Below, one piece after another: positions 1 through 64,000 of a DNA stretch of 64,000 nucleotides. Position numbers and translations under genes: made by a program. Source of the DNA: an uncultured Gammaproteobacteria bacterium (GTDB lineage: Bacteria; Patescibacteriota; Microgenomatia; Levybacterales; UBA12049); the NCBI GenBank assembly GCA_964391315.1, contig CAYMJR010000005.1, forward strand, positions 1,890 through 65,889. Reading direction: 5' to 3'. Position 1 is the stretch's first letter. Each line of letters opens with the position of its first letter. The notes beneath the pieces are model-generated. The model searched no databases. It was not told the DNA's origin and saw only the letters and a list, made by a program, of their open reading frames with translations.

Positions 1-305
1 AGTGGGAAGTTGCGGAAGACGAAATTAATTTTTCCGTTGTAATTACTTAACAGTTGCGTCACAATCGGATATGATGCTCCACAAGCTGGACATTGAAAAT
101 CTCCAAATTCAACAAGAGTTACCTTTGCATCTTTTGCTATCATTGCATGACTATCTGATTTGATAAGCAGTTTCATTTGGCTATCTGATATTTTTGGTTT
201 TGGCTTTGACGATGAAGAACTGCCGCCGACAAAAAATACCGCTCCTACAACAATAAGCAGTGTTGCGATACCAATTCCGATAAGTGTTTTTGCTTCAGTA
301 CTCAT
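1..305 (-). CDS. DsbA/BdbD-like thiol:disulfide oxidoreductase, N-terminal part (gene continues beyond window start)
   Basis: Open-ended, so absent from the ORF track. Hand translation from the ATG at 305 gives MSTEAKTLIGIGIATLLIVVGAVFF (signal anchor), then VTLVEFGDFQCPACGASYP (thioredoxin-fold CPxC site), then FVFRNFPL. It starts 1 nt after the stop of the DsbB-like gene. Confidence 0.7.
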   Translation of the reverse strand, partial: MSTEAKTLIGIGIATLLIVVGAVFFVGGSSSSSKPKPKISDSQMKLLIKSDSHAMIAKDAKVTLVEFGDFQCPACGASYPIVTQLLSNYNGKINFVFRNFP

Positions 306-306
306 A

Positions 307-726
307 TTATTTTCGATGTAATTTCAACAACATTATGCTACAAATAAGAATAAATGTAAAGGTTATAAATGAGCCAAGCGGAATGTCGATAAAACCAAAA
401 ATTTGTACGAGTTTTTGCGTGCATGATACTCCTGCCTGACAAGGAATAATCGGCTCAGGAATAATTTTGTAATATAAGAGGTTATGATACAAAGCAATAA
501 TCCATCCACTCACTGCAAGTGGCAATACATAAAGAGGAAGATTTTTGTCTTTCAAAAGGATGCCAACGACTGCAATTGGGACAATTGGATACATCGCAAT
601 CCGTTGATACCAACAGAGCGTACATGGGACAAGATGAACAATCTCACTAAAATACAAACTACCAAGAAGACCTACAAGAGCAAGAAGAAGAATGGCATAC
701 GGTAGATAGATAAGAAGTTTTTTCAC
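307..726 (-). CDS. dsbB: DsbB/BdbC-family disulfide bond formation membrane protein
   Basis: 139 aa with four hydrophobic helices. The first loop carries CTLCWYQRIAMYP (CxxC-WYQR, typical of Gram-positive BdbC/DsbB). A second Cys pair lies in PCQAGVSC. Immediately upstream of the DsbA-like gene. Confidence 0.75.
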   Translation of the reverse strand: MKKLLIYLPYAILLLALVGLLGSLYFSEIVHLVPCTLCWYQRIAMYPIVPIAVVGILLKDKNLPLYVLPLAVSGWIIALYHNLLYYKIIPEPIIPCQAGVSCTQKLVQIFGFIDIPLGSFITFTFILICSIMLLKLHRK

Positions 727-758
727 TAAGAAGAGTATAGCAGAAAATTGGAGTTTTT

Positions 759-962
759 TTAATTAATAGATTCATCATACCAGGCAATTCCTTCTCTTAC
801 TTCTTCCATTAATTCCTGGTTATCAACGATTTCATCATCATCACTTACACTGCCTCTTGTTGAGGTAATAACATACATATCAGGAAAGTAATCACTTGCG
901 TCATAGAGTGTCGCGTTATTGATTGTATATTTCCTTCCGTTTTTATAGAAGATGAATTTCAT
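759..962 (-). CDS. Small acidic hypothetical protein
   Basis: 67-aa ORF filling the gap between serC and dsbB on the same strand. No recognisable motif. Confidence 0.3.
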   Translation of the reverse strand: MKFIFYKNGRKYTINNATLYDASDYFPDMYVITSTRGSVSDDDEIVDNQELMEEVREGIAWYDESIN

Positions 963-1019
963 TATGTCCCACTATACAGTTGAGATATAAGATATAGATC
1001 GTAAGCGTGTAAGAAACAG

Positions 1020-2087
1020 TTAAGAGAAAACTTGAAGAAGTTTTTTGACTTGTATTTTAGAAAGTGATGGGAAATTGGCGATTCTGATATGATTATCTTT
1101 TCTTTTACCATATCCTTGAGAAACAATAAATCCTTTCTTTTTTAAACCAGCAACGATTTGTCCTGATTCACCATTGACGTCGATAACTAGTGTTGTTTTT
1201 GAACGAAATGGCTTTGCAACATAGGGATGATACTTTTGATGCTTGTCAAAAAAATTATAAATTAATGCAGATTTTTCTTCTGTTTGTTTTCGGATTGTTT
1301 CGATACCAACAGCAAGCATTTCTTGTGTTACTTTACTGAGAAGATAAATATTACCTACATTTGGTGTCTCACGGGTTTGAAATTTTTCTTCAAATTCAGC
1401 CAATTTAAGAAAGTTATGATAACTGCCAATATTTATATTACTCTTCTCAAGTTTTTTTGTTTTCTTAAGTGCTTCTTCATTTACGATAAGTACTCCAAGT
1501 CCCGCAGGAAGACCAAAACCTTTTTGAACAGAAAAAAGGAGAATATCGATTTGAGAAAAATCAATTGTTGTATAAGGAATTGATGATACGACATCAACTG
1601 CGATAAGCGCTTGAGGGTTTTTTGTTTTTAGTTTGTATATCTCGTCCATTGGTAGTGCTACACCTGTACTTGTTTCATTTTGTACGAGACAGATAAGTTC
1701 TGTATTTTTGGGAATTTTTACTTTTGTAAAATCAAATCCTTCACCATTTGGCGCATCAAACCTTAACGCATTTTTTTTCAAATCCACTGCAATTTGCCAA
1801 AATTCCCGCGAAAAGGAGCCATTTACAAAATGAAAACATTTTTTTTCTACTATATTCTGAATCGTTCGCTCCATACCCTCAAGCGCGCTGGAGGTGAAAA
1901 AAATATGATGTGTTGATGGGATGGTAAGTAAGGTACGAAGATTGGTAGCAGCCGTTTCATATATTTTTGAAAACTCTTTGCTTCGATGAGAAAGCGAAAA
2001 AATATTTTCTTTCAGGGCATTTTTTACATGTTTTGAAACAGTCGGATACAATTGAGATGGCCCGACAGTAAAGAATACTTCTTTCAT
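1020..2087 (-). CDS. serC: Phosphoserine aminotransferase (class V aminotransferase)
   Basis: 355 aa. SerC-like PLP-lysine context FSVQKGFGLPAGLGVLIV. Lies 5 nt downstream of the serB-serA fusion on the same strand. Confidence 0.75.
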   Translation of the reverse strand: MKEVFFTVGPSQLYPTVSKHVKNALKENIFSLSHRSKEFSKIYETAATNLRTLLTIPSTHHIFFTSSALEGMERTIQNIVEKKCFHFVNGSFSREFWQIAVDLKKNALRFDAPNGEGFDFTKVKIPKNTELICLVQNETSTGVALPMDEIYKLKTKNPQALIAVDVVSSIPYTTIDFSQIDILLFSVQKGFGLPAGLGVLIVNEEALKKTKKLEKSNINIGSYHNFLKLAEFEEKFQTRETPNVGNIYLLSKVTQEMLAVGIETIRKQTEEKSALIYNFFDKHQKYHPYVAKPFRSKTTLVIDVNGESGQIVAGLKKKGFIVSQGYGKRKDNHIRIANFPSLSKIQVKKLLQVFS

Positions 2088-2092
2088 AATTT

Positions 2093-3991
2093 TTAATACA
2101 ATACTCTAAATCTTATTGTACTTGGAATTTTTTTTAATGCTTCAATGACTGCGTTTTGATGTTTTTTATTTACATCAGTAATAACATAGCCGATCTCTTC
2201 ATTTGTTTTTAATGATTGACCGAGAATGTTGATATTATGTTTTGCAAGGGTGCTATTAATTTGGGCGAGAATACCAGGAGTATTTTTATGTATATGCAAA
2301 AATCTGTGTGCATGTCCTTGTTCTTGCGGCTGAATATTTGGCAAAGTAATACTGAGATATGTATTGCCTGAATTAATATAGTCAATAATTTTGTTAGAGA
2401 CAAATTCAGCAATATTTTTTTGTGCTTCCTCCGTAGATCCACCAATATGTGGTGTTAAAATGACATTTGGTAGATTTTGTAACTCTGAAAGGAATGGATC
2501 ATCATTGCCTTTTGGTTCTTTGGGAAATACGTCAATTGCTGCCCCCTTAACTCTTCCCTGTTTGAGATATTTGATGAGTGCTTGTTGATCAACAACAAAT
2601 CCGCGGCTTGCGTTGATAAAAATTACTCCATCTCTCATAAGTTGGAATTCTTTTTCGCTAATAAGATTTGTATTATTTTTATTTCCATCAACATGTAGTG
2701 TTACAATATCGGATTTTTTCAATAATTCTTCAAGCGTGTCACATTTTGTCGCGTTACCAAGAATAGGTTTTTCAATAACATCATAATAATAGACGTGCAT
2801 ACCAAGTGCTTCTGCAATAAGTCCGACTTGAGTTCCGATAGTACCATAACCGATAATTCCAAGATTTTTTCCTTTTACTTCATAACTTCCTTTTGCTGAT
2901 TTATCCCAAATCCCCTGATGCATTTTTGCGTTTTTCTCAAAAATATTTCTTGTAAGCATAATCATTTCACCGATTACGAGTTCTACAACACTCCTGGTAC
3001 TACTGTATGGTGCATTAAATGCAGCAATACCTTTTTGTGTGAGAGATGGTATATGGAGATGATTGGTACCAATGGTAAATGTTCCAACACTTAGCAACCT
3101 GTGGGCTGCTTCAATAAGTTTGGGAGTTACTGCGGTTCGTGACCGAACACAAAGGATAGAAACGTCTTTTACTTTTTTAAGTAATTCTTCTTCAGGAAGA
3201 CTTTTTGTATGCCATTCAACGGTATATCCTTCTTTTTCAAAAGCGTCGACTGCATTCTGGTCAATATTTTCAAGCATTAGGACTGAGAGTTTTGTTTTGG
3301 GATATGAAAGAGACATGGGTAAATTATTTTCGTATAAGAATTCATCAAAAGATGCAATCACGCCATCAGCATTTTTAGCAACAATTTCTCTTTCGATGTT
3401 TTCTGTAAAAGCAATAAAACGGTTCACGAGTCCTGCTTCTTTTAATTTATAATCTGTATAGCCATCCCCTATTACAATTATTTCTCCCTTAAGTTTGAGA
3501 GTTTTTAATAATTTTACTTTTCCATCATTTTGAGAAAGTGGATTAGCTTTATCAAAACCAATAATGTTATTTTTACCATCAAACAGAAATGTGTTAGCAA
3601 AAATATGATTTTCGTTAATACCAAATGGATTCACAACAGGAGTAATAAATTCTTTAAATCCGCCGGAAATAATGTAAATATTTTTGGCATATGTTTTAAA
3701 AAATGATTTATTACGAAAAATTGATGTGGTAATTTTCTTTTTGAGAACCTTTGCTGTTTTTTCTACATGTTCACGGTTAGCTTGTAATAAACGGAGTCTT
3801 TCTTCCAAACTTTTTCTGAAAGGAATTGTTCCATCCATTCCTTGTTGTGTGAGGTGTTTTATTTTTTCAAGAGTTGTTGTTTTGTCAGGAGTATTTTTTA
3901 GTGCGATGCTTGCTAATTCGTCGAGCCCTTCACTTTTTACAAATGTACTATCAAAATCTATCAGAAAATATTGTTGATTCTTTTTCTGCAT
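2093..3991 (-). CDS. serA: Fusion protein: phosphoserine phosphatase (HAD) + D-3-phosphoglycerate dehydrogenase with C-terminal ACT domain
   Basis: 632 aa. The N-terminal ~220 aa carry HAD motifs FLIDFDSTF (DxDxT), ISGGFKEF and GDGYTD. The remainder has the 2-hydroxyacid dehydrogenase NAD site GIIGYGTIGTQVG, then NASRG and TPHIGGSTEEAQ. The ACT-like tail reads HRFLHIHKNTPGILAQINSTLA. Confidence 0.8.
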   Translation of the reverse strand: MQKKNQQYFLIDFDSTFVKSEGLDELASIALKNTPDKTTTLEKIKHLTQQGMDGTIPFRKSLEERLRLLQANREHVEKTAKVLKKKITTSIFRNKSFFKTYAKNIYIISGGFKEFITPVVNPFGINENHIFANTFLFDGKNNIIGFDKANPLSQNDGKVKLLKTLKLKGEIIVIGDGYTDYKLKEAGLVNRFIAFTENIEREIVAKNADGVIASFDEFLYENNLPMSLSYPKTKLSVLMLENIDQNAVDAFEKEGYTVEWHTKSLPEEELLKKVKDVSILCVRSRTAVTPKLIEAAHRLLSVGTFTIGTNHLHIPSLTQKGIAAFNAPYSSTRSVVELVIGEMIMLTRNIFEKNAKMHQGIWDKSAKGSYEVKGKNLGIIGYGTIGTQVGLIAEALGMHVYYYDVIEKPILGNATKCDTLEELLKKSDIVTLHVDGNKNNTNLISEKEFQLMRDGVIFINASRGFVVDQQALIKYLKQGRVKGAAIDVFPKEPKGNDDPFLSELQNLPNVILTPHIGGSTEEAQKNIAEFVSNKIIDYINSGNTYLSITLPNIQPQEQGHAHRFLHIHKNTPGILAQINSTLAKHNINILGQSLKTNEEIGYVITDVNKKHQNAVIEALKKIPSTIRFRVLY

Positions 3992-4021
3992 AATGTGCCT
4001 AGTCAGTATGGTTACTTCAGC

Positions 4022-4050
4022 TTGACATGAGTAGTTCGCTTTGTTACTAT
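4022..4050 (+). promoter_or_regulatory. Sigma-70-type promoter (TTGACA-N17-TACTAT with TGn extended -10)
   Basis: TTGACA at 4022-4027, 17-nt spacer ending in TGT, TACTAT at 4045-4050. Sits 36 nt upstream of the ATG at 4086. Confidence 0.5.
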
Positions 4051-4085
4051 CCCTCTGTTTTAATATTTGTCAGTAACGTTAGACT

Positions 4086-4691
4086 ATGGAACAACAAGAT
4101 TATAATCAAACTCCTCCTAAAAAGTCCAGTAGTATAAAACATATTTTTCGTTTTTTGCCCCCCGTAATCTTTTTTGGTCTGATTACGTTTCTAATTATGG
4201 AAGGAATAACCTCCAAACCAACAAATATTAGTACAAAATCACAAGCTGATCAACGAATGGCAGTTAACGCTCCTCTTTTGACAAAATCAATTAACAAATC
4301 TTTTATCTTTTCTCTGCTTGATCAAACGGGACAGGAGATGGGTAAATTTACTTATACAATAGACAGCGTTGAATTACGTAATCAAATTGTCGTAAAAGAT
4401 CAGGAAGCAACTGCAATTCAAGGAAAAAGATTTCTTGTTATCAATGTTAATTTAACTAATGCCGATAATAAGCCGATTTCTGTGAATGCAAGAGATTATC
4501 TCCGGGTAACGCTTGATAATTCACCAGAAAAATTTGCTCCCGATTTACATAGTGATCCGGTTGACGTACAAGCTATTTCTACAAAATCGACTCGTCTGGG
4601 ATTAACAATTGATGACACTGTAAAGAACATTACTCTTCAAGTAGGCGAAATAACAGGTAAAAAAGCCAGCATTTCAATCCCCCTTAACTAG
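4086..4691 (+). CDS. Membrane-anchored extracytoplasmic protein, DUF4352-like beta-sandwich
   Basis: 201 aa with an N-terminal TM (FLPPVIFFGLITFLIM). The C-terminal region KRFLVINVNLTNADNKPISVNARDYLRV resembles DUF4352 immunoglobulin-like domains. Confidence 0.45.
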   Translation: MEQQDYNQTPPKKSSSIKHIFRFLPPVIFFGLITFLIMEGITSKPTNISTKSQADQRMAVNAPLLTKSINKSFIFSLLDQTGQEMGKFTYTIDSVELRNQIVVKDQEATAIQGKRFLVINVNLTNADNKPISVNARDYLRVTLDNSPEKFAPDLHSDPVDVQAISTKSTRLGLTIDDTVKNITLQVGEITGKKASISIPLN

Positions 4692-4859
4692 GTCTCATTT
4701 TATTATAGACTCTTCAAAATAGATATTTGTATAAAAATCTTTCACAAAATTTACAATCGTCATACAAAAATATAAACGAATTTAGTTGAATATGGATAAC
4801 GCTCTCATATGACGAAGATATTTGCTACGAAACCTACAAAGAGGAAGGAGGTGAATAAA

Positions 4860-6017
4860 ATGAACTACAAAAAAAGTTTTGCTACAGTGGTAGCAACCGG
4901 AGCAATTGTCCTTAACGCATTAGCTCCTATTGCATTTGCAAGTGACACAACAGTGAGTGGAAATGGAGCATTTTCTAATACAGAAGCAAATGTTTCTACA
5001 GGTAGTAATACATCTGTAACTCAAAACAATAATGCAAACGTTTCCAATAACGTTAACTCAAATGCATCATCAGGAAATAATGATGCAAGTTTTAATACTG
5101 GCGGAAATAGTAGTATCAGTACAGGAAATGCTTCCAATGGTACTTCAGTCAGTAATAACGTAAATTCCAATACTGCGACGGTGAACACTTCCGGCAGCGG
5201 TAGTAATGGAGCAAGCGTTAACGTTTCTGGTAATGGTGCGTTTTCAAACAATAAGGTATCAGCACCCACTGGGTCAAATACCACTGTATCTCAAAACAAT
5301 AACGAAAACGTTACTAATAACGTTAATTCAAATGCATCATCAGGGAATAACAGTGCAGGGAATAATACAGGGGGCAGTACAGGAATTAACACTGGAAGTG
5401 CCTCAACTGGTGTCTCTGTTAGTACTAGCGCCAATAGAAATGTCGCAAGTGTTACAGGAGGCAATGGAGCTTCAGATGGCTCAAATGTAAATGTCTCCGG
5501 TAATGGTGCATTTAGTAATAATGCCATTCAGATTAGTAACCAATCATCAAGTACTGTTAATCAAAACAATAATGCAAATGTAACAAATAACATTAATTCA
5601 AATGCATCATCAGGGAATAACAGTGCAGGGTTTAATACCGGTGGCAGTTCAGGAATCAATACAGGAAGTGCAAACACAAGTGTAGATGTCAGTAATAGCG
5701 TTAATTTTAACACCGCTGATATCAGTAGTGGAAACTTCACTGGAGCAACCAATCTAACAATTTCCGGAAACGGTGCTGACTCTCTCAACAGAGTTATGGC
5801 CGATGGCTCGAGCAATAACTGGTTTGCTCAAAACAACATGGCAGACTTGCATAATGACGTAAATAATAATACGTCAAGTGGCAATAATGCTTCCACTTTT
5901 GGTACTGGAAACTGGGGAGCAGGCATGTTCATCTCAGCAGGTAGTGCCAGCACAGGAGCATCTATTAGCAATAACGCTAATGCAAATTCTGCAGGTCAAG
6001 GTGTAATGCTTGAATGA
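4860..6017 (+). CDS. Secreted Asn/Ser/Gly/Thr-rich repeat protein (4 tandem ~90-aa SGNGA-type units)
   Basis: The track ORF begins at 4809, but the ATG at 4860 is preceded by AAGGAGGTG (GGAGG at 4847-4851, 8-nt spacing). That start yields the signal peptide MNYKKSFATVVATGAIVLNALAPIAFA. The body is four units starting (V/I)SGNGA(F/D)S. Confidence 0.8.
   Translation: MNYKKSFATVVATGAIVLNALAPIAFASDTTVSGNGAFSNTEANVSTGSNTSVTQNNNANVSNNVNSNASSGNNDASFNTGGNSSISTGNASNGTSVSNNVNSNTATVNTSGSGSNGASVNVSGNGAFSNNKVSAPTGSNTTVSQNNNENVTNNVNSNASSGNNSAGNNTGGSTGINTGSASTGVSVSTSANRNVASVTGGNGASDGSNVNVSGNGAFSNNAIQISNQSSSTVNQNNNANVTNNINSNASSGNNSAGFNTGGSSGINTGSANTSVDVSNSVNFNTADISSGNFTGATNLTISGNGADSLNRVMADGSSNNWFAQNNMADLHNDVNNNTSSGNNASTFGTGNWGAGMFISAGSASTGASISNNANANSAGQGVMLE
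4953..6014 (+). repeat. Four in-frame tandem coding repeats, period ~270 nt
   Basis: Unit starts at 4953, 5223, 5493 and 5760 (VSGNGAFSN x3, then ISGNGADSL). Each unit contains QNNNANV(S/T)NN(V/I)NSNASSGNN..FNTGG...(I)(S/N)TG(N/S)A. The three similar antisense shadow ORFs (LFPDDAFELTLL) reflect the same periodicity. Confidence 0.9.
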
Positions 6018-6056
6018 TATGAGAGTAAAGAAACTTTCATCTCAAAATAAGTAATT

Positions 6057-6109
6057 TTGTAGGATAGTGGTGTCTTTCTTAAGATCACGGAAAGGCACCC
6101 TACCTACAA
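6057..6109 (+). terminator. Long imperfect hairpin between the two repeat-protein genes (terminator/attenuator-like, no U tract)
   Basis: Hand pairing: 6057-6078 (ttgtaggatagtggtgtctttc) pairs with 6090-6109 (gaaaggcaccctacctacaa). About 20 bp with two 1-nt bulges and one G-U pair, 11-nt loop. Followed by A-rich sequence rather than U-rich. Confidence 0.4.
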
Positions 6110-6164
6110 ATAAGAATTAAGATTTAGGATTAAAGATTTAAGAATAAAAAAATTTAAGAGATGT

Positions 6165-8291
6165 ATGAAAAGAAAATTTAAAAAATATTTATCAATACTC
6201 GTAGTTATAGCTATTTTGTTAATCCAGACAACACCAATACATGTTTTAGCAGATGATGGTTCTACAACTTCCTCTTCATCAGATCAATCAACTCAGCCAG
6301 CAGATCCTTCACCATCTCCTGACTCCCCACAAAATGTAACACCTACACAAAATGTAACACCTACACAAAGTGTATCTGACCCGTCTGTAACACCTGATCA
6401 GGATCAGTCACATCATCTTTCAGGTCAAGATCGTGAAGCATATCGTGCTGCCGCTAAAGCAGCATTTGAACAGTCACAATTACATCCTACTCCTTCACTA
6501 ACGACCAGTAATAATGGTGCAGATTCAAAAAATAATTCATCAGCAAATACAACAGATTCCACTAATAACAATCAAACAAACACCGCACAAGTTGGTAACA
6601 ATATCAATCAATCATCAGATACAGGCAAAAATACATCATCCTACAATGTTGGAAATTCTACACTCAAAACAGGTGATGCCAATGTCTCAGGTACTGCAAT
6701 TACCGGTGTAAATTCCAATCTCAGTAATGTATCTGTTTCAGAATTTACTGTTGTAGATACACAAAAAGGAGATCTTGTTCTCTCTCCTAATGCGTTTGCA
6801 GCAAATTGTATTTCTGGATGTGGAACATCCACGTCAACGAGTGGTAATGGTGCAGATTCCACAAATAATTCTAATTCATCAAATACAACAAATTCCAATT
6901 CATCACAAACGAATTCTGCCAACATTGGAAATAATCTTACTCTTTCTGCAAATACTGGGGATAACACGGCCAGTTTTAATACGAATGGTGATACAACAAT
7001 TACAACAGGTAATGCCAATGTCTCAGCAAATTCTTTGACGTTTGCAAATAATAATATTGCTGGAGGAGTGACATTTGGTGTTGTGAATATTTATGGAAAT
7101 TTACAAGGAGATATTGTGTTACCAGATTTTGGATCTGCTGGAACATCATCGAGTAGTTCTATGACTAGTGGAAATGGTACCAGTTCAACAAATACTAATT
7201 CGGCAAATACAACCACTAATACTGCTATTGGACAGAACAACGATGCTACTATTGTCAATAATGTTATTGTTGGAGGTGGAACTGGCAACAATAGTTCTAG
7301 CGGTAATACTGATGGTAATACCACTATCAATACCGGCAAAGCAACAACGGATACCAGCATTCTCAATATCGCAAATTCTAACATTAGTGATGGTACGATG
7401 TGGTTGGTACTTGTTAATCAGGCAGGTAATTGGGTTGGGCAGCTACTGGGTGCGCCGGATGGATCAAAAATTGCTGGATCTCCCGGAACGCAGTTTTCAA
7501 CAGAATCAAACGGACAAATCACTGCGACTAATGGTTTGGTAAGTTCTTCATCAACTCAATCTGGTAATGGGGCTAATTCCAATAATTCATCAAATGTTTC
7601 TAGTTCAGAAAATAACAATAACATACAAAATAATAATGCAACAATAACAAACACACTTAATTTGTCTGCAAACACCGGTGGCAATCAAACAAACTACAAC
7701 ACAGGTGAAAATACCATCATCAACACAGGTGATTCAAAAATCGTCGCAAATCTCATAAATTTTGCAAATAATAATATTTCATCAACCGGTAGATTGGTTG
7801 TCACAGTTATAAATGTTTTTGGTTCTTGGGTTGGTGATTTGGTAACGCCTGGACACCAAAAGCAAAACCAAACAGCATCAAATAACAATAGTTCTACTCC
7901 ATCAACATCTTCTTCTTCTTCTTCTTCTTCAAATAATAATGCTACAAATGCAACAAATCTCTCTAGTACTACAAACACAACTCCCACCCCTACTCCAACA
8001 AGTACGATGGAGACAACAACAAATACTGTTTCATCAAATTTTAGTACAAAAGGTCAAACACAAACAGAAACTGCACAAACTGGTTTAGGTGATGGAAATG
8101 GACAAGTAGCAGCTGCCACAAATATTTCCGATGATAATGGAGGAATGCAATTGGTGGCAGGAGAACACAAAAAAGTTATCACTATTAATTTAGCATGGTT
8201 TTTGTTACTCGTTCCACTACTTGTTTATATTGGAATAAAAAAACGACACAAGCTTCTTAAAATACTGAAAGAAATAAGAAAAATTTACTAG
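6165..8291 (+). CDS. Large surface protein: signal peptide, P/S/T/Q-rich region, four ~110-130-aa SGNGA-type repeats, S/T/N/P stalk, C-terminal TM anchor
   Basis: 708 aa. Signal MKRKFKKYLSILVVIAILLIQTTPIHVLA. Repeat starts are SNNGADS, TSGNGADS, TSGNGTSS and QSGNGANS. Each unit ends in a hydrophobic strand such as GGVTFGVVNIYGNLQGDIVLP or GRLVVTVINVFGSWVGDLVTP. The C-terminus is LAWFLLLVPLLVYIGIKKRHK. Confidence 0.8.
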   Translation: MKRKFKKYLSILVVIAILLIQTTPIHVLADDGSTTSSSSDQSTQPADPSPSPDSPQNVTPTQNVTPTQSVSDPSVTPDQDQSHHLSGQDREAYRAAAKAAFEQSQLHPTPSLTTSNNGADSKNNSSANTTDSTNNNQTNTAQVGNNINQSSDTGKNTSSYNVGNSTLKTGDANVSGTAITGVNSNLSNVSVSEFTVVDTQKGDLVLSPNAFAANCISGCGTSTSTSGNGADSTNNSNSSNTTNSNSSQTNSANIGNNLTLSANTGDNTASFNTNGDTTITTGNANVSANSLTFANNNIAGGVTFGVVNIYGNLQGDIVLPDFGSAGTSSSSSMTSGNGTSSTNTNSANTTTNTAIGQNNDATIVNNVIVGGGTGNNSSSGNTDGNTTINTGKATTDTSILNIANSNISDGTMWLVLVNQAGNWVGQLLGAPDGSKIAGSPGTQFSTESNGQITATNGLVSSSSTQSGNGANSNNSSNVSSSENNNNIQNNNATITNTLNLSANTGGNQTNYNTGENTIINTGDSKIVANLINFANNNISSTGRLVVTVINVFGSWVGDLVTPGHQKQNQTASNNNSSTPSTSSSSSSSSNNNATNATNLSSTTNTTPTPTPTSTMETTTNTVSSNFSTKGQTQTETAQTGLGDGNGQVAAATNISDDNGGMQLVAGEHKKVITINLAWFLLLVPLLVYIGIKKRHKLLKILKEIRKIY
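6507..7853 (+). repeat. Four in-frame tandem coding repeats, period ~330-390 nt, same family as 4953-6014
   Basis: Unit starts at 6507, 6840, 7167 and 7560. Core shared with the upstream gene: SGNGA.S.N...N.A.(I/V).N.(L/V)...A.TG.N...(F/Y)NT.G.T.I.TG.A. Confidence 0.8.
7908..7930 (+). repeat. (TCT)n trinucleotide microsatellite encoding poly-Ser
   Basis: tcttcttcttcttcttcttcttc, about 7.7 units, encodes SSSSSSSS in the stalk of the 708-aa protein. Confidence 0.9.
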
Positions 8292-9008
8292 TTATTTTCC
8301 TGTTCCTGGAGGAATCATCCGATATGAGTCGCTAAATCGTAATCGAACCGCATGTGATCCAATTTGCCAACTGGCTTTGAGGATATTAATTTTTTCTTTT
8401 CCATACAGGCGTTTTTCAAACAAAATATCAACAGCCGAAACCTTATATCCTAAGTCTACATTTTTCCGAAGTAATTCCATATCGAACGTCCATGGTGAAA
8501 GAGATGATGTTAATCCGACAAGACATTCCTTTTTAAAAAGTTTGAGACCTGATTGTACATCAAAATCAAATCCGTGAAGTACCTTTGCAAAAAGATACAT
8601 GAATCCCCTACTGAAAATTTTTCTTGTAAGTGATGTATTGGCAACTTTTCTATTTGTAACAACAATATCGGCACCTTTTTTTATCTTGGCAAGCATTTTA
8701 GGAATTGCTTCAGGAGGATATTGCAAATCTGCATCAATCATGCAAAGTAGTCCATATTTTGCATGACCGAATCCTTCAAAAAGTGATTGTGTTTTCCCTT
8801 TTTTTCCTTTTTTGAGATGGAGGCTTATTGGGAATTTACTCCTCAAACTTCGAATAATAGTTCTCGTTTTATCTGTTGAGTGATCATCAATAAAAATTAT
8901 TTGATAAATAATTTTTTTTGGAGAAAGTGCACTATGTATCCTTTTTACGAGAGGACGAATACTGTTTTCTTCATTGAGTGTTGGTACTATAATTGAAAGT
9001 GAATGCAT
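8292..9008 (-). CDS. GT2 glycosyltransferase, polyprenyl-phosphate sugar synthase-like (DPM1/GtrB/CsbB type)
   Basis: 238 aa. SIIVPTLNEENSI, IIFIDDHSTDKT and MIDADLQYPPEAIP (DxD region). Short soluble GT-A without TM helices. Last gene of the minus-strand operon 15358-8292. Confidence 0.65.
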   Translation of the reverse strand: MHSLSIIVPTLNEENSIRPLVKRIHSALSPKKIIYQIIFIDDHSTDKTRTIIRSLRSKFPISLHLKKGKKGKTQSLFEGFGHAKYGLLCMIDADLQYPPEAIPKMLAKIKKGADIVVTNRKVANTSLTRKIFSRGFMYLFAKVLHGFDFDVQSGLKLFKKECLVGLTSSLSPWTFDMELLRKNVDLGYKVSAVDILFEKRLYGKEKINILKASWQIGSHAVRLRFSDSYRMIPPGTGK

Positions 9009-9071
9009 AGTATAAAGATTATAGAGTGATAAGTATATCCCACTTCAAATGTGTTTTTTATCAAAAGTTTG

Positions 9072-11009
9072 TTAGAGATTTGTATTATGATATAGCGTAT
9101 ACAGAAAAAGCGAGTGCGGTGTATTTGTCTCAGGTTTGTTTACTTGATCTTTAAGTTTAAGTGCTTTTTCCGGTTGATAGAAAGAAGTAAACAAAACAAA
9201 CAGATCTCCCCAGTCATCACTGATGTCTCCTCCATGTTGAGAGAAATCATTCTCGAAATTTGTAAAATTTCCAAGTGTTCCAAGATAGGAAAACGATCCA
9301 GGTGTTATGGGAAGAATTTGAATGCCATATTTCATATTAGTTTTTCCGCTAAACCAGGTCGAAAAATCGATTTTTCCTCCCCAGATAATTGATCCGATTG
9401 CATGATTGTATGACTGGGTATACTCGCCATTTTTTCCAAACCAATAATATCGTGTTCCCTGAATTTCTGTGTTATATAAATACAGTGCTGTTTTTTCCAA
9501 TTGTTTATTATTTGCCACCTTTGCCCAGAGATATATCCCATACCATGCATTAATCGCTTCAGAAGATGACTCTTGATCGTTTCCATCGCCAAAATTTGCA
9601 AATCCGTCAGCATAGGAATGTCCTTCATAGATATTAAAGTTTCTTAGAAATGGAAACATGCTGCTCTTTCGATCAATGTATGCAATATCTTCAATGAGTA
9701 GATTAATTTTATTTTCAACAACGTTTTTGTAGGATGGATCCACACTTACGAGAATAGCAGCAGTTCGGATATAGTAGCCATAGTGGAAGTGATGATCATT
9801 CAATTTTTCATTACCAAATTCAGGTTGGTCTGCAATAACACTTTGTAGATTTTTTTGATAAGTAAAATAAGTAAGGCTTTGTGAAAACCGGGGTTTGAGA
9901 TATGCAAGTAATTCTTGCTTTTCTTTTTGCAGACTAGCGGCATCAAGAAGAAGTAAAACATTTGCTGCTTTTCCATACCATGTTCCTAAGAAGTAATCAC
10001 CTTTTGTCGGTTGATTGTCAGTCAGAAGTTTTTGTTGATCTTGTTTTACAGCAGTAATAAAATCAGGATGGTTTTGTTTTAAAGAAGTAAATCTCTGTTC
10101 AGGAACAATAAGAGGAAGTTGGGTCGTAAATGATGGTATGTTGACTAGACGCAGTGCACCTCTGATTGTTTGATAATTTCCAAGGACTTTCGGTCTTTTA
10201 GTCAGCGAATCATATTGATGCGGAAAAAGAGTAATAAGAGGGTTTGTATTATTTCCAATAAATTGATAGGTAGTAATTAATTGATTATTTTTTATGTCCC
10301 AATTGACACGAGTATTTGTTATTTCGGAATTTGCATGATTTTTAAAAAGAGCGAAATTATAAGGAGATGTTAACAGACCGATAAAGATTCGGTTTGTAGG
10401 GATCTGTATTTCATTTGATGAAAGAGTGATTAATTGCTTTTGGGAAAGAACAACAATATAGTTGTGATTATTGATAAGTAACCGAAACGTATCTGTCGTA
10501 CTATGTGTATCATTTATTTGTGTTGTCCCTTGATTGTAAAAGACATAGGGATGTTGTAATCGAATAATCAGTTGCTTGTTATTTGTATGAATAACTGTCC
10601 ATGGTGCACCTTGCACGAGAGTAAAACGAAGAAATGTATTATAATTATTCATAACGAGCCCCACACTCCAATCCCCTTTTGTTTCAATCTGAGGTTTTGT
10701 TACTGCGCTGGGTAATCCTACAGCAAGATCTTCATCATAACTTCCGAAAATCGTATCTGATGATTTTACGACTGTAGGATATGACATACCAAGTCCATTT
10801 GCGCTCAAGCGATACGCAAGAGGAAACGCAAATATCGGTTGCGTAGGAAATGTTGTGTAGATATTGCTGTACCACTGATTCGATGCAATAGGAGTTGGTG
10901 ACGATGAGCTGTGTTGATCATTCGCACCATCTACAGTATGCACGAAAAAATACACAACACCTAAAAGAATTAAGCAAATGATTGATAAAAGCAACAAATA
11001 ATGTTTCAC
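9072..11009 (-). CDS. GH81-like endo-beta-1,3-glucanase, N-terminally membrane-anchored
   Basis: 645 aa with signal anchor MKHYLLLLSIICLILLGVVYFF. Carries the family-81 hallmarks NDHHFHYGYYIRTAA and QESSSEAINAW (ExxxE catalytic pair spacing). Confidence 0.65.
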   Translation of the reverse strand: MKHYLLLLSIICLILLGVVYFFVHTVDGANDQHSSSSPTPIASNQWYSNIYTTFPTQPIFAFPLAYRLSANGLGMSYPTVVKSSDTIFGSYDEDLAVGLPSAVTKPQIETKGDWSVGLVMNNYNTFLRFTLVQGAPWTVIHTNNKQLIIRLQHPYVFYNQGTTQINDTHSTTDTFRLLINNHNYIVVLSQKQLITLSSNEIQIPTNRIFIGLLTSPYNFALFKNHANSEITNTRVNWDIKNNQLITTYQFIGNNTNPLITLFPHQYDSLTKRPKVLGNYQTIRGALRLVNIPSFTTQLPLIVPEQRFTSLKQNHPDFITAVKQDQQKLLTDNQPTKGDYFLGTWYGKAANVLLLLDAASLQKEKQELLAYLKPRFSQSLTYFTYQKNLQSVIADQPEFGNEKLNDHHFHYGYYIRTAAILVSVDPSYKNVVENKINLLIEDIAYIDRKSSMFPFLRNFNIYEGHSYADGFANFGDGNDQESSSEAINAWYGIYLWAKVANNKQLEKTALYLYNTEIQGTRYYWFGKNGEYTQSYNHAIGSIIWGGKIDFSTWFSGKTNMKYGIQILPITPGSFSYLGTLGNFTNFENDFSQHGGDISDDWGDLFVLFTSFYQPEKALKLKDQVNKPETNTPHSLFLYTLYHNTNL

Positions 11010-11026
11010 GTTTTAAAGATTTTTAG

Positions 11027-11797
11027 TTACTGTTTTGCGAGAAGTCCATTCCAGAAATCTGTAAAGACAGCAATCGGCTTGTCGGTTTGGTCAGCGTCAT
11101 TCAAGCTGATTTGTAAATCCTCATTATTTAACAATGCAGCTGCTTGATCATTATTTTTGAAAGTAAAATACATACCAATCTTTTTCTCTGCAACAGTTGT
11201 CGGCGTATTCTCATTTTCCATAAGAAGACCAGGAACAATAACAAAATTTTGATTAAGTCGTGAACTGTATGCATTGATAGCAGATAGTTTTTGTATTGCT
11301 TGATATTGTGCTGCTGTTAATTCCGCCTGCAATCTTATGTCAGAAGATGAATAAATAGTCATCACTTTTGAAAATTCATCTATTGATGATCCTTCTGATG
11401 CATAGACATCGCCAACAACTCCATCAACAGGAGCTTTGATTGTGAGACTATCAAGACTTATTTTTGCAATACTTGCTTGTTGCTGTGCTGATTGATTAGT
11501 ATACGCACTTTCCTTATAAATTTTATAGTTGTTTTCAAGGATTGGATTGGACATCTTAACCAAAATGTCACCTTTTTTTACTATTTGTCCGTTTTTAACA
11601 TTTATGTGATCGATAATACCGCGAGTAAGTGTCAAAATAGTCACCTTTTGCTTTACAACAGAACCGCCAAGATTATTAATAAACATTTTTGATTCATTTA
11701 CTTTCCTTGTTAAAGCAATTGTCGAAATTGCTAATGCAAGAGCAATGACAAAAACAAAATAAAAAAGATTAATAAAAAAGATAAAAACATTTCTCAT
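11027..11797 (-). CDS. HlyD-like membrane-fusion/adaptor protein
   Basis: 256 aa with an N-terminal TM. Biotinyl-lipoyl-like hairpin halves GIIDHINVKNGQIVKKGDILVKM and IKAPVDGVVGDVYASEGS. Its start lies 1 nt after the stop of the upstream synthase gene. Confidence 0.6.
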   Translation of the reverse strand: MRNVFIFFINLFYFVFVIALALAISTIALTRKVNESKMFINNLGGSVVKQKVTILTLTRGIIDHINVKNGQIVKKGDILVKMSNPILENNYKIYKESAYTNQSAQQQASIAKISLDSLTIKAPVDGVVGDVYASEGSSIDEFSKVMTIYSSSDIRLQAELTAAQYQAIQKLSAINAYSSRLNQNFVIVPGLLMENENTPTTVAEKKIGMYFTFKNNDQAAALLNNEDLQISLNDADQTDKPIAVFTDFWNGLLAKQ

Positions 11798-11798
11798 A

Positions 11799-13283
11799 TT
11801 ATTTTGCTAATTCACCTCCGTTCTTAATGAATAAAAATAAAAATCCTGCATTAACGAGTACCCAAATAGTTGTGGCAATTGTTGTATAGACATCAAATTC
11901 GTTATACCAACCAACAGGTATTGCGAAAAGAGAAAGTGCAATGATAAAAACATGCGGCCAAACATCATTTGCAATAAATGCAAGTTGTGTATTTTTTGAT
12001 TCTGTGGCAACCCAATTATAATTATTATGTGTAATCACAGCAAAGAAGGCATTAAGATATGGAGCAAAGCTTGCAAGTGATGTACTGATTGTCGAGAGTC
12101 TGAGATTTCCCAATAAGAAAAATGGTAAAAAATACACGGTAATAAAAAATGGAATATAGTGAATTAGCCAGTCATGACTTTGTTTTACATTAAGAGGAAG
12201 AGTGCCAAATAATAAATAGACAAGTGGAAGGAAAATGTAAATAAGTATTGCAAATCCGCTGAAATAATGAATGTTGGAAAAAAAGTACTGCAATTTTTGG
12301 TCAATGGTGAGATTTTTTAAGAAAAGTGGATTATGGGTAAAAAAGAGTGAGAATCCTCCCATCGCCCATCGATTTTGTTGTCTAAAAAATGTAGCGATTG
12401 TTTCAGGTGCACGGCCCTCGGCAAGAATGTTATTATAGAAAATTGATTCATATCCTTTCTCATGAAGCAAAATTGTTGTCCAAATATCTTCAGAATGAGT
12501 ATATCGTGCAATGCCGCCAATCGCATCAATTGCAGATCTTCTATAAATCATATTAGTTCCTACACAAAATGAAGAATTGTAACTGTTTTTTGCTGGTTGA
12601 ATATATTTATAAAATAGTTCCTGAGCTTGTGCTGTTCCTGATGCGATGAAGTTATTATTATTTATAAAATGTTGCGGCGTCTGAACGAGTGCGATGGTAT
12701 TATTTTGAAAAAATGGAAGAAGTTCTGTGAGGAAATGTTTTTTCGGTGCGTGATCGGCGTCAAACACAGCAAAAAATTCTCCATTAGATTGCGAAAGACC
12801 GTAATTTAAATTGCCAGATTTTGCAAACTGTTTTTCTTTTCTTTGAAGATAAATAGCATTAATTTTTTGTGCTAATTCCCGCAGCTTTTCGGAATCCCCA
12901 TCATCAAGAATATAGATTTTCTTGTTTTCATAATCCATTTCAAAAGCTTTCATTATTGTCGCTGAGACAATATCAAATGGTTCATTGGCTGTTGGGATAA
13001 GAATATCAACAGTCGGGTTGTATTCTTTCAACCACTGTTCACGATAGCTTAATTCCCGTTTGTGATATTCGGGTTGCAAAAGATCCAATAAAATCGTCAA
13101 CCATAATGATCCGACAACAAAAATAGCGATGATATCCGCAAAAACAAGTAATGGATAAAGATAGACATTACCTATATGTGCAGGGTTAAACACATACGAT
13201 GCATAATACACGATTGCAAGAGGTGCTAAGAGAACAAAAAGTAATGCAGTATTTGGTATTGGTTTTATTTTAGTAATTTTCAT
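11799..13283 (-). CDS. Processive GT2 beta-glucan synthase-like enzyme (BcsA/CrdS-like core, no PilZ domain)
   Basis: 494 aa. TM helices flank a GT-A domain with ILDDGD, FDADH, HSEDIWTTILLHEKGY (TED-like motif) and RQQNRWAMGG (QxxRW). The C-terminal multi-TM channel-like region ends without a PilZ module. Confidence 0.7.
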   Translation of the reverse strand: MKITKIKPIPNTALLFVLLAPLAIVYYASYVFNPAHIGNVYLYPLLVFADIIAIFVVGSLWLTILLDLLQPEYHKRELSYREQWLKEYNPTVDILIPTANEPFDIVSATIMKAFEMDYENKKIYILDDGDSEKLRELAQKINAIYLQRKEKQFAKSGNLNYGLSQSNGEFFAVFDADHAPKKHFLTELLPFFQNNTIALVQTPQHFINNNNFIASGTAQAQELFYKYIQPAKNSYNSSFCVGTNMIYRRSAIDAIGGIARYTHSEDIWTTILLHEKGYESIFYNNILAEGRAPETIATFFRQQNRWAMGGFSLFFTHNPLFLKNLTIDQKLQYFFSNIHYFSGFAILIYIFLPLVYLLFGTLPLNVKQSHDWLIHYIPFFITVYFLPFFLLGNLRLSTISTSLASFAPYLNAFFAVITHNNYNWVATESKNTQLAFIANDVWPHVFIIALSLFAIPVGWYNEFDVYTTIATTIWVLVNAGFLFLFIKNGGELAK

Positions 13284-15358
13284 CTATGTATAAAATGTTT
13301 TAAAAACTTACGCTGAACTTGCAATGCCATCTGGAAGGATGGTTTCAAAACACCACGAGGGCGCTTTACAAGTTCGAGATGACGAAAAACAATTTCTTTT
13401 TTGTTTAAGATAAATGGACCAAAGCCTATGACTAGTGGTACTGTGATAACAATAAAAAGAAGAAGATAATAATAGAGAGGCCAGGTATGGTACAGAATGA
13501 GCTTTCCACCGTCATTTTGATTGGCAAGTGTAACAAGCATAAAATTTGGTCCTACTGATGTAATTGATTGTTTTTCTCCCTTAAAATACGCTTGCCATTC
13601 TTGATCAAAGCTTTCATTGATGAGAACAAAAGAGCTTGTTCTTTTAGTAGGAATTGAAAGAGCAAGAGATTCTTCTGTCGGGTACGTGACAAACAATGGA
13701 TTGTTTGATGGATCATAGACCATCGTTGAAAATTCCTTGACCTTATTATCAAGAGCTACCTGATCGGGAACCAGATCAAATTGCATGTTTGTTGGAAATG
13801 TTATCAGGTCGTCTCTATATTTGTTTGAAACAAGCACTGCATTCCGAGCGGTCCAAGGGGTTTCAAATGCTTCATAAATACCACTTGGTGTCACAACTTG
13901 TCCGAGATGCTTATAGCCAGATTTTTTATCAAGTAACGCTTGTACAAAAGAAGAATCTTCATCGAAAAAGACATATTGTATTCCTGCTAACATAAAATAA
14001 TTATCAATTCTTGAGATATCAGATGATGGAATTTGATTTAAAAAAGGTTGATAAGTTATTAACTGATTAAGCCGTTCAGGCAAATGGTTTGATTCAAGTT
14101 GTGCCATGTAGGAAGTTGGAAAATGAAGAGAATATGTTGCTCCATAATAGCTTGAGAGATCAATTGTAGGTGTCCAAATCCTGCCTTCAGTATTGTCAAT
14201 TTTTTTCTGCTGCATAAAGCTGGTTACTGGATCACTTATATTTTTATGTACACTAGGGGAATAGTTACTTGTTATCCATGTTCCTTCCACAAATGTTATG
14301 GTAACTGCAGTAACAAGAAGTCCACGGAAAAAAAGAGAATTTGTTTTTTGCACCTGTTCAACAAACGGTAAAGCAGCAAAGATGATGCAAATACCAAGTA
14401 ACCCAACTCCTCGTGTATATTGAAATTGGTTAATAAAGTTCGGCAACGATACATGCGTACCGATATAAATAAGTGAGAAATATGCAAAGACATACAGGGT
14501 GAGTATTTTGCCCCATCGGTAAACAGAAGAAATTGGAAAGAACTGCTGTACGAATCCAATAAAGAAATAAATCAGTAAAATAAAACTTAATCCATAATAA
14601 GGAAAAGGGGCAAGTGCTAATTGCAGGAATTCTTTCGTTGCGATGTAGACAGTTGAGTTGGTATAAGAATCTTTAAATGCAACCGGAACCCAGAAAAAAG
14701 AAGATGCTGCAAGAAAAACCAAACATTGTAAAAGTGTTCGAAGTGAGAAAAGTTGTGAATCTTCAATAAGTTTGGCAACGCCCCAGAGCGAAATACTTAT
14801 TAATCCGAAGACTGGGTGAATATAAAACATCAGCCCTGCAATATATGGATAGATCCATTGGAATTTGCCTTCCAAATATTTCACCCAGAGCAAAAGAATA
14901 ATTGGAAAAAATGAAAAAGAAAAAAGAAGCGTATAATCTCCTACCGCTTTCCAAAAATATGCGATAGAAAATGTTGCAAGGGCTGCAACAAGTGCCGTAA
15001 ACGGAGAGAATTTCAACAGTCGTGCAACAATATAGGTAATAATCCGTAGGAAAATAAATTGTGCAATTACCATGACAATCATTGCCCGGGTTATTTCCAA
15101 GCGAAAGATATCTGCAACGGCGAGCGTTATTAGATGAGGTACTATTTGGTATGATTTCCAGAGGTTAATCCCATTGGACCAGGTATGTGTCCATGAGGTA
15201 ATTCCATGTAACTGAATTTCTCTGATACGAAAAGCTTGCACCATCCAGTCTGGATACGTGACATTGATATTTTCTGCTGGCAGATAAAATGAAATAAGAA
15301 AAACAGAGAGTCCAATAATAAGAGAGATAAAAACGAGATCCAATAAAATTATTTTCAT
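13280..15358 (-). CDS. Large polytopic membrane protein with extracytoplasmic C-terminal domain and terminal TM (GT-C/YfhO-like topology)
   Basis: 692 aa. About 12 hydrophobic helices in the first 370 aa, a ~270-aa soluble region, and a last helix YYYLLLFIVITVPLVIGFGPFIL. Its 4-nt overlap with the synthase gene suggests translational coupling. Family assignment rests on topology only. Confidence 0.4.
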   Translation of the reverse strand: MKIILLDLVFISLIIGLSVFLISFYLPAENINVTYPDWMVQAFRIREIQLHGITSWTHTWSNGINLWKSYQIVPHLITLAVADIFRLEITRAMIVMVIAQFIFLRIITYIVARLLKFSPFTALVAALATFSIAYFWKAVGDYTLLFSFSFFPIILLLWVKYLEGKFQWIYPYIAGLMFYIHPVFGLISISLWGVAKLIEDSQLFSLRTLLQCLVFLAASSFFWVPVAFKDSYTNSTVYIATKEFLQLALAPFPYYGLSFILLIYFFIGFVQQFFPISSVYRWGKILTLYVFAYFSLIYIGTHVSLPNFINQFQYTRGVGLLGICIIFAALPFVEQVQKTNSLFFRGLLVTAVTITFVEGTWITSNYSPSVHKNISDPVTSFMQQKKIDNTEGRIWTPTIDLSSYYGATYSLHFPTSYMAQLESNHLPERLNQLITYQPFLNQIPSSDISRIDNYFMLAGIQYVFFDEDSSFVQALLDKKSGYKHLGQVVTPSGIYEAFETPWTARNAVLVSNKYRDDLITFPTNMQFDLVPDQVALDNKVKEFSTMVYDPSNNPLFVTYPTEESLALSIPTKRTSSFVLINESFDQEWQAYFKGEKQSITSVGPNFMLVTLANQNDGGKLILYHTWPLYYYLLLFIVITVPLVIGFGPFILNKKEIVFRHLELVKRPRGVLKPSFQMALQVQRKFLKHFIHR

Positions 15359-15442
15359 TTAGTTTTATTTATAGAGCTTGGACTCTATAATAAAACTTTT
15401 TTGTAGTACAACTGCAATAGAATTGTTAAGATATGGTAATAC

Positions 15443-16048
15443 TTATCTGGAGAAAGGTAGTGCGATAATAACAAATCTTTGTAAATCGGCAAAGCCATCA
15501 CAGGTGTAAAGAATAAGTGTCTCACCTTTTTGCTGTGTAAAGATATCCATTTTATTGGGAGCAACGGTCATCGTTTGACGGATAATATAGTTGTATGTCT
15601 TATGATCGGCAGTGTTGATTTCAATAGTATCCCCTTTTGAAAGCCAGCGGATTGGGCCTAGTCTGTCATTAGTATTGTGACCATACATAATAATTGGCCC
15701 ATTTTCTCCAGGTCTCGCTGAGACAGTTAGATGGGATACACCATTTTCAGCAATTTGCCAGACACCATTATTGATAGCTGTTTCTTCTAGTGGTAAATCA
15801 ATTCTGACTTTTTTGATAATGAGTTCCGTTGGGATTGCATGGATTTTCTTGACCGGTATGACATGTGGAGTAAAGAATGCAAGTTGGATTGTTTGATTCA
15901 AATGCCAAAAAAGTGAAATAAACAGAAATAATAATCCAAAAATAAAGAGTGCTTTTGTACGAAAGGTTAGATTGGTAAACTTTTTTAAGAATGAGCTTAA
16001 AATATTTTCCTTTTTTGCAGGTTTAGATAACTTTCTTTTCTTTGGCAT
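15443..16048 (-). CDS. Sortase-family transpeptidase
   Basis: 201 aa with an N-terminal anchor. Catalytic His in IIMYGHN, Cys in TLILYTCDG (TLxTC) and Arg in LQRFVIIA. Confidence 0.8.
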   Translation of the reverse strand: MPKKRKLSKPAKKENILSSFLKKFTNLTFRTKALFIFGLLFLFISLFWHLNQTIQLAFFTPHVIPVKKIHAIPTELIIKKVRIDLPLEETAINNGVWQIAENGVSHLTVSARPGENGPIIMYGHNTNDRLGPIRWLSKGDTIEINTADHKTYNYIIRQTMTVAPNKMDIFTQQKGETLILYTCDGFADLQRFVIIALPFSR

Positions 16049-16544
16049 ATGAGATGTACCCTGCCAGTATCAACATCATACCAAATATTATGAAGAGTTT
16101 CATGAGATTTCGTATATAGTTGCCTGCGGGAGCCATCGTTGACGCACTAAGCACTTGACCTGGCGGAGTAGTTTGATTGGATGACTGTGCATTTTGTGTT
16201 GCAGCTGTGCTATTACTATTACTATTACTATTACTATTACTGTTTGGTTGAGGAGTTGCAGAGGCTGCCGGAACTAAGGTGAGAATAGAAGCTACCGATG
16301 AGGTGGGTGTTGGTGTTTGATTAAGGATAGAAATTATTTCAGTTGGTGTTGGGGTACAGGTGGGATTTTCTGAGGGTGTGGGGGTGGGTGTGGGAGTACA
16401 GCTAAGGCTTGGAGTTTGTGTTAGCGTTGGTGTCGTATCTTCTCCTTCTGAGGCGAAAGCAACGGAGTGAGCAATGCATACCATGAAGATGATTGCAAAG
16501 AGTTGTATCACAATTGTAGATAACCGTTTTATGTCTTGTAGCAT
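16023..16544 (-). CDS. Thr/Pro-rich surface protein with C-terminal sorting-signal-like tail
   Basis: 173 aa with a signal peptide ending VAFA. Contains TPTPTPTPS tracts and an NSNSNSNSNSNS run. The tail is GQVLSASTMAPAGNYIRNLMKLFIIFGMMLILAGYISYAKEKKVI (motif, TM, basic end). Overlaps the sortase gene start by 26 nt. Confidence 0.7.
   Translation of the reverse strand: MLQDIKRLSTIVIQLFAIIFMVCIAHSVAFASEGEDTTPTLTQTPSLSCTPTPTPTPSENPTCTPTPTEIISILNQTPTPTSSVASILTLVPAASATPQPNSNSNSNSNSNSTAATQNAQSSNQTTPPGQVLSASTMAPAGNYIRNLMKLFIIFGMMLILAGYISYAKEKKVI
16212..16241 (-). repeat. (AGTAAT)5 hexanucleotide microsatellite encoding (Ser-Asn)n
   Basis: attact x5 on the plus strand, in frame within the surface-protein gene. 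Confidence 0.9.
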
Positions 16545-16641
16545 GTCTAGCAGTTTTAGACAGTGTAGGATGTTTTATAGCCATAAGTCAAGCTCAGCGC
16601 TATTGTAGGTAAAAATGGAGTTTTACAGTGGGATATGCAGC

Positions 16642-17733
16642 CTATATAGATGAGATTTGTCTTTTTTCTTTTGTAAATGACACGTATCCTGCAAGGAGCA
16701 AGACCATACCAAGAATTGTGTAGATTTTCATAAGTGTCGTTGAGAAGGTCCCTGTTGCTGCCATAGTTGATGCACCAAGAACTTGTGTTTCTGATTTATT
16801 AATAGTTGCGATTTCTCCCCCACCACATCCGATGCGTTGTCGTACTCCAAAGGTATAGTCAAGGTTTGGATTAAGACTGCCAATTTTGGTAGAGACAAAT
16901 TTATCTGCGTTTGGCTTAAGCCCTGTTACTGAATATTGCCAATCGGAAGCATTTCTCTGTTTGTAGAAAATATCTGCTGTGTCACCGTCAGTAATAAAGA
17001 AACTGATTGTTGCTTTATCTGCATTTCTCGCAATTTGTATATTTGCAGGAACGTTTGTTGTATTACGGTCTGAGCAAACAGGAGCTTTTGCTGTTGATGA
17101 TTGTGTCTCACCAGGTGTTGGTGTCTGTGCAAAAGGAGGTATATTACTTCCTGTTTTATATCTGTTAACAATCACGAGCATTCTTGTTGGTCTGTCAGCA
17201 TTCAAAATAATGTGGCCATCAGCATTCATATTGCGTGCACCATCATTTGATGGATCTCCATCGAAAAGGCGGTTGTCATAGGAATATAGACTAACAACGT
17301 TAGTTACTGGTCCAGTGTATTGATCGGAATAAAAAGGAGCATCCCATCCTGTTCCTGGATTTGACTCTTCAGCATAATAATAGCTTCCAAGTGGTAAATT
17401 ATCATATGTAACGCAATCAGCATCATTTCCAGGGATCCCTCCAAGTATGTCTGTATTGTAGGTAAGAGGTGTTGTAAAGGTAGTTGTTGGTAAAACACCG
17501 GCTGGTATACCTTGTGAGGTTACAGGATTTGGTGTGAATCCACTTATAGAAAATGTAGCTCCAGGTCTATCTGAACCTGTGACAACATTATTATTTTCGT
17601 CAACAACAATTTTACAAACACTAATAGCTCCTGTTTGTCCGGAGCTTGCTAAAGTAGATTTTGCAGGCATGAGAAAAACGGATACAAAAGATACCAGCAA
17701 TGTTACGAAAAAAGTAAAAAACTTAAATTTCAT
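16642..17733 (-). CDS. Surface protein (Ig-like/Cna-B-like N-domain, Fn3-like C-domain) with C-terminal sorting-signal-like tail
   Basis: 363 aa. Signal peptide MKFKFFTFFVTLLVSFVSVFLMPAKSTLA. ISVCKIVVDENNNVVTGSD is typical of prealbumin-like surface folds. The tail is TQVLGASTMAATGTFSTTLMKIYTILGMVLLLAGYVSFTKEKRQ. Confidence 0.7.
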   Translation of the reverse strand: MKFKFFTFFVTLLVSFVSVFLMPAKSTLASSGQTGAISVCKIVVDENNNVVTGSDRPGATFSISGFTPNPVTSQGIPAGVLPTTTFTTPLTYNTDILGGIPGNDADCVTYDNLPLGSYYYAEESNPGTGWDAPFYSDQYTGPVTNVVSLYSYDNRLFDGDPSNDGARNMNADGHIILNADRPTRMLVIVNRYKTGSNIPPFAQTPTPGETQSSTAKAPVCSDRNTTNVPANIQIARNADKATISFFITDGDTADIFYKQRNASDWQYSVTGLKPNADKFVSTKIGSLNPNLDYTFGVRQRIGCGGGEIATINKSETQVLGASTMAATGTFSTTLMKIYTILGMVLLLAGYVSFTKEKRQISSI

Positions 17734-17749
17734 ACCTAATATAACTCAT

Positions 17750-17778
17750 AGTATATCATATTAATATAAAAAATGCAA
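17750..17778 (-). promoter_or_regulatory. Sigma-70-type promoter (TTGCAT-N17-TATACT with TGn) for the 363-aa surface protein gene
   Basis: Minus-strand reading: ttgcat (17778-17773), 17-nt spacer ending in tga, tatact (17755-17750). The ATG at 17733 follows an aggt SD-like element. Confidence 0.5.
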
Positions 17779-17825
17779 TATGTGACTATATATAGTAAAT
17801 TAAAAGAGGATTTATTTAGAAATTG

Positions 17826-18692
17826 TTATATGATGAATACTTTTTCTTTTAAACAATATTTCCAAAGTAATAATCGCTCATAGATTATTCTAGGATAAAT
17901 TAACAAGAAGAGAATATAATCTTCTTTTGATTTATATTTATCCATAAATAATTTTGCTATTAATAAGAAAGGAAAAATGATTGTAATTAGTTTTTTAGGT
18001 TCATAAATTCCAAATTGAGTATTATATTTTTCATGATGAACTTTATAGAGCAAAACTGCTCGATAATAAACCCATGATGCTGATAAGAAGTAAGCAAGTG
18101 GATTCCATTTGGATATTGCATGATAAACAATCATATTTTTGTTAAAATGAATTCTTCCCATCTCTTTTGCTTTTAATGCAAGATCACGATCTTGATTTCT
18201 TTCAAATCGCTTATCAAATAGTTTTACCTTTAGTAATACATTTTTTTTATATGCAATATTTGCCGTCATATATTCTCCGCCAGACAAATTTTGTACTACC
18301 CTATCTGAATATGTAGGTTGATATTGTTTTGAAACATAATAAATTTTGCCTTCTACGCCAACACAATCTTTTTCTTTAAGGAGTTTTAACCCTTCTTGTA
18401 TCCATTTCTTATCCACTCGACAATCAGCGTCAGTAAAAAAGATGTAGTTACTTCTAGCAATTTTAACAGCCTTATTTCTTGATAGCGACTTTCCTAAATT
18501 ATGCGGATTCTTCACATAGATAATTCTTTTATCTTTTATTTGTGCAATTATTTCTTTTGTATGATCTGTTGAGGCGTCATCGACAATAATCAATTCAAAT
18601 GCAGGTTCAGTTTGTGACAAAATAGACCTAATAGCATTTTTTATTTGCTTCTCCATATTATATGTTGCGATTATAATTGATGCTTTGATCAT
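17826..18692 (-). CDS. GT2 glycosyltransferase
   Basis: 288 aa. SIIIATYNMEKQI, ELIIVDDASTDHT and FTDADC (DxD). Confidence 0.75.
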   Translation of the reverse strand: MIKASIIIATYNMEKQIKNAIRSILSQTEPAFELIIVDDASTDHTKEIIAQIKDKRIIYVKNPHNLGKSLSRNKAVKIARSNYIFFTDADCRVDKKWIQEGLKLLKEKDCVGVEGKIYYVSKQYQPTYSDRVVQNLSGGEYMTANIAYKKNVLLKVKLFDKRFERNQDRDLALKAKEMGRIHFNKNMIVYHAISKWNPLAYFLSASWVYYRAVLLYKVHHEKYNTQFGIYEPKKLITIIFPFLLIAKLFMDKYKSKEDYILFLLIYPRIIYERLLLWKYCLKEKVFII

Positions 18693-18700
18693 AGGATAAT

Positions 18701-19804
18701 TTATCGGTAGGATAGTAATTCTTTATAGTTATAAATAAGGTTGTTGAGCTCAGAATTATTTTTAATATATCCTTTTAACATACCCAAAACAGTAGATAAT
18801 TCATATGTGCATTGTAAATATGGGAATATGATAAAGACAGGATTTTGTTTTTTAATTGCTTTCAAAAGCCACCAACCATAAAAAATTTGTGGAAGAATTA
18901 AAATGTTAAAGAAAATAGATAATGGGTTAATGACAAATAAGATGATTAAAGATGAAATAACAAAAAAAGGAAAAGGAAATATTGGTGGAATTTTCTTTAT
19001 TTTACTATAAAACTTTAGCAGTGATGTGCCTCTGGTGAATGGTTTTTTTATAAGGTTTTTGATTGAAAGTCGATGATCATGAAATAATGTAGCTTTTTTA
19101 GTACAAAGAAATGTACTATTCTTAATTGTTTTGTTGATTCTATAGCATAAATCTGTATCTTCTACACCACTTAAATTTTTATCCCAGCCTTTTACTTTCT
19201 TAAGAATTGATATGGGGAAAGAACAATTTGCTCCCCATATTTCTCCGACTTTGAATACTGTTTTTGATGTTTGCATATTGGGAGAAAACATGTTTCTTAA
19301 ATAAGAGTAAAACCGCATAAAGAGGCTCTTACTTGTTACATATGAGATAGGTGAAGGATTGGCATAACCTGTGGCATCCATGTAGTAGTCAACAATACTT
19401 GTTGCCTGTTTGTGTAATTTAATAAATCCTGCAACTCCAGAAAGATTTTGATACCCATATTTTTTATACACATTATCTAATTCCTTTAACCAATTTTTAT
19501 CTGCATAGCAATCATCATCAAAACAAATATAAATTTTTCCTTTCGCTGTATACAAACCAGTGTTTCTTGCTTCTGCCAGTCCACTATTTGTTTTATGCTG
19601 TATGAGTCTAACAGGGAATTTCTTAACTAACTCTATTGTTGAATCTGTTGATCCATCATCCACGACAATAATTTCATACCTGTCCTTAGGAAAGTTTTGG
19701 TTCACTAGTGATTTTAGACATTGTTGGATATGTCTCTCTCTGTTATATGTGCAGAGAACTATACTATAGATAATATTCTGTTTCATATTTTGATTAGCTT
19801 TCAT
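18701..19804 (-). CDS. GT2 glycosyltransferase with C-terminal membrane helices
   Basis: 367 aa. SIVLCTYNRERHI, EIIVVDDGSTDST and FDDDC, plus C-terminal hydrophobic segments (PPIFPFPFFVISSLIILFV...). Confidence 0.75.
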   Translation of the reverse strand: MKANQNMKQNIIYSIVLCTYNRERHIQQCLKSLVNQNFPKDRYEIIVVDDGSTDSTIELVKKFPVRLIQHKTNSGLAEARNTGLYTAKGKIYICFDDDCYADKNWLKELDNVYKKYGYQNLSGVAGFIKLHKQATSIVDYYMDATGYANPSPISYVTSKSLFMRFYSYLRNMFSPNMQTSKTVFKVGEIWGANCSFPISILKKVKGWDKNLSGVEDTDLCYRINKTIKNSTFLCTKKATLFHDHRLSIKNLIKKPFTRGTSLLKFYSKIKKIPPIFPFPFFVISSLIILFVINPLSIFFNILILPQIFYGWWLLKAIKKQNPVFIIFPYLQCTYELSTVLGMLKGYIKNNSELNNLIYNYKELLSYR

Positions 19805-19899
19805 AGAAATCTCTAAGCTATTTAAGTACTGTAGTATACACTATAAGATCTATAAAAGCAAGATGAATCTGATTAAGTTACCCCAAATCAGCCTCGATG

Positions 19900-19928
19900 T
19901 TGAATATCTCATAGTAATATGGTAAAAT
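19900..19928 (+). promoter_or_regulatory. Sigma-70-type promoter (TTGAAT-N17-TAAAAT with TGn)
   Basis: ttgaat at 19900-19905, 17-nt spacer ending in tgg, taaaat at 19923-19928. Upstream of the flippase ATG at 19943. Confidence 0.4.
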
Positions 19929-19942
19929 AGTTGGAGGAAATT

Positions 19943-21217
19943 ATGCTAAAAAAGTATTATCGGTATTTCATGGATGATCCTCTTTACCAAAATTCCATTT
20001 ACGGCATGGCAAGTACGTTTATGGTGGCGTTTTTCGGGTTCTTCTTCTGGATTATCGCCGCAAGGCTATTTTCGCCTGAACATGTTGGTATAGCAACGAC
20101 ACTTATTTCGGTTATGACATTAATTAGTAATTACAGTTTGTTGGGTTTCAATATTAGTCTTATAAGATATCTGCCGACATCAGGTGAAAGAAATGAGAAG
20201 ATTAATTCAGTTATTATGCTTGTTTCTCTTTCATCCATCATTATAAGTATTGTGTTTTTAACCTTTTTACATATTTTCTCACCACAATTACTCTTTCTTC
20301 AGAAACATCTTTTGTACTTTTTTACCTTTATCCTTTTTGTGATTGGTTTGACCCTTAATACGATTATTGATAGCATTTTTATCGCATATCGTGCAGTCGG
20401 CAATATTTTGATAAAAAACATTTTATTAAGTGTTCTTAAATTAATTTTTCCTCTCTTTCTTGTTTTCTTCGGATCATATGGTATCTTTTCTTCAGTCGGT
20501 TTGGCTACACTCATCAGTATGGTTTTCGGATACGGAATTATTGCGGTGAGATATCATTTTAGACCTGTTTTGAGAGTTAACACAAAGATTATCAAACAAA
20601 TGGGGAGATTTTCTCTGGGAAATTATATTGCTTACTTTTTAAATATTACCCCGACGCTTCTCTTGCCGCTCCTTATTATGAATACATTGGGTGCAAAAGT
20701 TGCCGCATATTATTATGTCGCTTCAATGATTCTTGGATTTTTGAGTGTTATTCCTTCTACAACCACCAATTCTTTATTGGCGGAGGGATCATATAATAAT
20801 GCAGAATTACGACAGCATGTTATGAAAGCGTCAAAAATTATTTATTTCGTGCTTATTCCGGCCATAATCTTTATTGTGTTTTTTGGTAATTTTATTCTCA
20901 ATGCTTTTGGAAAAAGTTATGCTGATGAAGCGTTTTCATTTCTGCGTATTGTCAGTATCTCCTCTCTTTTTATGGCAATCTCGTTTATTGGTAACGCGAT
21001 TTTAAAAATCCGTCATCAGATACAAACTCTTATTATTACTAATATTTTTGGTGTCCTGGTTATTTTAGGATATGTATATTTCTTCCTTCGTTATAATTTG
21101 ACCGGTATCGGGTGGGGCTGGTTAATCGGACAGGCGACGCTTGCTATATTATACGTTTTTATAGTGGGAAGGAAAGAGCTAGCGTTTATATTGTTTAAAC
21201 GTATACGCAGCAGGTAA
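19943..21217 (+). CDS. Wzx-type (MOP superfamily) oligosaccharide flippase
   Basis: About 424 aa with ~12 predicted TM helices and a polysaccharide-biosynthesis-protein-like pattern. The track start (TTG at 19931) is replaced by the ATG at 19943, which follows GGAGGA. Confidence 0.65.
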   Translation: MLKKYYRYFMDDPLYQNSIYGMASTFMVAFFGFFFWIIAARLFSPEHVGIATTLISVMTLISNYSLLGFNISLIRYLPTSGERNEKINSVIMLVSLSSIIISIVFLTFLHIFSPQLLFLQKHLLYFFTFILFVIGLTLNTIIDSIFIAYRAVGNILIKNILLSVLKLIFPLFLVFFGSYGIFSSVGLATLISMVFGYGIIAVRYHFRPVLRVNTKIIKQMGRFSLGNYIAYFLNITPTLLLPLLIMNTLGAKVAAYYYVASMILGFLSVIPSTTTNSLLAEGSYNNAELRQHVMKASKIIYFVLIPAIIFIVFFGNFILNAFGKSYADEAFSFLRIVSISSLFMAISFIGNAILKIRHQIQTLIITNIFGVLVILGYVYFFLRYNLTGIGWGWLIGQATLAILYVFIVGRKELAFILFKRIRSR

Positions 21218-22222
21218 TAAGGTATCCCCATTATCTTTCGCAATATTCCAGCTTTCAGGATAAGAAGATCGAGGGAGGAAAAGATAAGCTGTCGCACCTA
21301 TCACACCTTTATTTCTATAGTCATATGTTGCTTTTAGAACGCCTTCATAGGTACTTTTCTGGAGATCTGGACTGCCTAAGGTATTTTGGTCTGTCAAAGT
21401 ATCACCGTTACCTGCACCGAACTCTTCGATAAAGATTGGTTTTTTTGTATATTTTTTGATTGCATTGAGATAGACAGTTGCAAACTTATATGGTTCCGGG
21501 AAAGGGCCGTCTTTAGGTTTATCAAATCCATAAATGTGAACTGAATATATATCAACAATATCTTTAAGAAGTGGTACTGCTCTTGGATCGTGCCAGTAGT
21601 ATTCCTCTTCACCTGTAGGCAGTTTATTGCCGCTATCTATTCCCCAACTACCAATTGTAACTTGCATCGTTGGACAAGCAGATTTGACGATTTCTGATGC
21701 ATTTTTTAATTTTTGGAGATTTGTATCTGATAAAATTGGCTCATTTCGAATATCAACAGCCAAAATATTTGAGAATGAACACAAATTTGAGTCAACGACG
21801 TAATGTCGTACAAAATCAGGATAGGAATCAGGAATATCCTTGCTAAAGAATTCACTATCTTGACTGTTTGATTCAACAAGAATCACTGCGTACATACCCT
21901 TAAGTCGCATTTTTTCTAGTACTTCCTGCCATTGGTTTTGCGTATATGATTTTGTTATTGTTCCATTTGTTGGGCTGGTAATATTGGTGATACGCAGAGT
22001 GTTCATCCCCAGATTCGATGCTAAATCAATAAGGTCTTCTCCTTTACTGTTGACGACATACTTACTTGATTCTGGAAGCAGTTGACTCATATCAACAGTC
22101 GCTCCGATATATTGTTGTGGACGGATTTTTAAGAGATATTTGCTTTGCGCAATAAGCCCTTCACGAAAGAAAAATGCAGTTATGAATAGTAAGATAACAA
22201 TAAGGAATAAAAATTTTTTCAC
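21179..22222 (-). CDS. GH5-like (clan GH-A) glycoside hydrolase, membrane-anchored
   Basis: 347 aa with an N-terminal anchor and a GTG start. DIRNEP (acid/base NEP motif), HIYGF and FIEEFGAG (nucleophile Glu) fit a (beta/alpha)8 cellulase-superfamily enzyme. The 3' end overlaps the flippase 3' end by 39 nt. Confidence 0.55.
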   Translation of the reverse strand: MKKFLFLIVILLFITAFFFREGLIAQSKYLLKIRPQQYIGATVDMSQLLPESSKYVVNSKGEDLIDLASNLGMNTLRITNITSPTNGTITKSYTQNQWQEVLEKMRLKGMYAVILVESNSQDSEFFSKDIPDSYPDFVRHYVVDSNLCSFSNILAVDIRNEPILSDTNLQKLKNASEIVKSACPTMQVTIGSWGIDSGNKLPTGEEEYYWHDPRAVPLLKDIVDIYSVHIYGFDKPKDGPFPEPYKFATVYLNAIKKYTKKPIFIEEFGAGNGDTLTDQNTLGSPDLQKSTYEGVLKATYDYRNKGVIGATAYLFLPRSSYPESWNIAKDNGDTLLPAAYTFKQYKR

Positions 22223-22276
22223 GTAGTGTCATTATACACTACAAGAGGCAATTTATAAAAAACAAAAGAGGTGTAA

Positions 22277-24616
22277 TTATCGATATATTCGTGTTCCTCC
22301 ATTATTATAAATGAGGTTTTTATTTTGATTGAGTATATCGATCGGAAAATGATAATAGATTGGCGCACCCTGGACATATACCATGACCTGACCAGTTGCC
22401 ATATTTGAATGACTTAGATATACATAGGAATTTATTCTAATAGTTGAAGGGATAATTCCATCTACAGAATATACGTTGCCATAGGTATGGAATTTATTGC
22501 CGGTAAACCAGTCTGATTGAATCGGTATTTTTTTATTATAATTTTTTAGTAACCAATTAATCGAAGTAATTTCATCCTTGTGGGTATAGTATGCTTCATA
22601 ATAAAATCCGCTGTTTGCAAGATTTAATTGCCCATAATAACCTCCTGTTGCTTGTGGAATAAATCCGGATAAGAATAAAAAGAAAAAGATGAAGGTCAAT
22701 GAAAGAAGATATATTTTTATTCCTCTATGAATTTTATCAAAGATGCTAAACAGTGATAATGCCCCAATGATGAGCGGGATTACAAGTAATAGCAATCCTT
22801 GTTGCAGAAGTCGAAGAATCCCATAACTGATAGAACTTCCAGGTAAAACAGTTTCGCCAACAAGAATTCCAAAGAAGACAACGGTTATAAGCAAATGTTC
22901 TTTTTTGAATCTTTTAATATATTTTTTGTACCAGAAGATTGCAAGAAATCCGATGACGATAAATAACTGCATAATCTTTGCATAGATGTCTTTGATGGAA
23001 TTGTTAAAGGAAAAAACATCAATTTTATAATTGGTAAGATTTGTGCCTAATGGAGTAAGAGGTTGTTTTATTTGTGAGCCGCTTGACAGTGCATATTTAC
23101 TGTAAATGGTTTCATCAAGAAATGCGCTATTATCATTAAATTTTCTGACAAATTTTGTGAAATCATCCACATACTGTTTTAATAATTTAGAGTCATCTGG
23201 TTTCTTTTTGTTAATCAAACTATATGAAGCAGGATCGTTTTTTTCCTGACTAATATCTTTTTTTATTAAATCTTTTTTAATATTATTTATTGTCTCTACG
23301 ATTCCATTTGATGTATTGGTGATGCCGAAGTTCCATGTGACTGTTACTGCGAGTAAGAGAGCTATCATGCCAAAATGTAAATTTGCTTTATCATGTTCTA
23401 TGCCAAGTTTATTATCAATTATGGTGATGATATTTTTGATTTTTGGATGTTTATGAACAAATGTCATAATGAAGTATGATATTGAGGTAATAAGGAAAAG
23501 TGTCAAAGTAATATATGTAGTTGAGTAGTGTGAAAAGGTTAAACCCAGACCAAACAGCAAAAATAAAGTCCATTTTATTTTTAAAGAGAACCCTTGGGTA
23601 AATAAGGTATTGAGAAGTAAGGCAAAAAAGAGCAATGCAATTTCCTGTCTGTTTAGCATTGGCATATCTACCATAAAGGTTGGAAGCGACATGATGATAA
23701 ATGTTCCCAAAAATGCAAGAAATGGGTTGATAAATTTCTTAAGAAATAAATAAGTGATGACCGGGAAAAACGCAAAAATAATTTGATTTATTACTTTAAA
23801 AACAGAAAGGTCCGGAATATGGGTGATTGTCGCGATAATAGTCGGTAGAATCGTAATACTAAGACAAGCTGTATAAGGATTTGGAAATGCTGACATATTC
23901 CATATATGATGTAGCTTTGTTAATTGGAAGACATAGTATTCAAGATAAATATCATGGCCTGTGATATACCATCCTCGAAGCGACGTCATCAATAGAAGTG
24001 ATAGTCCAATCATCAACGCTGAAAGAGGAAATATTTTTTCATTTATTTTGTCCCGTAAAATAGTCAAAAGAAGTACAAACAGCGCGATAAAACCGAGCAT
24101 ATACATGGTGAGTGTGTTGGAATCATTACTGTTAATTCTGATAGCACCAAGGATACTGAGTATAGGAAATACACATGGAATAAGATAAGAGAGTAGACTT
24201 CTTTTAAAAGATACTTTTTCTAGAAATAAGGGGAATGGTGTATTTCTATTAAAAAGATATACCCATAAAAGAAGAAAAAGTGTATTGCACGAGATAAGAA
24301 TGGGTAAAAATGATAAGGGGCTATTGATCCTTAATAAAGGAAGGAATGCGTTGATAGTTAAACCCAACAGCATCAATAGTACGAGACTGAGTCCCAGGGA
24401 ATAGGTTAGAACTTCCCAAAAATCCCGGGATTTTGGATAAAAAATCCATAACAACAAAAATCCTGGTAAGAGCAGTAAAAATAACGTGGAAAAAATTTGG
24501 GTAATGTAAAAATAGTTGATTTGGAAAATCAAGAGAAGATTAACTCCAACTCCAAATCCTAACAAAGTTAGTAATAATTTTCGTTGCGAAGAGAGTTTAT
24601 TTATATTTATTTTCAT
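22277..24616 (-). CDS. 779-aa polytopic membrane protein, candidate polymerase/GT-C-type enzyme (DUF2206-like)
   Basis: About 14 helices in the first 450 aa, a ~110-aa hydrophilic insert, 4-5 further helices, and a ~110-aa C-terminal soluble domain. Sits between GT4 and GH5-like genes. The family call is weak. Confidence 0.4.
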   Translation of the reverse strand: MKININKLSSQRKLLLTLLGFGVGVNLLLIFQINYFYITQIFSTLFLLLLPGFLLLWIFYPKSRDFWEVLTYSLGLSLVLLMLLGLTINAFLPLLRINSPLSFLPILISCNTLFLLLWVYLFNRNTPFPLFLEKVSFKRSLLSYLIPCVFPILSILGAIRINSNDSNTLTMYMLGFIALFVLLLTILRDKINEKIFPLSALMIGLSLLLMTSLRGWYITGHDIYLEYYVFQLTKLHHIWNMSAFPNPYTACLSITILPTIIATITHIPDLSVFKVINQIIFAFFPVITYLFLKKFINPFLAFLGTFIIMSLPTFMVDMPMLNRQEIALLFFALLLNTLFTQGFSLKIKWTLFLLFGLGLTFSHYSTTYITLTLFLITSISYFIMTFVHKHPKIKNIITIIDNKLGIEHDKANLHFGMIALLLAVTVTWNFGITNTSNGIVETINNIKKDLIKKDISQEKNDPASYSLINKKKPDDSKLLKQYVDDFTKFVRKFNDNSAFLDETIYSKYALSSGSQIKQPLTPLGTNLTNYKIDVFSFNNSIKDIYAKIMQLFIVIGFLAIFWYKKYIKRFKKEHLLITVVFFGILVGETVLPGSSISYGILRLLQQGLLLLVIPLIIGALSLFSIFDKIHRGIKIYLLSLTFIFFFLFLSGFIPQATGGYYGQLNLANSGFYYEAYYTHKDEITSINWLLKNYNKKIPIQSDWFTGNKFHTYGNVYSVDGIIPSTIRINSYVYLSHSNMATGQVMVYVQGAPIYYHFPIDILNQNKNLIYNNGGTRIYR

Positions 24617-24618
24617 AG

Positions 24619-25764
24619 TTAATTTCCCCCTAACTGAATATACAAATTTTCTAACTTAAGAGACAGTGCTTTCCAACTATAAATACGAGATGAGTTTTTT
24701 TGCGAGTAGTATATTTTTTTCGTCCGATCTTCTTTATTCATTACTGAATTACTGAGTACTTTTGTTAAATCTTCAATATTGCTATGTTCCGCAATATATC
24801 CTGCTTTACCATAGGATACGTATAAAGGAAGATCTCCTACGTTGCTTACAACCGGTACTGCTCCAAATTGCATATATTGAAACACTTTCATATTACTGCA
24901 TGCTTTTTGTGTTTCTTCATTTGGCATATAGGAATACCCGATGTCCCCTACGCGAACATACTTATATAATTCATTTTGAGGAATACGTCCCAAAAATTCA
25001 ATATGATGTAAATTGAGTTTTTTTGCCAGATTCTTAAAATAGGGTAAGTATGTTCCGTCTCCAATAATTCTTACCGAAGGGTATATTTTCTTCTCTTTCA
25101 TGTCTTTTACAGCCATAAAAAGAGGTTCAAGAATGTTAATTCGATTAATATTACCAATAAAAATAATTCTCTTCTCTGAAATTTTCCCTGGTACTATTTT
25201 ATAGTTGATCATAAATTCTGCTCCGTTTGGTATATGTTTGACAATTTTGTTTCTATCTTGGGATGAATACAATGTTTGTAAGTATTTTGATCCTGTCACA
25301 ATTGCTGATGCGTATTTCACAAGAATTTTTTCGGATAGTTCTACAAGTTTAATTTTAAGTGGCGGATTTTTTTCAATTTTCATTACTACACTATCAAGGT
25401 CATCTGTATCAAAAATAACTATTTTTTTCCGTGTTAATTTAAGAAATAATCCAAGAATGGTTATTGGTGTTGCTTTATATATATGAATTATATCTGGATC
25501 CATTTTATGGAGTAGGTAAATTGTGGAAAGAATGTAGGGAATTAGCCCCAATTCAAATGGTAATATTTTCATCTGGAGAGGGCGAATGATTTTTACTTCA
25601 TCAATCTCCGTAATTTCTTCATCTTTAAATTTTGAATATTTATCAAATCTCGGTGAAAAAATTGATACGTTATGTCCTCTATTTACAAATTCTTTCGCAA
25701 AAGCAAGGCATCGGTAAGAAATGCTGCTTTTAATTGTTCCTGATGTAATAAACGCTATTTTCAT
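24619..25764 (-). CDS. GT4-like (GT-B) glycosyltransferase
   Basis: 381 aa. N-terminus MKIAFITSGT, and a C-terminal Rossmann half RIIGDGTYLPYFKNLAKKLNL..IEFLGRIP with FGAVPVVSNVGDL. Confidence 0.6.
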   Translation of the reverse strand: MKIAFITSGTIKSSISYRCLAFAKEFVNRGHNVSIFSPRFDKYSKFKDEEITEIDEVKIIRPLQMKILPFELGLIPYILSTIYLLHKMDPDIIHIYKATPITILGLFLKLTRKKIVIFDTDDLDSVVMKIEKNPPLKIKLVELSEKILVKYASAIVTGSKYLQTLYSSQDRNKIVKHIPNGAEFMINYKIVPGKISEKRIIFIGNINRINILEPLFMAVKDMKEKKIYPSVRIIGDGTYLPYFKNLAKKLNLHHIEFLGRIPQNELYKYVRVGDIGYSYMPNEETQKACSNMKVFQYMQFGAVPVVSNVGDLPLYVSYGKAGYIAEHSNIEDLTKVLSNSVMNKEDRTKKIYYSQKNSSRIYSWKALSLKLENLYIQLGGN

Positions 25765-25765
25765 A

Positions 25766-26848
25766 TTACTTAAGAATGTTATTTATTGTGTTGTATGTCT
25801 GGTTTACTTTTGTATTCCATACATACGATTTATACACATCCCGCAAACCTTGCTCTCCAAGTCTTTTTGCTAACAAGTCGTCATTGATAATTGTTTTGAT
25901 AGCGTTCGTTAAAGCATCTGTATTTTTTATCGGCACCAGTAGTCCATTCTTTTTGTTTTTAATAATTTCAGGAATACCGCCCATTCTCGTTCCTATAACA
26001 GGGGTTTTACAAGCCATTGCCTCAATCAATACCATTCCAAAACTTTCCATAGGAGCGATTGATGGTAAAACCAAGATCGCGTTTTTTTGCATCTCCCGCA
26101 CTATATCTTGGCCGGATTTAACACCTAAAAACCTTACATTTTTTTGTTTGATATTGATTTTTTCTCCAATTATAGTAAGTTTTACATTTGGAAGCTCTCT
26201 CATGGCGTTAAGCAAATAAGGGAGACCTTTTAGAGGATAAACATTTGCGTATCTACCTACAAAAAGAACACTCTTTTCTTTTTTCTTGCGGGAAGGTTTG
26301 AATTTATTTATATCAACCGCTGGTGTAATTACAACACTTTTTCTACTGTAAGGATTGACAATAGTGTCTTTAACAAATTGAGAGGCACAGATGATTTTGT
26401 TTGCTCTTTTGAACATTCCTGAGAGAAAGAGTTTTTCATATATCCCGATAATAAAATCAAAAAATACTTTTCCTTTTTTCATTGAACCGGCATGATATGT
26501 AAGCACAAAAGGAATCTTTCCTGAAGTACGAGATGCTATGTCTGCGATGAAAGGTACAGGTGCGTGACCATTGATGATATCCGGTTTCTCGTTTGCAATT
26601 ATTTTCTTAATTTTCCAATACCAGAATGGATTAATAGGCGTATTAGATAATTTGAAAAGTCGACCAAGGCGGTAAATTTTTATACCTCCAATTGTTTCAA
26701 CAATATCTGTGCGGTTTTTGTGATTTGACGTGATGACAATGACATTCCATTTATATCGTTTTTTCAGCCCGATACTAAGATTATAGGCATAATTTTCAAG
26801 TCCCCCCATTTTTGGGTAAAAGTATGGTGTAACTATTAATAACTTCAT
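25766..26848 (-). CDS. GT4 glycosyltransferase
   Basis: 360 aa. MKLLIVTPYFYPKMGGLENY and PMESFGMVLIEAMACKTPVIGTRMGGIPEII (E-x7-E motif). Confidence 0.8.
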   Translation of the reverse strand: MKLLIVTPYFYPKMGGLENYAYNLSIGLKKRYKWNVIVITSNHKNRTDIVETIGGIKIYRLGRLFKLSNTPINPFWYWKIKKIIANEKPDIINGHAPVPFIADIASRTSGKIPFVLTYHAGSMKKGKVFFDFIIGIYEKLFLSGMFKRANKIICASQFVKDTIVNPYSRKSVVITPAVDINKFKPSRKKKEKSVLFVGRYANVYPLKGLPYLLNAMRELPNVKLTIIGEKINIKQKNVRFLGVKSGQDIVREMQKNAILVLPSIAPMESFGMVLIEAMACKTPVIGTRMGGIPEIIKNKKNGLLVPIKNTDALTNAIKTIINDDLLAKRLGEQGLRDVYKSYVWNTKVNQTYNTINNILK

Positions 26849-28023
26849 TGCTCATATACCTCCTCCACCTTTTTTGCTAGGATGTCCCAGTCATAGTTTT
26901 TGACACTATGGATATAGTCTTGAGATGATTGTTTTGCTGATAAATATTTGGTGACTTTTTCAGCAAGTTTCCTTTCATCAAGCTGTACTGTATCTCCATT
27001 TCTTCCCTTTGTGATAAGATCTTTTGTTGCATTATCTGGGTGGTCTATTGTGATCACAGGTAGTCCTGACGCATTTGCTTCAAGCGCGACAATACCAAAT
27101 CCTTCTCGAGTCGAAGGAAATGCAAAGACTCTTGATGACTTCATGAGTGCATATAGATCTGTGTGCTCCGGGATAAAGTCATAAAAAATGACATTTTTTT
27201 GTAAACCTAAAGAATCAGATAATCCTTTAAGTTTCATTTCTTCAGGGCCTTTGCCTACAACAACGCAGGTAATGTTTGGATAATCTTTTTTCAAAAGAGC
27301 AATCGATCGGATCAGGAAATCAACGTTTTTATTTGATAAAAGTCTTCCCGCGAAGATAACGTCTGATTTCTTTTTTGCAGGTTTTACTTTTTGGATTTCA
27401 TCCAAGTTAATGCCATTTGGGATGACAACAATATCCGTTTTTATTTTTAAATCTGAAATAAGTTTATTTTTTGTGTGCTCTGATACAGCAATAATTTTAT
27501 CCGGCATTCGCGCACTAAGCCATTCTACAATATATGAGATATTCCCAAGAAGTCCCATATATTTTACCCAATATTTTCTACCCCAGACTTCATTCCATGT
27601 AGCATAGAGTGGTTTTTTCTTTACAAGACACACAAGTTTGAGTGGGAAAAGTACCATATGAGGCATATGGTCAACATCCATCACATCAAAATCTTCTTTG
27701 ATCAGCTTAAAACAAGCAAGTGCAAAAATAATACCTTCTTTAATGGATCGTCTTTTTCCTGAATAAAGTGGATATAATTTACTAATTGCATGAAGGTGAA
27801 CTCCATTTTCGATGCGATGATTTTCTTTCTGCTCATTTTTTTTCTGTCTTTCTCTGCTCGCAGTCTGATTCGGTTTTTCCCACCAATGCATACAATAAAG
27901 ATGTACATTATGGCCTGCCTGTGCAAGTCTCGTACTTAGTTCATAGATACGTTTCTCTTTCCCGCCTTTGTTATAGGGATAAATAGCATCAGATACCATT
28001 GCAATAGTAATTTTTCTTTTCAT
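26845..28023 (-). CDS. GT4 glycosyltransferase
   Basis: The track ORF extends to 28107 and overlaps the upstream gene by 76 nt. The ATG at 28023 (MKRKITIAMVSDAIYPYNKGG) starts 8 nt after that gene's stop and matches GT4 N-termini. Also has STREGFGIVALEANASGLPVIT (E-x7-E). Confidence 0.8.
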   Translation of the reverse strand: MKRKITIAMVSDAIYPYNKGGKEKRIYELSTRLAQAGHNVHLYCMHWWEKPNQTASRERQKKNEQKENHRIENGVHLHAISKLYPLYSGKRRSIKEGIIFALACFKLIKEDFDVMDVDHMPHMVLFPLKLVCLVKKKPLYATWNEVWGRKYWVKYMGLLGNISYIVEWLSARMPDKIIAVSEHTKNKLISDLKIKTDIVVIPNGINLDEIQKVKPAKKKSDVIFAGRLLSNKNVDFLIRSIALLKKDYPNITCVVVGKGPEEMKLKGLSDSLGLQKNVIFYDFIPEHTDLYALMKSSRVFAFPSTREGFGIVALEANASGLPVITIDHPDNATKDLITKGRNGDTVQLDERKLAEKVTKYLSAKQSSQDYIHSVKNYDWDILAKKVEEVYEQ

Positions 28024-28031
28024 AGGGAATA

Positions 28032-28787
28032 TTATTCTGTTAACCAATTCAATTTGAAATACTTTACTGTATTTCTCTTTGGAGACCATCGAAGATTCTT
28101 GATACACATATAAAGTATTTTTAAACCATCATTGATTGCATCAATTTTTGATTGTCCTTCTCGTTCATCATAAGTAATTGGAACAGAATATATTTCAAAA
28201 CCGAGTTTGGTCATCTTGATAATCATTTCCATTTCAATTTCAAATCCTTCTGATTCAAGATATGGGATAAGTTTATCAATTACTTCTTTTTTCCATGCAA
28301 AAAATCCACTGAGGACATCAGTCGTATTTGCTCGATAAAATTGTCTAACGAGAAAAGTATATCCCCAATTAGCAACTCTATTTTGAAACTTGAGAGAATT
28401 TTTACGCATTTTTCCTCCCAATCGTGAACCGATGATTACGTCACAAAAATTGTGCATCAATGGCTCTATAAGACGAAGCGTTTCGTGCGCTTTGTATGTA
28501 TTATCTCCATCAAGCATGACAACGTGAGTTGTATCTGGACTAATTGATTTAAATCCAGCAATGATGGCGTGTCCTTTTCCTTTTTTATATTCATCAATAA
28601 CAATTGCTCCTTTTTGTGTTGCAATTTCGTACGTACGATCAGTGGAGTTATTGTTGATGACGATAATCTCTACGGTAAAACCAAGCCTTCTGAGTGTTTT
28701 TGTTGGTACATCATCAATAACACGGCCGATACCTTTTTCTTCATTATGGCAGGGAATTAAAATAGTAATTTTTTTATTTAGTTTCAT
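28032..28787 (-). CDS. GT2 polyprenyl-phosphate glycosyltransferase-like (DPM1/GtrB type)
   Basis: 251 aa. ITILIPCHNEEKGIGRVI, EIIVINNNSTDRT and VVMLDGDNTY (DxD). Confidence 0.7.
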   Translation of the reverse strand: MKLNKKITILIPCHNEEKGIGRVIDDVPTKTLRRLGFTVEIIVINNNSTDRTYEIATQKGAIVIDEYKKGKGHAIIAGFKSISPDTTHVVMLDGDNTYKAHETLRLIEPLMHNFCDVIIGSRLGGKMRKNSLKFQNRVANWGYTFLVRQFYRANTTDVLSGFFAWKKEVIDKLIPYLESEGFEIEMEMIIKMTKLGFEIYSVPITYDEREGQSKIDAINDGLKILYMCIKNLRWSPKRNTVKYFKLNWLTE

Positions 28788-29274
28788 TAACAGCCCTTTC
28801 TATCCAAAAAGAGATTTCTTGATTTTTTTTCGGTAAAGAAACAACAACTTTCATACGGTCATGATAAACAGGATAAGTAAAATGTTCAGTAATTGTTTCT
28901 GATTGATTGCTTTTAACAAATATTTCCCCCGTATCTATGACTGATTTTTTTTGTTCAACGGAATAAATTTCATATGAATAATTCATATCTTTGTTCTCAA
29001 GATTATGAACAGTAAATGAAAATGAATAGAGGTTTGATGTAGGGTTATTGTACCAGTCATATTGACCAGGATATGCAAGCTTAGTGGGAAGGTTATTATG
29101 ATTTTCAAAATAAAGTTCTGTAAAATATTCGGGTTGTTCTATGCCATTTATCATCTGTTGTAGAACAATAAAGAGGGATACAGAAATTAAGACAATGAGC
29201 AATATCGTAGTCAATGTACGTTTATTATTAAATTTAGATATTAATTGTTCTTTTAAAAATTCAATTCGTCTCAT
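28774..29274 (-). CDS. Single-pass membrane protein of unknown function
   Basis: 166 aa. TM helix LTTILLIVLISVSLFIVL followed by an extracytoplasmic beta-rich domain. Overlapping stops and starts on both sides place it in the glycan operon. Confidence 0.4.
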   Translation of the reverse strand: MRRIEFLKEQLISKFNNKRTLTTILLIVLISVSLFIVLQQMINGIEQPEYFTELYFENHNNLPTKLAYPGQYDWYNNPTSNLYSFSFTVHNLENKDMNYSYEIYSVEQKKSVIDTGEIFVKSNQSETITEHFTYPVYHDRMKVVVSLPKKNQEISFWIERAVNETK

Positions 29275-29462
29275 AGTGATGTTCTATTGAGTTTAAGAAA
29301 ATTATTAAGGTCTTTTTCAGTTATCCTATATGATCTACCAAGTCTTATGGCTACTAATTGTTTGCTCTTAATATATGTATAGACTGTGATAAGGCTGAGC
29401 TGCAGTTGGTCAGCAACCTGTTTAGGTGTCAAAAGAGTAATATTTTCGTTAGAGTTAATCAT
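29271..29462 (-). CDS. Excisionase/MerR-type helix-turn-helix DNA-binding protein (HTH_17-like)
   Basis: LLTPKQVADQLQLSLITVYTYIKSKQLVAIRLGRSYRITEKDL is a typical excisionase-family HTH. The ATG at 29462 is preferred over the track start at 29492, because a TTGACA-N17-TATCTT promoter lies inside the longer version. First gene of the minus-strand glycan operon (4-nt overlap with the next gene). Confidence 0.6.
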   Translation of the reverse strand: MINSNENITLLTPKQVADQLQLSLITVYTYIKSKQLVAIRLGRSYRITEKDLNNFLKLNRTSL

Positions 29463-29482
29463 GTGAAATCTTATTAACCTAT

Positions 29483-29511
29483 AAGATATCATGGAGGTCT
29501 ATCTTTGTCAA
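29483..29511 (-). promoter_or_regulatory. Sigma-70-type promoter (TTGACA-N17-TATCTT) for the minus-strand glycan operon
   Basis: Minus-strand reading: ttgaca (29511-29506), 17-nt spacer, tatctt (29488-29483). Sits 20 nt upstream of the ATG at 29462. Confidence 0.45.
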
Positions 29512-29820
29512 TAGTTTAGTATAAGATAATTAAACTTTATTATTTCTTTTAATAATTCTATTAATTAGGACTAAGATTATTAAAGAATTATTAAATTATC
29601 TATATCCTAATATTTTTGAAGTGATACATTTTTGAACTACCATACATAATTTTTCATTAAGCTTCTTCTGGAATTTGATGAAATAACCAACTCATCTATT
29701 GTCTGACCTGACAAAGCCCTAATGATGAAATTAGCCTCAACTATCGAGTGAGCATATTTATTACTCAAGAAGCCTTTAAGGCTAATGAGTAAAAAAAATC
29801 TCCAAAAATATTTTACTAAC

Positions 29821-29848
29821 TTGACTCAGGCTCATTAAATGATATAAT
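29821..29848 (+). promoter_or_regulatory. Near-consensus sigma-70 promoter (TTGACT-N16-TATAAT with TGn) for cassette A
   Basis: ttgact at 29821-29826, tga then tataat at 29843-29848. The ATG at 29869 lies 20 nt downstream. Confidence 0.6.
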
Positions 29849-29868
29849 ACTATAAGCTCAAAACAGGT

Positions 29869-32800
29869 ATGGAAGAAGAGCTAACTATTATGAATGAATC
29901 ACACAATTACAGTATAATGAGAGGGTCATCTATCAAGCACAAAAAAAGACAGTACGTTACACACACGACACTTCCCTCTTATCTTTCCGCGGTACAGACT
30001 TTTTCGTGGGGACAGAGAATCACAATCTTGGTGTTTCTTTCCCTGATGTTGGGAGGATTCTTCTTCTCTCCGTTAGTAACCTTACAGTTATTGGTTGGGT
30101 TTATTAGTATCCTCTATTTTTCTGACACACTTTTTAACTTTGTTCTGACATTTCGAAGTATTCATAAACCGACTGAAATTATTGCAAGAAAGAAAGAGTT
30201 ACAATCTCTCAAAGATGAAGATCTGCCTGTTTATACAATTCTTTGTCCATTATATAAAGAATCACATATTATCCCGCAGTTTGTTAAAGCGATTGCAAAT
30301 CTTGATTATCCCAAAGATAAATTAGATGTCATTCTGTTGTTGGAAGAAGATGATACGGAATCTATCGAGAATGTATCACAGATGCATCTCCCCTATTATT
30401 TTAGAACAATTGTCGTTCCTGACTCACAACCAAAAACTAAACCAAAAGCGTGTAACTATGGGTTGTCTTTTGCCAGCGGAGAATATCTAGTTATTTTTGA
30501 TGCTGAAGATATGCCAGAACCATCTCAGCTGAAAAAAGCATTAATTGGTTTTCAAAAGGTTCCTTCAGAAGTTGTTTGTCTTCAAGCAAAACTAAATTAT
30601 TACAATGCTCGTCAAAATGTATTGACTCGCTTTTTTACTGCCGAATATTCATTATGGTTTGATTTAACACTCACTGGTCTGCAATCATTTAATTCAACAA
30701 TTCCATTGGGCGGAACAAGTAACCATTTCAAAACAAAAGTGTTACAAGAGCTTGAAGGGTGGGATCCATTTAATGTGACAGAAGATGCTGATTTGGGAGT
30801 ACGACTTTTTAAAAAAGGATATAAAACAGCAGTTATTGATTCAACAACGTATGAAGAAGCAACAAGTAAAATAAAGAACTGGATCCGTCAGCGATCCCGA
30901 TGGATTAAAGGGTATATGCAAACCTATTTGGTGCATATGCGATCGTGGAAGTCATTTATTAAAGAACAAGGGATAGTACATACTGTTATTTTCCAATTGA
31001 CTATTGGCGGTAAACTGCTTTTTCTTTTAGTCAATCCATTGATGTGGATCATTACAGCTGGATACTTTTTTGCCTATCCGCTTTTTGGCCCGACAATTGA
31101 AAGTATTTATGCTGGCCCTATTGCTTATCTTGCTGTTTTTTCATGGATTTTTGGTAATTTTCTTTTTCTCTACTATTACATGTTGGGATGTGCAAAAAGA
31201 AATCAATGGGATTTGATGAAATATGTTTTTTTGATTCCATTGTATTGGGGTATGATGAGTATTGCCGCAGCAATGGCATTGTACCAACTTATCTTTAAAC
31301 CCCACTATTGGGAAAAAACAGTCCATGGATTTCATTTGCAAAAACGACAACCTTCGGCAATACTAGTTATTGCACCTGTCTTGCAACCTAGTTTACCGGC
31401 AGCGCCTAGACAAGCATTTATTCCTGCACAAAAGATCTTTGCATTCTTTTCTGCTCGAAATGAACAAGTGACAACACTTTTCTGGCAAACATTACCGATT
31501 GTTTCATTATTGGCTCTTGATGTTATTGTCGCAAAGTTATTCCTGCCAGCAGATACAGCGCAGCAATATTTCTTCCTTTCGATGACAGGTAAAGCTCTTG
31601 CAATGATTATGCAAGGAATCGCCCATATAACAAATGGATTGTTTGCAAAGCGCAAAAAAGCGGTTAACCGATTTTATGATTTGATTTTTTCTGTTTTCCT
31701 TTTCCAATGGATAGCCTTTATTCTTTTTGGTTATGAGGGAAGTCAGACACTTCCGTTAATCTTTGGAGACACAGTTTTCGCGATTCTTCCTTATTTGTCT
31801 TACTATCTTTTTGCAATGATGTGTTTTGGTATCTCACTGGTATTTATCCGCTATCACACAAAAAAAAGACAATATACATTTGCCTTTGTATCACTTGCTC
31901 TCATGCTGTTGCAAGGTATATTTTTCATAATGACAAAAGCAACTATCCAAGAGCTTGCTGTCGTTTCGGCATATTTTGGAACCGTTAATCTTATCGCGAT
32001 GATTTTTCTCCATATCCAACGAGACACTGTTGCTATTGTTCAGAACAATATTAACAGTTTACTTTCTATCTTTAACAGATCTATTCCAGTAAAAGCATGG
32101 AAGGAAAAACGTATGCGAATATTAATTTTTAACTGGCGTGACACCAGACACATTTGGGCAGGAGGAGCAGAAGTCTATGTCCAAGAACTTGCTAAACGGT
32201 GGGTAAAAGATGGTAATCAGGTAACACTTTTTTGTAGTAATGACAATCATAATCCTTCAGATGAAAGAATCGATGGTGTTCATATCATCAGACGTGGAGG
32301 TATGTATACTGTGTATCTATTTGCATTGTTATATTATCTTTTTTCATTCAGAAATAAATATGATGTGATCGTTGATTGTGAAAACGGTATTCCATTCTTT
32401 ACTCCGCTTTTTACAAGAAAACCAGTCATTTTGGTTGTTCATCATATTCATCAGCAAATATTCCGAGCTTTCTTGAAATTTCCATTGCGACAGATTGCAG
32501 CATTTCTTGAAGGGGAAATGATGCCATATGTGTATCGAAATAAGGTTATTGTTACTGTTTCCGAGTCTTCAAAACAAGAAATTCTTGGTTTGAAATTTAT
32601 TGAGAATGAAAAAATTGAAGTTATCCATAACGGTGTGGATAGCACATTTGCAACCTTGGAACCGAAAACGATTTATCCATCATTTATTTATGTTGGACGA
32701 TTAAAAGAATATAAAAAAATTGATATAGCAATTAAAGCATTTGCCGCGTTTCATAAAGAATATCCTGATGCACGATTATCAATTGTAGGTTCGGGTGAAG

Positions 32801-33330
32801 AAGATAAAGCGCTTGAAAAACTTGTAGCCAAACTTTCATTGGCGGAACATGTGACCTTTTTTGGACGAGTATCAGAAAAAAGAAAAGCAGAATTGTTGGC
32901 ACAAAGTTGGGCTATGATTCAGCCTTCCCAAATTGAGGGATGGGGTTTAACTGTCATTGAAGCAAATGCTTGTGGTACGCCGGTGATTGCATCAAATGTT
33001 AATGGGTTGAAAGATTCAGTTGTTGATGGGCAAACAGGTATTTTGGTTCCTGTAAATAATATTCATGGATTTACTGATGCGATGAAGCTGATTGCAAGTA
33101 ATACTGTGTATCGAAATACACTATCCAAAAATGCTTACAGCTGGTCGAAAAAATTTGATTGGAATACCAGTGCAAATGAATTCTATCGGATAATTGGGAG
33201 AAGTCTAGATAAACAGATATGGAAAAATTTAGACAAACAGAGATCTCGATATCTTGCTGCTCCTAAAAAAGAGATGGCATATGCAGTAGTAAATACCCTT
33301 CAAAAGGTAGAGACGAATGCTGTAGAATAA
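29869..33330 (+). CDS. Tripartite fusion: membrane-embedded processive-type GT2 + ~280-aa polytopic segment + C-terminal GT4
   Basis: 1153 aa. The GT2 part has LPVYTILCPLYKE, PKTKPKACNYGL, FDAEDMP, NVTEDADLGVRL and RQRSRWIKG (QxxRW). About 6 additional TM helices span aa ~530-735. The GT4 part has RILIFNWRD..WAGGAEVY and QIEGWGLTVIEANACGTPVIAS (E-x7-E). Confidence 0.75.
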   Translation: MEEELTIMNESHNYSIMRGSSIKHKKRQYVTHTTLPSYLSAVQTFSWGQRITILVFLSLMLGGFFFSPLVTLQLLVGFISILYFSDTLFNFVLTFRSIHKPTEIIARKKELQSLKDEDLPVYTILCPLYKESHIIPQFVKAIANLDYPKDKLDVILLLEEDDTESIENVSQMHLPYYFRTIVVPDSQPKTKPKACNYGLSFASGEYLVIFDAEDMPEPSQLKKALIGFQKVPSEVVCLQAKLNYYNARQNVLTRFFTAEYSLWFDLTLTGLQSFNSTIPLGGTSNHFKTKVLQELEGWDPFNVTEDADLGVRLFKKGYKTAVIDSTTYEEATSKIKNWIRQRSRWIKGYMQTYLVHMRSWKSFIKEQGIVHTVIFQLTIGGKLLFLLVNPLMWIITAGYFFAYPLFGPTIESIYAGPIAYLAVFSWIFGNFLFLYYYMLGCAKRNQWDLMKYVFLIPLYWGMMSIAAAMALYQLIFKPHYWEKTVHGFHLQKRQPSAILVIAPVLQPSLPAAPRQAFIPAQKIFAFFSARNEQVTTLFWQTLPIVSLLALDVIVAKLFLPADTAQQYFFLSMTGKALAMIMQGIAHITNGLFAKRKKAVNRFYDLIFSVFLFQWIAFILFGYEGSQTLPLIFGDTVFAILPYLSYYLFAMMCFGISLVFIRYHTKKRQYTFAFVSLALMLLQGIFFIMTKATIQELAVVSAYFGTVNLIAMIFLHIQRDTVAIVQNNINSLLSIFNRSIPVKAWKEKRMRILIFNWRDTRHIWAGGAEVYVQELAKRWVKDGNQVTLFCSNDNHNPSDERIDGVHIIRRGGMYTVYLFALLYYLFSFRNKYDVIVDCENGIPFFTPLFTRKPVILVVHHIHQQIFRAFLKFPLRQIAAFLEGEMMPYVYRNKVIVTVSESSKQEILGLKFIENEKIEVIHNGVDSTFATLEPKTIYPSFIYVGRLKEYKKIDIAIKAFAAFHKEYPDARLSIVGSGEEDKALEKLVAKLSLAEHVTFFGRVSEKRKAELLAQSWAMIQPSQIEGWGLTVIEANACGTPVIASNVNGLKDSVVDGQTGILVPVNNIHGFTDAMKLIASNTVYRNTLSKNAYSWSKKFDWNTSANEFYRIIGRSLDKQIWKNLDKQRSRYLAAPKKEMAYAVVNTLQKVETNAVE

Positions 33331-33367
33331 TTGTATAAGGGCTTCTCTTATCCGTGTAACAATAAAA

Positions 33368-34909
33368 ATGATGAGCTATAAAAATATTATTATAAATAGT
33401 GTTACTACCTTAATTATCGTCTTATTATTGTCGACTATTTTCTTATTTATAAAAGGAAATAAGCTAGGAAATCAACTATTTTACCAGTCAGATTTAAATA
33501 CCACAATTACAGGCCCTTTCGAAGCATCGAATAGTACTTCACGCTATGCGCTTACGAAATCAATCGTCGATAATCATTCGCTCGTGCTCACTAAAAGCCT
33601 TGCACGATTTTCTTCTCCTGACGTAGCCTTATATAAGGGAAAATATATTTCACTTTTCACTCCCGGTGTTTCATTTATTGGAGTTCCTTTTTATATTGTT
33701 GGCCTTAATTTAGGTATACCTCAGTTGGCTACCTTCTTTGCTACAACTTTAGTTGCAATTATTAATGTGATCCTCATTACTTATATTGTAAAAAAAATCA
33801 CGAATTCTCTTATTTCAGGAATACTAGGAGGGGCATGTTTCCTTTTTGCAACAAACGCATTAGCTTACTCTCTAACTTTTACACAACACCACTTTAGCGT
33901 TTTGATTCTTTTATTAAGTATTATCATCTTACTTCATAGATCTTCTTTCATAAATAATGTTATATTAGGAATTCTTTACGGAATTGGACTTCTTATTGAT
34001 ATACCAAACGCAATTTTACTTTTTCCGATATTGGTCTCTGTTATTTATAAACAATTTGAAATTGATGTCAAAGAGTCAAAAGTACTGTTAGGAATAAAAC
34101 TTAACATAATTGGTTTGTTAATCGGTATACTTCCTTTGCTTGGAATTTTTGGATGGTATAATGTTTCAACAACTGGCTCATATACAAAACTTGCTCAGTT
34201 TATTGGACGTACTACTTCATTTAATGTTGCTACACAAAATAAACCTACTCCTGCTACATCTAGTGTACCTCAAGGAGTACTTCACAATATCGGGATGAAT
34301 TTGCCTTTTAATACGAGATCTGAATTAGTGGGTATGTATACGCTTCTCATTAGTAAAGAACGCGCATGGTGGTATTATAGTCCAGTCATTTTTGTTGGAT
34401 TTTTAGGTTTTTTTGTGCTCTATAAGAATGAAGAAACCAGATCAATAAGTTCACTATTATTATCAATTGTGCTTTTTAATATCCTTATTTATTCTATGTT
34501 TGGTGATCCATGGGGAGGATGGGCTTTCGGTCCACGGTACCTCATCCCAGCAGAGGCAACTCTTGCAATTGGTATTGGTGTAGCTTTATCTAAATATAGA
34601 AAAAATCATATTTTCATAGTAATTTTTATGTTACTCCTCATATATAGTTTGTGGGTAAACAGTCTTGGTGCAATAACAACGGTTTTAATTCCACCCCAAT
34701 CAGAAGCACAACATCTTGTAACACCAATCCCATATACATATTTTTATAATTTACAATTTATTTCAAAAAATATTTCTAGTTCACTCTTTTATAATTTATT
34801 CTTATCTAGATTAGTATCTGTTCAAACATTTTTATACAGCATACTTATTATCTTTCTTCTGTTATTTTCAGGCCTTTATACATTTTTATTATTTGAAAAA
34901 AGGAAATAA
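33368..34909 (+). CDS. Polytopic GT-C-like membrane glycosyltransferase (ArnT/PMT GT39-like), type a
   Basis: 513 aa with more than 10 TM helices. The first-loop pattern SRYALTKSIVDNHSLVL...SPDVALYKGKYISLFTPGVSF resembles ArnT/PMT-like proteins. Conserved GDPWGGWAFGPRYLIP is shared with paralog 48068-49651. Confidence 0.5.
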   Translation: MMSYKNIIINSVTTLIIVLLLSTIFLFIKGNKLGNQLFYQSDLNTTITGPFEASNSTSRYALTKSIVDNHSLVLTKSLARFSSPDVALYKGKYISLFTPGVSFIGVPFYIVGLNLGIPQLATFFATTLVAIINVILITYIVKKITNSLISGILGGACFLFATNALAYSLTFTQHHFSVLILLLSIIILLHRSSFINNVILGILYGIGLLIDIPNAILLFPILVSVIYKQFEIDVKESKVLLGIKLNIIGLLIGILPLLGIFGWYNVSTTGSYTKLAQFIGRTTSFNVATQNKPTPATSSVPQGVLHNIGMNLPFNTRSELVGMYTLLISKERAWWYYSPVIFVGFLGFFVLYKNEETRSISSLLLSIVLFNILIYSMFGDPWGGWAFGPRYLIPAEATLAIGIGVALSKYRKNHIFIVIFMLLLIYSLWVNSLGAITTVLIPPQSEAQHLVTPIPYTYFYNLQFISKNISSSLFYNLFLSRLVSVQTFLYSILIIFLLLFSGLYTFLLFEKRK

Positions 34910-34915
34910 CCAATA

Positions 34916-36535
34916 ATGAGTAAAACAATTTATTTACCAATCGATAAAAACTTCCTTAGAAACCTCTATGTGTTTTGTCGCAAATATGCAACGGCAATAC
35001 TTATCGTCGTACTTACTGTTATTTCAACATTAAGTTTCATTTTTTTTTATAAAAATGGATTAGGACTTGCATATAATGATGCGAGGTCACATCTTGATAT
35101 TGGTAGACGTGTTGTTGAAGGACTAAAACCAGGAATTGCACAGCTCGGAAGTGTATGGCTACCGCTCCCCCATCTTTTGATGATCCCAACGATTTGGAAT
35201 GACTTTATGTGGCATTCTGGCCTTGCAGGTGCGCTCCCTTCAATGATTTCGTTTATTGCAACAGGTTTGATTATTTATAAATTTTTAGAAAGAATTTCTG
35301 TTAATGTATTTGGACGACTTGTTGGTGTTTTTGTGTTTGTCGTCAATATCAATATTTTGTATATGCAATCAACAGCGATGACTGAACTTCTATTGATTGC
35401 GACAATGACAATGGGTTGTTATGAACTATTGATGTTGCATAAAGAAGAAACGTTTTTCCGGTTAGTAAAAGCAGCATTTTGGATCATGCTTTCGACATTG
35501 ATTCGATATGATGGATGGTTTCTTTTTATTGTTGCTGCTTTGTTGATAGCATTTCACAGTATACGAAGATTTGGCTATAAAACAGCAGAAGGGGTGCTTG
35601 TTCTTTTCTGTACTCTTGGAGGATTTGGTATTTTTCTTTGGATCCTCTGGAATCAACTTATTTTTAAGGATCCTCTTTATTTTATCTTTGGTCCCTATTC
35701 AGCAGCTGCACAACAGGCACAGCTTGCAGCAGCTGGCGTTCTTGCTACCAAACATAATTTGGCTTTTTCAATACAAACTTATATTTACGCGTTAATTTAT
35801 AACTCAAGTCTTTTTCTTGTCATTACCAGTTTGGGTGGTGCTTTTTTTCTCTGGTTTAACAAAAAAATTCCTGGGAGTATGCGTATTGCGACAATTGCCT
35901 TAATAGCTCCCTTTTTTTTCAATATTTTAGCACTTTATTTAGGACAGTCTGTATTATTTGTCCAAGGACTGTCTGGAAACTCCTGGTTTAATGTACGGTA
36001 TGGATTGATGATGGTTCCAGCGATTGCGATTTTTACTGGCTATCTAGCTGGTAAACTTTCTTATATTCGATGGACTCTTGTAGGTCTTATTTTCCTCGTA
36101 TGCTTTTTTATGTTTGCAAATGCTGATGCTGTGACGCTCGATGATGCTCGTGTTGGTGCAAGTGGTAAAAATGTTACAGAGGTAAGTGGTTGGTTGAAGA
36201 CACATGTACCCGGAAATAATGGATATATATTGATTTCTGTTGCGTCACATGATGCGATTGTTTTCTCTTCAGGGCTTCCAATGAGTAGATTTATTCATGA
36301 AGGGACAGGTCAGTATTGGGATTTGGCTACTGCTCATCCTGATCGCTATATTCGCTGGATTATTCTTCGAACGTATGATAAAAATGATCTCACCTATCGA
36401 TCCTTAGAATTTAATACCGCTTTTGCAAAAGACTATACATTAGTGAATCATTTCCCCTTTGCTGATATTTATGAGCTTAAGCCAGCATATATTGATAAAT
36501 TGGAGCCGCTTCCAGTATTGCTCGATAATAAATAA
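34916..36535 (+). CDS. Polytopic GT-C-like membrane protein, type b, with C-terminal soluble domain
   Basis: 539 aa. AYNDARSHLDIGRRVVEGLKPGIAQLGSVWLPLPHLLM sits in the first loop. About 11 TM helices, then a ~150-aa extracytoplasmic tail. About three quarters of residues match paralog 49641-51281 by eye over the first 250 aa. Confidence 0.5.
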   Translation: MSKTIYLPIDKNFLRNLYVFCRKYATAILIVVLTVISTLSFIFFYKNGLGLAYNDARSHLDIGRRVVEGLKPGIAQLGSVWLPLPHLLMIPTIWNDFMWHSGLAGALPSMISFIATGLIIYKFLERISVNVFGRLVGVFVFVVNINILYMQSTAMTELLLIATMTMGCYELLMLHKEETFFRLVKAAFWIMLSTLIRYDGWFLFIVAALLIAFHSIRRFGYKTAEGVLVLFCTLGGFGIFLWILWNQLIFKDPLYFIFGPYSAAAQQAQLAAAGVLATKHNLAFSIQTYIYALIYNSSLFLVITSLGGAFFLWFNKKIPGSMRIATIALIAPFFFNILALYLGQSVLFVQGLSGNSWFNVRYGLMMVPAIAIFTGYLAGKLSYIRWTLVGLIFLVCFFMFANADAVTLDDARVGASGKNVTEVSGWLKTHVPGNNGYILISVASHDAIVFSSGLPMSRFIHEGTGQYWDLATAHPDRYIRWIILRTYDKNDLTYRSLEFNTAFAKDYTLVNHFPFADIYELKPAYIDKLEPLPVLLDNK

Positions 36536-36565
36536 ACTCAGCTAAAATGGTATACTGAATGTAGT

Positions 36566-37552
36566 ATGAAGAAGATTATTATCTTTCTTATTATCACCAT
36601 TATATTATTTACTGTTGCAACGTATCTTCCCAAGACACTGCAATTTAATCTATTTCATCTATTGAACAGGCAACAGTGGGAGATACGATCAATAGATACC
36701 ATGAAATATTCTCGTGACTCGGCAGGGGTTGCATTGCATGATCCAAAGTTTGATGAGGTAATAGATGCCCATGTGAAACGAATCGCAGATACGGGAGCAA
36801 ATTATGTCGCAATTGATACGCCATATGATGAGGAGTTTGTTCCTGTCCTAAAGGAATGGGTTGCTGCAGCGCGAAAATATCATTTGCATGTTTGGTTCCG
36901 CGGTAATTTTTCCGGATGGGAAGGATGGTTCGATTATCCCCGCATAAGTCGCGAAGTTCATACGCTCAAAACAGAGGATTTTATTCTTTCGAATAAAGAT
37001 TTATTTGAAGATGGTGACATCTTTAGTTCCTGTCCAGAGTGTGAAAACGGTCAACCTCTCGCCTATGGCGATGCAAAACAATTACAATCATATCGCAGCT
37101 TTCTTATCTCCGAATATCAGGTGACAAAAAAGGCATTTTTCCAAATAGGAAAAGATGTCCATGCAAATTATTTTTCAATGAATGGTGATGTTGCGAGAGC
37201 AGTGATGGACCGCGAGACGACAAAATCATTAGATGGTATTGTCGTGATTGACCACTATGTAAAAACATCAGAGCAATTAGTGGCTGATGTGAAATCGCTT
37301 GCAGAGCAAAGTGGTGGAGAAATTGTGCTTGGAGAGTTTGGCGCTCCAATTCCAGATATTCATGGTTCGATGACAGAATCAGAGCAAGCGCAATGGATTA
37401 ATGACGTTATGAAGCAAGTAGCAGAAATACCGCAAGTAAAAGGAGTTAATTATTGGGTTGATCAAGGCGGTTCAACAGCATTGTGGAATCAAAATGATAC
37501 TCCCCGGCTTGCTGTTTCGGTCATTACAAAATATTACTCTCAAAGAAAATAG
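36566..37552 (+). CDS. Membrane-anchored TIM-barrel glycoside-hydrolase-like protein (clan GH-A-like), present only in cassette A
   Basis: 328 aa with N-terminal anchor IIIFLIITIILFTVATYL. GANYVAIDTPYD, HLHVWFRGNFSGWEGW, CPECENG and VLGEFGAP (candidate nucleophile Glu) fit a beta/alpha-barrel hydrolase. No counterpart between 51281 and 51301. Confidence 0.4.
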   Translation: MKKIIIFLIITIILFTVATYLPKTLQFNLFHLLNRQQWEIRSIDTMKYSRDSAGVALHDPKFDEVIDAHVKRIADTGANYVAIDTPYDEEFVPVLKEWVAAARKYHLHVWFRGNFSGWEGWFDYPRISREVHTLKTEDFILSNKDLFEDGDIFSSCPECENGQPLAYGDAKQLQSYRSFLISEYQVTKKAFFQIGKDVHANYFSMNGDVARAVMDRETTKSLDGIVVIDHYVKTSEQLVADVKSLAEQSGGEIVLGEFGAPIPDIHGSMTESEQAQWINDVMKQVAEIPQVKGVNYWVDQGGSTALWNQNDTPRLAVSVITKYYSQRK

Positions 37553-37557
37553 AGCCT

Positions 37558-38670
37558 ATGATTCGCGCGAGAAAGAAAGTAATTTTCTCATCCTATGATG
37601 ATGTGCATAATCCATATTACGGTGGAGGTGGTGCACATGCAGTTACAGAAGTTGCAAAAAGGCTGGCACCCTTTTTTGACGTTACTATTCTCACCGCCAA
37701 TTATCCAGACGCGAAAAATATCCGAGAAGATGGTGTTAGATATAAAAGAGTTGGTCCCTCATTTGTTGGGCCTAAAGTTGGACAACTTATTTTTTCTTTT
37801 TTACTTCCCTGGTATGTCGTACATGAAGAGTATGATGTATGGCTTGAAAGCTTTACTCCCCCATTCTCAAGTTCCTTTCTACCGCTCTTCACAAAAAAGC
37901 CTGTTATCGGTCTTGTTCATATGCTAGCAAGCGAAGATATGGAACGCAGATATAAATTACCTTTTCATCTTATTGAGGATTTAGGACTAAAAACATACAG
38001 ATATTTTCTTGTACTAAGTACCATGTTCAAAAAAAAGATACAAAGAATTAATACACATGCAACAATTTTTGTCATTCCAAATGGTATAGATAAGATTATC
38101 TATAAAAAAAATGAAAAAAAAGAAAAATATCTCTTATTCTTAGGACGAATTGAGTATGATCAAAAGGGTCTTGATCTAGTAATCGAATCATACCGCAAGA
38201 TTGCTGATAAGCTACAAACAAAGTTAGTAATTGCTGGATCAGGATTGCCAAGAGATGTCACCCGGCTAAAACAGCTTATTCATAGCTATCAGCTGCAAGA
38301 TAAAGTGGAGCTTGTTGGTAAGGTTACAGGAAAAGAAAAAGATCGTTTGATAAAAAATGCTATGCTCCTTTTAATTCCTTCACGGTATGAGACATTTTCT
38401 CTCGTGGTGCTTGAAGCAATGGCCTATGGTAAACCAGTTGTTTCTTTTGCAATTGATGGACTAACATGGCTCCCAAAAGATTGTATTTTGCAAGTAGAGC
38501 CGTTTGATGTTGATGCATACGCTCAAGCTATATATCATCTTGCCACGCATAAAAAGTTGCGAAGACAATATATTTCACGCAGTCAAGAAATTGTTCATGA
38601 TTATTCCTGGACGGTTATTTTTAAACAATATAAAGACTTAATCGATCAACTCGTTTCAAATTATGACTGA
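37558..38670 (+). CDS. GT4 glycosyltransferase
   Basis: 370 aa. IFSSYDDVHNPYYGGGGAHAV, LLFLGRIEYDQKGLDL and PSRYETFSLVVLEAMAYGKPVVSF (E-x7-E). Confidence 0.75.
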   Translation: MIRARKKVIFSSYDDVHNPYYGGGGAHAVTEVAKRLAPFFDVTILTANYPDAKNIREDGVRYKRVGPSFVGPKVGQLIFSFLLPWYVVHEEYDVWLESFTPPFSSSFLPLFTKKPVIGLVHMLASEDMERRYKLPFHLIEDLGLKTYRYFLVLSTMFKKKIQRINTHATIFVIPNGIDKIIYKKNEKKEKYLLFLGRIEYDQKGLDLVIESYRKIADKLQTKLVIAGSGLPRDVTRLKQLIHSYQLQDKVELVGKVTGKEKDRLIKNAMLLLIPSRYETFSLVVLEAMAYGKPVVSFAIDGLTWLPKDCILQVEPFDVDAYAQAIYHLATHKKLRRQYISRSQEIVHDYSWTVIFKQYKDLIDQLVSNYD

Positions 38671-39421
38671 CACGACTATACAATCAATTCTGACTGAAAA
38701 AAAACCATGTTATTTTATTTCTCCTCATTTTGATGATGCGATATTTTCTGCTGGTGCATTAATTCAGTATTTATCGAAAGAGACAAACATTACAATTATT
38801 AATGTATTTACTAAAGCAAATACATTGACAACATTGTCAGCAATAATGTATCTACGACAATGCGGTTACACAAATGCTTTACAACTCTTTGCTGACCGTG
38901 AACAAGAAGACAAGCGTGTATTTACGGGAATAGCAAAACACGTCATTAATCTTGGATTTACTGACGCATTATGGCGGGAGAAATATACGAAGTCTTCTTT
39001 CTCGCAGTTTTTTCCTTTCTTCGCTGAATTACAAGTTATCTACCCAACATATAAATTTCATGTTAGCAAAGGAATCATCGCAAAAGAAGATAAACAAACA
39101 CAAACTGCTATTGCAACAAAACTAAGAGAACTTATTGTCGATCCTAATGCAGTTATTTTTTGCCCGTTTGGGTTTGGAAATCATGTCGACCATGTAATAA
39201 CAAGAAAAGCGAGTGAAGATACTTTTCCTCAGCTTATTTATTGGGCAGATTTTCCATATAGCAATGCACTTGAAAAAGACATCCAGGGATTTCGTTCATT
39301 TTCTTTTGATAAAGATTTAGAAAAAAAAGAAGAAGTAATGAGAGAATATGAAACACAGTATCCTGCAGTTTTTAGGAAAGGGTTGATACGAAAACCCGAA
39401 CAATATTTTATAAAAATCTAA
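38663..39421 (+). CDS. PIG-L/LmbE-family N-acetylhexosaminyl deacetylase
   Basis: 252 aa. CYFISPHFDDAIFSAG (P-H-x-D-D zinc motif) and FGNHVDHVIT (HxDH). Overlaps the GT4 gene end by 8 nt. Confidence 0.7.
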   Translation: MTDTTIQSILTEKKPCYFISPHFDDAIFSAGALIQYLSKETNITIINVFTKANTLTTLSAIMYLRQCGYTNALQLFADREQEDKRVFTGIAKHVINLGFTDALWREKYTKSSFSQFFPFFAELQVIYPTYKFHVSKGIIAKEDKQTQTAIATKLRELIVDPNAVIFCPFGFGNHVDHVITRKASEDTFPQLIYWADFPYSNALEKDIQGFRSFSFDKDLEKKEEVMREYETQYPAVFRKGLIRKPEQYFIKI

Positions 39422-39423
39422 CG

Positions 39424-40473
39424 ATGTATCATATAACAATTCATACAACAGTTGAGCCACAACTTTTTGAAGAATGGCAGAGATTATGGGAGCATTCTCC
39501 CCTAGCTCATATGCATAATTCTCCTCAATGGTTTCAGGTATGTCATGATGGTTTGAAACAAAAAGATAGTTTCCTTTTGACGGTTCGGGATGATGAACGT
39601 CTTGTTGTGGTCTTTCCCTTAGTGAAAGAGAAACGGTTTGGAATTAATGCAATATGTAATATTGGAAGACAATACACAGATGTATCAACACTCCTTCTTG
39701 CAGAGGATAAGCAGGAACTCTTGGATTGTGTGATCACAAAATTAATGCAGATGGGTAATTTATATTTAGGCAAATTTACACCAGAAACCACAGCCGCACT
39801 CTGTATGCGCTATCCCCAATTAGCAAAACAATACGCATCGGAAAGCTATTATCTTCCACTTGATCCTGACCCGCTTGCATTTATGAGTGGCAAAAATAGG
39901 AATAAATTAAAAAAGAGACTGAAAGATTATCGCGATCATGTATCTTTTTCCTGTTATTATGACGATCCTGATGGGATCTCGGCTGTCTTTGAGGTTGAGA
40001 AGAAAAGTACAAAAGCAAAAGAGGGAAAGGCAAGTTTTTTGACACCGGGTGAACAATATTTTTTACAAAGTATTACTCAGCATTTCAAAGAGAATTTTCT
40101 TATCGGTGTATTATCTTATAAGGGTATTCCGATAGCATACGGTACAGGTTTTGTGTATAAACATACCTTTCAGGCATTTATTACCGCACACGAGGGCTCG
40201 TATCGTTTTTTATCACCAGGAAAGCTTTTAACCTTCTATCTCTTTGAGGAAGTGAAAAAAAGACAAATAACGCTCTTTGATTTCTCCCGAGGACGAAACG
40301 ACTTCAAGAGGGATTTTACGCCGTTCTTTTATATCAATGAAGATGTCCTTTTTGCCACTAATCCATTGATTCTGCTCTGGTGGCGGTTTTGTCATTGGCT
40401 GTACCATATTGTCTTAGAAAATAAGCTCTTATATGGCTTCTATTTGCTGTTGAAGGGCCTTCTTCGTGGCTAA
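39424..40473 (+). CDS. FemAB/CelD(BcsL)-like GNAT-fold acyltransferase
   Basis: 349 aa with a two-lobed length typical of the FemAB-like Acetyltransf_6 family. N-terminus EWQRLWEHSPLAHMHNSPQWFQV, C-terminus LFDFSRGRNDFKRDF. Starts 2 nt after the deacetylase stop. Confidence 0.5.
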   Translation: MYHITIHTTVEPQLFEEWQRLWEHSPLAHMHNSPQWFQVCHDGLKQKDSFLLTVRDDERLVVVFPLVKEKRFGINAICNIGRQYTDVSTLLLAEDKQELLDCVITKLMQMGNLYLGKFTPETTAALCMRYPQLAKQYASESYYLPLDPDPLAFMSGKNRNKLKKRLKDYRDHVSFSCYYDDPDGISAVFEVEKKSTKAKEGKASFLTPGEQYFLQSITQHFKENFLIGVLSYKGIPIAYGTGFVYKHTFQAFITAHEGSYRFLSPGKLLTFYLFEEVKKRQITLFDFSRGRNDFKRDFTPFFYINEDVLFATNPLILLWWRFCHWLYHIVLENKLLYGFYLLLKGLLRG

Positions 40474-40503
40474 ATTGGTCACTTTCTCACCACCTTATAG
40501 TAC

Positions 40504-40532
40504 TTGACAACCTATAATATATTTGATATAAT
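40504..40532 (+). promoter_or_regulatory. Consensus sigma-70 promoter (TTGACA-N17-TATAAT with TGn)
   Basis: ttgaca at 40504-40509, 17-nt spacer ending in tga, tataat at 40527-40532. Sits 29 nt upstream of the ATG at 40562. Confidence 0.65.
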
Positions 40533-40561
40533 CCCGTAAGATTTAGCTATAAGATTAATTT

Positions 40562-41071
40562 ATGAAAAAACTATCTCTTGCTATTTTATCACTTATTGTC
40601 ATTTTTATGGCTTCTGCAACGCCAGCATTGGCTGTTACAACGCCTGATTTTGGTTCATGTCAAAATCCTCAAATTGCAGCTTCACAAGTTAATTATGGAA
40701 GTTACCATGGTGTTGTTGGTAAAACCCAAACATATTCAGGAAAAGATACTATTTATGAGCTTTCTAATGGAAACGTAACCCAATGTCTTTGTCCAGACAG
40801 TGGTACAGGTATTCAAACCAATTGGTATAAAGTTTCTGGTCTCTCAGAAAATGATATTCATGTCTTAGAGAAACAAGGCTGGACATATGTTGTTACAGGC
40901 TCTTCTTGGGGTCTTGAAGATGTCCCTTATTTGGCAAAAAATATCGATTACACATGTCATGGAGAACAGGTTCTTGCAGCGACAGGAACTGATAAAGCAA
41001 TTTTTGGCCTCATCCTTGCTGGAGTTTTCTCACTCGGTGCAGGATTACTCTTCAAAAAGTTTAGTAAATAA
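40562..41071 (+). CDS. Small Cys-containing surface protein with LAxTG-type sorting signal
   Basis: 169 aa with signal peptide ...ASATPALA. The tail is EQVLAATGTDKAIFGLILAGVFSLGAGLLFKKFSK (LAATG + TM + basic end). Confidence 0.75.
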   Translation: MKKLSLAILSLIVIFMASATPALAVTTPDFGSCQNPQIAASQVNYGSYHGVVGKTQTYSGKDTIYELSNGNVTQCLCPDSGTGIQTNWYKVSGLSENDIHVLEKQGWTYVVTGSSWGLEDVPYLAKNIDYTCHGEQVLAATGTDKAIFGLILAGVFSLGAGLLFKKFSK

Positions 41072-41080
41072 ACTTTGTTT

Positions 41081-41677
41081 ATGAAAATCTTTTCTTATAT
41101 TTTCATCATTTGTGGTATTTTGTGGTGCTTTTTAGGAGGATATTATCTTTGGTTAGAAAATGATCCAAATAGATTGCAGCCTAAAACAGTAGAGGTAAAA
41201 AATATTTCTGTGAAGGCGATAACGAATCCTGACGATACGAAACAAAATGATGGTACGCCGCAAACGATTACTATCGAAGACCTACGGATTAATCTTCCCA
41301 TAATTCCTGCAAAAGTTGTAAATGATACCTGGGAAACAACCTTTTATGGTGCCTCCTACCTGACGTCCTCACCTATTCCTGGCAATAAAGGAAATAGTGT
41401 CATTTATGCACATAACTGGGTAAGTCTTTTTGGTCGGCTGAAACAAGCTAAACCAGGACAACAAATAACTATTGCTTTTTCCAATGGGACAAAAAAAGTG
41501 TTTATTATTAAAAATACAAAAATTGTTGACCAGAACGATTCATCAATTGTTGATCAAACAAAAGACACACGAATTACGCTCTACACCTGTACAGGTTTTT
41601 TTGATCAACAACGGTTTGTTGTCATTGCAACTCCAGAAAGTAACAAACCTTCTTTCGCTGAAATCCAGACTAACTAA
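41081..41677 (+). CDS. Sortase-family transpeptidase
   Basis: About 198 aa. The ATG at 41081 is preferred over the TTG at 41075. N-terminal anchor, then His in VIYAHNW, Cys in ITLYTCTG and Arg in QQRFVVIA. Confidence 0.8.
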   Translation: MKIFSYIFIICGILWCFLGGYYLWLENDPNRLQPKTVEVKNISVKAITNPDDTKQNDGTPQTITIEDLRINLPIIPAKVVNDTWETTFYGASYLTSSPIPGNKGNSVIYAHNWVSLFGRLKQAKPGQQITIAFSNGTKKVFIIKNTKIVDQNDSSIVDQTKDTRITLYTCTGFFDQQRFVVIATPESNKPSFAEIQTN

Positions 41678-43035
41678 TCAGCTCTTTTGCGGTTCTGAAG
41701 GAAGAGATTTACGTTTTCATAAAGAGTAACAAGTCCTGTCATTGTATATATTATTAACGGCATCCCCAACCATTTTGCTAGTTTTCGTTGTTTTTGATGC
41801 TTCTGTAAATAAAAGGCAGCATGTGCCTGATCGCGTGCTATATGTGTAAATGCCGGCGGGTGAAAGATGGATGGAAATGTTTTTGTGAGCAGTGAATCTA
41901 CTTTATTATAAATTGCATGGAAATCAGCTTTTTTGGATCTCCGGTATTGAACAAAACTTTCCTTGGAAAGGTTTGCAAGTGCATCGGTATGTTGTTTACG
42001 TGTTTTTTCAAACTGTTCAAGAATACTTCCCCAATCGTTTCCGTAGCTATCGATCAATGATGCAATAGTTACACAATCACCAAATGCAGCAGAGACGCCT
42101 TGTCCATAAAATGGTAAAAATCCATGAGCTGCGTCACCAAGAATTGCCATAAAGTCTTTATAAGACCATGGTGTGGTATAAATTGTCCCAAGCCATCCTT
42201 CAGGGTTGTCAAGAATAGCTGGGATGATTTCTGGATAGCCATCCAAAAATTCTGGAAATTCTCTCGAAAGGAAATCTTTTACTGCATCTGGATTGGTAAA
42301 TGATGAAAATCCAAATTTGTCTTTCTTTGGCAAAAGTAGCATGCCGCTTAATGATCCGTCACCGTTTGGATAAGCAACGAAGATAGCATCTTTACGTGTC
42401 CACGCATTAGAGAAATCACTTGGTATTTTCATTTTCTCTGCAGCTTCCTTGGGTATGATAATCTGTTTGTAGGTCCATGGCTCAACTTCTTGTATATGTA
42501 TTGTGTGTTGTCCCTGTTGTAAAAAAAGTCTTACTCTTGAATTAACTCCATCAGCTCCAAATACAACGTCACAAGAGGTAGTCTGATATTTTTTTTGTTT
42601 TTGATTAAATACAGTGATTGTTTTTTCTCGTCTATTAACAGCCGTCAATGTTGTATCAAAATGAAAGGTAATGTTTGGTTGTTTTTCTGCATATTGAATA
42701 AGCGCCTTGAGTAAATCGGCACGAGAGACGCAGTAGAAAGGTAATTTTGATCCCAATCGAACAATAATTGGCTTGGTATGAGGTTGGACTTGTGTTACTG
42801 ATCCAATAAGTGGTGTAAAAAGTGATTCTACTACTTCCCACAACCCAGTATCGTGTAGTACCTGAATACCGTATCCATACATAGTAAGTGTGTATGATCT
42901 TTTGGAGGCCTTATTATCAATTTCATCTCGCGAAAACTGTTCATAAACTGTTACCTTCATTCCTTTTTGGGCAAGAAGAATTGCAAGAAAGCTTCCTGCA
43001 AGACCAGCTCCAATAATCGTAATAGATGATTTCAT
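41674..43035 (-). CDS. FAD-dependent aromatic monooxygenase, kynurenine 3-monooxygenase-like, C-terminal TM anchor
   Basis: 453 aa. ITIIGAGLAGSFLAILLAQKG (GxGxxG), GADGVNSRVR (DG motif) and GDAAHGFLPFYGQGVSAAFGDC (GD motif, KMO-like PFxGQG). The C-terminal helix is MPLIIYTMTGLVTLY. Confidence 0.65.
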   Translation of the reverse strand: MKSSITIIGAGLAGSFLAILLAQKGMKVTVYEQFSRDEIDNKASKRSYTLTMYGYGIQVLHDTGLWEVVESLFTPLIGSVTQVQPHTKPIIVRLGSKLPFYCVSRADLLKALIQYAEKQPNITFHFDTTLTAVNRREKTITVFNQKQKKYQTTSCDVVFGADGVNSRVRLFLQQGQHTIHIQEVEPWTYKQIIIPKEAAEKMKIPSDFSNAWTRKDAIFVAYPNGDGSLSGMLLLPKKDKFGFSSFTNPDAVKDFLSREFPEFLDGYPEIIPAILDNPEGWLGTIYTTPWSYKDFMAILGDAAHGFLPFYGQGVSAAFGDCVTIASLIDSYGNDWGSILEQFEKTRKQHTDALANLSKESFVQYRRSKKADFHAIYNKVDSLLTKTFPSIFHPPAFTHIARDQAHAAFYLQKHQKQRKLAKWLGMPLIIYTMTGLVTLYENVNLFLQNRKRAD

Positions 43036-44468
43036 TATTTTTTAGAAAGTTTCTGTATTTTTTCTGCGATACCGATCGTTGCTGTAAGTGCTGCAACGAA
43101 AATTGGTAAGCCATAAAGCACTGCTCGTTTTCGTTGTGTGCTATATGTTTTGAAAAAGTCTTCGGCTCGATTTGGATCATTTGCGACGCGATTAAATAAT
43201 GGTGGCTGAAAGATTTTGGGAAATATTGTATGCAAGGTTGCTTCAAGCCTATCATAAATTGCAACAGGATCAGCTTTTTTATATCGTCTAAACCTTACAA
43301 AACTTTCTTTTGCTAAGTTGGCGATAATATCGGTGTTTTTTTTGCGAAGTGCTTGATACTGTGGAAAGATAGTTTGCCAATCTCCATGATAGGTATCTAC
43401 CAAATTGACGAATTCCATACAATCTCCAAATCCGACAGACATTCCAATGCCATAAAATGGTAAACAGGCATGTGCAGCATCACCAAAAATCGCAATACTA
43501 TCTTTGTAATACCAAGGATCAGTATAGACTGTTACAAAATAGCCAAGAGGGTTTTCGGTGATTTGGCTGCTAATTTGATCAATCACAGGAAGAAAATTTG
43601 GAAACAATGTTTTAAAAAATGTAGTGATACGATCAGGAGAAGCAAGTGACTCAAAACCTTCATCATCATTTTTTGGTAGTATGAGCATACCAGTAAAGGA
43701 GCCATCTCCGTTAGGAAAGGCAATCATTGTTTGTTGTTTGCGTGTCCAAACATGTTGCATATCCGGCAGTAATTGTATAGTTTCAGCCATCTCTTTTGTG
43801 ATAATAATTTGTTTATATTCATAATCCACAAATTCTTGTCGGTGAACGGTTGGTCGTCCTTGCTGGAGAAATGAGCGTGTTAGTGAATTTGCTCCATCAG
43901 TTCCAAGGATTACGGTATAGGGAACGGTTTGAATAGTATTACTATTTGTTTTCTCTACCTGTATAGTTTGCTCATGACGATCAAGTGAGAGAAGATCAGT
44001 AGAAAAATGAATAGTGATCTTTGGATTGGCAAGGGCTTCTTTTATAAGTATGTTAAGGAGCTTTGCACGCTGGATAGCATAATATGGCATATCATTATAA
44101 TCAAAACGGGCAAAGATTGGACGGGTATCTTTTGCAATTTGTGTTACTGATCCTTTGAGATGAATCAAATCTGGCATTACTTTTTCCCAGACATTGATTT
44201 CTTTAAGGCACTGTACACCATAGTTATAAAATGTTAAATTAAATGAACGTTTTGAATTTGTAGTAATAATATCTTCTTTAGATAATCGTTCATAAATGAC
44301 AACGTCGTAACCTCTCTTGGCAAGAAGAATTGCAAGAAAACAACCAGTAAGGCCTGCTCCAATAATTGTTATTGTAGATTTTTTTTCAGCGAACACATCA
44401 ATAGTATAGCATCCTTTCTTAGGTTGGTCATACACAATTCTTCCAAAACGCAAAAATTCCTCTTGCAA
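43035..44468 (-). CDS. FAD-dependent aromatic monooxygenase, kynurenine 3-monooxygenase-like paralog, C-terminal TM anchor
   Basis: 477 aa. ITIIGAGLTGCFLAILLAKRG, GTDGANSLTR and GDAAHACLPFYGIGMSVGFGDC. The C-terminal helix is LPIFVAALTATIGIA. Its stop overlaps the downstream paralog's start by 1 nt. Confidence 0.65.
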   Translation of the reverse strand: MQEEFLRFGRIVYDQPKKGCYTIDVFAEKKSTITIIGAGLTGCFLAILLAKRGYDVVIYERLSKEDIITTNSKRSFNLTFYNYGVQCLKEINVWEKVMPDLIHLKGSVTQIAKDTRPIFARFDYNDMPYYAIQRAKLLNILIKEALANPKITIHFSTDLLSLDRHEQTIQVEKTNSNTIQTVPYTVILGTDGANSLTRSFLQQGRPTVHRQEFVDYEYKQIIITKEMAETIQLLPDMQHVWTRKQQTMIAFPNGDGSFTGMLILPKNDDEGFESLASPDRITTFFKTLFPNFLPVIDQISSQITENPLGYFVTVYTDPWYYKDSIAIFGDAAHACLPFYGIGMSVGFGDCMEFVNLVDTYHGDWQTIFPQYQALRKKNTDIIANLAKESFVRFRRYKKADPVAIYDRLEATLHTIFPKIFQPPLFNRVANDPNRAEDFFKTYSTQRKRAVLYGLPIFVAALTATIGIAEKIQKLSKK

Positions 44469-44623
44469 TACATTGATACAACAGATACATCTATATTTTT
44501 TTCCACATGGGTAACGGATGAAAATAACTTCAACTTATCACTGAGTACATTTTATATACCACTTATCCTCAAGGCTATTTGAACGAATCTTCTATTGTTT
44601 TTACGTAACTTGATCTGAATCCA

Positions 44624-47600
44624 ATGCTAAAAAAAACACATATACAGTCAATGAAAGGTGCAGGTATCGCCTACAAAAAACAACGCTATATCACTCACAC
44701 GACTCTTTCGTATACTTTGTCCGCTTTACGGACATTCTCATGGGGACAAACATTTTTTATCGGGTTTTTGTTTGGTTTTCTTATTGTAGGGTTGCTACTT
44801 ATTCCAATAATAACTGTACAAGTGTTGGCAGGGATTATCAGTATTTTATATTTTGTCGATACAGTCTTTAATTTAGTTTTGACAATCAGAAGTCTTAATA
44901 AACCAAATGAAATTAATATAGCACAAAAAGAACTACAAACAATTTCAGAAGATGAACTTCCTGTTTATACTATTCTTTGTCCGCTATATAAGGAAATACA
45001 TGTTATCCCACAATTTATTGAAGCGATTGCCAAACTCGATTGGCCGAAAGAAAAACTTGAGGTATTACTGCTGCTAGAAGAAGATGATACAGAATCAATT
45101 GAAGAGGTGTCTCGTATGCATCTACCATTTTATTTCCGCACAATTGTCGTTCCTGATTCACTGCCTAAGACCAAACCAAAAGCTTGTAATTATGGATTGT
45201 CTTTTGCCCAAGGTGAGTATCTTGTGATTTATGATGCTGAGGATATGCCTGATCCACTGCAACTTAAGAAAGCGCACCTTGGATTTAAAAATGTTCCTCC
45301 ACATGTTGTTTGTCTGCAGGCAAAACTTAATTATTACAACTCCCGTCAAAATATCTTGACCCGTTTTTTTACTGCAGAGTATTCTCTTTGGTTTGATCTT
45401 ACACTAACAGGTTTGCAGTCTTTTAATTCAACAATTCCTCTTGGCGGGACAAGTAATCATTTTAAGACACAAGTTCTCAGAGACCTGCAGGGTTGGGATC
45501 CATTTAATGTTACTGAAGATGCTGACCTGGGAATACGGCTTTTTAAGAAAGGTTTTCAAACAGCAATTATTGATTCAACAACGTATGAAGAAGCAACAAG
45601 CAAGATAAAAAATTGGATACGTCAGCGCTCGAGATGGATTAAAGGATACATGCAAACATATCTTGTGCATATGAGAGAATGGAAAAATTTCTACAAAGAG
45701 AAAGGAATAACTCATTATATTATTTTTCAATTAAATGTGGGAGGGAAAATACTTTTTCTTCTCTTAAATCCGCTGATGTGGCTTATAACTTTAGGATATT
45801 TCACCGCATATTCATTCTTTGGTCCAGCAATTCAAGTTATTTATCGTCCTCCCATTTCATATATAGCTGTCATTTCATGGGTTTTTGGAAATTTTTTATT
45901 CTTTTATTATTACATGCTCGGATGTGCTAAGCGAAGTCAATGGGATTTAATCAAATACATTTTTATGATTCCATTCTATTGGGCAATGATGAGCACTGCT
46001 TCTGCAATGGCATTGTATCAACTGATTCTCAAACCGCATTATTGGGAGAAAACAGTTCACGGCTTTCATCTTAAACAACCACAAATTCCTCGAAAATCTC
46101 CTCTTTCACCTCAAACAGTACAACCTGTTTCACACTTAGTTATAGAGTCCTCTATTAAGAAATTTCGTTTATCAAATTTTTCACGCTTTAATCTTCCTGT
46201 TTGGAAGTTAAATTTTAAGTCTTTTCTTACATATAGTGAGACATGGTCATTTTGGAATAATTTTTCTAAAAATTTTTTACAATATCTCCCAATAATTTAT
46301 TTACTTACTTTTGATTTTATCGTTGCAACATTCTTTGCTTCGAAAGATCAAGCATATAATTATCTCCTTCTCTCCTTTATTTGTAAGATGACGGTTATTA
46401 TTTCCCAGATTATTGCCTATCTTGCAAATGCATTTTTCTCTAGGCGTAAAAAAATAACGGATAAGTTATCTAATAAAATTTTTACTGTATTTCTTTTTCA
46501 ATGGTCTGCGTTTGTTATTATTGGCGCTGAAGGGGCGATAACAATTCCCCTTTTATTTGGAAATACATTTTCTCAGATTATTCCTTACACTTCTTTTTTC
46601 CTTTTTGGTTGTATGTGTTCTGCAATTTCATATGTGTTTAGTGCACATTATGCAAAAAAGCAAAGCTATTCATTTACTGCTGTTTCTCTTTTTCTCACAT
46701 TTTCATATGGAGTTTTATTTCTTTTGACACAACGTAATTTACAAGAAACAGTAATAACATTTGTTTCAATTGGGATTATTAATCTTATGACGGTGTTGTT
46801 TCTTCATAATAATAAACAGATTGTTTTTATCCTTGATAATAATCTTGATAGTCTTTTGAACTTAGGATTAGATGTATTGAAGAGATCAACGGATAAAAGA
46901 GAGTTACGTATTCTGATTTTTAATTGGCGAGATACTAAACATACCTGGGCTGGAGGAGCAGAAGTTTATATCCATGAATTGGCAAAACGATGGGTAAAAG
47001 ATGGTTCGAAAGTAAGTATTTTTTGTGGCAATGATTGTAAGAGTAAATTTAATGAACAAGTTGAAGATGTTGAAATTATCCGCCGAGGAGGAATATATAC
47101 GGTTTACATATTTGCATTGTTATATTATTTTTTTAAGCTTCGTGGAAACTACGACATCGTTATTGACTGTGAGAATGGTATCCCGTTTTTTACACCATTC
47201 TTTATAAGAAAACCAATTATTCTCTTAGTTCATCATGTTCATCAGGAAGTATTCCGTAATTTTTTACAATTTCCATTTAGACAAATTGCGTCATTTTTTG
47301 AGGGAAAAGTAATGCCATTTATTTATCGAGATAATACTGTTGTTACTGTTTCTGAATCATCGAAAAAAGAAATTCTTAAACTTGGATTTACGAAAGAAGA
47401 AAATATTGAAGTAATTTATAATGGTATTTCTCAAATTTCTCTTCATAATACATCAAAAACGCGTTATCCCTCGTTCGTCTATTTAGGGCGGTTAAAACAA
47501 TATAAAAATATTGATGTTGCAATTAAAGCATTTGCTGTTTTTTTGAAAGATTATCCGTTGGCAAAATTATCAATTGTCGGCGTTGGTGAAAAATGTTCTG

Positions 47601-48058
47601 AATTAAAACGACTAACTGCGACACTTAATATCTCTGACAGTGTGACATTTTTAGGTAAGGTCACAGAAAAAGAAAAAGCGAGAATTCTTACAAGAAGTTG
47701 GGCCATGCTTCAACCATCTCAAGTTGAAGGATGGGGTATTACCGTTATTGAGGCAAATCTGGCAGGAACATTAGTAATTGCTTCGCGTGTTAACGGATTA
47801 AAAGATTCAGTTATTGATGGAAAAACAGGAATCTTGGTGAATGTAAAAGATGTGGGTCAATTTGCAGCAGCAATGAAAGTTATCACGAAGGACGTTGCAT
47901 TTCGTACAAGCCTTTCACAGAATGCACATCTTTGGGCGAAGCAGTTTGATTGGGATAAAAGCGCACGAGAATTTTATCGAGTAATTGCAAAGTGTATTGA
48001 TGTAAGAGTGGATCCAACAATTTCAGACAAGATTGCGTTGGCACTATCTGAAGAATAA
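44624..48058 (+). CDS. Tripartite fusion: processive-type GT2 + polytopic segment + GT4 (paralog of 29869-33330)
   Basis: 1144 aa with the same motifs (PKTKPKACNYGL, YDAEDMP, NVTEDADLGIRL, RQRSRWIKG, and QVEGWGITVIEANLAGTLVIAS). The GT2 core differs from copy A at 33 positions in a ~240-aa ungapped hand alignment. The central membrane segment is much more diverged. Confidence 0.75.
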   Translation: MLKKTHIQSMKGAGIAYKKQRYITHTTLSYTLSALRTFSWGQTFFIGFLFGFLIVGLLLIPIITVQVLAGIISILYFVDTVFNLVLTIRSLNKPNEINIAQKELQTISEDELPVYTILCPLYKEIHVIPQFIEAIAKLDWPKEKLEVLLLLEEDDTESIEEVSRMHLPFYFRTIVVPDSLPKTKPKACNYGLSFAQGEYLVIYDAEDMPDPLQLKKAHLGFKNVPPHVVCLQAKLNYYNSRQNILTRFFTAEYSLWFDLTLTGLQSFNSTIPLGGTSNHFKTQVLRDLQGWDPFNVTEDADLGIRLFKKGFQTAIIDSTTYEEATSKIKNWIRQRSRWIKGYMQTYLVHMREWKNFYKEKGITHYIIFQLNVGGKILFLLLNPLMWLITLGYFTAYSFFGPAIQVIYRPPISYIAVISWVFGNFLFFYYYMLGCAKRSQWDLIKYIFMIPFYWAMMSTASAMALYQLILKPHYWEKTVHGFHLKQPQIPRKSPLSPQTVQPVSHLVIESSIKKFRLSNFSRFNLPVWKLNFKSFLTYSETWSFWNNFSKNFLQYLPIIYLLTFDFIVATFFASKDQAYNYLLLSFICKMTVIISQIIAYLANAFFSRRKKITDKLSNKIFTVFLFQWSAFVIIGAEGAITIPLLFGNTFSQIIPYTSFFLFGCMCSAISYVFSAHYAKKQSYSFTAVSLFLTFSYGVLFLLTQRNLQETVITFVSIGIINLMTVLFLHNNKQIVFILDNNLDSLLNLGLDVLKRSTDKRELRILIFNWRDTKHTWAGGAEVYIHELAKRWVKDGSKVSIFCGNDCKSKFNEQVEDVEIIRRGGIYTVYIFALLYYFFKLRGNYDIVIDCENGIPFFTPFFIRKPIILLVHHVHQEVFRNFLQFPFRQIASFFEGKVMPFIYRDNTVVTVSESSKKEILKLGFTKEENIEVIYNGISQISLHNTSKTRYPSFVYLGRLKQYKNIDVAIKAFAVFLKDYPLAKLSIVGVGEKCSELKRLTATLNISDSVTFLGKVTEKEKARILTRSWAMLQPSQVEGWGITVIEANLAGTLVIASRVNGLKDSVIDGKTGILVNVKDVGQFAAAMKVITKDVAFRTSLSQNAHLWAKQFDWDKSAREFYRVIAKCIDVRVDPTISDKIALALSEE

Positions 48059-48067
48059 TTTTGTTTT

Positions 48068-49651
48068 ATGAAAACACTTTCTTTTCAATTTATTGGAAAC
48101 ATGTTCTTTTTTATTTTTTGTGCAATTATTTTAGCATTTTCTCTTCGAGGATTACCCGGCAATCCAACTACGAAACAGCTGCTAACACCCATCTGGAAAG
48201 ACCAGGGACCTTTCGAATTATCCCCTGAACGAGGAAGATTTACACTTCTTTATTCAATTATGGAAAATAAAAGTTTTAGTTTTTCTCCACAACTTGCTAG
48301 GTTTACCGCTCCTGATGTTGCATATTCACATGGGAAATATGTATCACTTTTCGATCCAGGACTGTCATTTATGGTTATGCCTGGATACTTGATCGGAAAA
48401 TTCTTTGGTGCGTCTCAAGTGGGTACTTTTGCGATAGTTTCAGTTTTTGCATTACTCAATGTCGCTTTGATTAGACTTATTGCTATAAGATTAGGTGCAC
48501 ATCCTCTCGCTGCAACAATCGGTGGTTTTGGATTTCTTTTTGCGTCACCAGCGTTCGCCTACGCGGTTAATCTCTATCAACATCATATATCTACATTTTT
48601 AATTCTTAGTTCAATATATCTTTTTATTCGTTTCAAATCTGATTGGTCATTAGCTGTTATTTGGATGCTTTGTGGTTTGTCAGTCGTTATTGATTATCCT
48701 AATTTTTTTATGATGCTGCCAATAGGTGTTGCCACTCTTTCACGGTTATTTTTTCTACAAAAAAATGGTGATGGAAATATAGCACTTACTATTTATCTTA
48801 AAAAATTTATTACCTTTTCAAGTCTCATACTTCCTATTCTATTTTTCTGTATAGTAAATACTTTGTCTTACGGATATCCCTTTCAGTTGGCTGGTGCACT
48901 GGAGCGTCCAATAGCTATTAAAGCGAATGGCCAACCTATACTTCACAAAGATATTCTTAAGAAACAACGCACACTATCTCCCTCAGCCCAACCATCGATT
49001 TTTCAAAAAAATGTTCTTAATTTTTTTATTAACAGAAACATGCTGAATGGTTTTTATATTCATTTTGTTAGTCCTGATCGCGGTATTCTCGAATACACTC
49101 CAATTATGTTTTTTTCAATTCTTGGTATGTATGTCTCATGGAAAAAAAGTATACCTTTTCTCTCTTTGCTTCTTTCAATTACAGGGATAAATATTCTTTT
49201 ATATTCGTTATGGAGTGATCCCTGGGGTGGATGGGCGTTTGGTTCGCGATATCTCATACCTTCATATGCGATTTTGTCAATTTTTATCGCTCTGGCATTA
49301 ACACAATTTCGAAAAAAAACATTTGTATTACTTCTTTTTTTACTCGTATTGACGTATTCAATTTTTATTAATACAGTTGGTGCAATAACAACAAGTACCA
49401 ATCCTCCTCAGGTTGAAATAGCTGCTTTAGAAAAAGTATCAGGAATGAAGCAGGAATATACATTTGTAAAAAATTTCTACTTTTTAACATCAGGACAATC
49501 AAAGTCATTTTTGTTTAAAGCAGTTGCTTCTCATTATATGTCTGCGTTGAATTATTATATTTATTTGACAACTATTCTTGTTACCTGTGCTGGTATACTT
49601 GTCGGTTCATTACGTTTTCTTGTGAGAAGGGAGTATAGATATGAAAATTGA
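48068..49651 (+). CDS. Polytopic GT-C-like membrane glycosyltransferase, type a (paralog of 33368-34909)
   Basis: 527 aa. GRFTLLYSIMENKSFSF...APDVAYSHGKYVSLFDPGLSF and SDPWGGWAFGSRYLIP. It is the most diverged paralog pair. Confidence 0.5.
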   Translation: MKTLSFQFIGNMFFFIFCAIILAFSLRGLPGNPTTKQLLTPIWKDQGPFELSPERGRFTLLYSIMENKSFSFSPQLARFTAPDVAYSHGKYVSLFDPGLSFMVMPGYLIGKFFGASQVGTFAIVSVFALLNVALIRLIAIRLGAHPLAATIGGFGFLFASPAFAYAVNLYQHHISTFLILSSIYLFIRFKSDWSLAVIWMLCGLSVVIDYPNFFMMLPIGVATLSRLFFLQKNGDGNIALTIYLKKFITFSSLILPILFFCIVNTLSYGYPFQLAGALERPIAIKANGQPILHKDILKKQRTLSPSAQPSIFQKNVLNFFINRNMLNGFYIHFVSPDRGILEYTPIMFFSILGMYVSWKKSIPFLSLLLSITGINILLYSLWSDPWGGWAFGSRYLIPSYAILSIFIALALTQFRKKTFVLLLFLLVLTYSIFINTVGAITTSTNPPQVEIAALEKVSGMKQEYTFVKNFYFLTSGQSKSFLFKAVASHYMSALNYYIYLTTILVTCAGILVGSLRFLVRREYRYEN

Positions 49652-51281
49652 TCGGCAACCATTCAGTGTTACTTTTATTATCTACCAAAAATATCTTTTA
49701 TCTCTCCACTCATGGTTTGAAAAAAAATCTTCTTTACTTCTTTTTTTCTTTCTTGTGATAACTTCAGTTCTCTGTTATTTATATTACTTATTTAATGGTT
49801 TGGGACTAGCATACAATGATGCGAGGTCACATCTTGATATCGGACGGCGTGTTGTTGAAAATCTTACTCCAGGGTTTGCACAACTTGGCAGTGTTTGGCT
49901 TCCTCTTCCTCATTTATTGATGACTGTTACTGTCTGGAATGATTTTATGTGGCATTCAGGACTTTCAGGTGCTCTTCAGTCGATGGTTTCATTTGTTGCA
50001 ACAGGCATGCTCATTTATCAATTTCTCAAACAACTTAAAGTAGGAATACTAGGAAGAATTACCGGAATATTAGTATTTGTATTCAATGTAAATATTCTTT
50101 ACATGCAATCAACTGCTATGACGGAATTGCCTCTTCTTGCGACGATGACAATAGGTTCATATGAATTAATGCTTTGGCATAAAGAAGAGACAGTGATGCG
50201 ACTTATTAAGGCTGCGTTTTGGATCATGCTTTCAACGCTTATTCGATATGATGGATGGTTTCTTTTTGTCATGGCGACAGCGCTTATTTTTATTCATTCG
50301 ATACGAAAATATGGATATAAAACTACAGAGGGAACATTAATACTGTTTTGTACTCTAGGAGGTTTTGGCATCTTTTTGTGGTTATTTTGGAATCAAATGA
50401 TTTTTAAAGATGCGTTATATTTTGTTCTAGGACCATATTCGGCAGGAGCCCAACAACAACAATTGAAAGAAGCCGGAGTACTTGGCACCTATCATAATTT
50501 TCCTTTTTCTTTGGCCACCTATTTCTATGCAATGGTATATAACTCAAGTCTTTTCCTTGTTTTGTTATGTATTATCAGTGCAATAACTCTTTGGTGTGAT
50601 AAACGCATTGAAGGGAGTATAAGAATTGCAACAACTGTTCTTTTTGCACCGTTTCTCTTCAATATTATTGCTTTGTATTTAGGTCAGTCGGTGCTCTTCG
50701 TTCAGGGATTATCCGGTACTTCTTGGTTTAACGTCAGGTATGGACTGATGATGATTCCATCAATTGCTGTTTTTGTCGGATATCTTATTTCCCGTACAAA
50801 GCCTATCCGCTGGGCTCTTTTCAGTCTCACACTTTTTGTACTTTTTTTTATGGTGGTAAATAGTGACGCTGTGACAATAGATGATGCTCGTATTGGTTCC
50901 AGCGGAAAGAATGTGACACAGGTAAGTGGATGGCTTCGTCATAATATACCCGGAAAGGATGGATATATCCTTATTTCCGTTGCGTCTCATGATGCGATAG
51001 TTTTTTCGTCAGGATTACCCATAAAGAAATTCATCCATGAAGGGACAGGTCAATATTGGAATCTCGCGACAGCACATCCAAAGAGATGGGTTAGATGGAT
51101 TATTCTTCGAACGCATGACAGAAGCGATTTAACATTCAAGGCACTCGAATTTAATAAGGAGTTTAACAATGATTATACATTGGTCAACCATTTTCCTTTT
51201 GCAGATATTTATCAGTTGAAACCGCAATATGTAAGCTCTTTACAATCACTTCCTGCTTTAAGCGAAATAGTTAAAAAATAA
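49641..51281 (+). CDS. Polytopic GT-C-like membrane protein, type b (paralog of 34916-36535)
   Basis: 546 aa. AYNDARSHLDIGRRVVENLTPGFAQLGSVWLPLPHLLM. Overlaps the upstream gene by 11 nt, and GGGAG lies ahead of the ATG. Confidence 0.5.
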   Translation: MKIDRQPFSVTFIIYQKYLLSLHSWFEKKSSLLLFFFLVITSVLCYLYYLFNGLGLAYNDARSHLDIGRRVVENLTPGFAQLGSVWLPLPHLLMTVTVWNDFMWHSGLSGALQSMVSFVATGMLIYQFLKQLKVGILGRITGILVFVFNVNILYMQSTAMTELPLLATMTIGSYELMLWHKEETVMRLIKAAFWIMLSTLIRYDGWFLFVMATALIFIHSIRKYGYKTTEGTLILFCTLGGFGIFLWLFWNQMIFKDALYFVLGPYSAGAQQQQLKEAGVLGTYHNFPFSLATYFYAMVYNSSLFLVLLCIISAITLWCDKRIEGSIRIATTVLFAPFLFNIIALYLGQSVLFVQGLSGTSWFNVRYGLMMIPSIAVFVGYLISRTKPIRWALFSLTLFVLFFMVVNSDAVTIDDARIGSSGKNVTQVSGWLRHNIPGKDGYILISVASHDAIVFSSGLPIKKFIHEGTGQYWNLATAHPKRWVRWIILRTHDRSDLTFKALEFNKEFNNDYTLVNHFPFADIYQLKPQYVSSLQSLPALSEIVKK

Positions 51282-51300
51282 ACGCAAGGTTTATTCAGAT

Positions 51301-52401
51301 ATGAAAAAGAAAATTATTTTTTCATCATATGACAACATCCATAATCCTTTTTATGGAGGTGGCGGTGCAATTGCGATATATCAAGTTACGACACGACTTG
51401 CATCAATGTTTGAAATCGTTGTAATCACAGGGAATTACAAAGGTGCAAAAGATACAAAAATAGAAAATGTTTTTTATAAACATATAGGGCCGTCATTTTT
51501 AGGACCAAAACTTGGTCAATTATGTTTTTATTTTTTATTACCTTTTTATGTACTAAAAGAAAAATATGATATATGGGTCGAAAACTTTACCCCACCTTTT
51601 TCAACTGCATGTTTACAGATTTTTACAAAAAAACCGGTTATCGGACTGGTCCATATGTTAGCAAGTCGTGATATGGAGCGAAAATATAAATTACCGTTTC
51701 GAGTTATTGAGGAAAAAGGTCTTGCACTTTATAAATATTTTATTGTTGTGCGAGAAACAACAAAAAAAACAATTGAACAATTTAATAATCGTGCTAAATT
51801 TTTTATTATTCCGAATGGAGTTAATCAGGTAAATCTTTTAGAAAAAAGCAGAAAAGGTAAGTATCTTTTATTTATCGGCCGATTAGAATTTAATCAAAAA
51901 GGACTTGATCTGCTTATTGATGCATATAAATCTGTCTCTGAAAAGATTACGCAAAAGCTAATAATTGCAGGATCAGGAACAGAAAAAGATGAAACTCAAA
52001 TAAAACAACGGATTAAACGGTATGGATTAGAAGACAAAATACAATTAGTTGGAAAAGTGGCAGGAAAAGAAAAAGACATACTGCTTCGGAACTGTTCTTT
52101 GGTTGTTCTCCCCTCTCGTTTTGAAACATTTTCTCTCGTAGCACTTGAAGCGATGAGCTATGCCAAGCCTCTAGTGACCTTTGCAATTCAAGGGCTTGAT
52201 TGGGTGTCTCAGGAGTGTGCGATGAAAGTACAGCCTTTTGATATAGAACAATTCGCAGACGCAATACAAAAAGTCCTTGCTGATAGAAGTTTACAGAAAA
52301 AAATGTCTCAGTTTTCATACACAATTTCTCTTCGTTATTCATGGAGAAATATTTCAGATGCATATAAAGATGCTTTTCTCACTATTTTACAAACAATATG
52401 A
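51301..52401 (+). CDS. GT4 glycosyltransferase (paralog of 37558-38670)
   Basis: 366 aa. IFSSYDNIHNPFYGGGGAIAI and PSRFETFSLVALEAMSYAKPLVTF. Confidence 0.75.
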   Translation: MKKKIIFSSYDNIHNPFYGGGGAIAIYQVTTRLASMFEIVVITGNYKGAKDTKIENVFYKHIGPSFLGPKLGQLCFYFLLPFYVLKEKYDIWVENFTPPFSTACLQIFTKKPVIGLVHMLASRDMERKYKLPFRVIEEKGLALYKYFIVVRETTKKTIEQFNNRAKFFIIPNGVNQVNLLEKSRKGKYLLFIGRLEFNQKGLDLLIDAYKSVSEKITQKLIIAGSGTEKDETQIKQRIKRYGLEDKIQLVGKVAGKEKDILLRNCSLVVLPSRFETFSLVALEAMSYAKPLVTFAIQGLDWVSQECAMKVQPFDIEQFADAIQKVLADRSLQKKMSQFSYTISLRYSWRNISDAYKDAFLTILQTI

Positions 52402-53162
52402 ATCAATCATTTATATCAACACTTATTGATGATAAAAAATCATGCTATTTTATTTCACCACATTTTGACGATGCAGTTTTTTCAGCAGGGTTATTGATGC
52501 GTTATTTATCAGGAAAAACTAAAGTGATCGTTATTAATATTTTTACAAAAGCAGATAAAAAACCATACACATTGTCTGCAAAAACATTCCTTAGACAATG
52601 TCGTTATAGTGATGCAAATACATTATTTATTGATAGAGAGAAAGAAGATGCTGCGGTTTTGCAAAATATAGCAGATAAAGTAATTAATCTGGGTTATGTT
52701 GATGCACTTTGGCGAAAAAAACAGCAGCAAACCTTTCTATCAAAACTTTTTAGTAAAATTCCTGAAATGCATATGCTTTATCCAACCTATTTCTTTCATA
52801 TCAAAACAGGGAAAGTTGCGAAACAGGATGAGGAACTCATATATACAGTTGGACAAAGACTTAATAACATAATTACGTCAGACAATTCAGTTATTTTTTG
52901 CCCTTTTGCTATTGGTAATCATATAGATCATGTCATAGCAAGACTTGCTTGTGAAAGAGCGTTTACTGATGTTATTTACTGGTCTGATTTTCCTTATAAT
53001 TTGCATACCACACCTGATACACGCAATTTTGTTTCATTTCAATTTGATGAAAACCTAAATGAAAAACATAGATTAGTCAAAGGTTATGTGAGCCAGTATA
53101 ATGCAATGTTTGGAAAAGGTTTGTATCTGCATCCGGAAATATTTTATTGGAAAAATGGATAA
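52398..53162 (+). CDS. PIG-L/LmbE-family deacetylase (paralog of 38663-39421)
   Basis: 254 aa. CYFISPHFDDAVFSAG and IGNHIDHVIA. ATGA overlap with the GT4 gene. Confidence 0.7.
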   Translation: MNQSFISTLIDDKKSCYFISPHFDDAVFSAGLLMRYLSGKTKVIVINIFTKADKKPYTLSAKTFLRQCRYSDANTLFIDREKEDAAVLQNIADKVINLGYVDALWRKKQQQTFLSKLFSKIPEMHMLYPTYFFHIKTGKVAKQDEELIYTVGQRLNNIITSDNSVIFCPFAIGNHIDHVIARLACERAFTDVIYWSDFPYNLHTTPDTRNFVSFQFDENLNEKHRLVKGYVSQYNAMFGKGLYLHPEIFYWKNG

Positions 53163-53167
53163 ATCTT

Positions 53168-54217
53168 ATGAATACAATTATTGTAAGACAAACAGTTGAT
53201 AATGATTTATTAGGAAAGTGGAAAACCCTTTGGGAACAATCAAACGAAGGACATTTTTTTAATACACCTGAATGGTTCTTGGCAGCACGTGACGTGTATC
53301 ATATAAAACAATTTCGCATTATTACCATAGAAGACAATGGTGAACTCGTTTTGGTACTTCCACTTGTTAAAAAAAAAGTATTTGGTATTCCTGTATGGAC
53401 ATATTTAGGAAGCAAATTTGTCAATAAATCTTCTTTGCTTATTAAAGAAATTGACAAAAGTATACTTAAAGATCTCTCACATTTTTTAATGAAACATGGG
53501 GATTTTTATTTACCGGAACTCAGTCGTGAAATAGCGGAAATACTTTGTGATGATACCCCCTGTCTTATTAAAAAAGAAGCATCTGTTAATTTTTATCTTC
53601 CTATCGATCCTGATCCTTTTTGTTTTATTTCCAGTAAAAATAAGAGTCAAATCCGTGGAATTATGAGAAAAAATAAAAAAGATATTAGTTTTAAAACTTT
53701 CATTGGAGATAATAAATCATTAGACACAGTTTTCGAATTAGATATGCGAAGCTCAAAAAAACGACAAGGTAAAGCAACATTTATCACCAAGGAAGACAAA
53801 TTATTTTTTTGTAAACTTTTGCAACTCATGCCGAAATCGTTTGTCATCGATTTTGTGTATCATCAGAACAAACCTATTATATATAGTATAGGGTTTGCTT
53901 ATAAAAACATCTTTCATGCATCAAATACTGCTTTTGATGCCGATTATCGATTTTTGCGTCCAGGGAAACTGCTTACTCATTATCGTATAGCAAAGCTTCA
54001 GGAAGAAAAATCTGATTTGTTTGATTTTGGAAGAGGTAACAGTGCACTGAAGCGGGAATTTACCAAGCTAACAAAAACCCAATATAGTGTATTTTTTATA
54101 TTTTCACCACTTTCAAAACAATGGTTGCTTTCGACACAACGAGTATATGATGGAATCTTACAGAGCAAACCTCTTTATACGTCATATTTGTTTCTTAAAA
54201 AATATTTATTATATTAG
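53168..54217 (+). CDS. FemAB/CelD-like GNAT-fold acyltransferase (paralog of 39424-40473)
   Basis: The ATG at 53168 (MNTIIVRQTVDNDLLGKWKTLWEQS) aligns residue-for-residue with the copy-A start (MYHITIHTTVEPQLFEEWQRLWEHS). This gives 349 aa in both copies. The track start at 53147 would overlap the deacetylase gene. Confidence 0.5.
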   Translation: MNTIIVRQTVDNDLLGKWKTLWEQSNEGHFFNTPEWFLAARDVYHIKQFRIITIEDNGELVLVLPLVKKKVFGIPVWTYLGSKFVNKSSLLIKEIDKSILKDLSHFLMKHGDFYLPELSREIAEILCDDTPCLIKKEASVNFYLPIDPDPFCFISSKNKSQIRGIMRKNKKDISFKTFIGDNKSLDTVFELDMRSSKKRQGKATFITKEDKLFFCKLLQLMPKSFVIDFVYHQNKPIIYSIGFAYKNIFHASNTAFDADYRFLRPGKLLTHYRIAKLQEEKSDLFDFGRGNSALKREFTKLTKTQYSVFFIFSPLSKQWLLSTQRVYDGILQSKPLYTSYLFLKKYLLY

Positions 54218-54335
54218 TAAATTTGCCCTTTGGTTCTTTACTTATCTGTGGAATTTCGAGCTTTTAAGTTCAAAGTAATTTGTTGCTGCCGCATGAGCTT
54301 GAAATTTATGAGACAAAATTGTAGTATACTCACTC

Positions 54336-55310
54336 ATGGAAACGATACGAATAAAAGTCGAAAGCATAGATTTAAAAAAATATTTGAAATATTTTTTGAT
54401 TGTTATCGCAGTATATCTACTGGAAAGCTTAATACATTTGCTTATCCCATTGGATATAAATAAACTGCAACCGATAACACAGAACAAACAAGCTCCGGTT
54501 TCGGACACATGGTTGCCTGTTATTGGTACAACGAACACAAGCACATCAATTCCTAAAGAGCTTACAGCTAAATCATATTTGACGTATGATCTGACAACGG
54601 GAAAAGCTCTCTATCAAAAAAATCCCAATATGCGTATGCCTATGGCTTCATTGACAAAAATTATGACAGCAATTGTCACTATTGAACATCCAAGAGCTGA
54701 TGATCGTTATGTAGTAAAAAAAGAAAGTTTGGTAGGATATGACAGTATGGGTTTGTCAGCTGGTGAAGTGTTGTCACAAAAAGAATTGCTCTATGGCCTT
54801 TTGCTTCCTTCAGGTAATGATGCTTCGGAAGTACTGGCAAGTGATTCACCTCTTGGCAGAGAGAGATTTATCCAGGCAATGAATGATAAGGCCAAAGAAC
54901 TGGGATTGAAAGACACGCATTTTGATAATCCATCAGGATTACAGGGAGAAGGAATACAATATACAACAGCATATGATTTGTTGGTAATTACTCATTATGC
55001 ACTTGGAAATTATCCTCTTATTGCAAGCATTGTTAATTCACATACATTTGAAGTTCCCCAGACTACAACACATAAAGCATATGCTCTATCTAATGAGACA
55101 AATCTTTTGAGGACATATGATGGTGTGCAAGGAGTAAAAACAGGTTATACGCCGGAAGCAGGATTGTGTCTTGTTACCTATTTGGATTACAAAGGACATA
55201 AGATTATTGGAGTTCTTCTTAATAGTCAAGATAGACGTGGAGAAATGAAGACACTTTTGGATTCTTCTCTTAAGGCTGTTCAAGTCAATCCTCCAATATA
55301 TCGTGGTTGA
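54336..55310 (+). CDS. D-alanyl-D-alanine carboxypeptidase (S11, PBP5-like low-molecular-weight PBP)
   Basis: 324 aa with an N-terminal anchor. Carries MASLTKIMTA (SxxK), LPSGNDAS (SxN) and VKTGYTPEAG (KTG). Confidence 0.8.
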   Translation: METIRIKVESIDLKKYLKYFLIVIAVYLLESLIHLLIPLDINKLQPITQNKQAPVSDTWLPVIGTTNTSTSIPKELTAKSYLTYDLTTGKALYQKNPNMRMPMASLTKIMTAIVTIEHPRADDRYVVKKESLVGYDSMGLSAGEVLSQKELLYGLLLPSGNDASEVLASDSPLGRERFIQAMNDKAKELGLKDTHFDNPSGLQGEGIQYTTAYDLLVITHYALGNYPLIASIVNSHTFEVPQTTTHKAYALSNETNLLRTYDGVQGVKTGYTPEAGLCLVTYLDYKGHKIIGVLLNSQDRRGEMKTLLDSSLKAVQVNPPIYRG

Positions 55311-55317
55311 GAATAAT

Positions 55318-56337
55318 TTATTTTTTATGCACGTACTCTGTTAGCCGCTTAAGATTCTCAACTGGTGTTTGCTGCAATACACCGTGTCCAAGGTTAAAAA
55401 TATAACCATCTCTTTTTGGCAGTGATGAAAAGATAGTATCTACCTGCTTTCTAATTATTGAAAAATCACTGAGTAATAAAGCAGGATCAAGATTGCCTTG
55501 GATTGCCTTTGTATAACTTATTTCTTTCCACGCTTTGTCAATTGATATTCTCCAATCAACACTTACTACGTCACATGAAACATCCGCAAATGATGAAAGC
55601 ATTCCGGCAGTATTTGTTCCGAAATGAATCAGCGGCATTTTTTCACTTTTGAGTGATTCAAAAATTTGTTTACTGTAAGGTAAGACAAAGGTTTTATAGT
55701 CGTTTTCACTAAGTGCGCCAACCCAACTATCAAATAACTGCAATGCATTAACGCCTGTTGCTACTTGAGATTTTAAATACACAATAATTAGATCTGTTAA
55801 TTTTTTCATCAATGCATGCCAAGCTTTTTGATTCGTATACATGAAGAGTTTGGTTTGTAAAAAATCTCTCGTTGGTTTCCCCTCGATTAGATAGCTGGCA
55901 AGAGTAAATGGTGCCGCAGAAAAACCAATGAGCGGCACCTTTGTTTGCAGTTCTTTTTTAAGAATTGTTATTGTATCAAGAAGATACGGTATGTCTTCAC
56001 GTGGCTGAAGTTTGCGAAGTTTTTTCACATCCTGATTTGTTCTGATTGGATTTTTTATCACTGGTCCAATATGTTCAACGATATCTAAATCCACGCCTAT
56101 GCCAACAAGTGGTATCATGATATCGGCAAATAAAATTGCAGCATCAACACCCAAAATATCAATAGGTTGAAGCGACACTTTTGCTGCAAGTTCTGGTGTC
56201 CGTACAATATCTAAAATGGTATGCTTTTCCTTTAGTTTCCTGTATTCAGGAAGATATCTGCCAGCTTGGCGCATGTACCATACCGGCGTGTGAGATGTTC
56301 TTTTGCTGAAACAGGCGTCAAGAAATGTTGTATTCAT
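55318..56337 (-). CDS. hemE: Uroporphyrinogen decarboxylase
   Basis: 339 aa with the URO-D signature PVWYMRQAGRYLPEY. Overlaps the hemQ stop by 4 nt. Confidence 0.9.
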   Translation of the reverse strand: MNTTFLDACFSKRTSHTPVWYMRQAGRYLPEYRKLKEKHTILDIVRTPELAAKVSLQPIDILGVDAAILFADIMIPLVGIGVDLDIVEHIGPVIKNPIRTNQDVKKLRKLQPREDIPYLLDTITILKKELQTKVPLIGFSAAPFTLASYLIEGKPTRDFLQTKLFMYTNQKAWHALMKKLTDLIIVYLKSQVATGVNALQLFDSWVGALSENDYKTFVLPYSKQIFESLKSEKMPLIHFGTNTAGMLSSFADVSCDVVSVDWRISIDKAWKEISYTKAIQGNLDPALLLSDFSIIRKQVDTIFSSLPKRDGYIFNLGHGVLQQTPVENLKRLTEYVHKK

Positions 56338-56987
56338 AAGTAATTAAGTGTTTCCTCCGGTGTTTTATAAATACATGTAAATATTGGTGTATCTTTTTGT
56401 GTATAGTGTCTGACTTTATCTGATCGCAGTTCCATCACCAGACTTTGAAAATCAGAAAGTTGATTCACTTCATATGAAACAATAAATTCATTATCATCAA
56501 TGCCATAGGAATATAGCAAGACTTGTTCAATTTGAGGATATTTCTTCCCAACCATAACATGACTTCCCATGAGTTTTCTTCTTGTTTCAAAATCTAATTC
56601 ATACCACTCTTTCGTTTTTGTGAACGGGTAAATCACAAGGTATTTTCCTCCTTTTCTTGAAGTATCAATGTGTCCTGTTGCATGAGATGAATACTGTGTT
56701 TTTCTTGTCATGCCAAAAAGTGTGTAGGAAATTGTGAGATGTTTGCCTAATTCCGTATGCATTAGGCTGTTTAATAAATCCTGAATTGCCTCAATTGTCT
56801 CCGCCTGAAACCAAATAAGGATGTTGGTATTTGCTTTTAGGCCAAGTGTTGTATATGTGTAACTTACGACAGTTTTTGATTCAGTAAGTACTTTGAGAAA
56901 TGCATTATTATATTTTTTAACTGTCAGATTTGAGAGAGTAGATAAAGTTGGTTTTGAATTAAAGAAAATATAACTATGATATTGCAT
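56334..56987 (-). CDS. hemQ: Chlorite-dismutase-family coproheme decarboxylase (HemQ/ChdC)
   Basis: 217 aa. YLVIYPFTKTKEWYELDFETRRKLMGSHVMVGKKY...LLYSYGIDDNEFIVSYE...DFQSLVMELR matches the HemQ pattern. Confidence 0.75.
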   Translation of the reverse strand: MQYHSYIFFNSKPTLSTLSNLTVKKYNNAFLKVLTESKTVVSYTYTTLGLKANTNILIWFQAETIEAIQDLLNSLMHTELGKHLTISYTLFGMTRKTQYSSHATGHIDTSRKGGKYLVIYPFTKTKEWYELDFETRRKLMGSHVMVGKKYPQIEQVLLYSYGIDDNEFIVSYEVNQLSDFQSLVMELRSDKVRHYTQKDTPIFTCIYKTPEETLNYL

Positions 56988-56994
56988 ATATTTA

Positions 56995-58650
56995 TTATAG
57001 TATAACTTGTTTTAGTTTGATAAGCATACCGTCTATTGTGTGTCTTTCCGCAGTATAGATAAGTTGAAAACCATGTTGTTTTGCTGCTTTTGTGGTCACA
57101 GGACCTATTGAAACAACAGGAATCGAAAAAATTTCTTTGTTCTCATTTATATGTTTAATACTTTTAACGAAGCCTGTAACAGTTGATGGACTGGTAAAAG
57201 TAATACAGCTAATTTGACCATTTTTGATAAGTTCTGTGAGTTTTTCAACATCGGGAGTAAATGATTCTGTTTTATATATTGGAAGATTGACAACTGATGC
57301 TCCTCTTTTCTGAAGGATTTTTTCAAGTTGCACATTGGCATTTGCGGATCTCGCTAGTAGTAATTTTTTGCCTTTTATATTTGTTATTTCTTTTCCTAAA
57401 TTATTAGTTGTAAATGTTGAAGGAATGAAATGAACAGGTAATTTTTGTTTTTTTATTTCTTCTGCTGTTGTAGTTCCGACAGCGGCAATCTGTTTTGTTG
57501 TTAATTCCATTCGATCAATTTTTAATATTTTTAAAATATTCATAAAATGTCTGACGCCATTTTTACTGGTAAAAATAACCCAATCAATAGATGAGAAACT
57601 ATCAAAATATGGCTTAACTATTTTTGCAGAAAGATTTTTAGTAATAGTTATTGTCGGATATGAAAAAGTATCAATGCCAATTTTTTCAAGTTGTTTTGCA
57701 AACTGTTCATTTTCTTCAGCGGGTCTTGTCACAACAACAAACCGTTTGGTAGTATACCATCGTGCTTTTTGTAATAATTGATTTGCCAGTTTCTTTCCAA
57801 GTGATTGAGGATTTGTTATTCCACCAACAAGTGTTGCCTTTTTGATATGTTTTCCATCAAGAGAACCTACCATCCCGTAAAGTTTCATTGTTTTGTTAGA
57901 AGAAATTGCATATGCACCAACTGGCATTTTGCATCCACCACCAAAAGTTTGAGAAAAAGCTCGTTCTGCCGTCACCTCTTTGATTGTTGATTGATGATTT
58001 ATTTTTTTCAAGAACTTATTAAGTGTCGTGTCAGATTTTCTGGTTACAACAGCAAGAGCTCCCTGTCCTGGAGAAGGAATCATATCAGCAATTGAAAAAT
58101 ATTCAGTGATGCGTTTGGTTAACTCAAGACGTTTGAGACCTGCAACTGCAAGAACTAATGCATCATATTGTCCCTTATCTAATTTTTCTATTCGTCGGTC
58201 GATATTTCCCCGAATACTTTGTATAACCAGATCTTTTCTTTTGTGAAGGACTTGCGTTTTTCGTCTAGTACTATCCGTTCCAATGATTGCTCCTTTTGGT
58301 AAATCAGCTAGTTTCAGACCATTTTTTGTTACCAGTGCTTCACGTGCGTCTTCTCGTTCAGGAATAGCAGCGATACATAGTTCATCGGGTAGCATTTCAG
58401 GAAGATCTTTTAAGCTATGCACAGCGACATCAATTGTTTTTTTGAGTAATGCATTATCGAGTTCTTTGGTGAACCATCCTTTGCCAACAGTATCGAGTGG
58501 AATAGGACTCATATTGGTATCTCCAGTTGTTTTAATAATTTTTATTTCTACCTGCAGTTTGGGATTGTGTACGAGGAGTAACTCTTTAATGATTTTTGTT
58601 TGGATCAGTGATAAATTACTTCCGCGTGCGCCAATAATAATTTTTTTCAT
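56995..58650 (-). CDS. hemC: Fusion: hydroxymethylbilane synthase (HemC) + uroporphyrinogen-III synthase (HemD)
   Basis: The ATG at 58650 (MKKIIIGARGSNLSLIQT) is preferred over the track start at 58689. The HemC part has a cofactor Cys in GGGCKMPVGAY. The C-terminal ~240 aa (FVVVTRPAEENEQFAKQLEKIGIDTFSYPTITI..WVIFTSKNGVRHF) is HEM4-like. Confidence 0.85.
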   Translation of the reverse strand: MKKIIIGARGSNLSLIQTKIIKELLLVHNPKLQVEIKIIKTTGDTNMSPIPLDTVGKGWFTKELDNALLKKTIDVAVHSLKDLPEMLPDELCIAAIPEREDAREALVTKNGLKLADLPKGAIIGTDSTRRKTQVLHKRKDLVIQSIRGNIDRRIEKLDKGQYDALVLAVAGLKRLELTKRITEYFSIADMIPSPGQGALAVVTRKSDTTLNKFLKKINHQSTIKEVTAERAFSQTFGGGCKMPVGAYAISSNKTMKLYGMVGSLDGKHIKKATLVGGITNPQSLGKKLANQLLQKARWYTTKRFVVVTRPAEENEQFAKQLEKIGIDTFSYPTITITKNLSAKIVKPYFDSFSSIDWVIFTSKNGVRHFMNILKILKIDRMELTTKQIAAVGTTTAEEIKKQKLPVHFIPSTFTTNNLGKEITNIKGKKLLLARSANANVQLEKILQKRGASVVNLPIYKTESFTPDVEKLTELIKNGQISCITFTSPSTVTGFVKSIKHINENKEIFSIPVVSIGPVTTKAAKQHGFQLIYTAERHTIDGMLIKLKQVIL

Positions 58651-58688
58651 GAGAATGATTGGCTTATCATAGAGTATAGAACTCTCCA

Positions 58689-58717
58689 TTGCAAGGAAAG
58701 CTCTTCCGCGATAAAAT
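58689..58717 (+). promoter_or_regulatory. Candidate sigma-70 promoter (TTGCAA-N17-TAAAAT) for hemB-hemH
   Basis: ttgcaa at 58689-58694, 17-nt spacer, taaaat at 58712-58717. Implies a very short leader before the ATG at 58731. Confidence 0.35.
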
Positions 58718-58730
58718 GGGGATATTATTT

Positions 58731-59717
58731 ATGTCAGGATTTCCACGACAAAGACTGCGAAGATTGAGAAAAACACAAGTTGTTCGTGATCTGGTCGCCG
58801 AGACAACATTATCAATTAAAAAGTTTATCTACCCCTTATTTATTTCCGAAGAAGTGTCTTCTCCAAAAGAAATTGCAGCTATGCCGGGTATTTATCAATT
58901 ACCTCTTAGCGTTGTTGCAAAAGAAGCAAAAAAAATATACCAGCTTGGAATACCTGCAGTCCTCCTCTTTGGCATCCCTGACAAGAAAGATGCAGTCGGC
59001 AGTCAGGCGTATGCACCAACTGGCATTATTCAAAAAGCAATTAAGAAAATAAAAAAGGAGGTGCCAGAACTCTTGGTTATTACTGACGTCTGTCTTTGTG
59101 AGTACACTGATCATGGTCATTGCGGTGTTTTGGATAAGAGCGGTTATGTCAAAAATGATGAATCTTTGGTACTCCTAGCAAAAATGGCACTCTCTCATGT
59201 AAAAGCTGGGGCAGATATTGTTGCTCCTTCAGATATGATGGATGGACGGGTCCATGCCATACGAACGATTTTGGACAAAAATAAGTATGAAAACACACCT
59301 ATCATGGCTTATTCTGCAAAATATGCATCAGGATTTTATGGTCCTTTCCGGGAAGCGGCGCAGTCTGCTCCGAAGTTTGGAGATAGAAAATCATATCAAA
59401 TGGATCCACGAAATATACAAGAAGCGCTTCGTGAAGTAGCAGCAGATATCGAAGAGGGCGCGGATATGATCATGGTAAAACCGGCACTTTCGTATTTGGA
59501 TGTCATTACGCAAGTGAAGCAACATTTTAACCTCCCACTAGTTGCCTATAATGTCAGTGGAGAATATTCGATGATAAAAGCAGCAGCACAAAAAGGTTGG
59601 ATTGATGAAGAGCGAATTGTGATAGAAGTGCTGACTTCCATTCAAAGAGCAGGTGCAGATATAATTATCAGTTATTTTGCACCGCAACTAGCATTATGGC
59701 TACAAAACAAAAAGTAA
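58731..59717 (+). CDS. hemB: Porphobilinogen synthase (delta-aminolevulinate dehydratase), Zn-type
   Basis: MSGFPRQRLRRLRK is a typical HemB N-terminus. The track start (TTG at 58689) and an ATG at 58716 are alternative starts. Cys-rich Zn site DVCLCEYTDHGHCG and Schiff-base Lys context IMVKPA. Confidence 0.9.
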   Translation: MSGFPRQRLRRLRKTQVVRDLVAETTLSIKKFIYPLFISEEVSSPKEIAAMPGIYQLPLSVVAKEAKKIYQLGIPAVLLFGIPDKKDAVGSQAYAPTGIIQKAIKKIKKEVPELLVITDVCLCEYTDHGHCGVLDKSGYVKNDESLVLLAKMALSHVKAGADIVAPSDMMDGRVHAIRTILDKNKYENTPIMAYSAKYASGFYGPFREAAQSAPKFGDRKSYQMDPRNIQEALREVAADIEEGADMIMVKPALSYLDVITQVKQHFNLPLVAYNVSGEYSMIKAAAQKGWIDEERIVIEVLTSIQRAGADIIISYFAPQLALWLQNKK

Positions 59718-60643
59718 TAAAAAAAATTGGCGTTATCTTGATGACGTATGGATCTCCAACTACATTGGATGAAGTTCCGGCATATCTAAAAAATGTCTAT
59801 GGTGGAAAAGATGCAAGTCAGGAAGTTATTACAGAATTCAGAAGACGATATCAGCTTATTGGCGGTTCTCCTCTTATCAAAATTACCAAAGAACAAGCAG
59901 CTGCTTTAGAAAATGAATTGAATAAGAAAAAAACAAACATGGTTACTTTCCGTGTTGCTGCAGGCATGCGTTTCTCTGACCCTTTTATTAAAGATGTTGT
60001 TCGGGATCTTGGAAAAGAAGTTGATAAAATTATTGGCATTATTATGTCGCCGCAATACTCACCTATTATTATGAGTGGTTATGAAAAAGAATTAGAACAA
60101 GCTGTCAAAGCAGTAAACCCTGATATTCCGTTTACAACTTCTACAGATTGGCATCTGCAGCCATATTTTATTGAAGCGATGGCTGAGAAAGTACAGCAGA
60201 CACTCGATACATTTTCTCCCAAAGTCAAAAAATCGATTCCTGTACTTTTTTCTGCTCACAGTATGCCCAAACGGGTAATTGAGAAAGAACCTGACTATAT
60301 TAATCATTTGAAAGAGACAGCGGCAGCAATTGCAAATAAAGCTGGTTTATCTAAAAAAAGATGGATGTTTTGTTATCAAAGTGCAGGACATACTCCTGAA
60401 GAATGGCTCAAACCTGATTTTGCTGATATTATGCCGGAACTGCAGAAAAAAGGACAAACACATGTTCTTATCGCGCCTGTACAATTTTTAGCAGATCATC
60501 TTGAGATACTGTATGATGTTGGTATTGGTGCACGAGAACAAGCAGAAGAGCATGGTATCGTCTTTGCACGGACAGAATCACTTAACGCGTCTCCAAAATT
60601 TATTAAAGCATTGGCTGCTGTTGTAAAGGATCTTCTCTATTAG
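59696..60643 (+). CDS. hemH: Ferrochelatase (coproporphyrin ferrochelatase type, soluble, no C-terminal extension)
   Basis: 315 aa. IGVILMTYGSP, LFSAHSMPKRV (catalytic His context) and QFLADHLEILYD. Overlaps the hemB end by 22 nt. Confidence 0.85.
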   Translation: MATKQKVIKKIGVILMTYGSPTTLDEVPAYLKNVYGGKDASQEVITEFRRRYQLIGGSPLIKITKEQAAALENELNKKKTNMVTFRVAAGMRFSDPFIKDVVRDLGKEVDKIIGIIMSPQYSPIIMSGYEKELEQAVKAVNPDIPFTTSTDWHLQPYFIEAMAEKVQQTLDTFSPKVKKSIPVLFSAHSMPKRVIEKEPDYINHLKETAAAIANKAGLSKKRWMFCYQSAGHTPEEWLKPDFADIMPELQKKGQTHVLIAPVQFLADHLEILYDVGIGAREQAEEHGIVFARTESLNASPKFIKALAAVVKDLLY

Positions 60644-61598
60644 TATTGATTAATTCGATAAGTTCGACGACATTTTGAGCACATCCCCATGAGAGAGTAA
60701 AACCTGCTCCTCCATGTCCATAATTATGAATGACAAACTTATCAGAAAATTTTTCTATTTCCAAACGGATTGAATTTCGCATAGGCCGTAGACCTACTTT
60801 TGTTTCAATAATATCGACATGTTTAAATTGTGGTACAAGATTGGCACATTTGCGAAGAATCTCTTGTGTATCATTTTTATCCGGTTCCAAACTCCAATTA
60901 TTGTCCTGAGCTGTTCCGCCGATAACAATATCGTTAAGTCTGGGAATAATATAAGCAAGACTATTCTGTCCTTCCTGCTCAAAAATCGAATATTCAAAGC
61001 CGTTTGGTTTTATTCTAAGTATTTGTCCACGACAAGGATAGATATGATTATCATTAAAGAGTGTTCTTGATCCGAGTCCTGTACAGTTGATTATACAAGA
61101 ATAACGGTCCAGTGCTTCTTGTATATTTGTTATTTCTTTTTTATACATTTTTCCTCCCAATTGAGTAAATGTAGTAACCAGATATTCCATATATGTATCC
61201 GTATCCATGACAAGTCCTTCGATTTCATAACCATCTGTGTAGCCTTCAGGGAGATATTTTTTACTTATTTTTTTATAACTCTCCACACCGTCTTTCCACC
61301 ACGGATGATCTTTTTCGTTATGGAAAAATTCTGTAACGACGGTTTTTTTACATCCTGCAGATGCATCATGAAGAATTTCATTTGTAAAATATTCCAGTGT
61401 GGCTTTACTCCACACAATTGCCTTATCTTTTGGTCCACATTTAAATGGATACCAGACTGCTGCTGCTTTATTGGACGTGGTATATGGTGGAAGATCTTTG
61501 GCCCAGATGATGACGTTGTAGCCTTTGCGCAGAAGAATGATGCCTGTTGAAAGACCGGATACTCCAGCACCAAGAACTAATATTTTTCTCTCACCCAT
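60603..61598 (-). CDS. FAD-dependent oxidoreductase, D-amino-acid oxidase (DAO) family
   Basis: The ATG at 61598 (MGERKILVLGAGVSGLSTG, GxGxxG) is preferred over the track start at 61640. The C-terminal HNYGHGGAGFTLSWG is the DAAO-type signature. The 3' end overlaps the hemH 3' end by 41 nt. Confidence 0.65.
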   Translation of the reverse strand: MGERKILVLGAGVSGLSTGIILLRKGYNVIIWAKDLPPYTTSNKAAAVWYPFKCGPKDKAIVWSKATLEYFTNEILHDASAGCKKTVVTEFFHNEKDHPWWKDGVESYKKISKKYLPEGYTDGYEIEGLVMDTDTYMEYLVTTFTQLGGKMYKKEITNIQEALDRYSCIINCTGLGSRTLFNDNHIYPCRGQILRIKPNGFEYSIFEQEGQNSLAYIIPRLNDIVIGGTAQDNNWSLEPDKNDTQEILRKCANLVPQFKHVDIIETKVGLRPMRNSIRLEIEKFSDKFVIHNYGHGGAGFTLSWGCAQNVVELIELINTNREDPLQQQPML

Positions 61599-61808
61599 CG
61601 ATCTAGAATAATTGTAAAACAAATTAATATATAAATGCAAGAGTTAATATTAAATTTTGTATGAATAACAATAAATATTATTAATTTAATTAATAATTTA
61701 TTTTTTTAGCGGGTTTGATTAAGTAAAAGAGGTTACACCAATAATACCAGAGAAAAATAAGTATTAATTGACAAAATCCTGACTATACCGTTTTCTAGTA
61801 ACTTAGCC

Positions 61809-61837
61809 TTGAATACTCGCCGTATTTTGAGTACAAT
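61809..61837 (+). promoter_or_regulatory. Candidate promoter (TTGAAT-N17-TACAAT) for tRNA-Leu
   Basis: ttgaat at 61809-61814, 17-nt spacer, tacaat at 61832-61837. Sits 17 nt upstream of the tRNA 5' end. Confidence 0.4.
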
Positions 61838-61854
61838 ATAAGTTAGTTTTTTAT

Positions 61855-61937
61855 GCCGCGGTGGTGGAATGGCAGACACAGGGGCCTTAAGAGCCCCCGT
61901 CAGCAATGGCGTGAGAGTTCGACTCTCTCCCGCGGCA
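61855..61937 (+). tRNA. tRNA-Leu (anticodon UAA), class II with long variable arm
   Basis: Hand fold: acceptor GCCGCGG/CCGCGGC, anticodon stem GGGGC/GCCCC with loop CUUAAGA, variable arm cgtcagcaatggcg, T-arm gagag-ttcgact-ctctc, discriminator A. No CCA is encoded. Confidence 0.85.
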
Positions 61938-61961
61938 CCCTACCCAATCATCACACTGAAA

Positions 61962-62444
61962 ATGAGAGCTTATAGCTATCTATTTCTATTGATTCTACTT
62001 TTTTTGGTTGGAGTGTACGTAAATACAGCCTATCGGAAAGTTGCTCATGTAACAACTCCTCCTACACCAACCTCTTCTCCAACTTCAATTACACCTAAAG
62101 TTGTTCCTTCACCATCTTCTATCCCTATCCTTCAACCTACGGGACAACCACCCAGGGCAGCTGGGATAACTTTAGGACCAGAAAATAACGGACAAACGAT
62201 AACAATAAATAAAACCAATGTTATTGATGTTAAATTAGATCCAGGTTGGAGTCGTCCTGTGTCTTCAAATCTTTCTGTACTCGCTCCTTTTGGCGTGGAT
62301 GGTCTATCATCAAGCGAAGCAAGATTTCATGCAGTTACTTCTGGATCGACAACTATCACGAGCTCATCCAAACCAAATTGTAAACCGAATGAGATGTGCG
62401 CTCAGCATGTTGAGGAATACAGCGTTACAGTGATTGTACAGTGA
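61962..62444 (+). CDS. Secreted/anchored hypothetical protein with Pro/Thr/Ser linker and beta-rich C-domain
   Basis: The track ORF starts at 61869, inside the tRNA. The ATG at 61962 gives MRAYSYLFLLILLFLVGVYV (signal anchor), then a TPPTPTSSPTSITPKVVPSPSS linker and a ~90-aa domain. Confidence 0.5.
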   Translation: MRAYSYLFLLILLFLVGVYVNTAYRKVAHVTTPPTPTSSPTSITPKVVPSPSSIPILQPTGQPPRAAGITLGPENNGQTITINKTNVIDVKLDPGWSRPVSSNLSVLAPFGVDGLSSSEARFHAVTSGSTTITSSSKPNCKPNEMCAQHVEEYSVTVIVQ

Positions 62445-62462
62445 TATAGCTTGTGGCACTCT

Positions 62463-63107
62463 TTAGGTTTCTTTTATAAATTTTTCAGTCATTTCTTTTC
62501 CAATAAAATTAGCTACTTCCAAAAGGGCACCTGTCCTTTTAATTTTATCGTTTAGCCTTGCTTTATTAATAAGAAGAGTTTTTCTATTATCAGGATTACT
62601 ATCTCCAACAACAATGCCCAGATCATTTTGGGATGTCGCTGCAACACAAAATGCAAAATAATCCGTAGGTATCAAAAAATGTCCGGGAAATTCTCCAAAC
62701 ATTGCAGTAAATCGATCTATCCTATGCGGATTAATATGATTGTCTCGCAATGTGGAAGGATAATGGGCGCCTCCGATAAGGGTGAGATTTGGTTCGTTGG
62801 CAATCTGTCCATATGCAACGGCAGTTGGTATGCCTCGAAAATTAAAGGTAGTGCCATCAAGAATCATGAAATCCTTTTGAATCAGTCTGGATAATTCATC
62901 TCCTTCTGTTGTAAATGGCACATTAATCGTTGTTGGTTTCCATGCAAGTCTTCTTCGACTACTGTTTGAGAGCGTTTGACGTCCTTGACCAGCTATCACT
63001 CCAAGAAGATCATGAAAGAGTTGTCTTTGTTCTTTATCGATAACCCGTGGTGTTTCTCCGCGTTTGTCGGGTAGATTTCCTGAGTTTCTTGGTGAAAGTT
63101 CTGTCAT
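62463..63107 (-). CDS. Hypothetical protein (no recognisable motif)
   Basis: 214-aa ORF with no TM or signal. Sits between the two tRNA genes on the opposite strand. Confidence 0.4.
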   Translation of the reverse strand: MTELSPRNSGNLPDKRGETPRVIDKEQRQLFHDLLGVIAGQGRQTLSNSSRRRLAWKPTTINVPFTTEGDELSRLIQKDFMILDGTTFNFRGIPTAVAYGQIANEPNLTLIGGAHYPSTLRDNHINPHRIDRFTAMFGEFPGHFLIPTDYFAFCVAATSQNDLGIVVGDSNPDNRKTLLINKARLNDKIKRTGALLEVANFIGKEMTEKFIKET

Positions 63108-63167
63108 AGGAGCTATTAAGTTATCAATATAGTACCAGCTACAAATTTATGTTACAATAGAGCCTAC

Positions 63168-63241
63168 CGGGGAGTAGCTCAGTTGGCTAGAGCGCGCGGT
63201 TTGGGACCGTGAGGTCGGAGGTTCAAGTCCTCTCTCCCCGA
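63168..63241 (+). tRNA. tRNA-Pro (anticodon UGG)
   Basis: Hand fold, 74 nt: acceptor CGGGGAG/CTCCCCG, D-arm gctc-agttggcta-gagc, anticodon stem CGCGG/CCGTG with loop UUUGGGA, T-arm ggagg-ttcaagt-cctct, discriminator A. Confidence 0.85.
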
Positions 63242-63319
63242 CACAGCTTCAGGGCAGGCAATGGTTTCAGTTATCGAAGCTAAAAAATACTGAATGCCCA
63301 ACCATGTATATACTATAGG

Positions 63320-63348
63320 TTGATTTATCTTCGCATTTTTGCTATTCT
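63320..63348 (+). promoter_or_regulatory. Candidate promoter (TTGATT-N17-TATTCT), would give a leaderless or near-leaderless mRNA
   Basis: ttgatt at 63320-63325, 17-nt spacer, tattct at 63343-63348. The ATG at 63357 lies only 8 nt after the -10 box. Confidence 0.35.
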
Positions 63349-63356
63349 ACTCCTCT

Positions 63357-64000
63357 ATGTCAAAAATAACTGCTGAAACAGTTGTAGGGCTTACACAGAG
63401 TTTTGTGAGAGAGCATACTACTCCGTTAATTCCTGGACAACCCTATCAGACAGAAACATTACTTGCATATGATCGGCTTTATGGAAAAATAGTCAGGAGT
63501 GCTGAATTGTTGGGTGGAAGGAATATGTTCCATAGAATATGGGATATTGATGGGAGACCCGTACTTGCTGCTTCTAATAATCCTGTTCCTGAAAATCCAA
63601 ACAATCTTCATGAGTGGAAGGTTGATGTTGCAAGTATTGTTCATGGCGATAAAATATCTAACTCCACGGCAGACTCTGAAAATACGTTTGTAGAGAATGG
63701 GTTTATTCATGGTTCAGGAGCAGCTGATTTAGCATGGGGAAGTATTCCAGCAATTGCGGGGATCACAAATGCTCCAGATAGTGTGAATGTTGTCGCCCTT
63801 GTATATCCAACAGAAGAATGGGGAAATGGTGAAGATATTCGACAACTTGTAGAAAACGGTTTTAGTCCGACAATTACTTTATGTGTCGATGGAGAGCCAC
63901 TTTCTGAGGGGTCAGGATTGATTAGTATTGTTGATAAAGCAAAAGGGGCAATACGAGCGCATCTCACTATTTCTGATAGAGAAGCAACACACTCTGCAAG
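63357..64000 (+). CDS. M20-family metallopeptidase/deacylase-like protein, N-terminal part (runs off window end)
   Basis: Open-ended, so absent from the ORF track. Hand translation: MSKITAETVVGLTQSFVREHTTPLIPGQPYQTE...VASIVHGDKIS (HxD)...FIHGSGAADLAWG (GxGxxD)...VALVYPTEEWGNGEDI (EE metal/base motif). There are no stops through 64000, and it displaces three shorter track ORFs in other frames. Confidence 0.5.
   Translation, partial: MSKITAETVVGLTQSFVREHTTPLIPGQPYQTETLLAYDRLYGKIVRSAELLGGRNMFHRIWDIDGRPVLAASNNPVPENPNNLHEWKVDVASIVHGDKISNSTADSENTFVENGFIHGSGAADLAWGSIPAIAGITNAPDSVNVVALVYPTEEWGNGEDIRQLVENGFSPTITLCVDGEPLSEGSGLISIVDKAKGAIRAHLTISDREATHSA

Follow-up and report, generated by a model that had tools for sequence, protein, structure and literature searches.

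The window analysed here, a stretch of 64,000 nucleotides from an uncultivated, ultra-small Microgenomates/CPR bacterium, carries two adjacent genes for secreted proteins, A and B, preceded by the membrane protein gene U (Table 1). Gene A starts at an ATG 8 nt past its Shine-Dalgarno box; the ribosome-binding box of gene B is a weak AAGAG only. Protein A consists of a signal peptide and four units, each beginning at an SGNGA motif (aa 33, 123, 213 and 302), and nothing is present beyond these, as the earlier note had described. It has neither an LPXTG sorting signal nor a C-terminal TM helix. C-terminal comparison showed that most A orthologs end in a tail of ~25 aa (L.LPG[DN]W...FDL..L), which is absent from the window copy, and no frameshifted remnant of it was found downstream of the stop codon. 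The residues N, S, G and T make up 64% of protein A, and the mature form (34.6 kDa, pI 4.05) contains no Cys. The acidic pI and the absence of Cys are S-layer-like, though non-specific.

Protein B is organised as a Sec-type signal peptide (aa 1-29), a P/S/T/Q linker (aa 30-86), a short helix (aa 87-104), four units starting at aa 115, 226, 335 and 466, a stalk and a TM helix, in agreement with the four longer related units, S/T/N/P stalk and C-terminal TM helix read earlier. Every B unit contains an extra pair of hydrophobic strands (e.g. GVVNIYGNLQGDIVLP), and unit 1 harbours a Cys pair, C215/C219, in invariant columns of the alignment. AlphaFold gave pLDDT values below 50 over aa 572-670, and the stalk is a candidate wall-spanning spacer. 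In the anchor, N675 is invariant, at least 90% of sequences conserve L676, A677, W678 and P684, and AlphaFold placed a helix at aa 676-707. An NLAW, NLAY or NIAW box was present in 79 of 82 loci. The homolog sets comprised 120 sequences each (P0121-P0240 for A, P0001-P0120 for B).

Table 1. Features of the U-A-B locus and the sortase gene, in positions of the window
Feature	Position	Strand	Description and basis
Gene U	4086..4691	+	201-aa single-pass membrane protein; weak DUF4352-like extracytoplasmic beta-sandwich
Shine-Dalgarno box	4846..4851	+	AGGAGG, strong, for gene A; direct sequence reading
Gene A	4860..6017	+	385-aa secreted protein, signal peptide and four SGNGA units; ORF coordinates as in the earlier note
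A signal peptide	4860..4940	+	aa 1-27; Sec-type, ends IAFA before S
A unit 1	4956..5225	+	aa 33-122; unit HMM E 3e-23; unit alignment
A unit 2	5226..5495	+	aa 123-212; unit HMM E 2e-24
A unit 3	5496..5762	+	aa 213-301; unit HMM E 2e-25
A unit 4	5763..6014	+	aa 302-385; divergent last unit; unit HMM E 4e-25
RNA hairpin	6056..6110	+	~22 bp, directly 3' of gene A; folding energy, conservation, compensatory changes
Gene B	6165..8291	+	708-aa membrane-anchored paralog of A
B unit 1	6507..6839	+	aa 115-225; unit HMM E 2e-30
B unit 2	6840..7166	+	aa 226-334; unit HMM E 4e-35; core pLDDT 81-94
B unit 3	7167..7559	+	aa 335-465; unit HMM E 5e-34
B unit 4	7560..7889	+	aa 466-575; unit HMM E 2e-35
B stalk	7890..8159	+	aa 576-665 (90 aa); S/T/N/P-rich by composition; predicted disordered
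B C-terminal anchor	8187..8288	+	INLAW box (N675-W678), TM helix aa 676-691, basic tail aa 692-708
Sortase	15443..16048	-	Pfam Sortase E 3.8e-17

The claim that both secreted proteins derive from one SGNGA repeat family was upheld by HMMs, shuffled controls and BLASTP. All units matched the unit HMM at E 1e-23 to 1e-35, with pairwise identities of 26-63%, and no other ORF of the window matched it. An HMM built from the B units only scored protein A at +102.5 bits, compared with -58 for the best of 300 A shuffles; with the roles of A and B swapped, the values were +74.4 and -85.6. BLASTP with composition correction aligned A with B at E 7e-10. Judged by these scores, the A-B similarity far exceeds an effect of composition. 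TRF detected no array of ~270-nt period at the DNA level, so the unit duplication is old. Searches of Pfam, NCBIfam and PDB by sequence gave no family match for either protein, consistent with the earlier statement that the repeat is no named domain, and a search of the available literature library found no description of the A/B family. As far as these searches reach, the ~90-residue repeat is an undescribed family.

The A and B families are large: at E<=1e-3 they have 3,385 cluster representatives, and B relatives occur in 203 GTDB species genomes. They are widespread in Microgenomates and appear confined to that lineage. Four units were counted in 113 of the 120 A orthologs; among the 120 B orthologs, 97 had four units and 23 had four plus a degenerate N-terminal extra one. 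Across species, B units of the same index shared 0.52-0.63 identity, compared with 0.38-0.49 for different indices. A units 1-3 evolve in concert. The fixed unit number and the positional identity of the B units suggest a defined architecture rather than an adhesin stalk of variable length.

Among the 73 loci with enough flanking sequence, U was located upstream of A-B and A directly upstream of B in every case, and U-A-B is the invariant core of a cluster conserved throughout Microgenomates. The full cluster in relatives comprises U, DUF2292, A, B, C (three units and LPXTG), a sortase and D (two units). DUF2292 was present in 60 of the 73 loci, with the C paralog downstream in 60 and the sortase downstream in 59; an LPxTG motif was seen in 40 of the 60 loci with C, whose sorting signal in relatives takes the form LP[AVIT]TG. 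The layout of one free subunit and one anchored relative, read earlier from the window, was borne out, and the relatives add an LPXTG paralog, a dedicated sortase and a two-unit fourth paralog. Four paralog classes with three anchoring modes in one operon suggest a multi-part structure.

The window holds a reduced U-A-B form, without C, D, DUF2292 or an adjacent sortase. Its U matched the ortholog in locus L001 at E 2e-47 and Pfam DUF4352 at E 9.5e-5 (23.1 bits, under the 25.9-bit cut-off). Of the proteins encoded in the window, the sortase of Table 1 is most closely related to the sortase located after A-B-C in related clusters (E 2e-12 against that of L001). It lies 7 kb from A-B, beside other substrates, so its link to A/B in this genome is uncertain; the closest relative, L003, is arranged likewise.

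Between A and B, the interval 6015-6170 folds with an MFE of -38.3 kcal/mol (z -5.05), and a hairpin 3' of A was observed in 79 of 79 loci (median z -6.4). Each of its 11 consensus pairs showed compensatory changes, and an Rfam search with the hairpin gave no family match. This element may serve as an attenuator or stabilise the 3' end, which would raise the expression of A well over that of B. The combination of a strong Shine-Dalgarno box with a stable hairpin 3' of the gene is well known from major-subunit genes.

The fold was approached through AlphaFold monomer models and DCA on the units (Meff 834/430/302). In protein B the unit cores reached pLDDT 85-93, and the units appeared as separate beads on low-confidence linkers. 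Protein A reached a pTM of 0.65, with one good model of five (pLDDT 67) and the remaining four at pLDDT 38-55. DCA recovered the same strands as AlphaFold: the main couplings traced an antiparallel ladder, with column numbers i and j summing to 96-98, from (13,85) through (29,69) to (44,52), accompanied by the SGNGA turn pair (85,97) and the B-specific strands e/f/g. The agreement of model secondary structure with DCA indicates a single, very long antiparallel beta-hairpin per unit. Its arms would be ~30-35 residues each, with the tip at (F/Y)NTGG, one small hydrophobic face (V/A/I) and an opposite Asn/Ser/Thr face, and SGNGA would form a tight turn linking successive units. The beta-solenoid-like fold proposed in the earlier note is not supported by this ladder, as a solenoid is expected to stack in parallel and in register, and Foldseek gave no significant solenoid match.

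These data also address whether the proteins are a hydrated, mostly unstructured low-complexity or mucin-like coat acting through bulk composition or glycosylation, and pure disorder had been raised earlier as the outcome that would overturn the repeat assembly. The N/S/G/T content of A would suit such a coat, as would plentiful N-x-S/T sequons (25 in mature A, 40 in mature B) and the predicted disorder of the B stalk and linkers. It is already disfavoured, and in our view highly improbable, given the position-specific conservation (32 invariant A columns in 76 sequences), the confident unit cores, strand pairings reproduced by independent coevolution and the far lower scores of shuffled sequences. 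Very long amphipathic hairpins could also make A a beta-barrel pore-former or membrane-inserting needle against a host cell; four hairpins supply eight strands, which could close a transmembrane barrel, and CPR bacteria must get metabolites from other cells. The apolar face, however, offers small V/A/I residues only, with Asn interspersed, and is poorly suited to lipid, no pore-forming toxin fold or family was matched, and membrane- and wall-anchored paralogs on the producer cell would be unexpected for a toxin, which leaves a pore scarcely credible.

Foldseek comparison of the AlphaFold models with solved and viral folds gave no significant match; the top PDB entries, FapC and CsgA, were non-significant (E 0.2-2.7, TM-scores <=0.2 in either normalisation). 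CsgA/CsgB, FapC/FapB and the short and long chaplins are systems of a major subunit with an anchored paralog, and curli and Pseudomonas Fap likewise combine an N/S/G-rich secreted major subunit of imperfect repeats with a surface-held paralog. On an amyloid model A would be a strict functional amyloid like these, secreted unfolded and converted to cross-beta fibres on B or C as nucleator, in keeping with its composition. We consider this improbable: no Curlin_rpt, chaplin or Fap family was matched, the unit count is fixed, and coevolution and AlphaFold lead to specific native long antiparallel hairpins, not the parallel strand-loop-strand rungs of curli and Fap. There is also no outer-membrane secretion machinery here, because the organism is monoderm. 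The Streptomyces chaplins, from another monoderm, are similar in that their paralogs differ in how many copies of a small beta-rich domain they carry, with one class sortase-fixed to the wall (long ChpA-C; here C of the relatives) and others secreted (short ChpD-H), which gives an anchored base and free building blocks. The A/B unit differs in length and fold from the ~40-aa hydrophobic amyloid chaplin domain and is very polar (N/S/T); the cluster adds the TM-anchored B and the obligatory partner U, and the window itself has no sortase-anchored member.

Although no motif is more conserved than SGNGA, both monomer models are least confident there (pLDDT <50). Covariation links column 6 (SGNGA-x) to column 46 (x-NTGG), in physically sensible pairings of F or G with F and of D with K or R. 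The coupling was strongest within one unit index (OR 5.5 in A, 2.8 in B). As the two sites occupy opposite ends of the hairpin, the covariation fits an in-register, head-to-tail stacking of molecules; alternatively, a fold-back within one molecule or shared ancestry could account for it, given the concerted evolution of A units 1-3.

We put slightly under even odds (roughly 0.45) on A and B being the core of an envelope layer or fibre that self-assembles and is specific to Microgenomates. A would be the abundant secreted building block and B its base at the cell surface, with four units held above the membrane on the ~90-aa stalk by the C-terminal TM helix, while C would be fixed to peptidoglycan by the dedicated sortase in most relatives and U would act as an obligatory membrane partner. 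The hairpin tips of each molecule may dock on SGNGA turns in the adjoining molecule, or in B or C, and such docking would give rise to a fibre, a sheath or a coat resembling an S-layer. The envelope of CPR cells is still undefined (PMC5220378), and the A/B pair is a good candidate for a previously unidentified outer structural coat.

U, A and B are 49-54% identical to their counterparts in the closest relative, compared with 60-72% for the flanking genes, and this faster divergence would also fit host-facing adhesins. A and B would then be non-polymerising adhesins or glycan binders, whose individual molecules bind host-cell or own-wall polysaccharide through the polar strand faces, with B and C tethered and A shed or wall-associated. 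Microgenomates are thought to live on other cells or to depend on them, and most protein families enriched in CPR consist of surface or membrane proteins (PMC6744442). In the window, A/B have polysaccharide genes as neighbours (GT2, GH81 and a cellulose-synthase-like GT2), but these are not conserved at other A-B loci. Tightly constrained length and unit number are unlike typical repeat adhesins, no lectin or CBM family was matched, the tip/SGNGA covariation requires an intermolecular or fold-back contact, and the operon's several anchoring modes also argue against simple adhesins, which we regard as unlikely.

The proposed self-assembling layer or fibre has partial counterparts among known systems. 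SpaA-type sortase-assembled Gram-positive pili share the all-beta modular build and several related secreted structural proteins with, in most relatives, a dedicated sortase, but the presumed major subunit A lacks their sorting signal and C-terminal TM helix, Cna-B and pilin domains are absent from A/B, and C is the sole sortase substrate. Csc/WxL clusters of Lactobacillus and Enterococcus also join C-terminally TM-anchored, small LPXTG and secreted proteins in one operon, thought to form a wall-associated complex; the A/B cluster has no WxL or DUF916 domains, its repeat members all belong to one family and it has its own sortase. The two-component S-layers of Sulfolobales (SlaA canopy, membrane-anchored SlaB stalk) differ in that no homology was found, A/B carry neither SLH nor any other known domain for S-layer anchoring, and the free A and the anchored B are paralogs of each other. 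They nevertheless share a free outer subunit, a partner combining a Ser/Thr-rich stalk with a C-terminal TM helix, and acidic, Cys-poor proteins.

In the ORF listing of the window, A and B form a co-directional pair (4809/4860-6017 and 6165-8291), with the start of A set at ATG 4860 because an AGGAGG box lies 8 nt upstream. From this start, A comprises 385 aa and opens with a Sec-type signal (MNYKKSFATVVATGAIVLNALAPIAFA/S), followed by four SGNGA units, the ~90-residue repeat of both proteins, starting at residues 33, 123, 213 and 302. The window's A has a pI of 4.05 and contains no cysteine anywhere, and its C-terminus reads ...AGQGVMLE without a TM helix. B (708 aa) begins with a signal peptide, a P/S/T/Q linker and a short helix, after which come four longer units at residues 115, 226, 335 and 466, each closed by an extra hydrophobic strand pair, then a 90-residue S/T/N/P stalk and a C-terminal TM helix with a basic tail. 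The layout of one free subunit and one membrane-anchored relative, proposed in an earlier note on this DNA, was thus confirmed, A having a signal peptide only and B a C-terminal TM helix. The N-terminal linker of B includes a low-complexity spacer that expanded recently: its QNVTPT repeats are specified by 2.6 copies, 96% identical, of an 18-nt tandem repeat in the DNA.

A unit HMM detected the repeats among the window ORFs with per-unit E-values of 1e-23 to 1e-35 and matched no ORF of the 64 kb besides A and B. With an HMM built from B units only, A scored +102.5 bits, and none of 300 shuffles of A exceeded -58; the reverse test, with A units against B, gave +74.4 against -85.6. Additionally, BLASTP with composition correction aligned A with B at E 7e-10. 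The repeat common to A and B is not a composition artefact, and the original observation of two proteins built from one repeat family stands on the agreement of ORFs, unit HMM, shuffle tests and BLASTP. Recent tandem expansion of the units at the DNA level was ruled out, as TRF reported no ~270-nt array.

A word-index search recovered, as minimum numbers, more than 400 relatives of B and nearly 200 of A, all annotated as 'hypothetical'. When the eight units of the window were used for an exhaustive profile search, 3,385 representatives of 50%-identity clusters were returned at E<=1e-3, 730 of which reached E<=1e-30. Furthermore, a scan of GTDB genome contigs, with the full-length B alignment as the query, showed a B relative in 203 species genomes. 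The family pattern (SGNGA.S.N ... Q.N.A.V.N ... TG.N.A..NTGG ... I.TG.A ... N.N, with four units after a signal peptide) is present in the window proteins. Every informative organism name among the relatives is Microgenomates or Patescibacteria, including Levy-, Davies-, Ames-, Gottesman-, Woese-, Chisholm- and Roizman-bacteria, and the family appears specific to Microgenomates. Many cluster-bearing contigs (L010, L013-L015, L017, L021 and others of the GTDB scan) are titled 'uncultured Gammaproteobacteria bacterium', and other public titles on contigs with U, A, B, C and a sortase are Methylomirabilota and Rhodocyclaceae; on Microgenomates cluster contigs these are probably placeholder or wrong labels.

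The number of units is fixed in both proteins: four in 113 of 120 A proteins, and in B either four (97/120) or four plus a degenerate N-terminal extra (23/120). In B, units of the same index are more alike across species than different units within one protein, so the four-unit plan is ancient. Units 1-3 of A are homogenised inside each protein, a sign of concerted evolution. In most orthologs, Cys pairs (CGC, CxC, CxxxC) were observed exactly at the unit boundaries, both in the A alignment and in C paralogs (e.g. L016 7667-8902), and unit 1 of B carries an invariant C215/C219.

AlphaFold2 models, built with family alignments of 72-76 sequences, were all-beta for both proteins. The model of A reached a mean pLDDT of 67 and a pTM of 0.65, with one good model among five, and in B the four unit cores were modelled at pLDDT ~85-93 and the linkers, stalk and SGNGA segments at <50. 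Mean-field DCA was carried out on 994 units from 242 proteins in three runs: one with every unit (Meff 834), one restricted to units of B (Meff 430) and one in which units of A were prolonged into the unit that follows (Meff 302). The strongest signal was an antiparallel ladder with i+j = 96-98, including the pairs (13,85), (29,69), (35,63) and (44,52). Each unit is accordingly modelled as one hairpin with arms of ~30-35 residues and (F/Y)NTGG at its tip. The SGNGA motif is predicted to be the turn of a second hairpin, joining the last short strand of one unit to the first strand of the next; in A, only one coupling is stronger than that of the pair (85,97). The B-specific strands form a meander (e/f sum ~148, f/g sum ~175), and the DCA pairings match the AlphaFold secondary structure. 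The period-86 couplings of A were ignored because they are confounded by the concerted evolution of its units.

The beta-solenoid-like fold suggested in the earlier note was not recovered. On these predictions, a parallel beta-solenoid with strand-loop-strand stacking is ruled out by the antiparallel orientation of the strongest couplings, and beta-helix PDB entries appeared in Foldseek only at E>1.6 and TM~0.05. The possibility of sequence with no regular fold also fell away, since the DCA ladder and the AlphaFold strands describe a regular one. A disordered, mucin-like coat is contradicted by conservation, pLDDT and coevolution together, and we consider it very improbable.

In the Pfam and NCBIfam scans, A had no match and B gave sub-threshold noise only; the sole Pfam match of B at E<=1 was New_glue, judged spurious. 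Searches of all PDB sequences with phmmer and with the 72-76-sequence profiles yielded nothing relevant for A or B, in line with the initial impression that the repeat is unlike any named domain. The Foldseek check recommended for the A and B models was run against PDB, and for B also against BFVD, and returned nothing at E<0.05, the best matches lying at E 0.05-0.2. The best-ranked entries were FapC, CsgA, beta-helix and ice-binding proteins, to which no weight was given because their TM-scores were <=0.2 on either normalisation. Among individual systems, Pfam gave no match in A or B to the chaplin domain (PF03777), to WxL (PF13731) and DUF916, or to Cna-B and Ig-like pilin domains, for which there was also no PDB fold match at E<0.2. 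SLH (PF00395) and other known S-layer anchoring domains were absent from the Pfam and NCBIfam scans of both proteins. No LPXTG motif turned up in A or B when the window ORFs were scanned by regex, which rules out a sortase-assembled pilus; the C-termini of A orthologs are a non-LPXTG tail.

A good analogy is a true amyloid of the curli or chaplin type, in which A and B would play the corresponding parts. The curlin repeat (PF07012; S-x5-Q-x-G-x-G-N-x-A-x3-Q) was nevertheless without a match in either protein in Pfam at E<=1, CsgA was not retrieved by the profile searches of PDB sequences, and Foldseek against the CsgA structures 8c50/8enq gave E 0.4-5 and TM<=0.08. With neither a family nor a fold match, and with a native fold predicted to be antiparallel, this explanation is quite improbable. 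Chaplins, curli/Fap, Csc/WxL clusters and two-component S-layers are the closest systems in function, and all of them, like A-B, pair anchored and free components; A and B differ from chaplins, curli, WxL, SLH proteins and pilins in carrying none of their domains. A-B is a novel variant of this theme of surface assembly from an anchored paralog plus a free subunit. A search of the literature on the family, on CPR S-layers and on LPXTG proteins of Patescibacteria found no description of the family. Since no membership in a known system was found and no paper in the searched literature describes them, the SGNGA-unit proteins constitute a new domain family.

The gene neighbourhood was inspected in five loci reached via contigs encoding relatives and in 80 from the GTDB scan, and the features are collected in the table below.

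Features of the A-B cluster in the window and in relatives (counts other than that of the hairpin are of non-redundant loci with sufficient flanking sequence)
Feature	Window coordinates	Strand	Description	Place in relatives' cluster	Loci
U	4086-4691	+	single-pass membrane protein, weak DUF4352-like domain	upstream of A	73/73
DUF2292 gene			small, cytoplasmic-looking protein	between U and A	60/73
A	4860-6017	+	secreted four-unit protein	directly 5' of B	73/73
Hairpin	6056-6110	+	~22-bp RNA hairpin	3' of the A stop codon	79/79
B	6165-8291	+	membrane-anchored four-unit paralog		
18-nt tandem repeat	6328-6374	+	in the N-terminal linker of B		
NLAW-type box on B	8187-8288		B residues 674-708		79/82
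C			usually three units, inter-unit Cys pairs, P/G linker, QVLGA...LP[AVIT]TG sorting signal	downstream of B	60/73
Cluster sortase				after C, downstream	59/73
D			two units, ~200 aa, Lys-rich	often present, opposite strand	
Polysaccharide block	8292-15358	-	beside B		
Sortase and two secreted proteins	15443-17733	-			
Sortase of this group	15443-16048	-	window's nearest homolog of the cluster sortase, 7 kb off		
Second sortase and 169-aa protein	40562-41677	+			
Second sortase	41075-41677	+			
tRNA-Leu end	61934				

The window order of U, A, hairpin and B, with an INLAW-TM box on B, matches the invariant core of all 73 loci. The window and its closest relative, L003, both have only the minimal core U-A-B. 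No C or D paralog was found in the 64 kb, the U-A gap (4692-4859) lacks a DUF2292 gene, and the window's cluster is a reduced form. A comparison with relatives over 5990-6164 shows that its A is further without the C-terminal tail of ~25 aa, L.LPG[DN]W...FDL..L, found in most orthologs, and no frameshifted remnant of this tail follows the A stop. In relatives, a chaplin-like split was observed, with C carrying an LPxTG signal beside a sortase; the window itself has no LPXTG paralog. U scored 23.1 bits (E 9.5e-5) against DUF4352 (PF11611), below the 25.9-bit Pfam gathering cut-off; 6 of 16 U orthologs matched it at E<=0.01, and no relative of U came up among PDB sequences in a profile search. 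In one Daviesbacteria-like locus, a Peptidase_M73 gene of the TasA/camelysin family (L005 15921-16574, minus strand) lies ~5 kb from an A-B-C-sortase cluster, which may be coincidence.

A has a consensus SD box and B a weak one. The hairpin between them lies in a segment (6015-6170) with an MFE of -38.3 kcal/mol and a z of -5.05, its equivalents in the other loci have a median z of -6.4, and compensatory changes occur in 11 of 11 consensus pairs. The outer stem is conserved (GTAGGGTG/CACCCTAC), and a GCACTTC loop, near-invariant in most loci, is absent from the window and L003. Across ~1 Mb of loci, 44 of 65 matches to GCACTTC-loop hairpins fall in the A-B gap. No U-tract was found at the hairpin, and no Rfam family matched it. 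We read it as a putative attenuator or stabiliser of the 3' end, either of which would raise the level of A far above that of B, as fits a major-subunit/anchor pair. A similar hairpin precedes A at short distance in several loci, on the opposite strand. The occurrence of the hairpin 3' arm, GGCACCCTAC, at the tRNA-Leu end as well was dismissed as chance (two matches against 1.9 expected), and a tie between loss of the GCACTTC loop and absence of DUF2292 was rejected, the two not tracking across loci.

Our main reading, to which we give a probability of roughly 45%, is that the A-B system is a self-assembling envelope structure, namely a fibre, sheath or S-layer-like coat. The acidic, Cys-free A would be the building block, B would carry its homologous units on a stalk that spans the wall and raises them over the membrane, and in most relatives C would be fixed to peptidoglycan by the cluster sortase. 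The strong SD box, the hairpin 3' of A and the pI of 4.05 without cysteine are only indirect hints of an S-layer-type lattice and abundance. A and B could instead be monomeric adhesins binding glycans or a host, a reading supported by their polar faces and by the divergence of U, A and B (49-54% identity to L003), which is faster than that of the flanking genes (60-72%); the fixed architecture and a paralog set with several anchors argue against adhesins, which we hold to be unlikely.

For the self-assembling structure, a candidate interface is suggested by the couplings. Column 6 of the unit alignment, the residue after SGNGA, is coupled to column 46, the residue before NTGG, in all three DCA runs, with chemically sensible pairings (F/G/L with F; D with K/R). 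The association peaks at the same unit index, with odds ratios of 5.5 in A and 2.8 in B compared with 1.4-4.5 at other offsets. As the two columns lie at opposite ends of a ~30-residue hairpin, contact requires either a fold-back, which the continuous strands of AlphaFold do not show, or in-register, end-to-end stacking of molecules. Moreover, no motif is more conserved than SGNGA, yet it is where the models of the A and B monomers are least confident, and such a combination is typical of parts that gain order within a complex. On the basis of this coupling, the opposite-end placement and the conservation and low confidence of SGNGA, we propose that A may polymerise tip-to-turn, though shared ancestry could inflate the column 6/46 signal. 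A fuller version, in which U-A-B(-C-sortase-D) is a Microgenomates (OP11) surface layer or sheath of new-fold, ~10-nm beta-hairpin modules that join into polymers by docking tip to turn, are tied to the membrane through B and to peptidoglycan through C, and have their subunit stoichiometry set by a structured RNA, is doubtful as a whole. A pore-forming needle built from these proteins is scarcely credible.

The cell envelope is among the least understood aspects of CPR/Patescibacteria biology. The present finding names and locates a set of paralogs, syntenic across the lineage, that are secreted, membrane-anchored or wall-anchored and have a common fold absent from PDB and Pfam. If self-assembly is true, it would explain how these ultra-small cells make their outer coat, and the known protein modules would be joined by a new, self-assembling beta-hairpin; should the paralogs prove to be monomeric adhesins, they would still be a new domain family marking Microgenomates.

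Several further observations concern anchoring and neighbouring genes. The box on B (K-x-[IV]-x-[IV]-N-L-A-W) is nearly invariant in B orthologs at the outer edge of the TM helix, with a (Q/K)VAG box 20-35 residues upstream. This C-terminus (motif, TM helix, basic tail), together with the QVLGA-like box, echoes the LPxTG sorting signal of C, and it may be more than a plain anchor, namely a sorting signal of degenerate or novel type. The polysaccharide block beside B encodes two GT2 proteins, one of them cellulose-synthase-like, together with a GH81 beta-1,3-glucanase-like enzyme, a HlyD-like protein and a polytopic membrane protein of 692 aa without a Pfam match; it is syntenic in L003 and not in other A-B loci. 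The sortase that follows this block is directly preceded by two secreted proteins, 173 aa and 363 aa long, whose C-termini show QVL(S/G)ASTMA(P/A)(A/T)G, then a TM helix and a K-rich tail. These resemble a variant 'MAxTG' sorting signal that shares its QVLGA box with the C paralogs. Right before the second sortase lies a 169-aa protein whose C-terminus consists of LAATG, a TM helix and KKFSK, and the two form a putative separate sortase/substrate pair.
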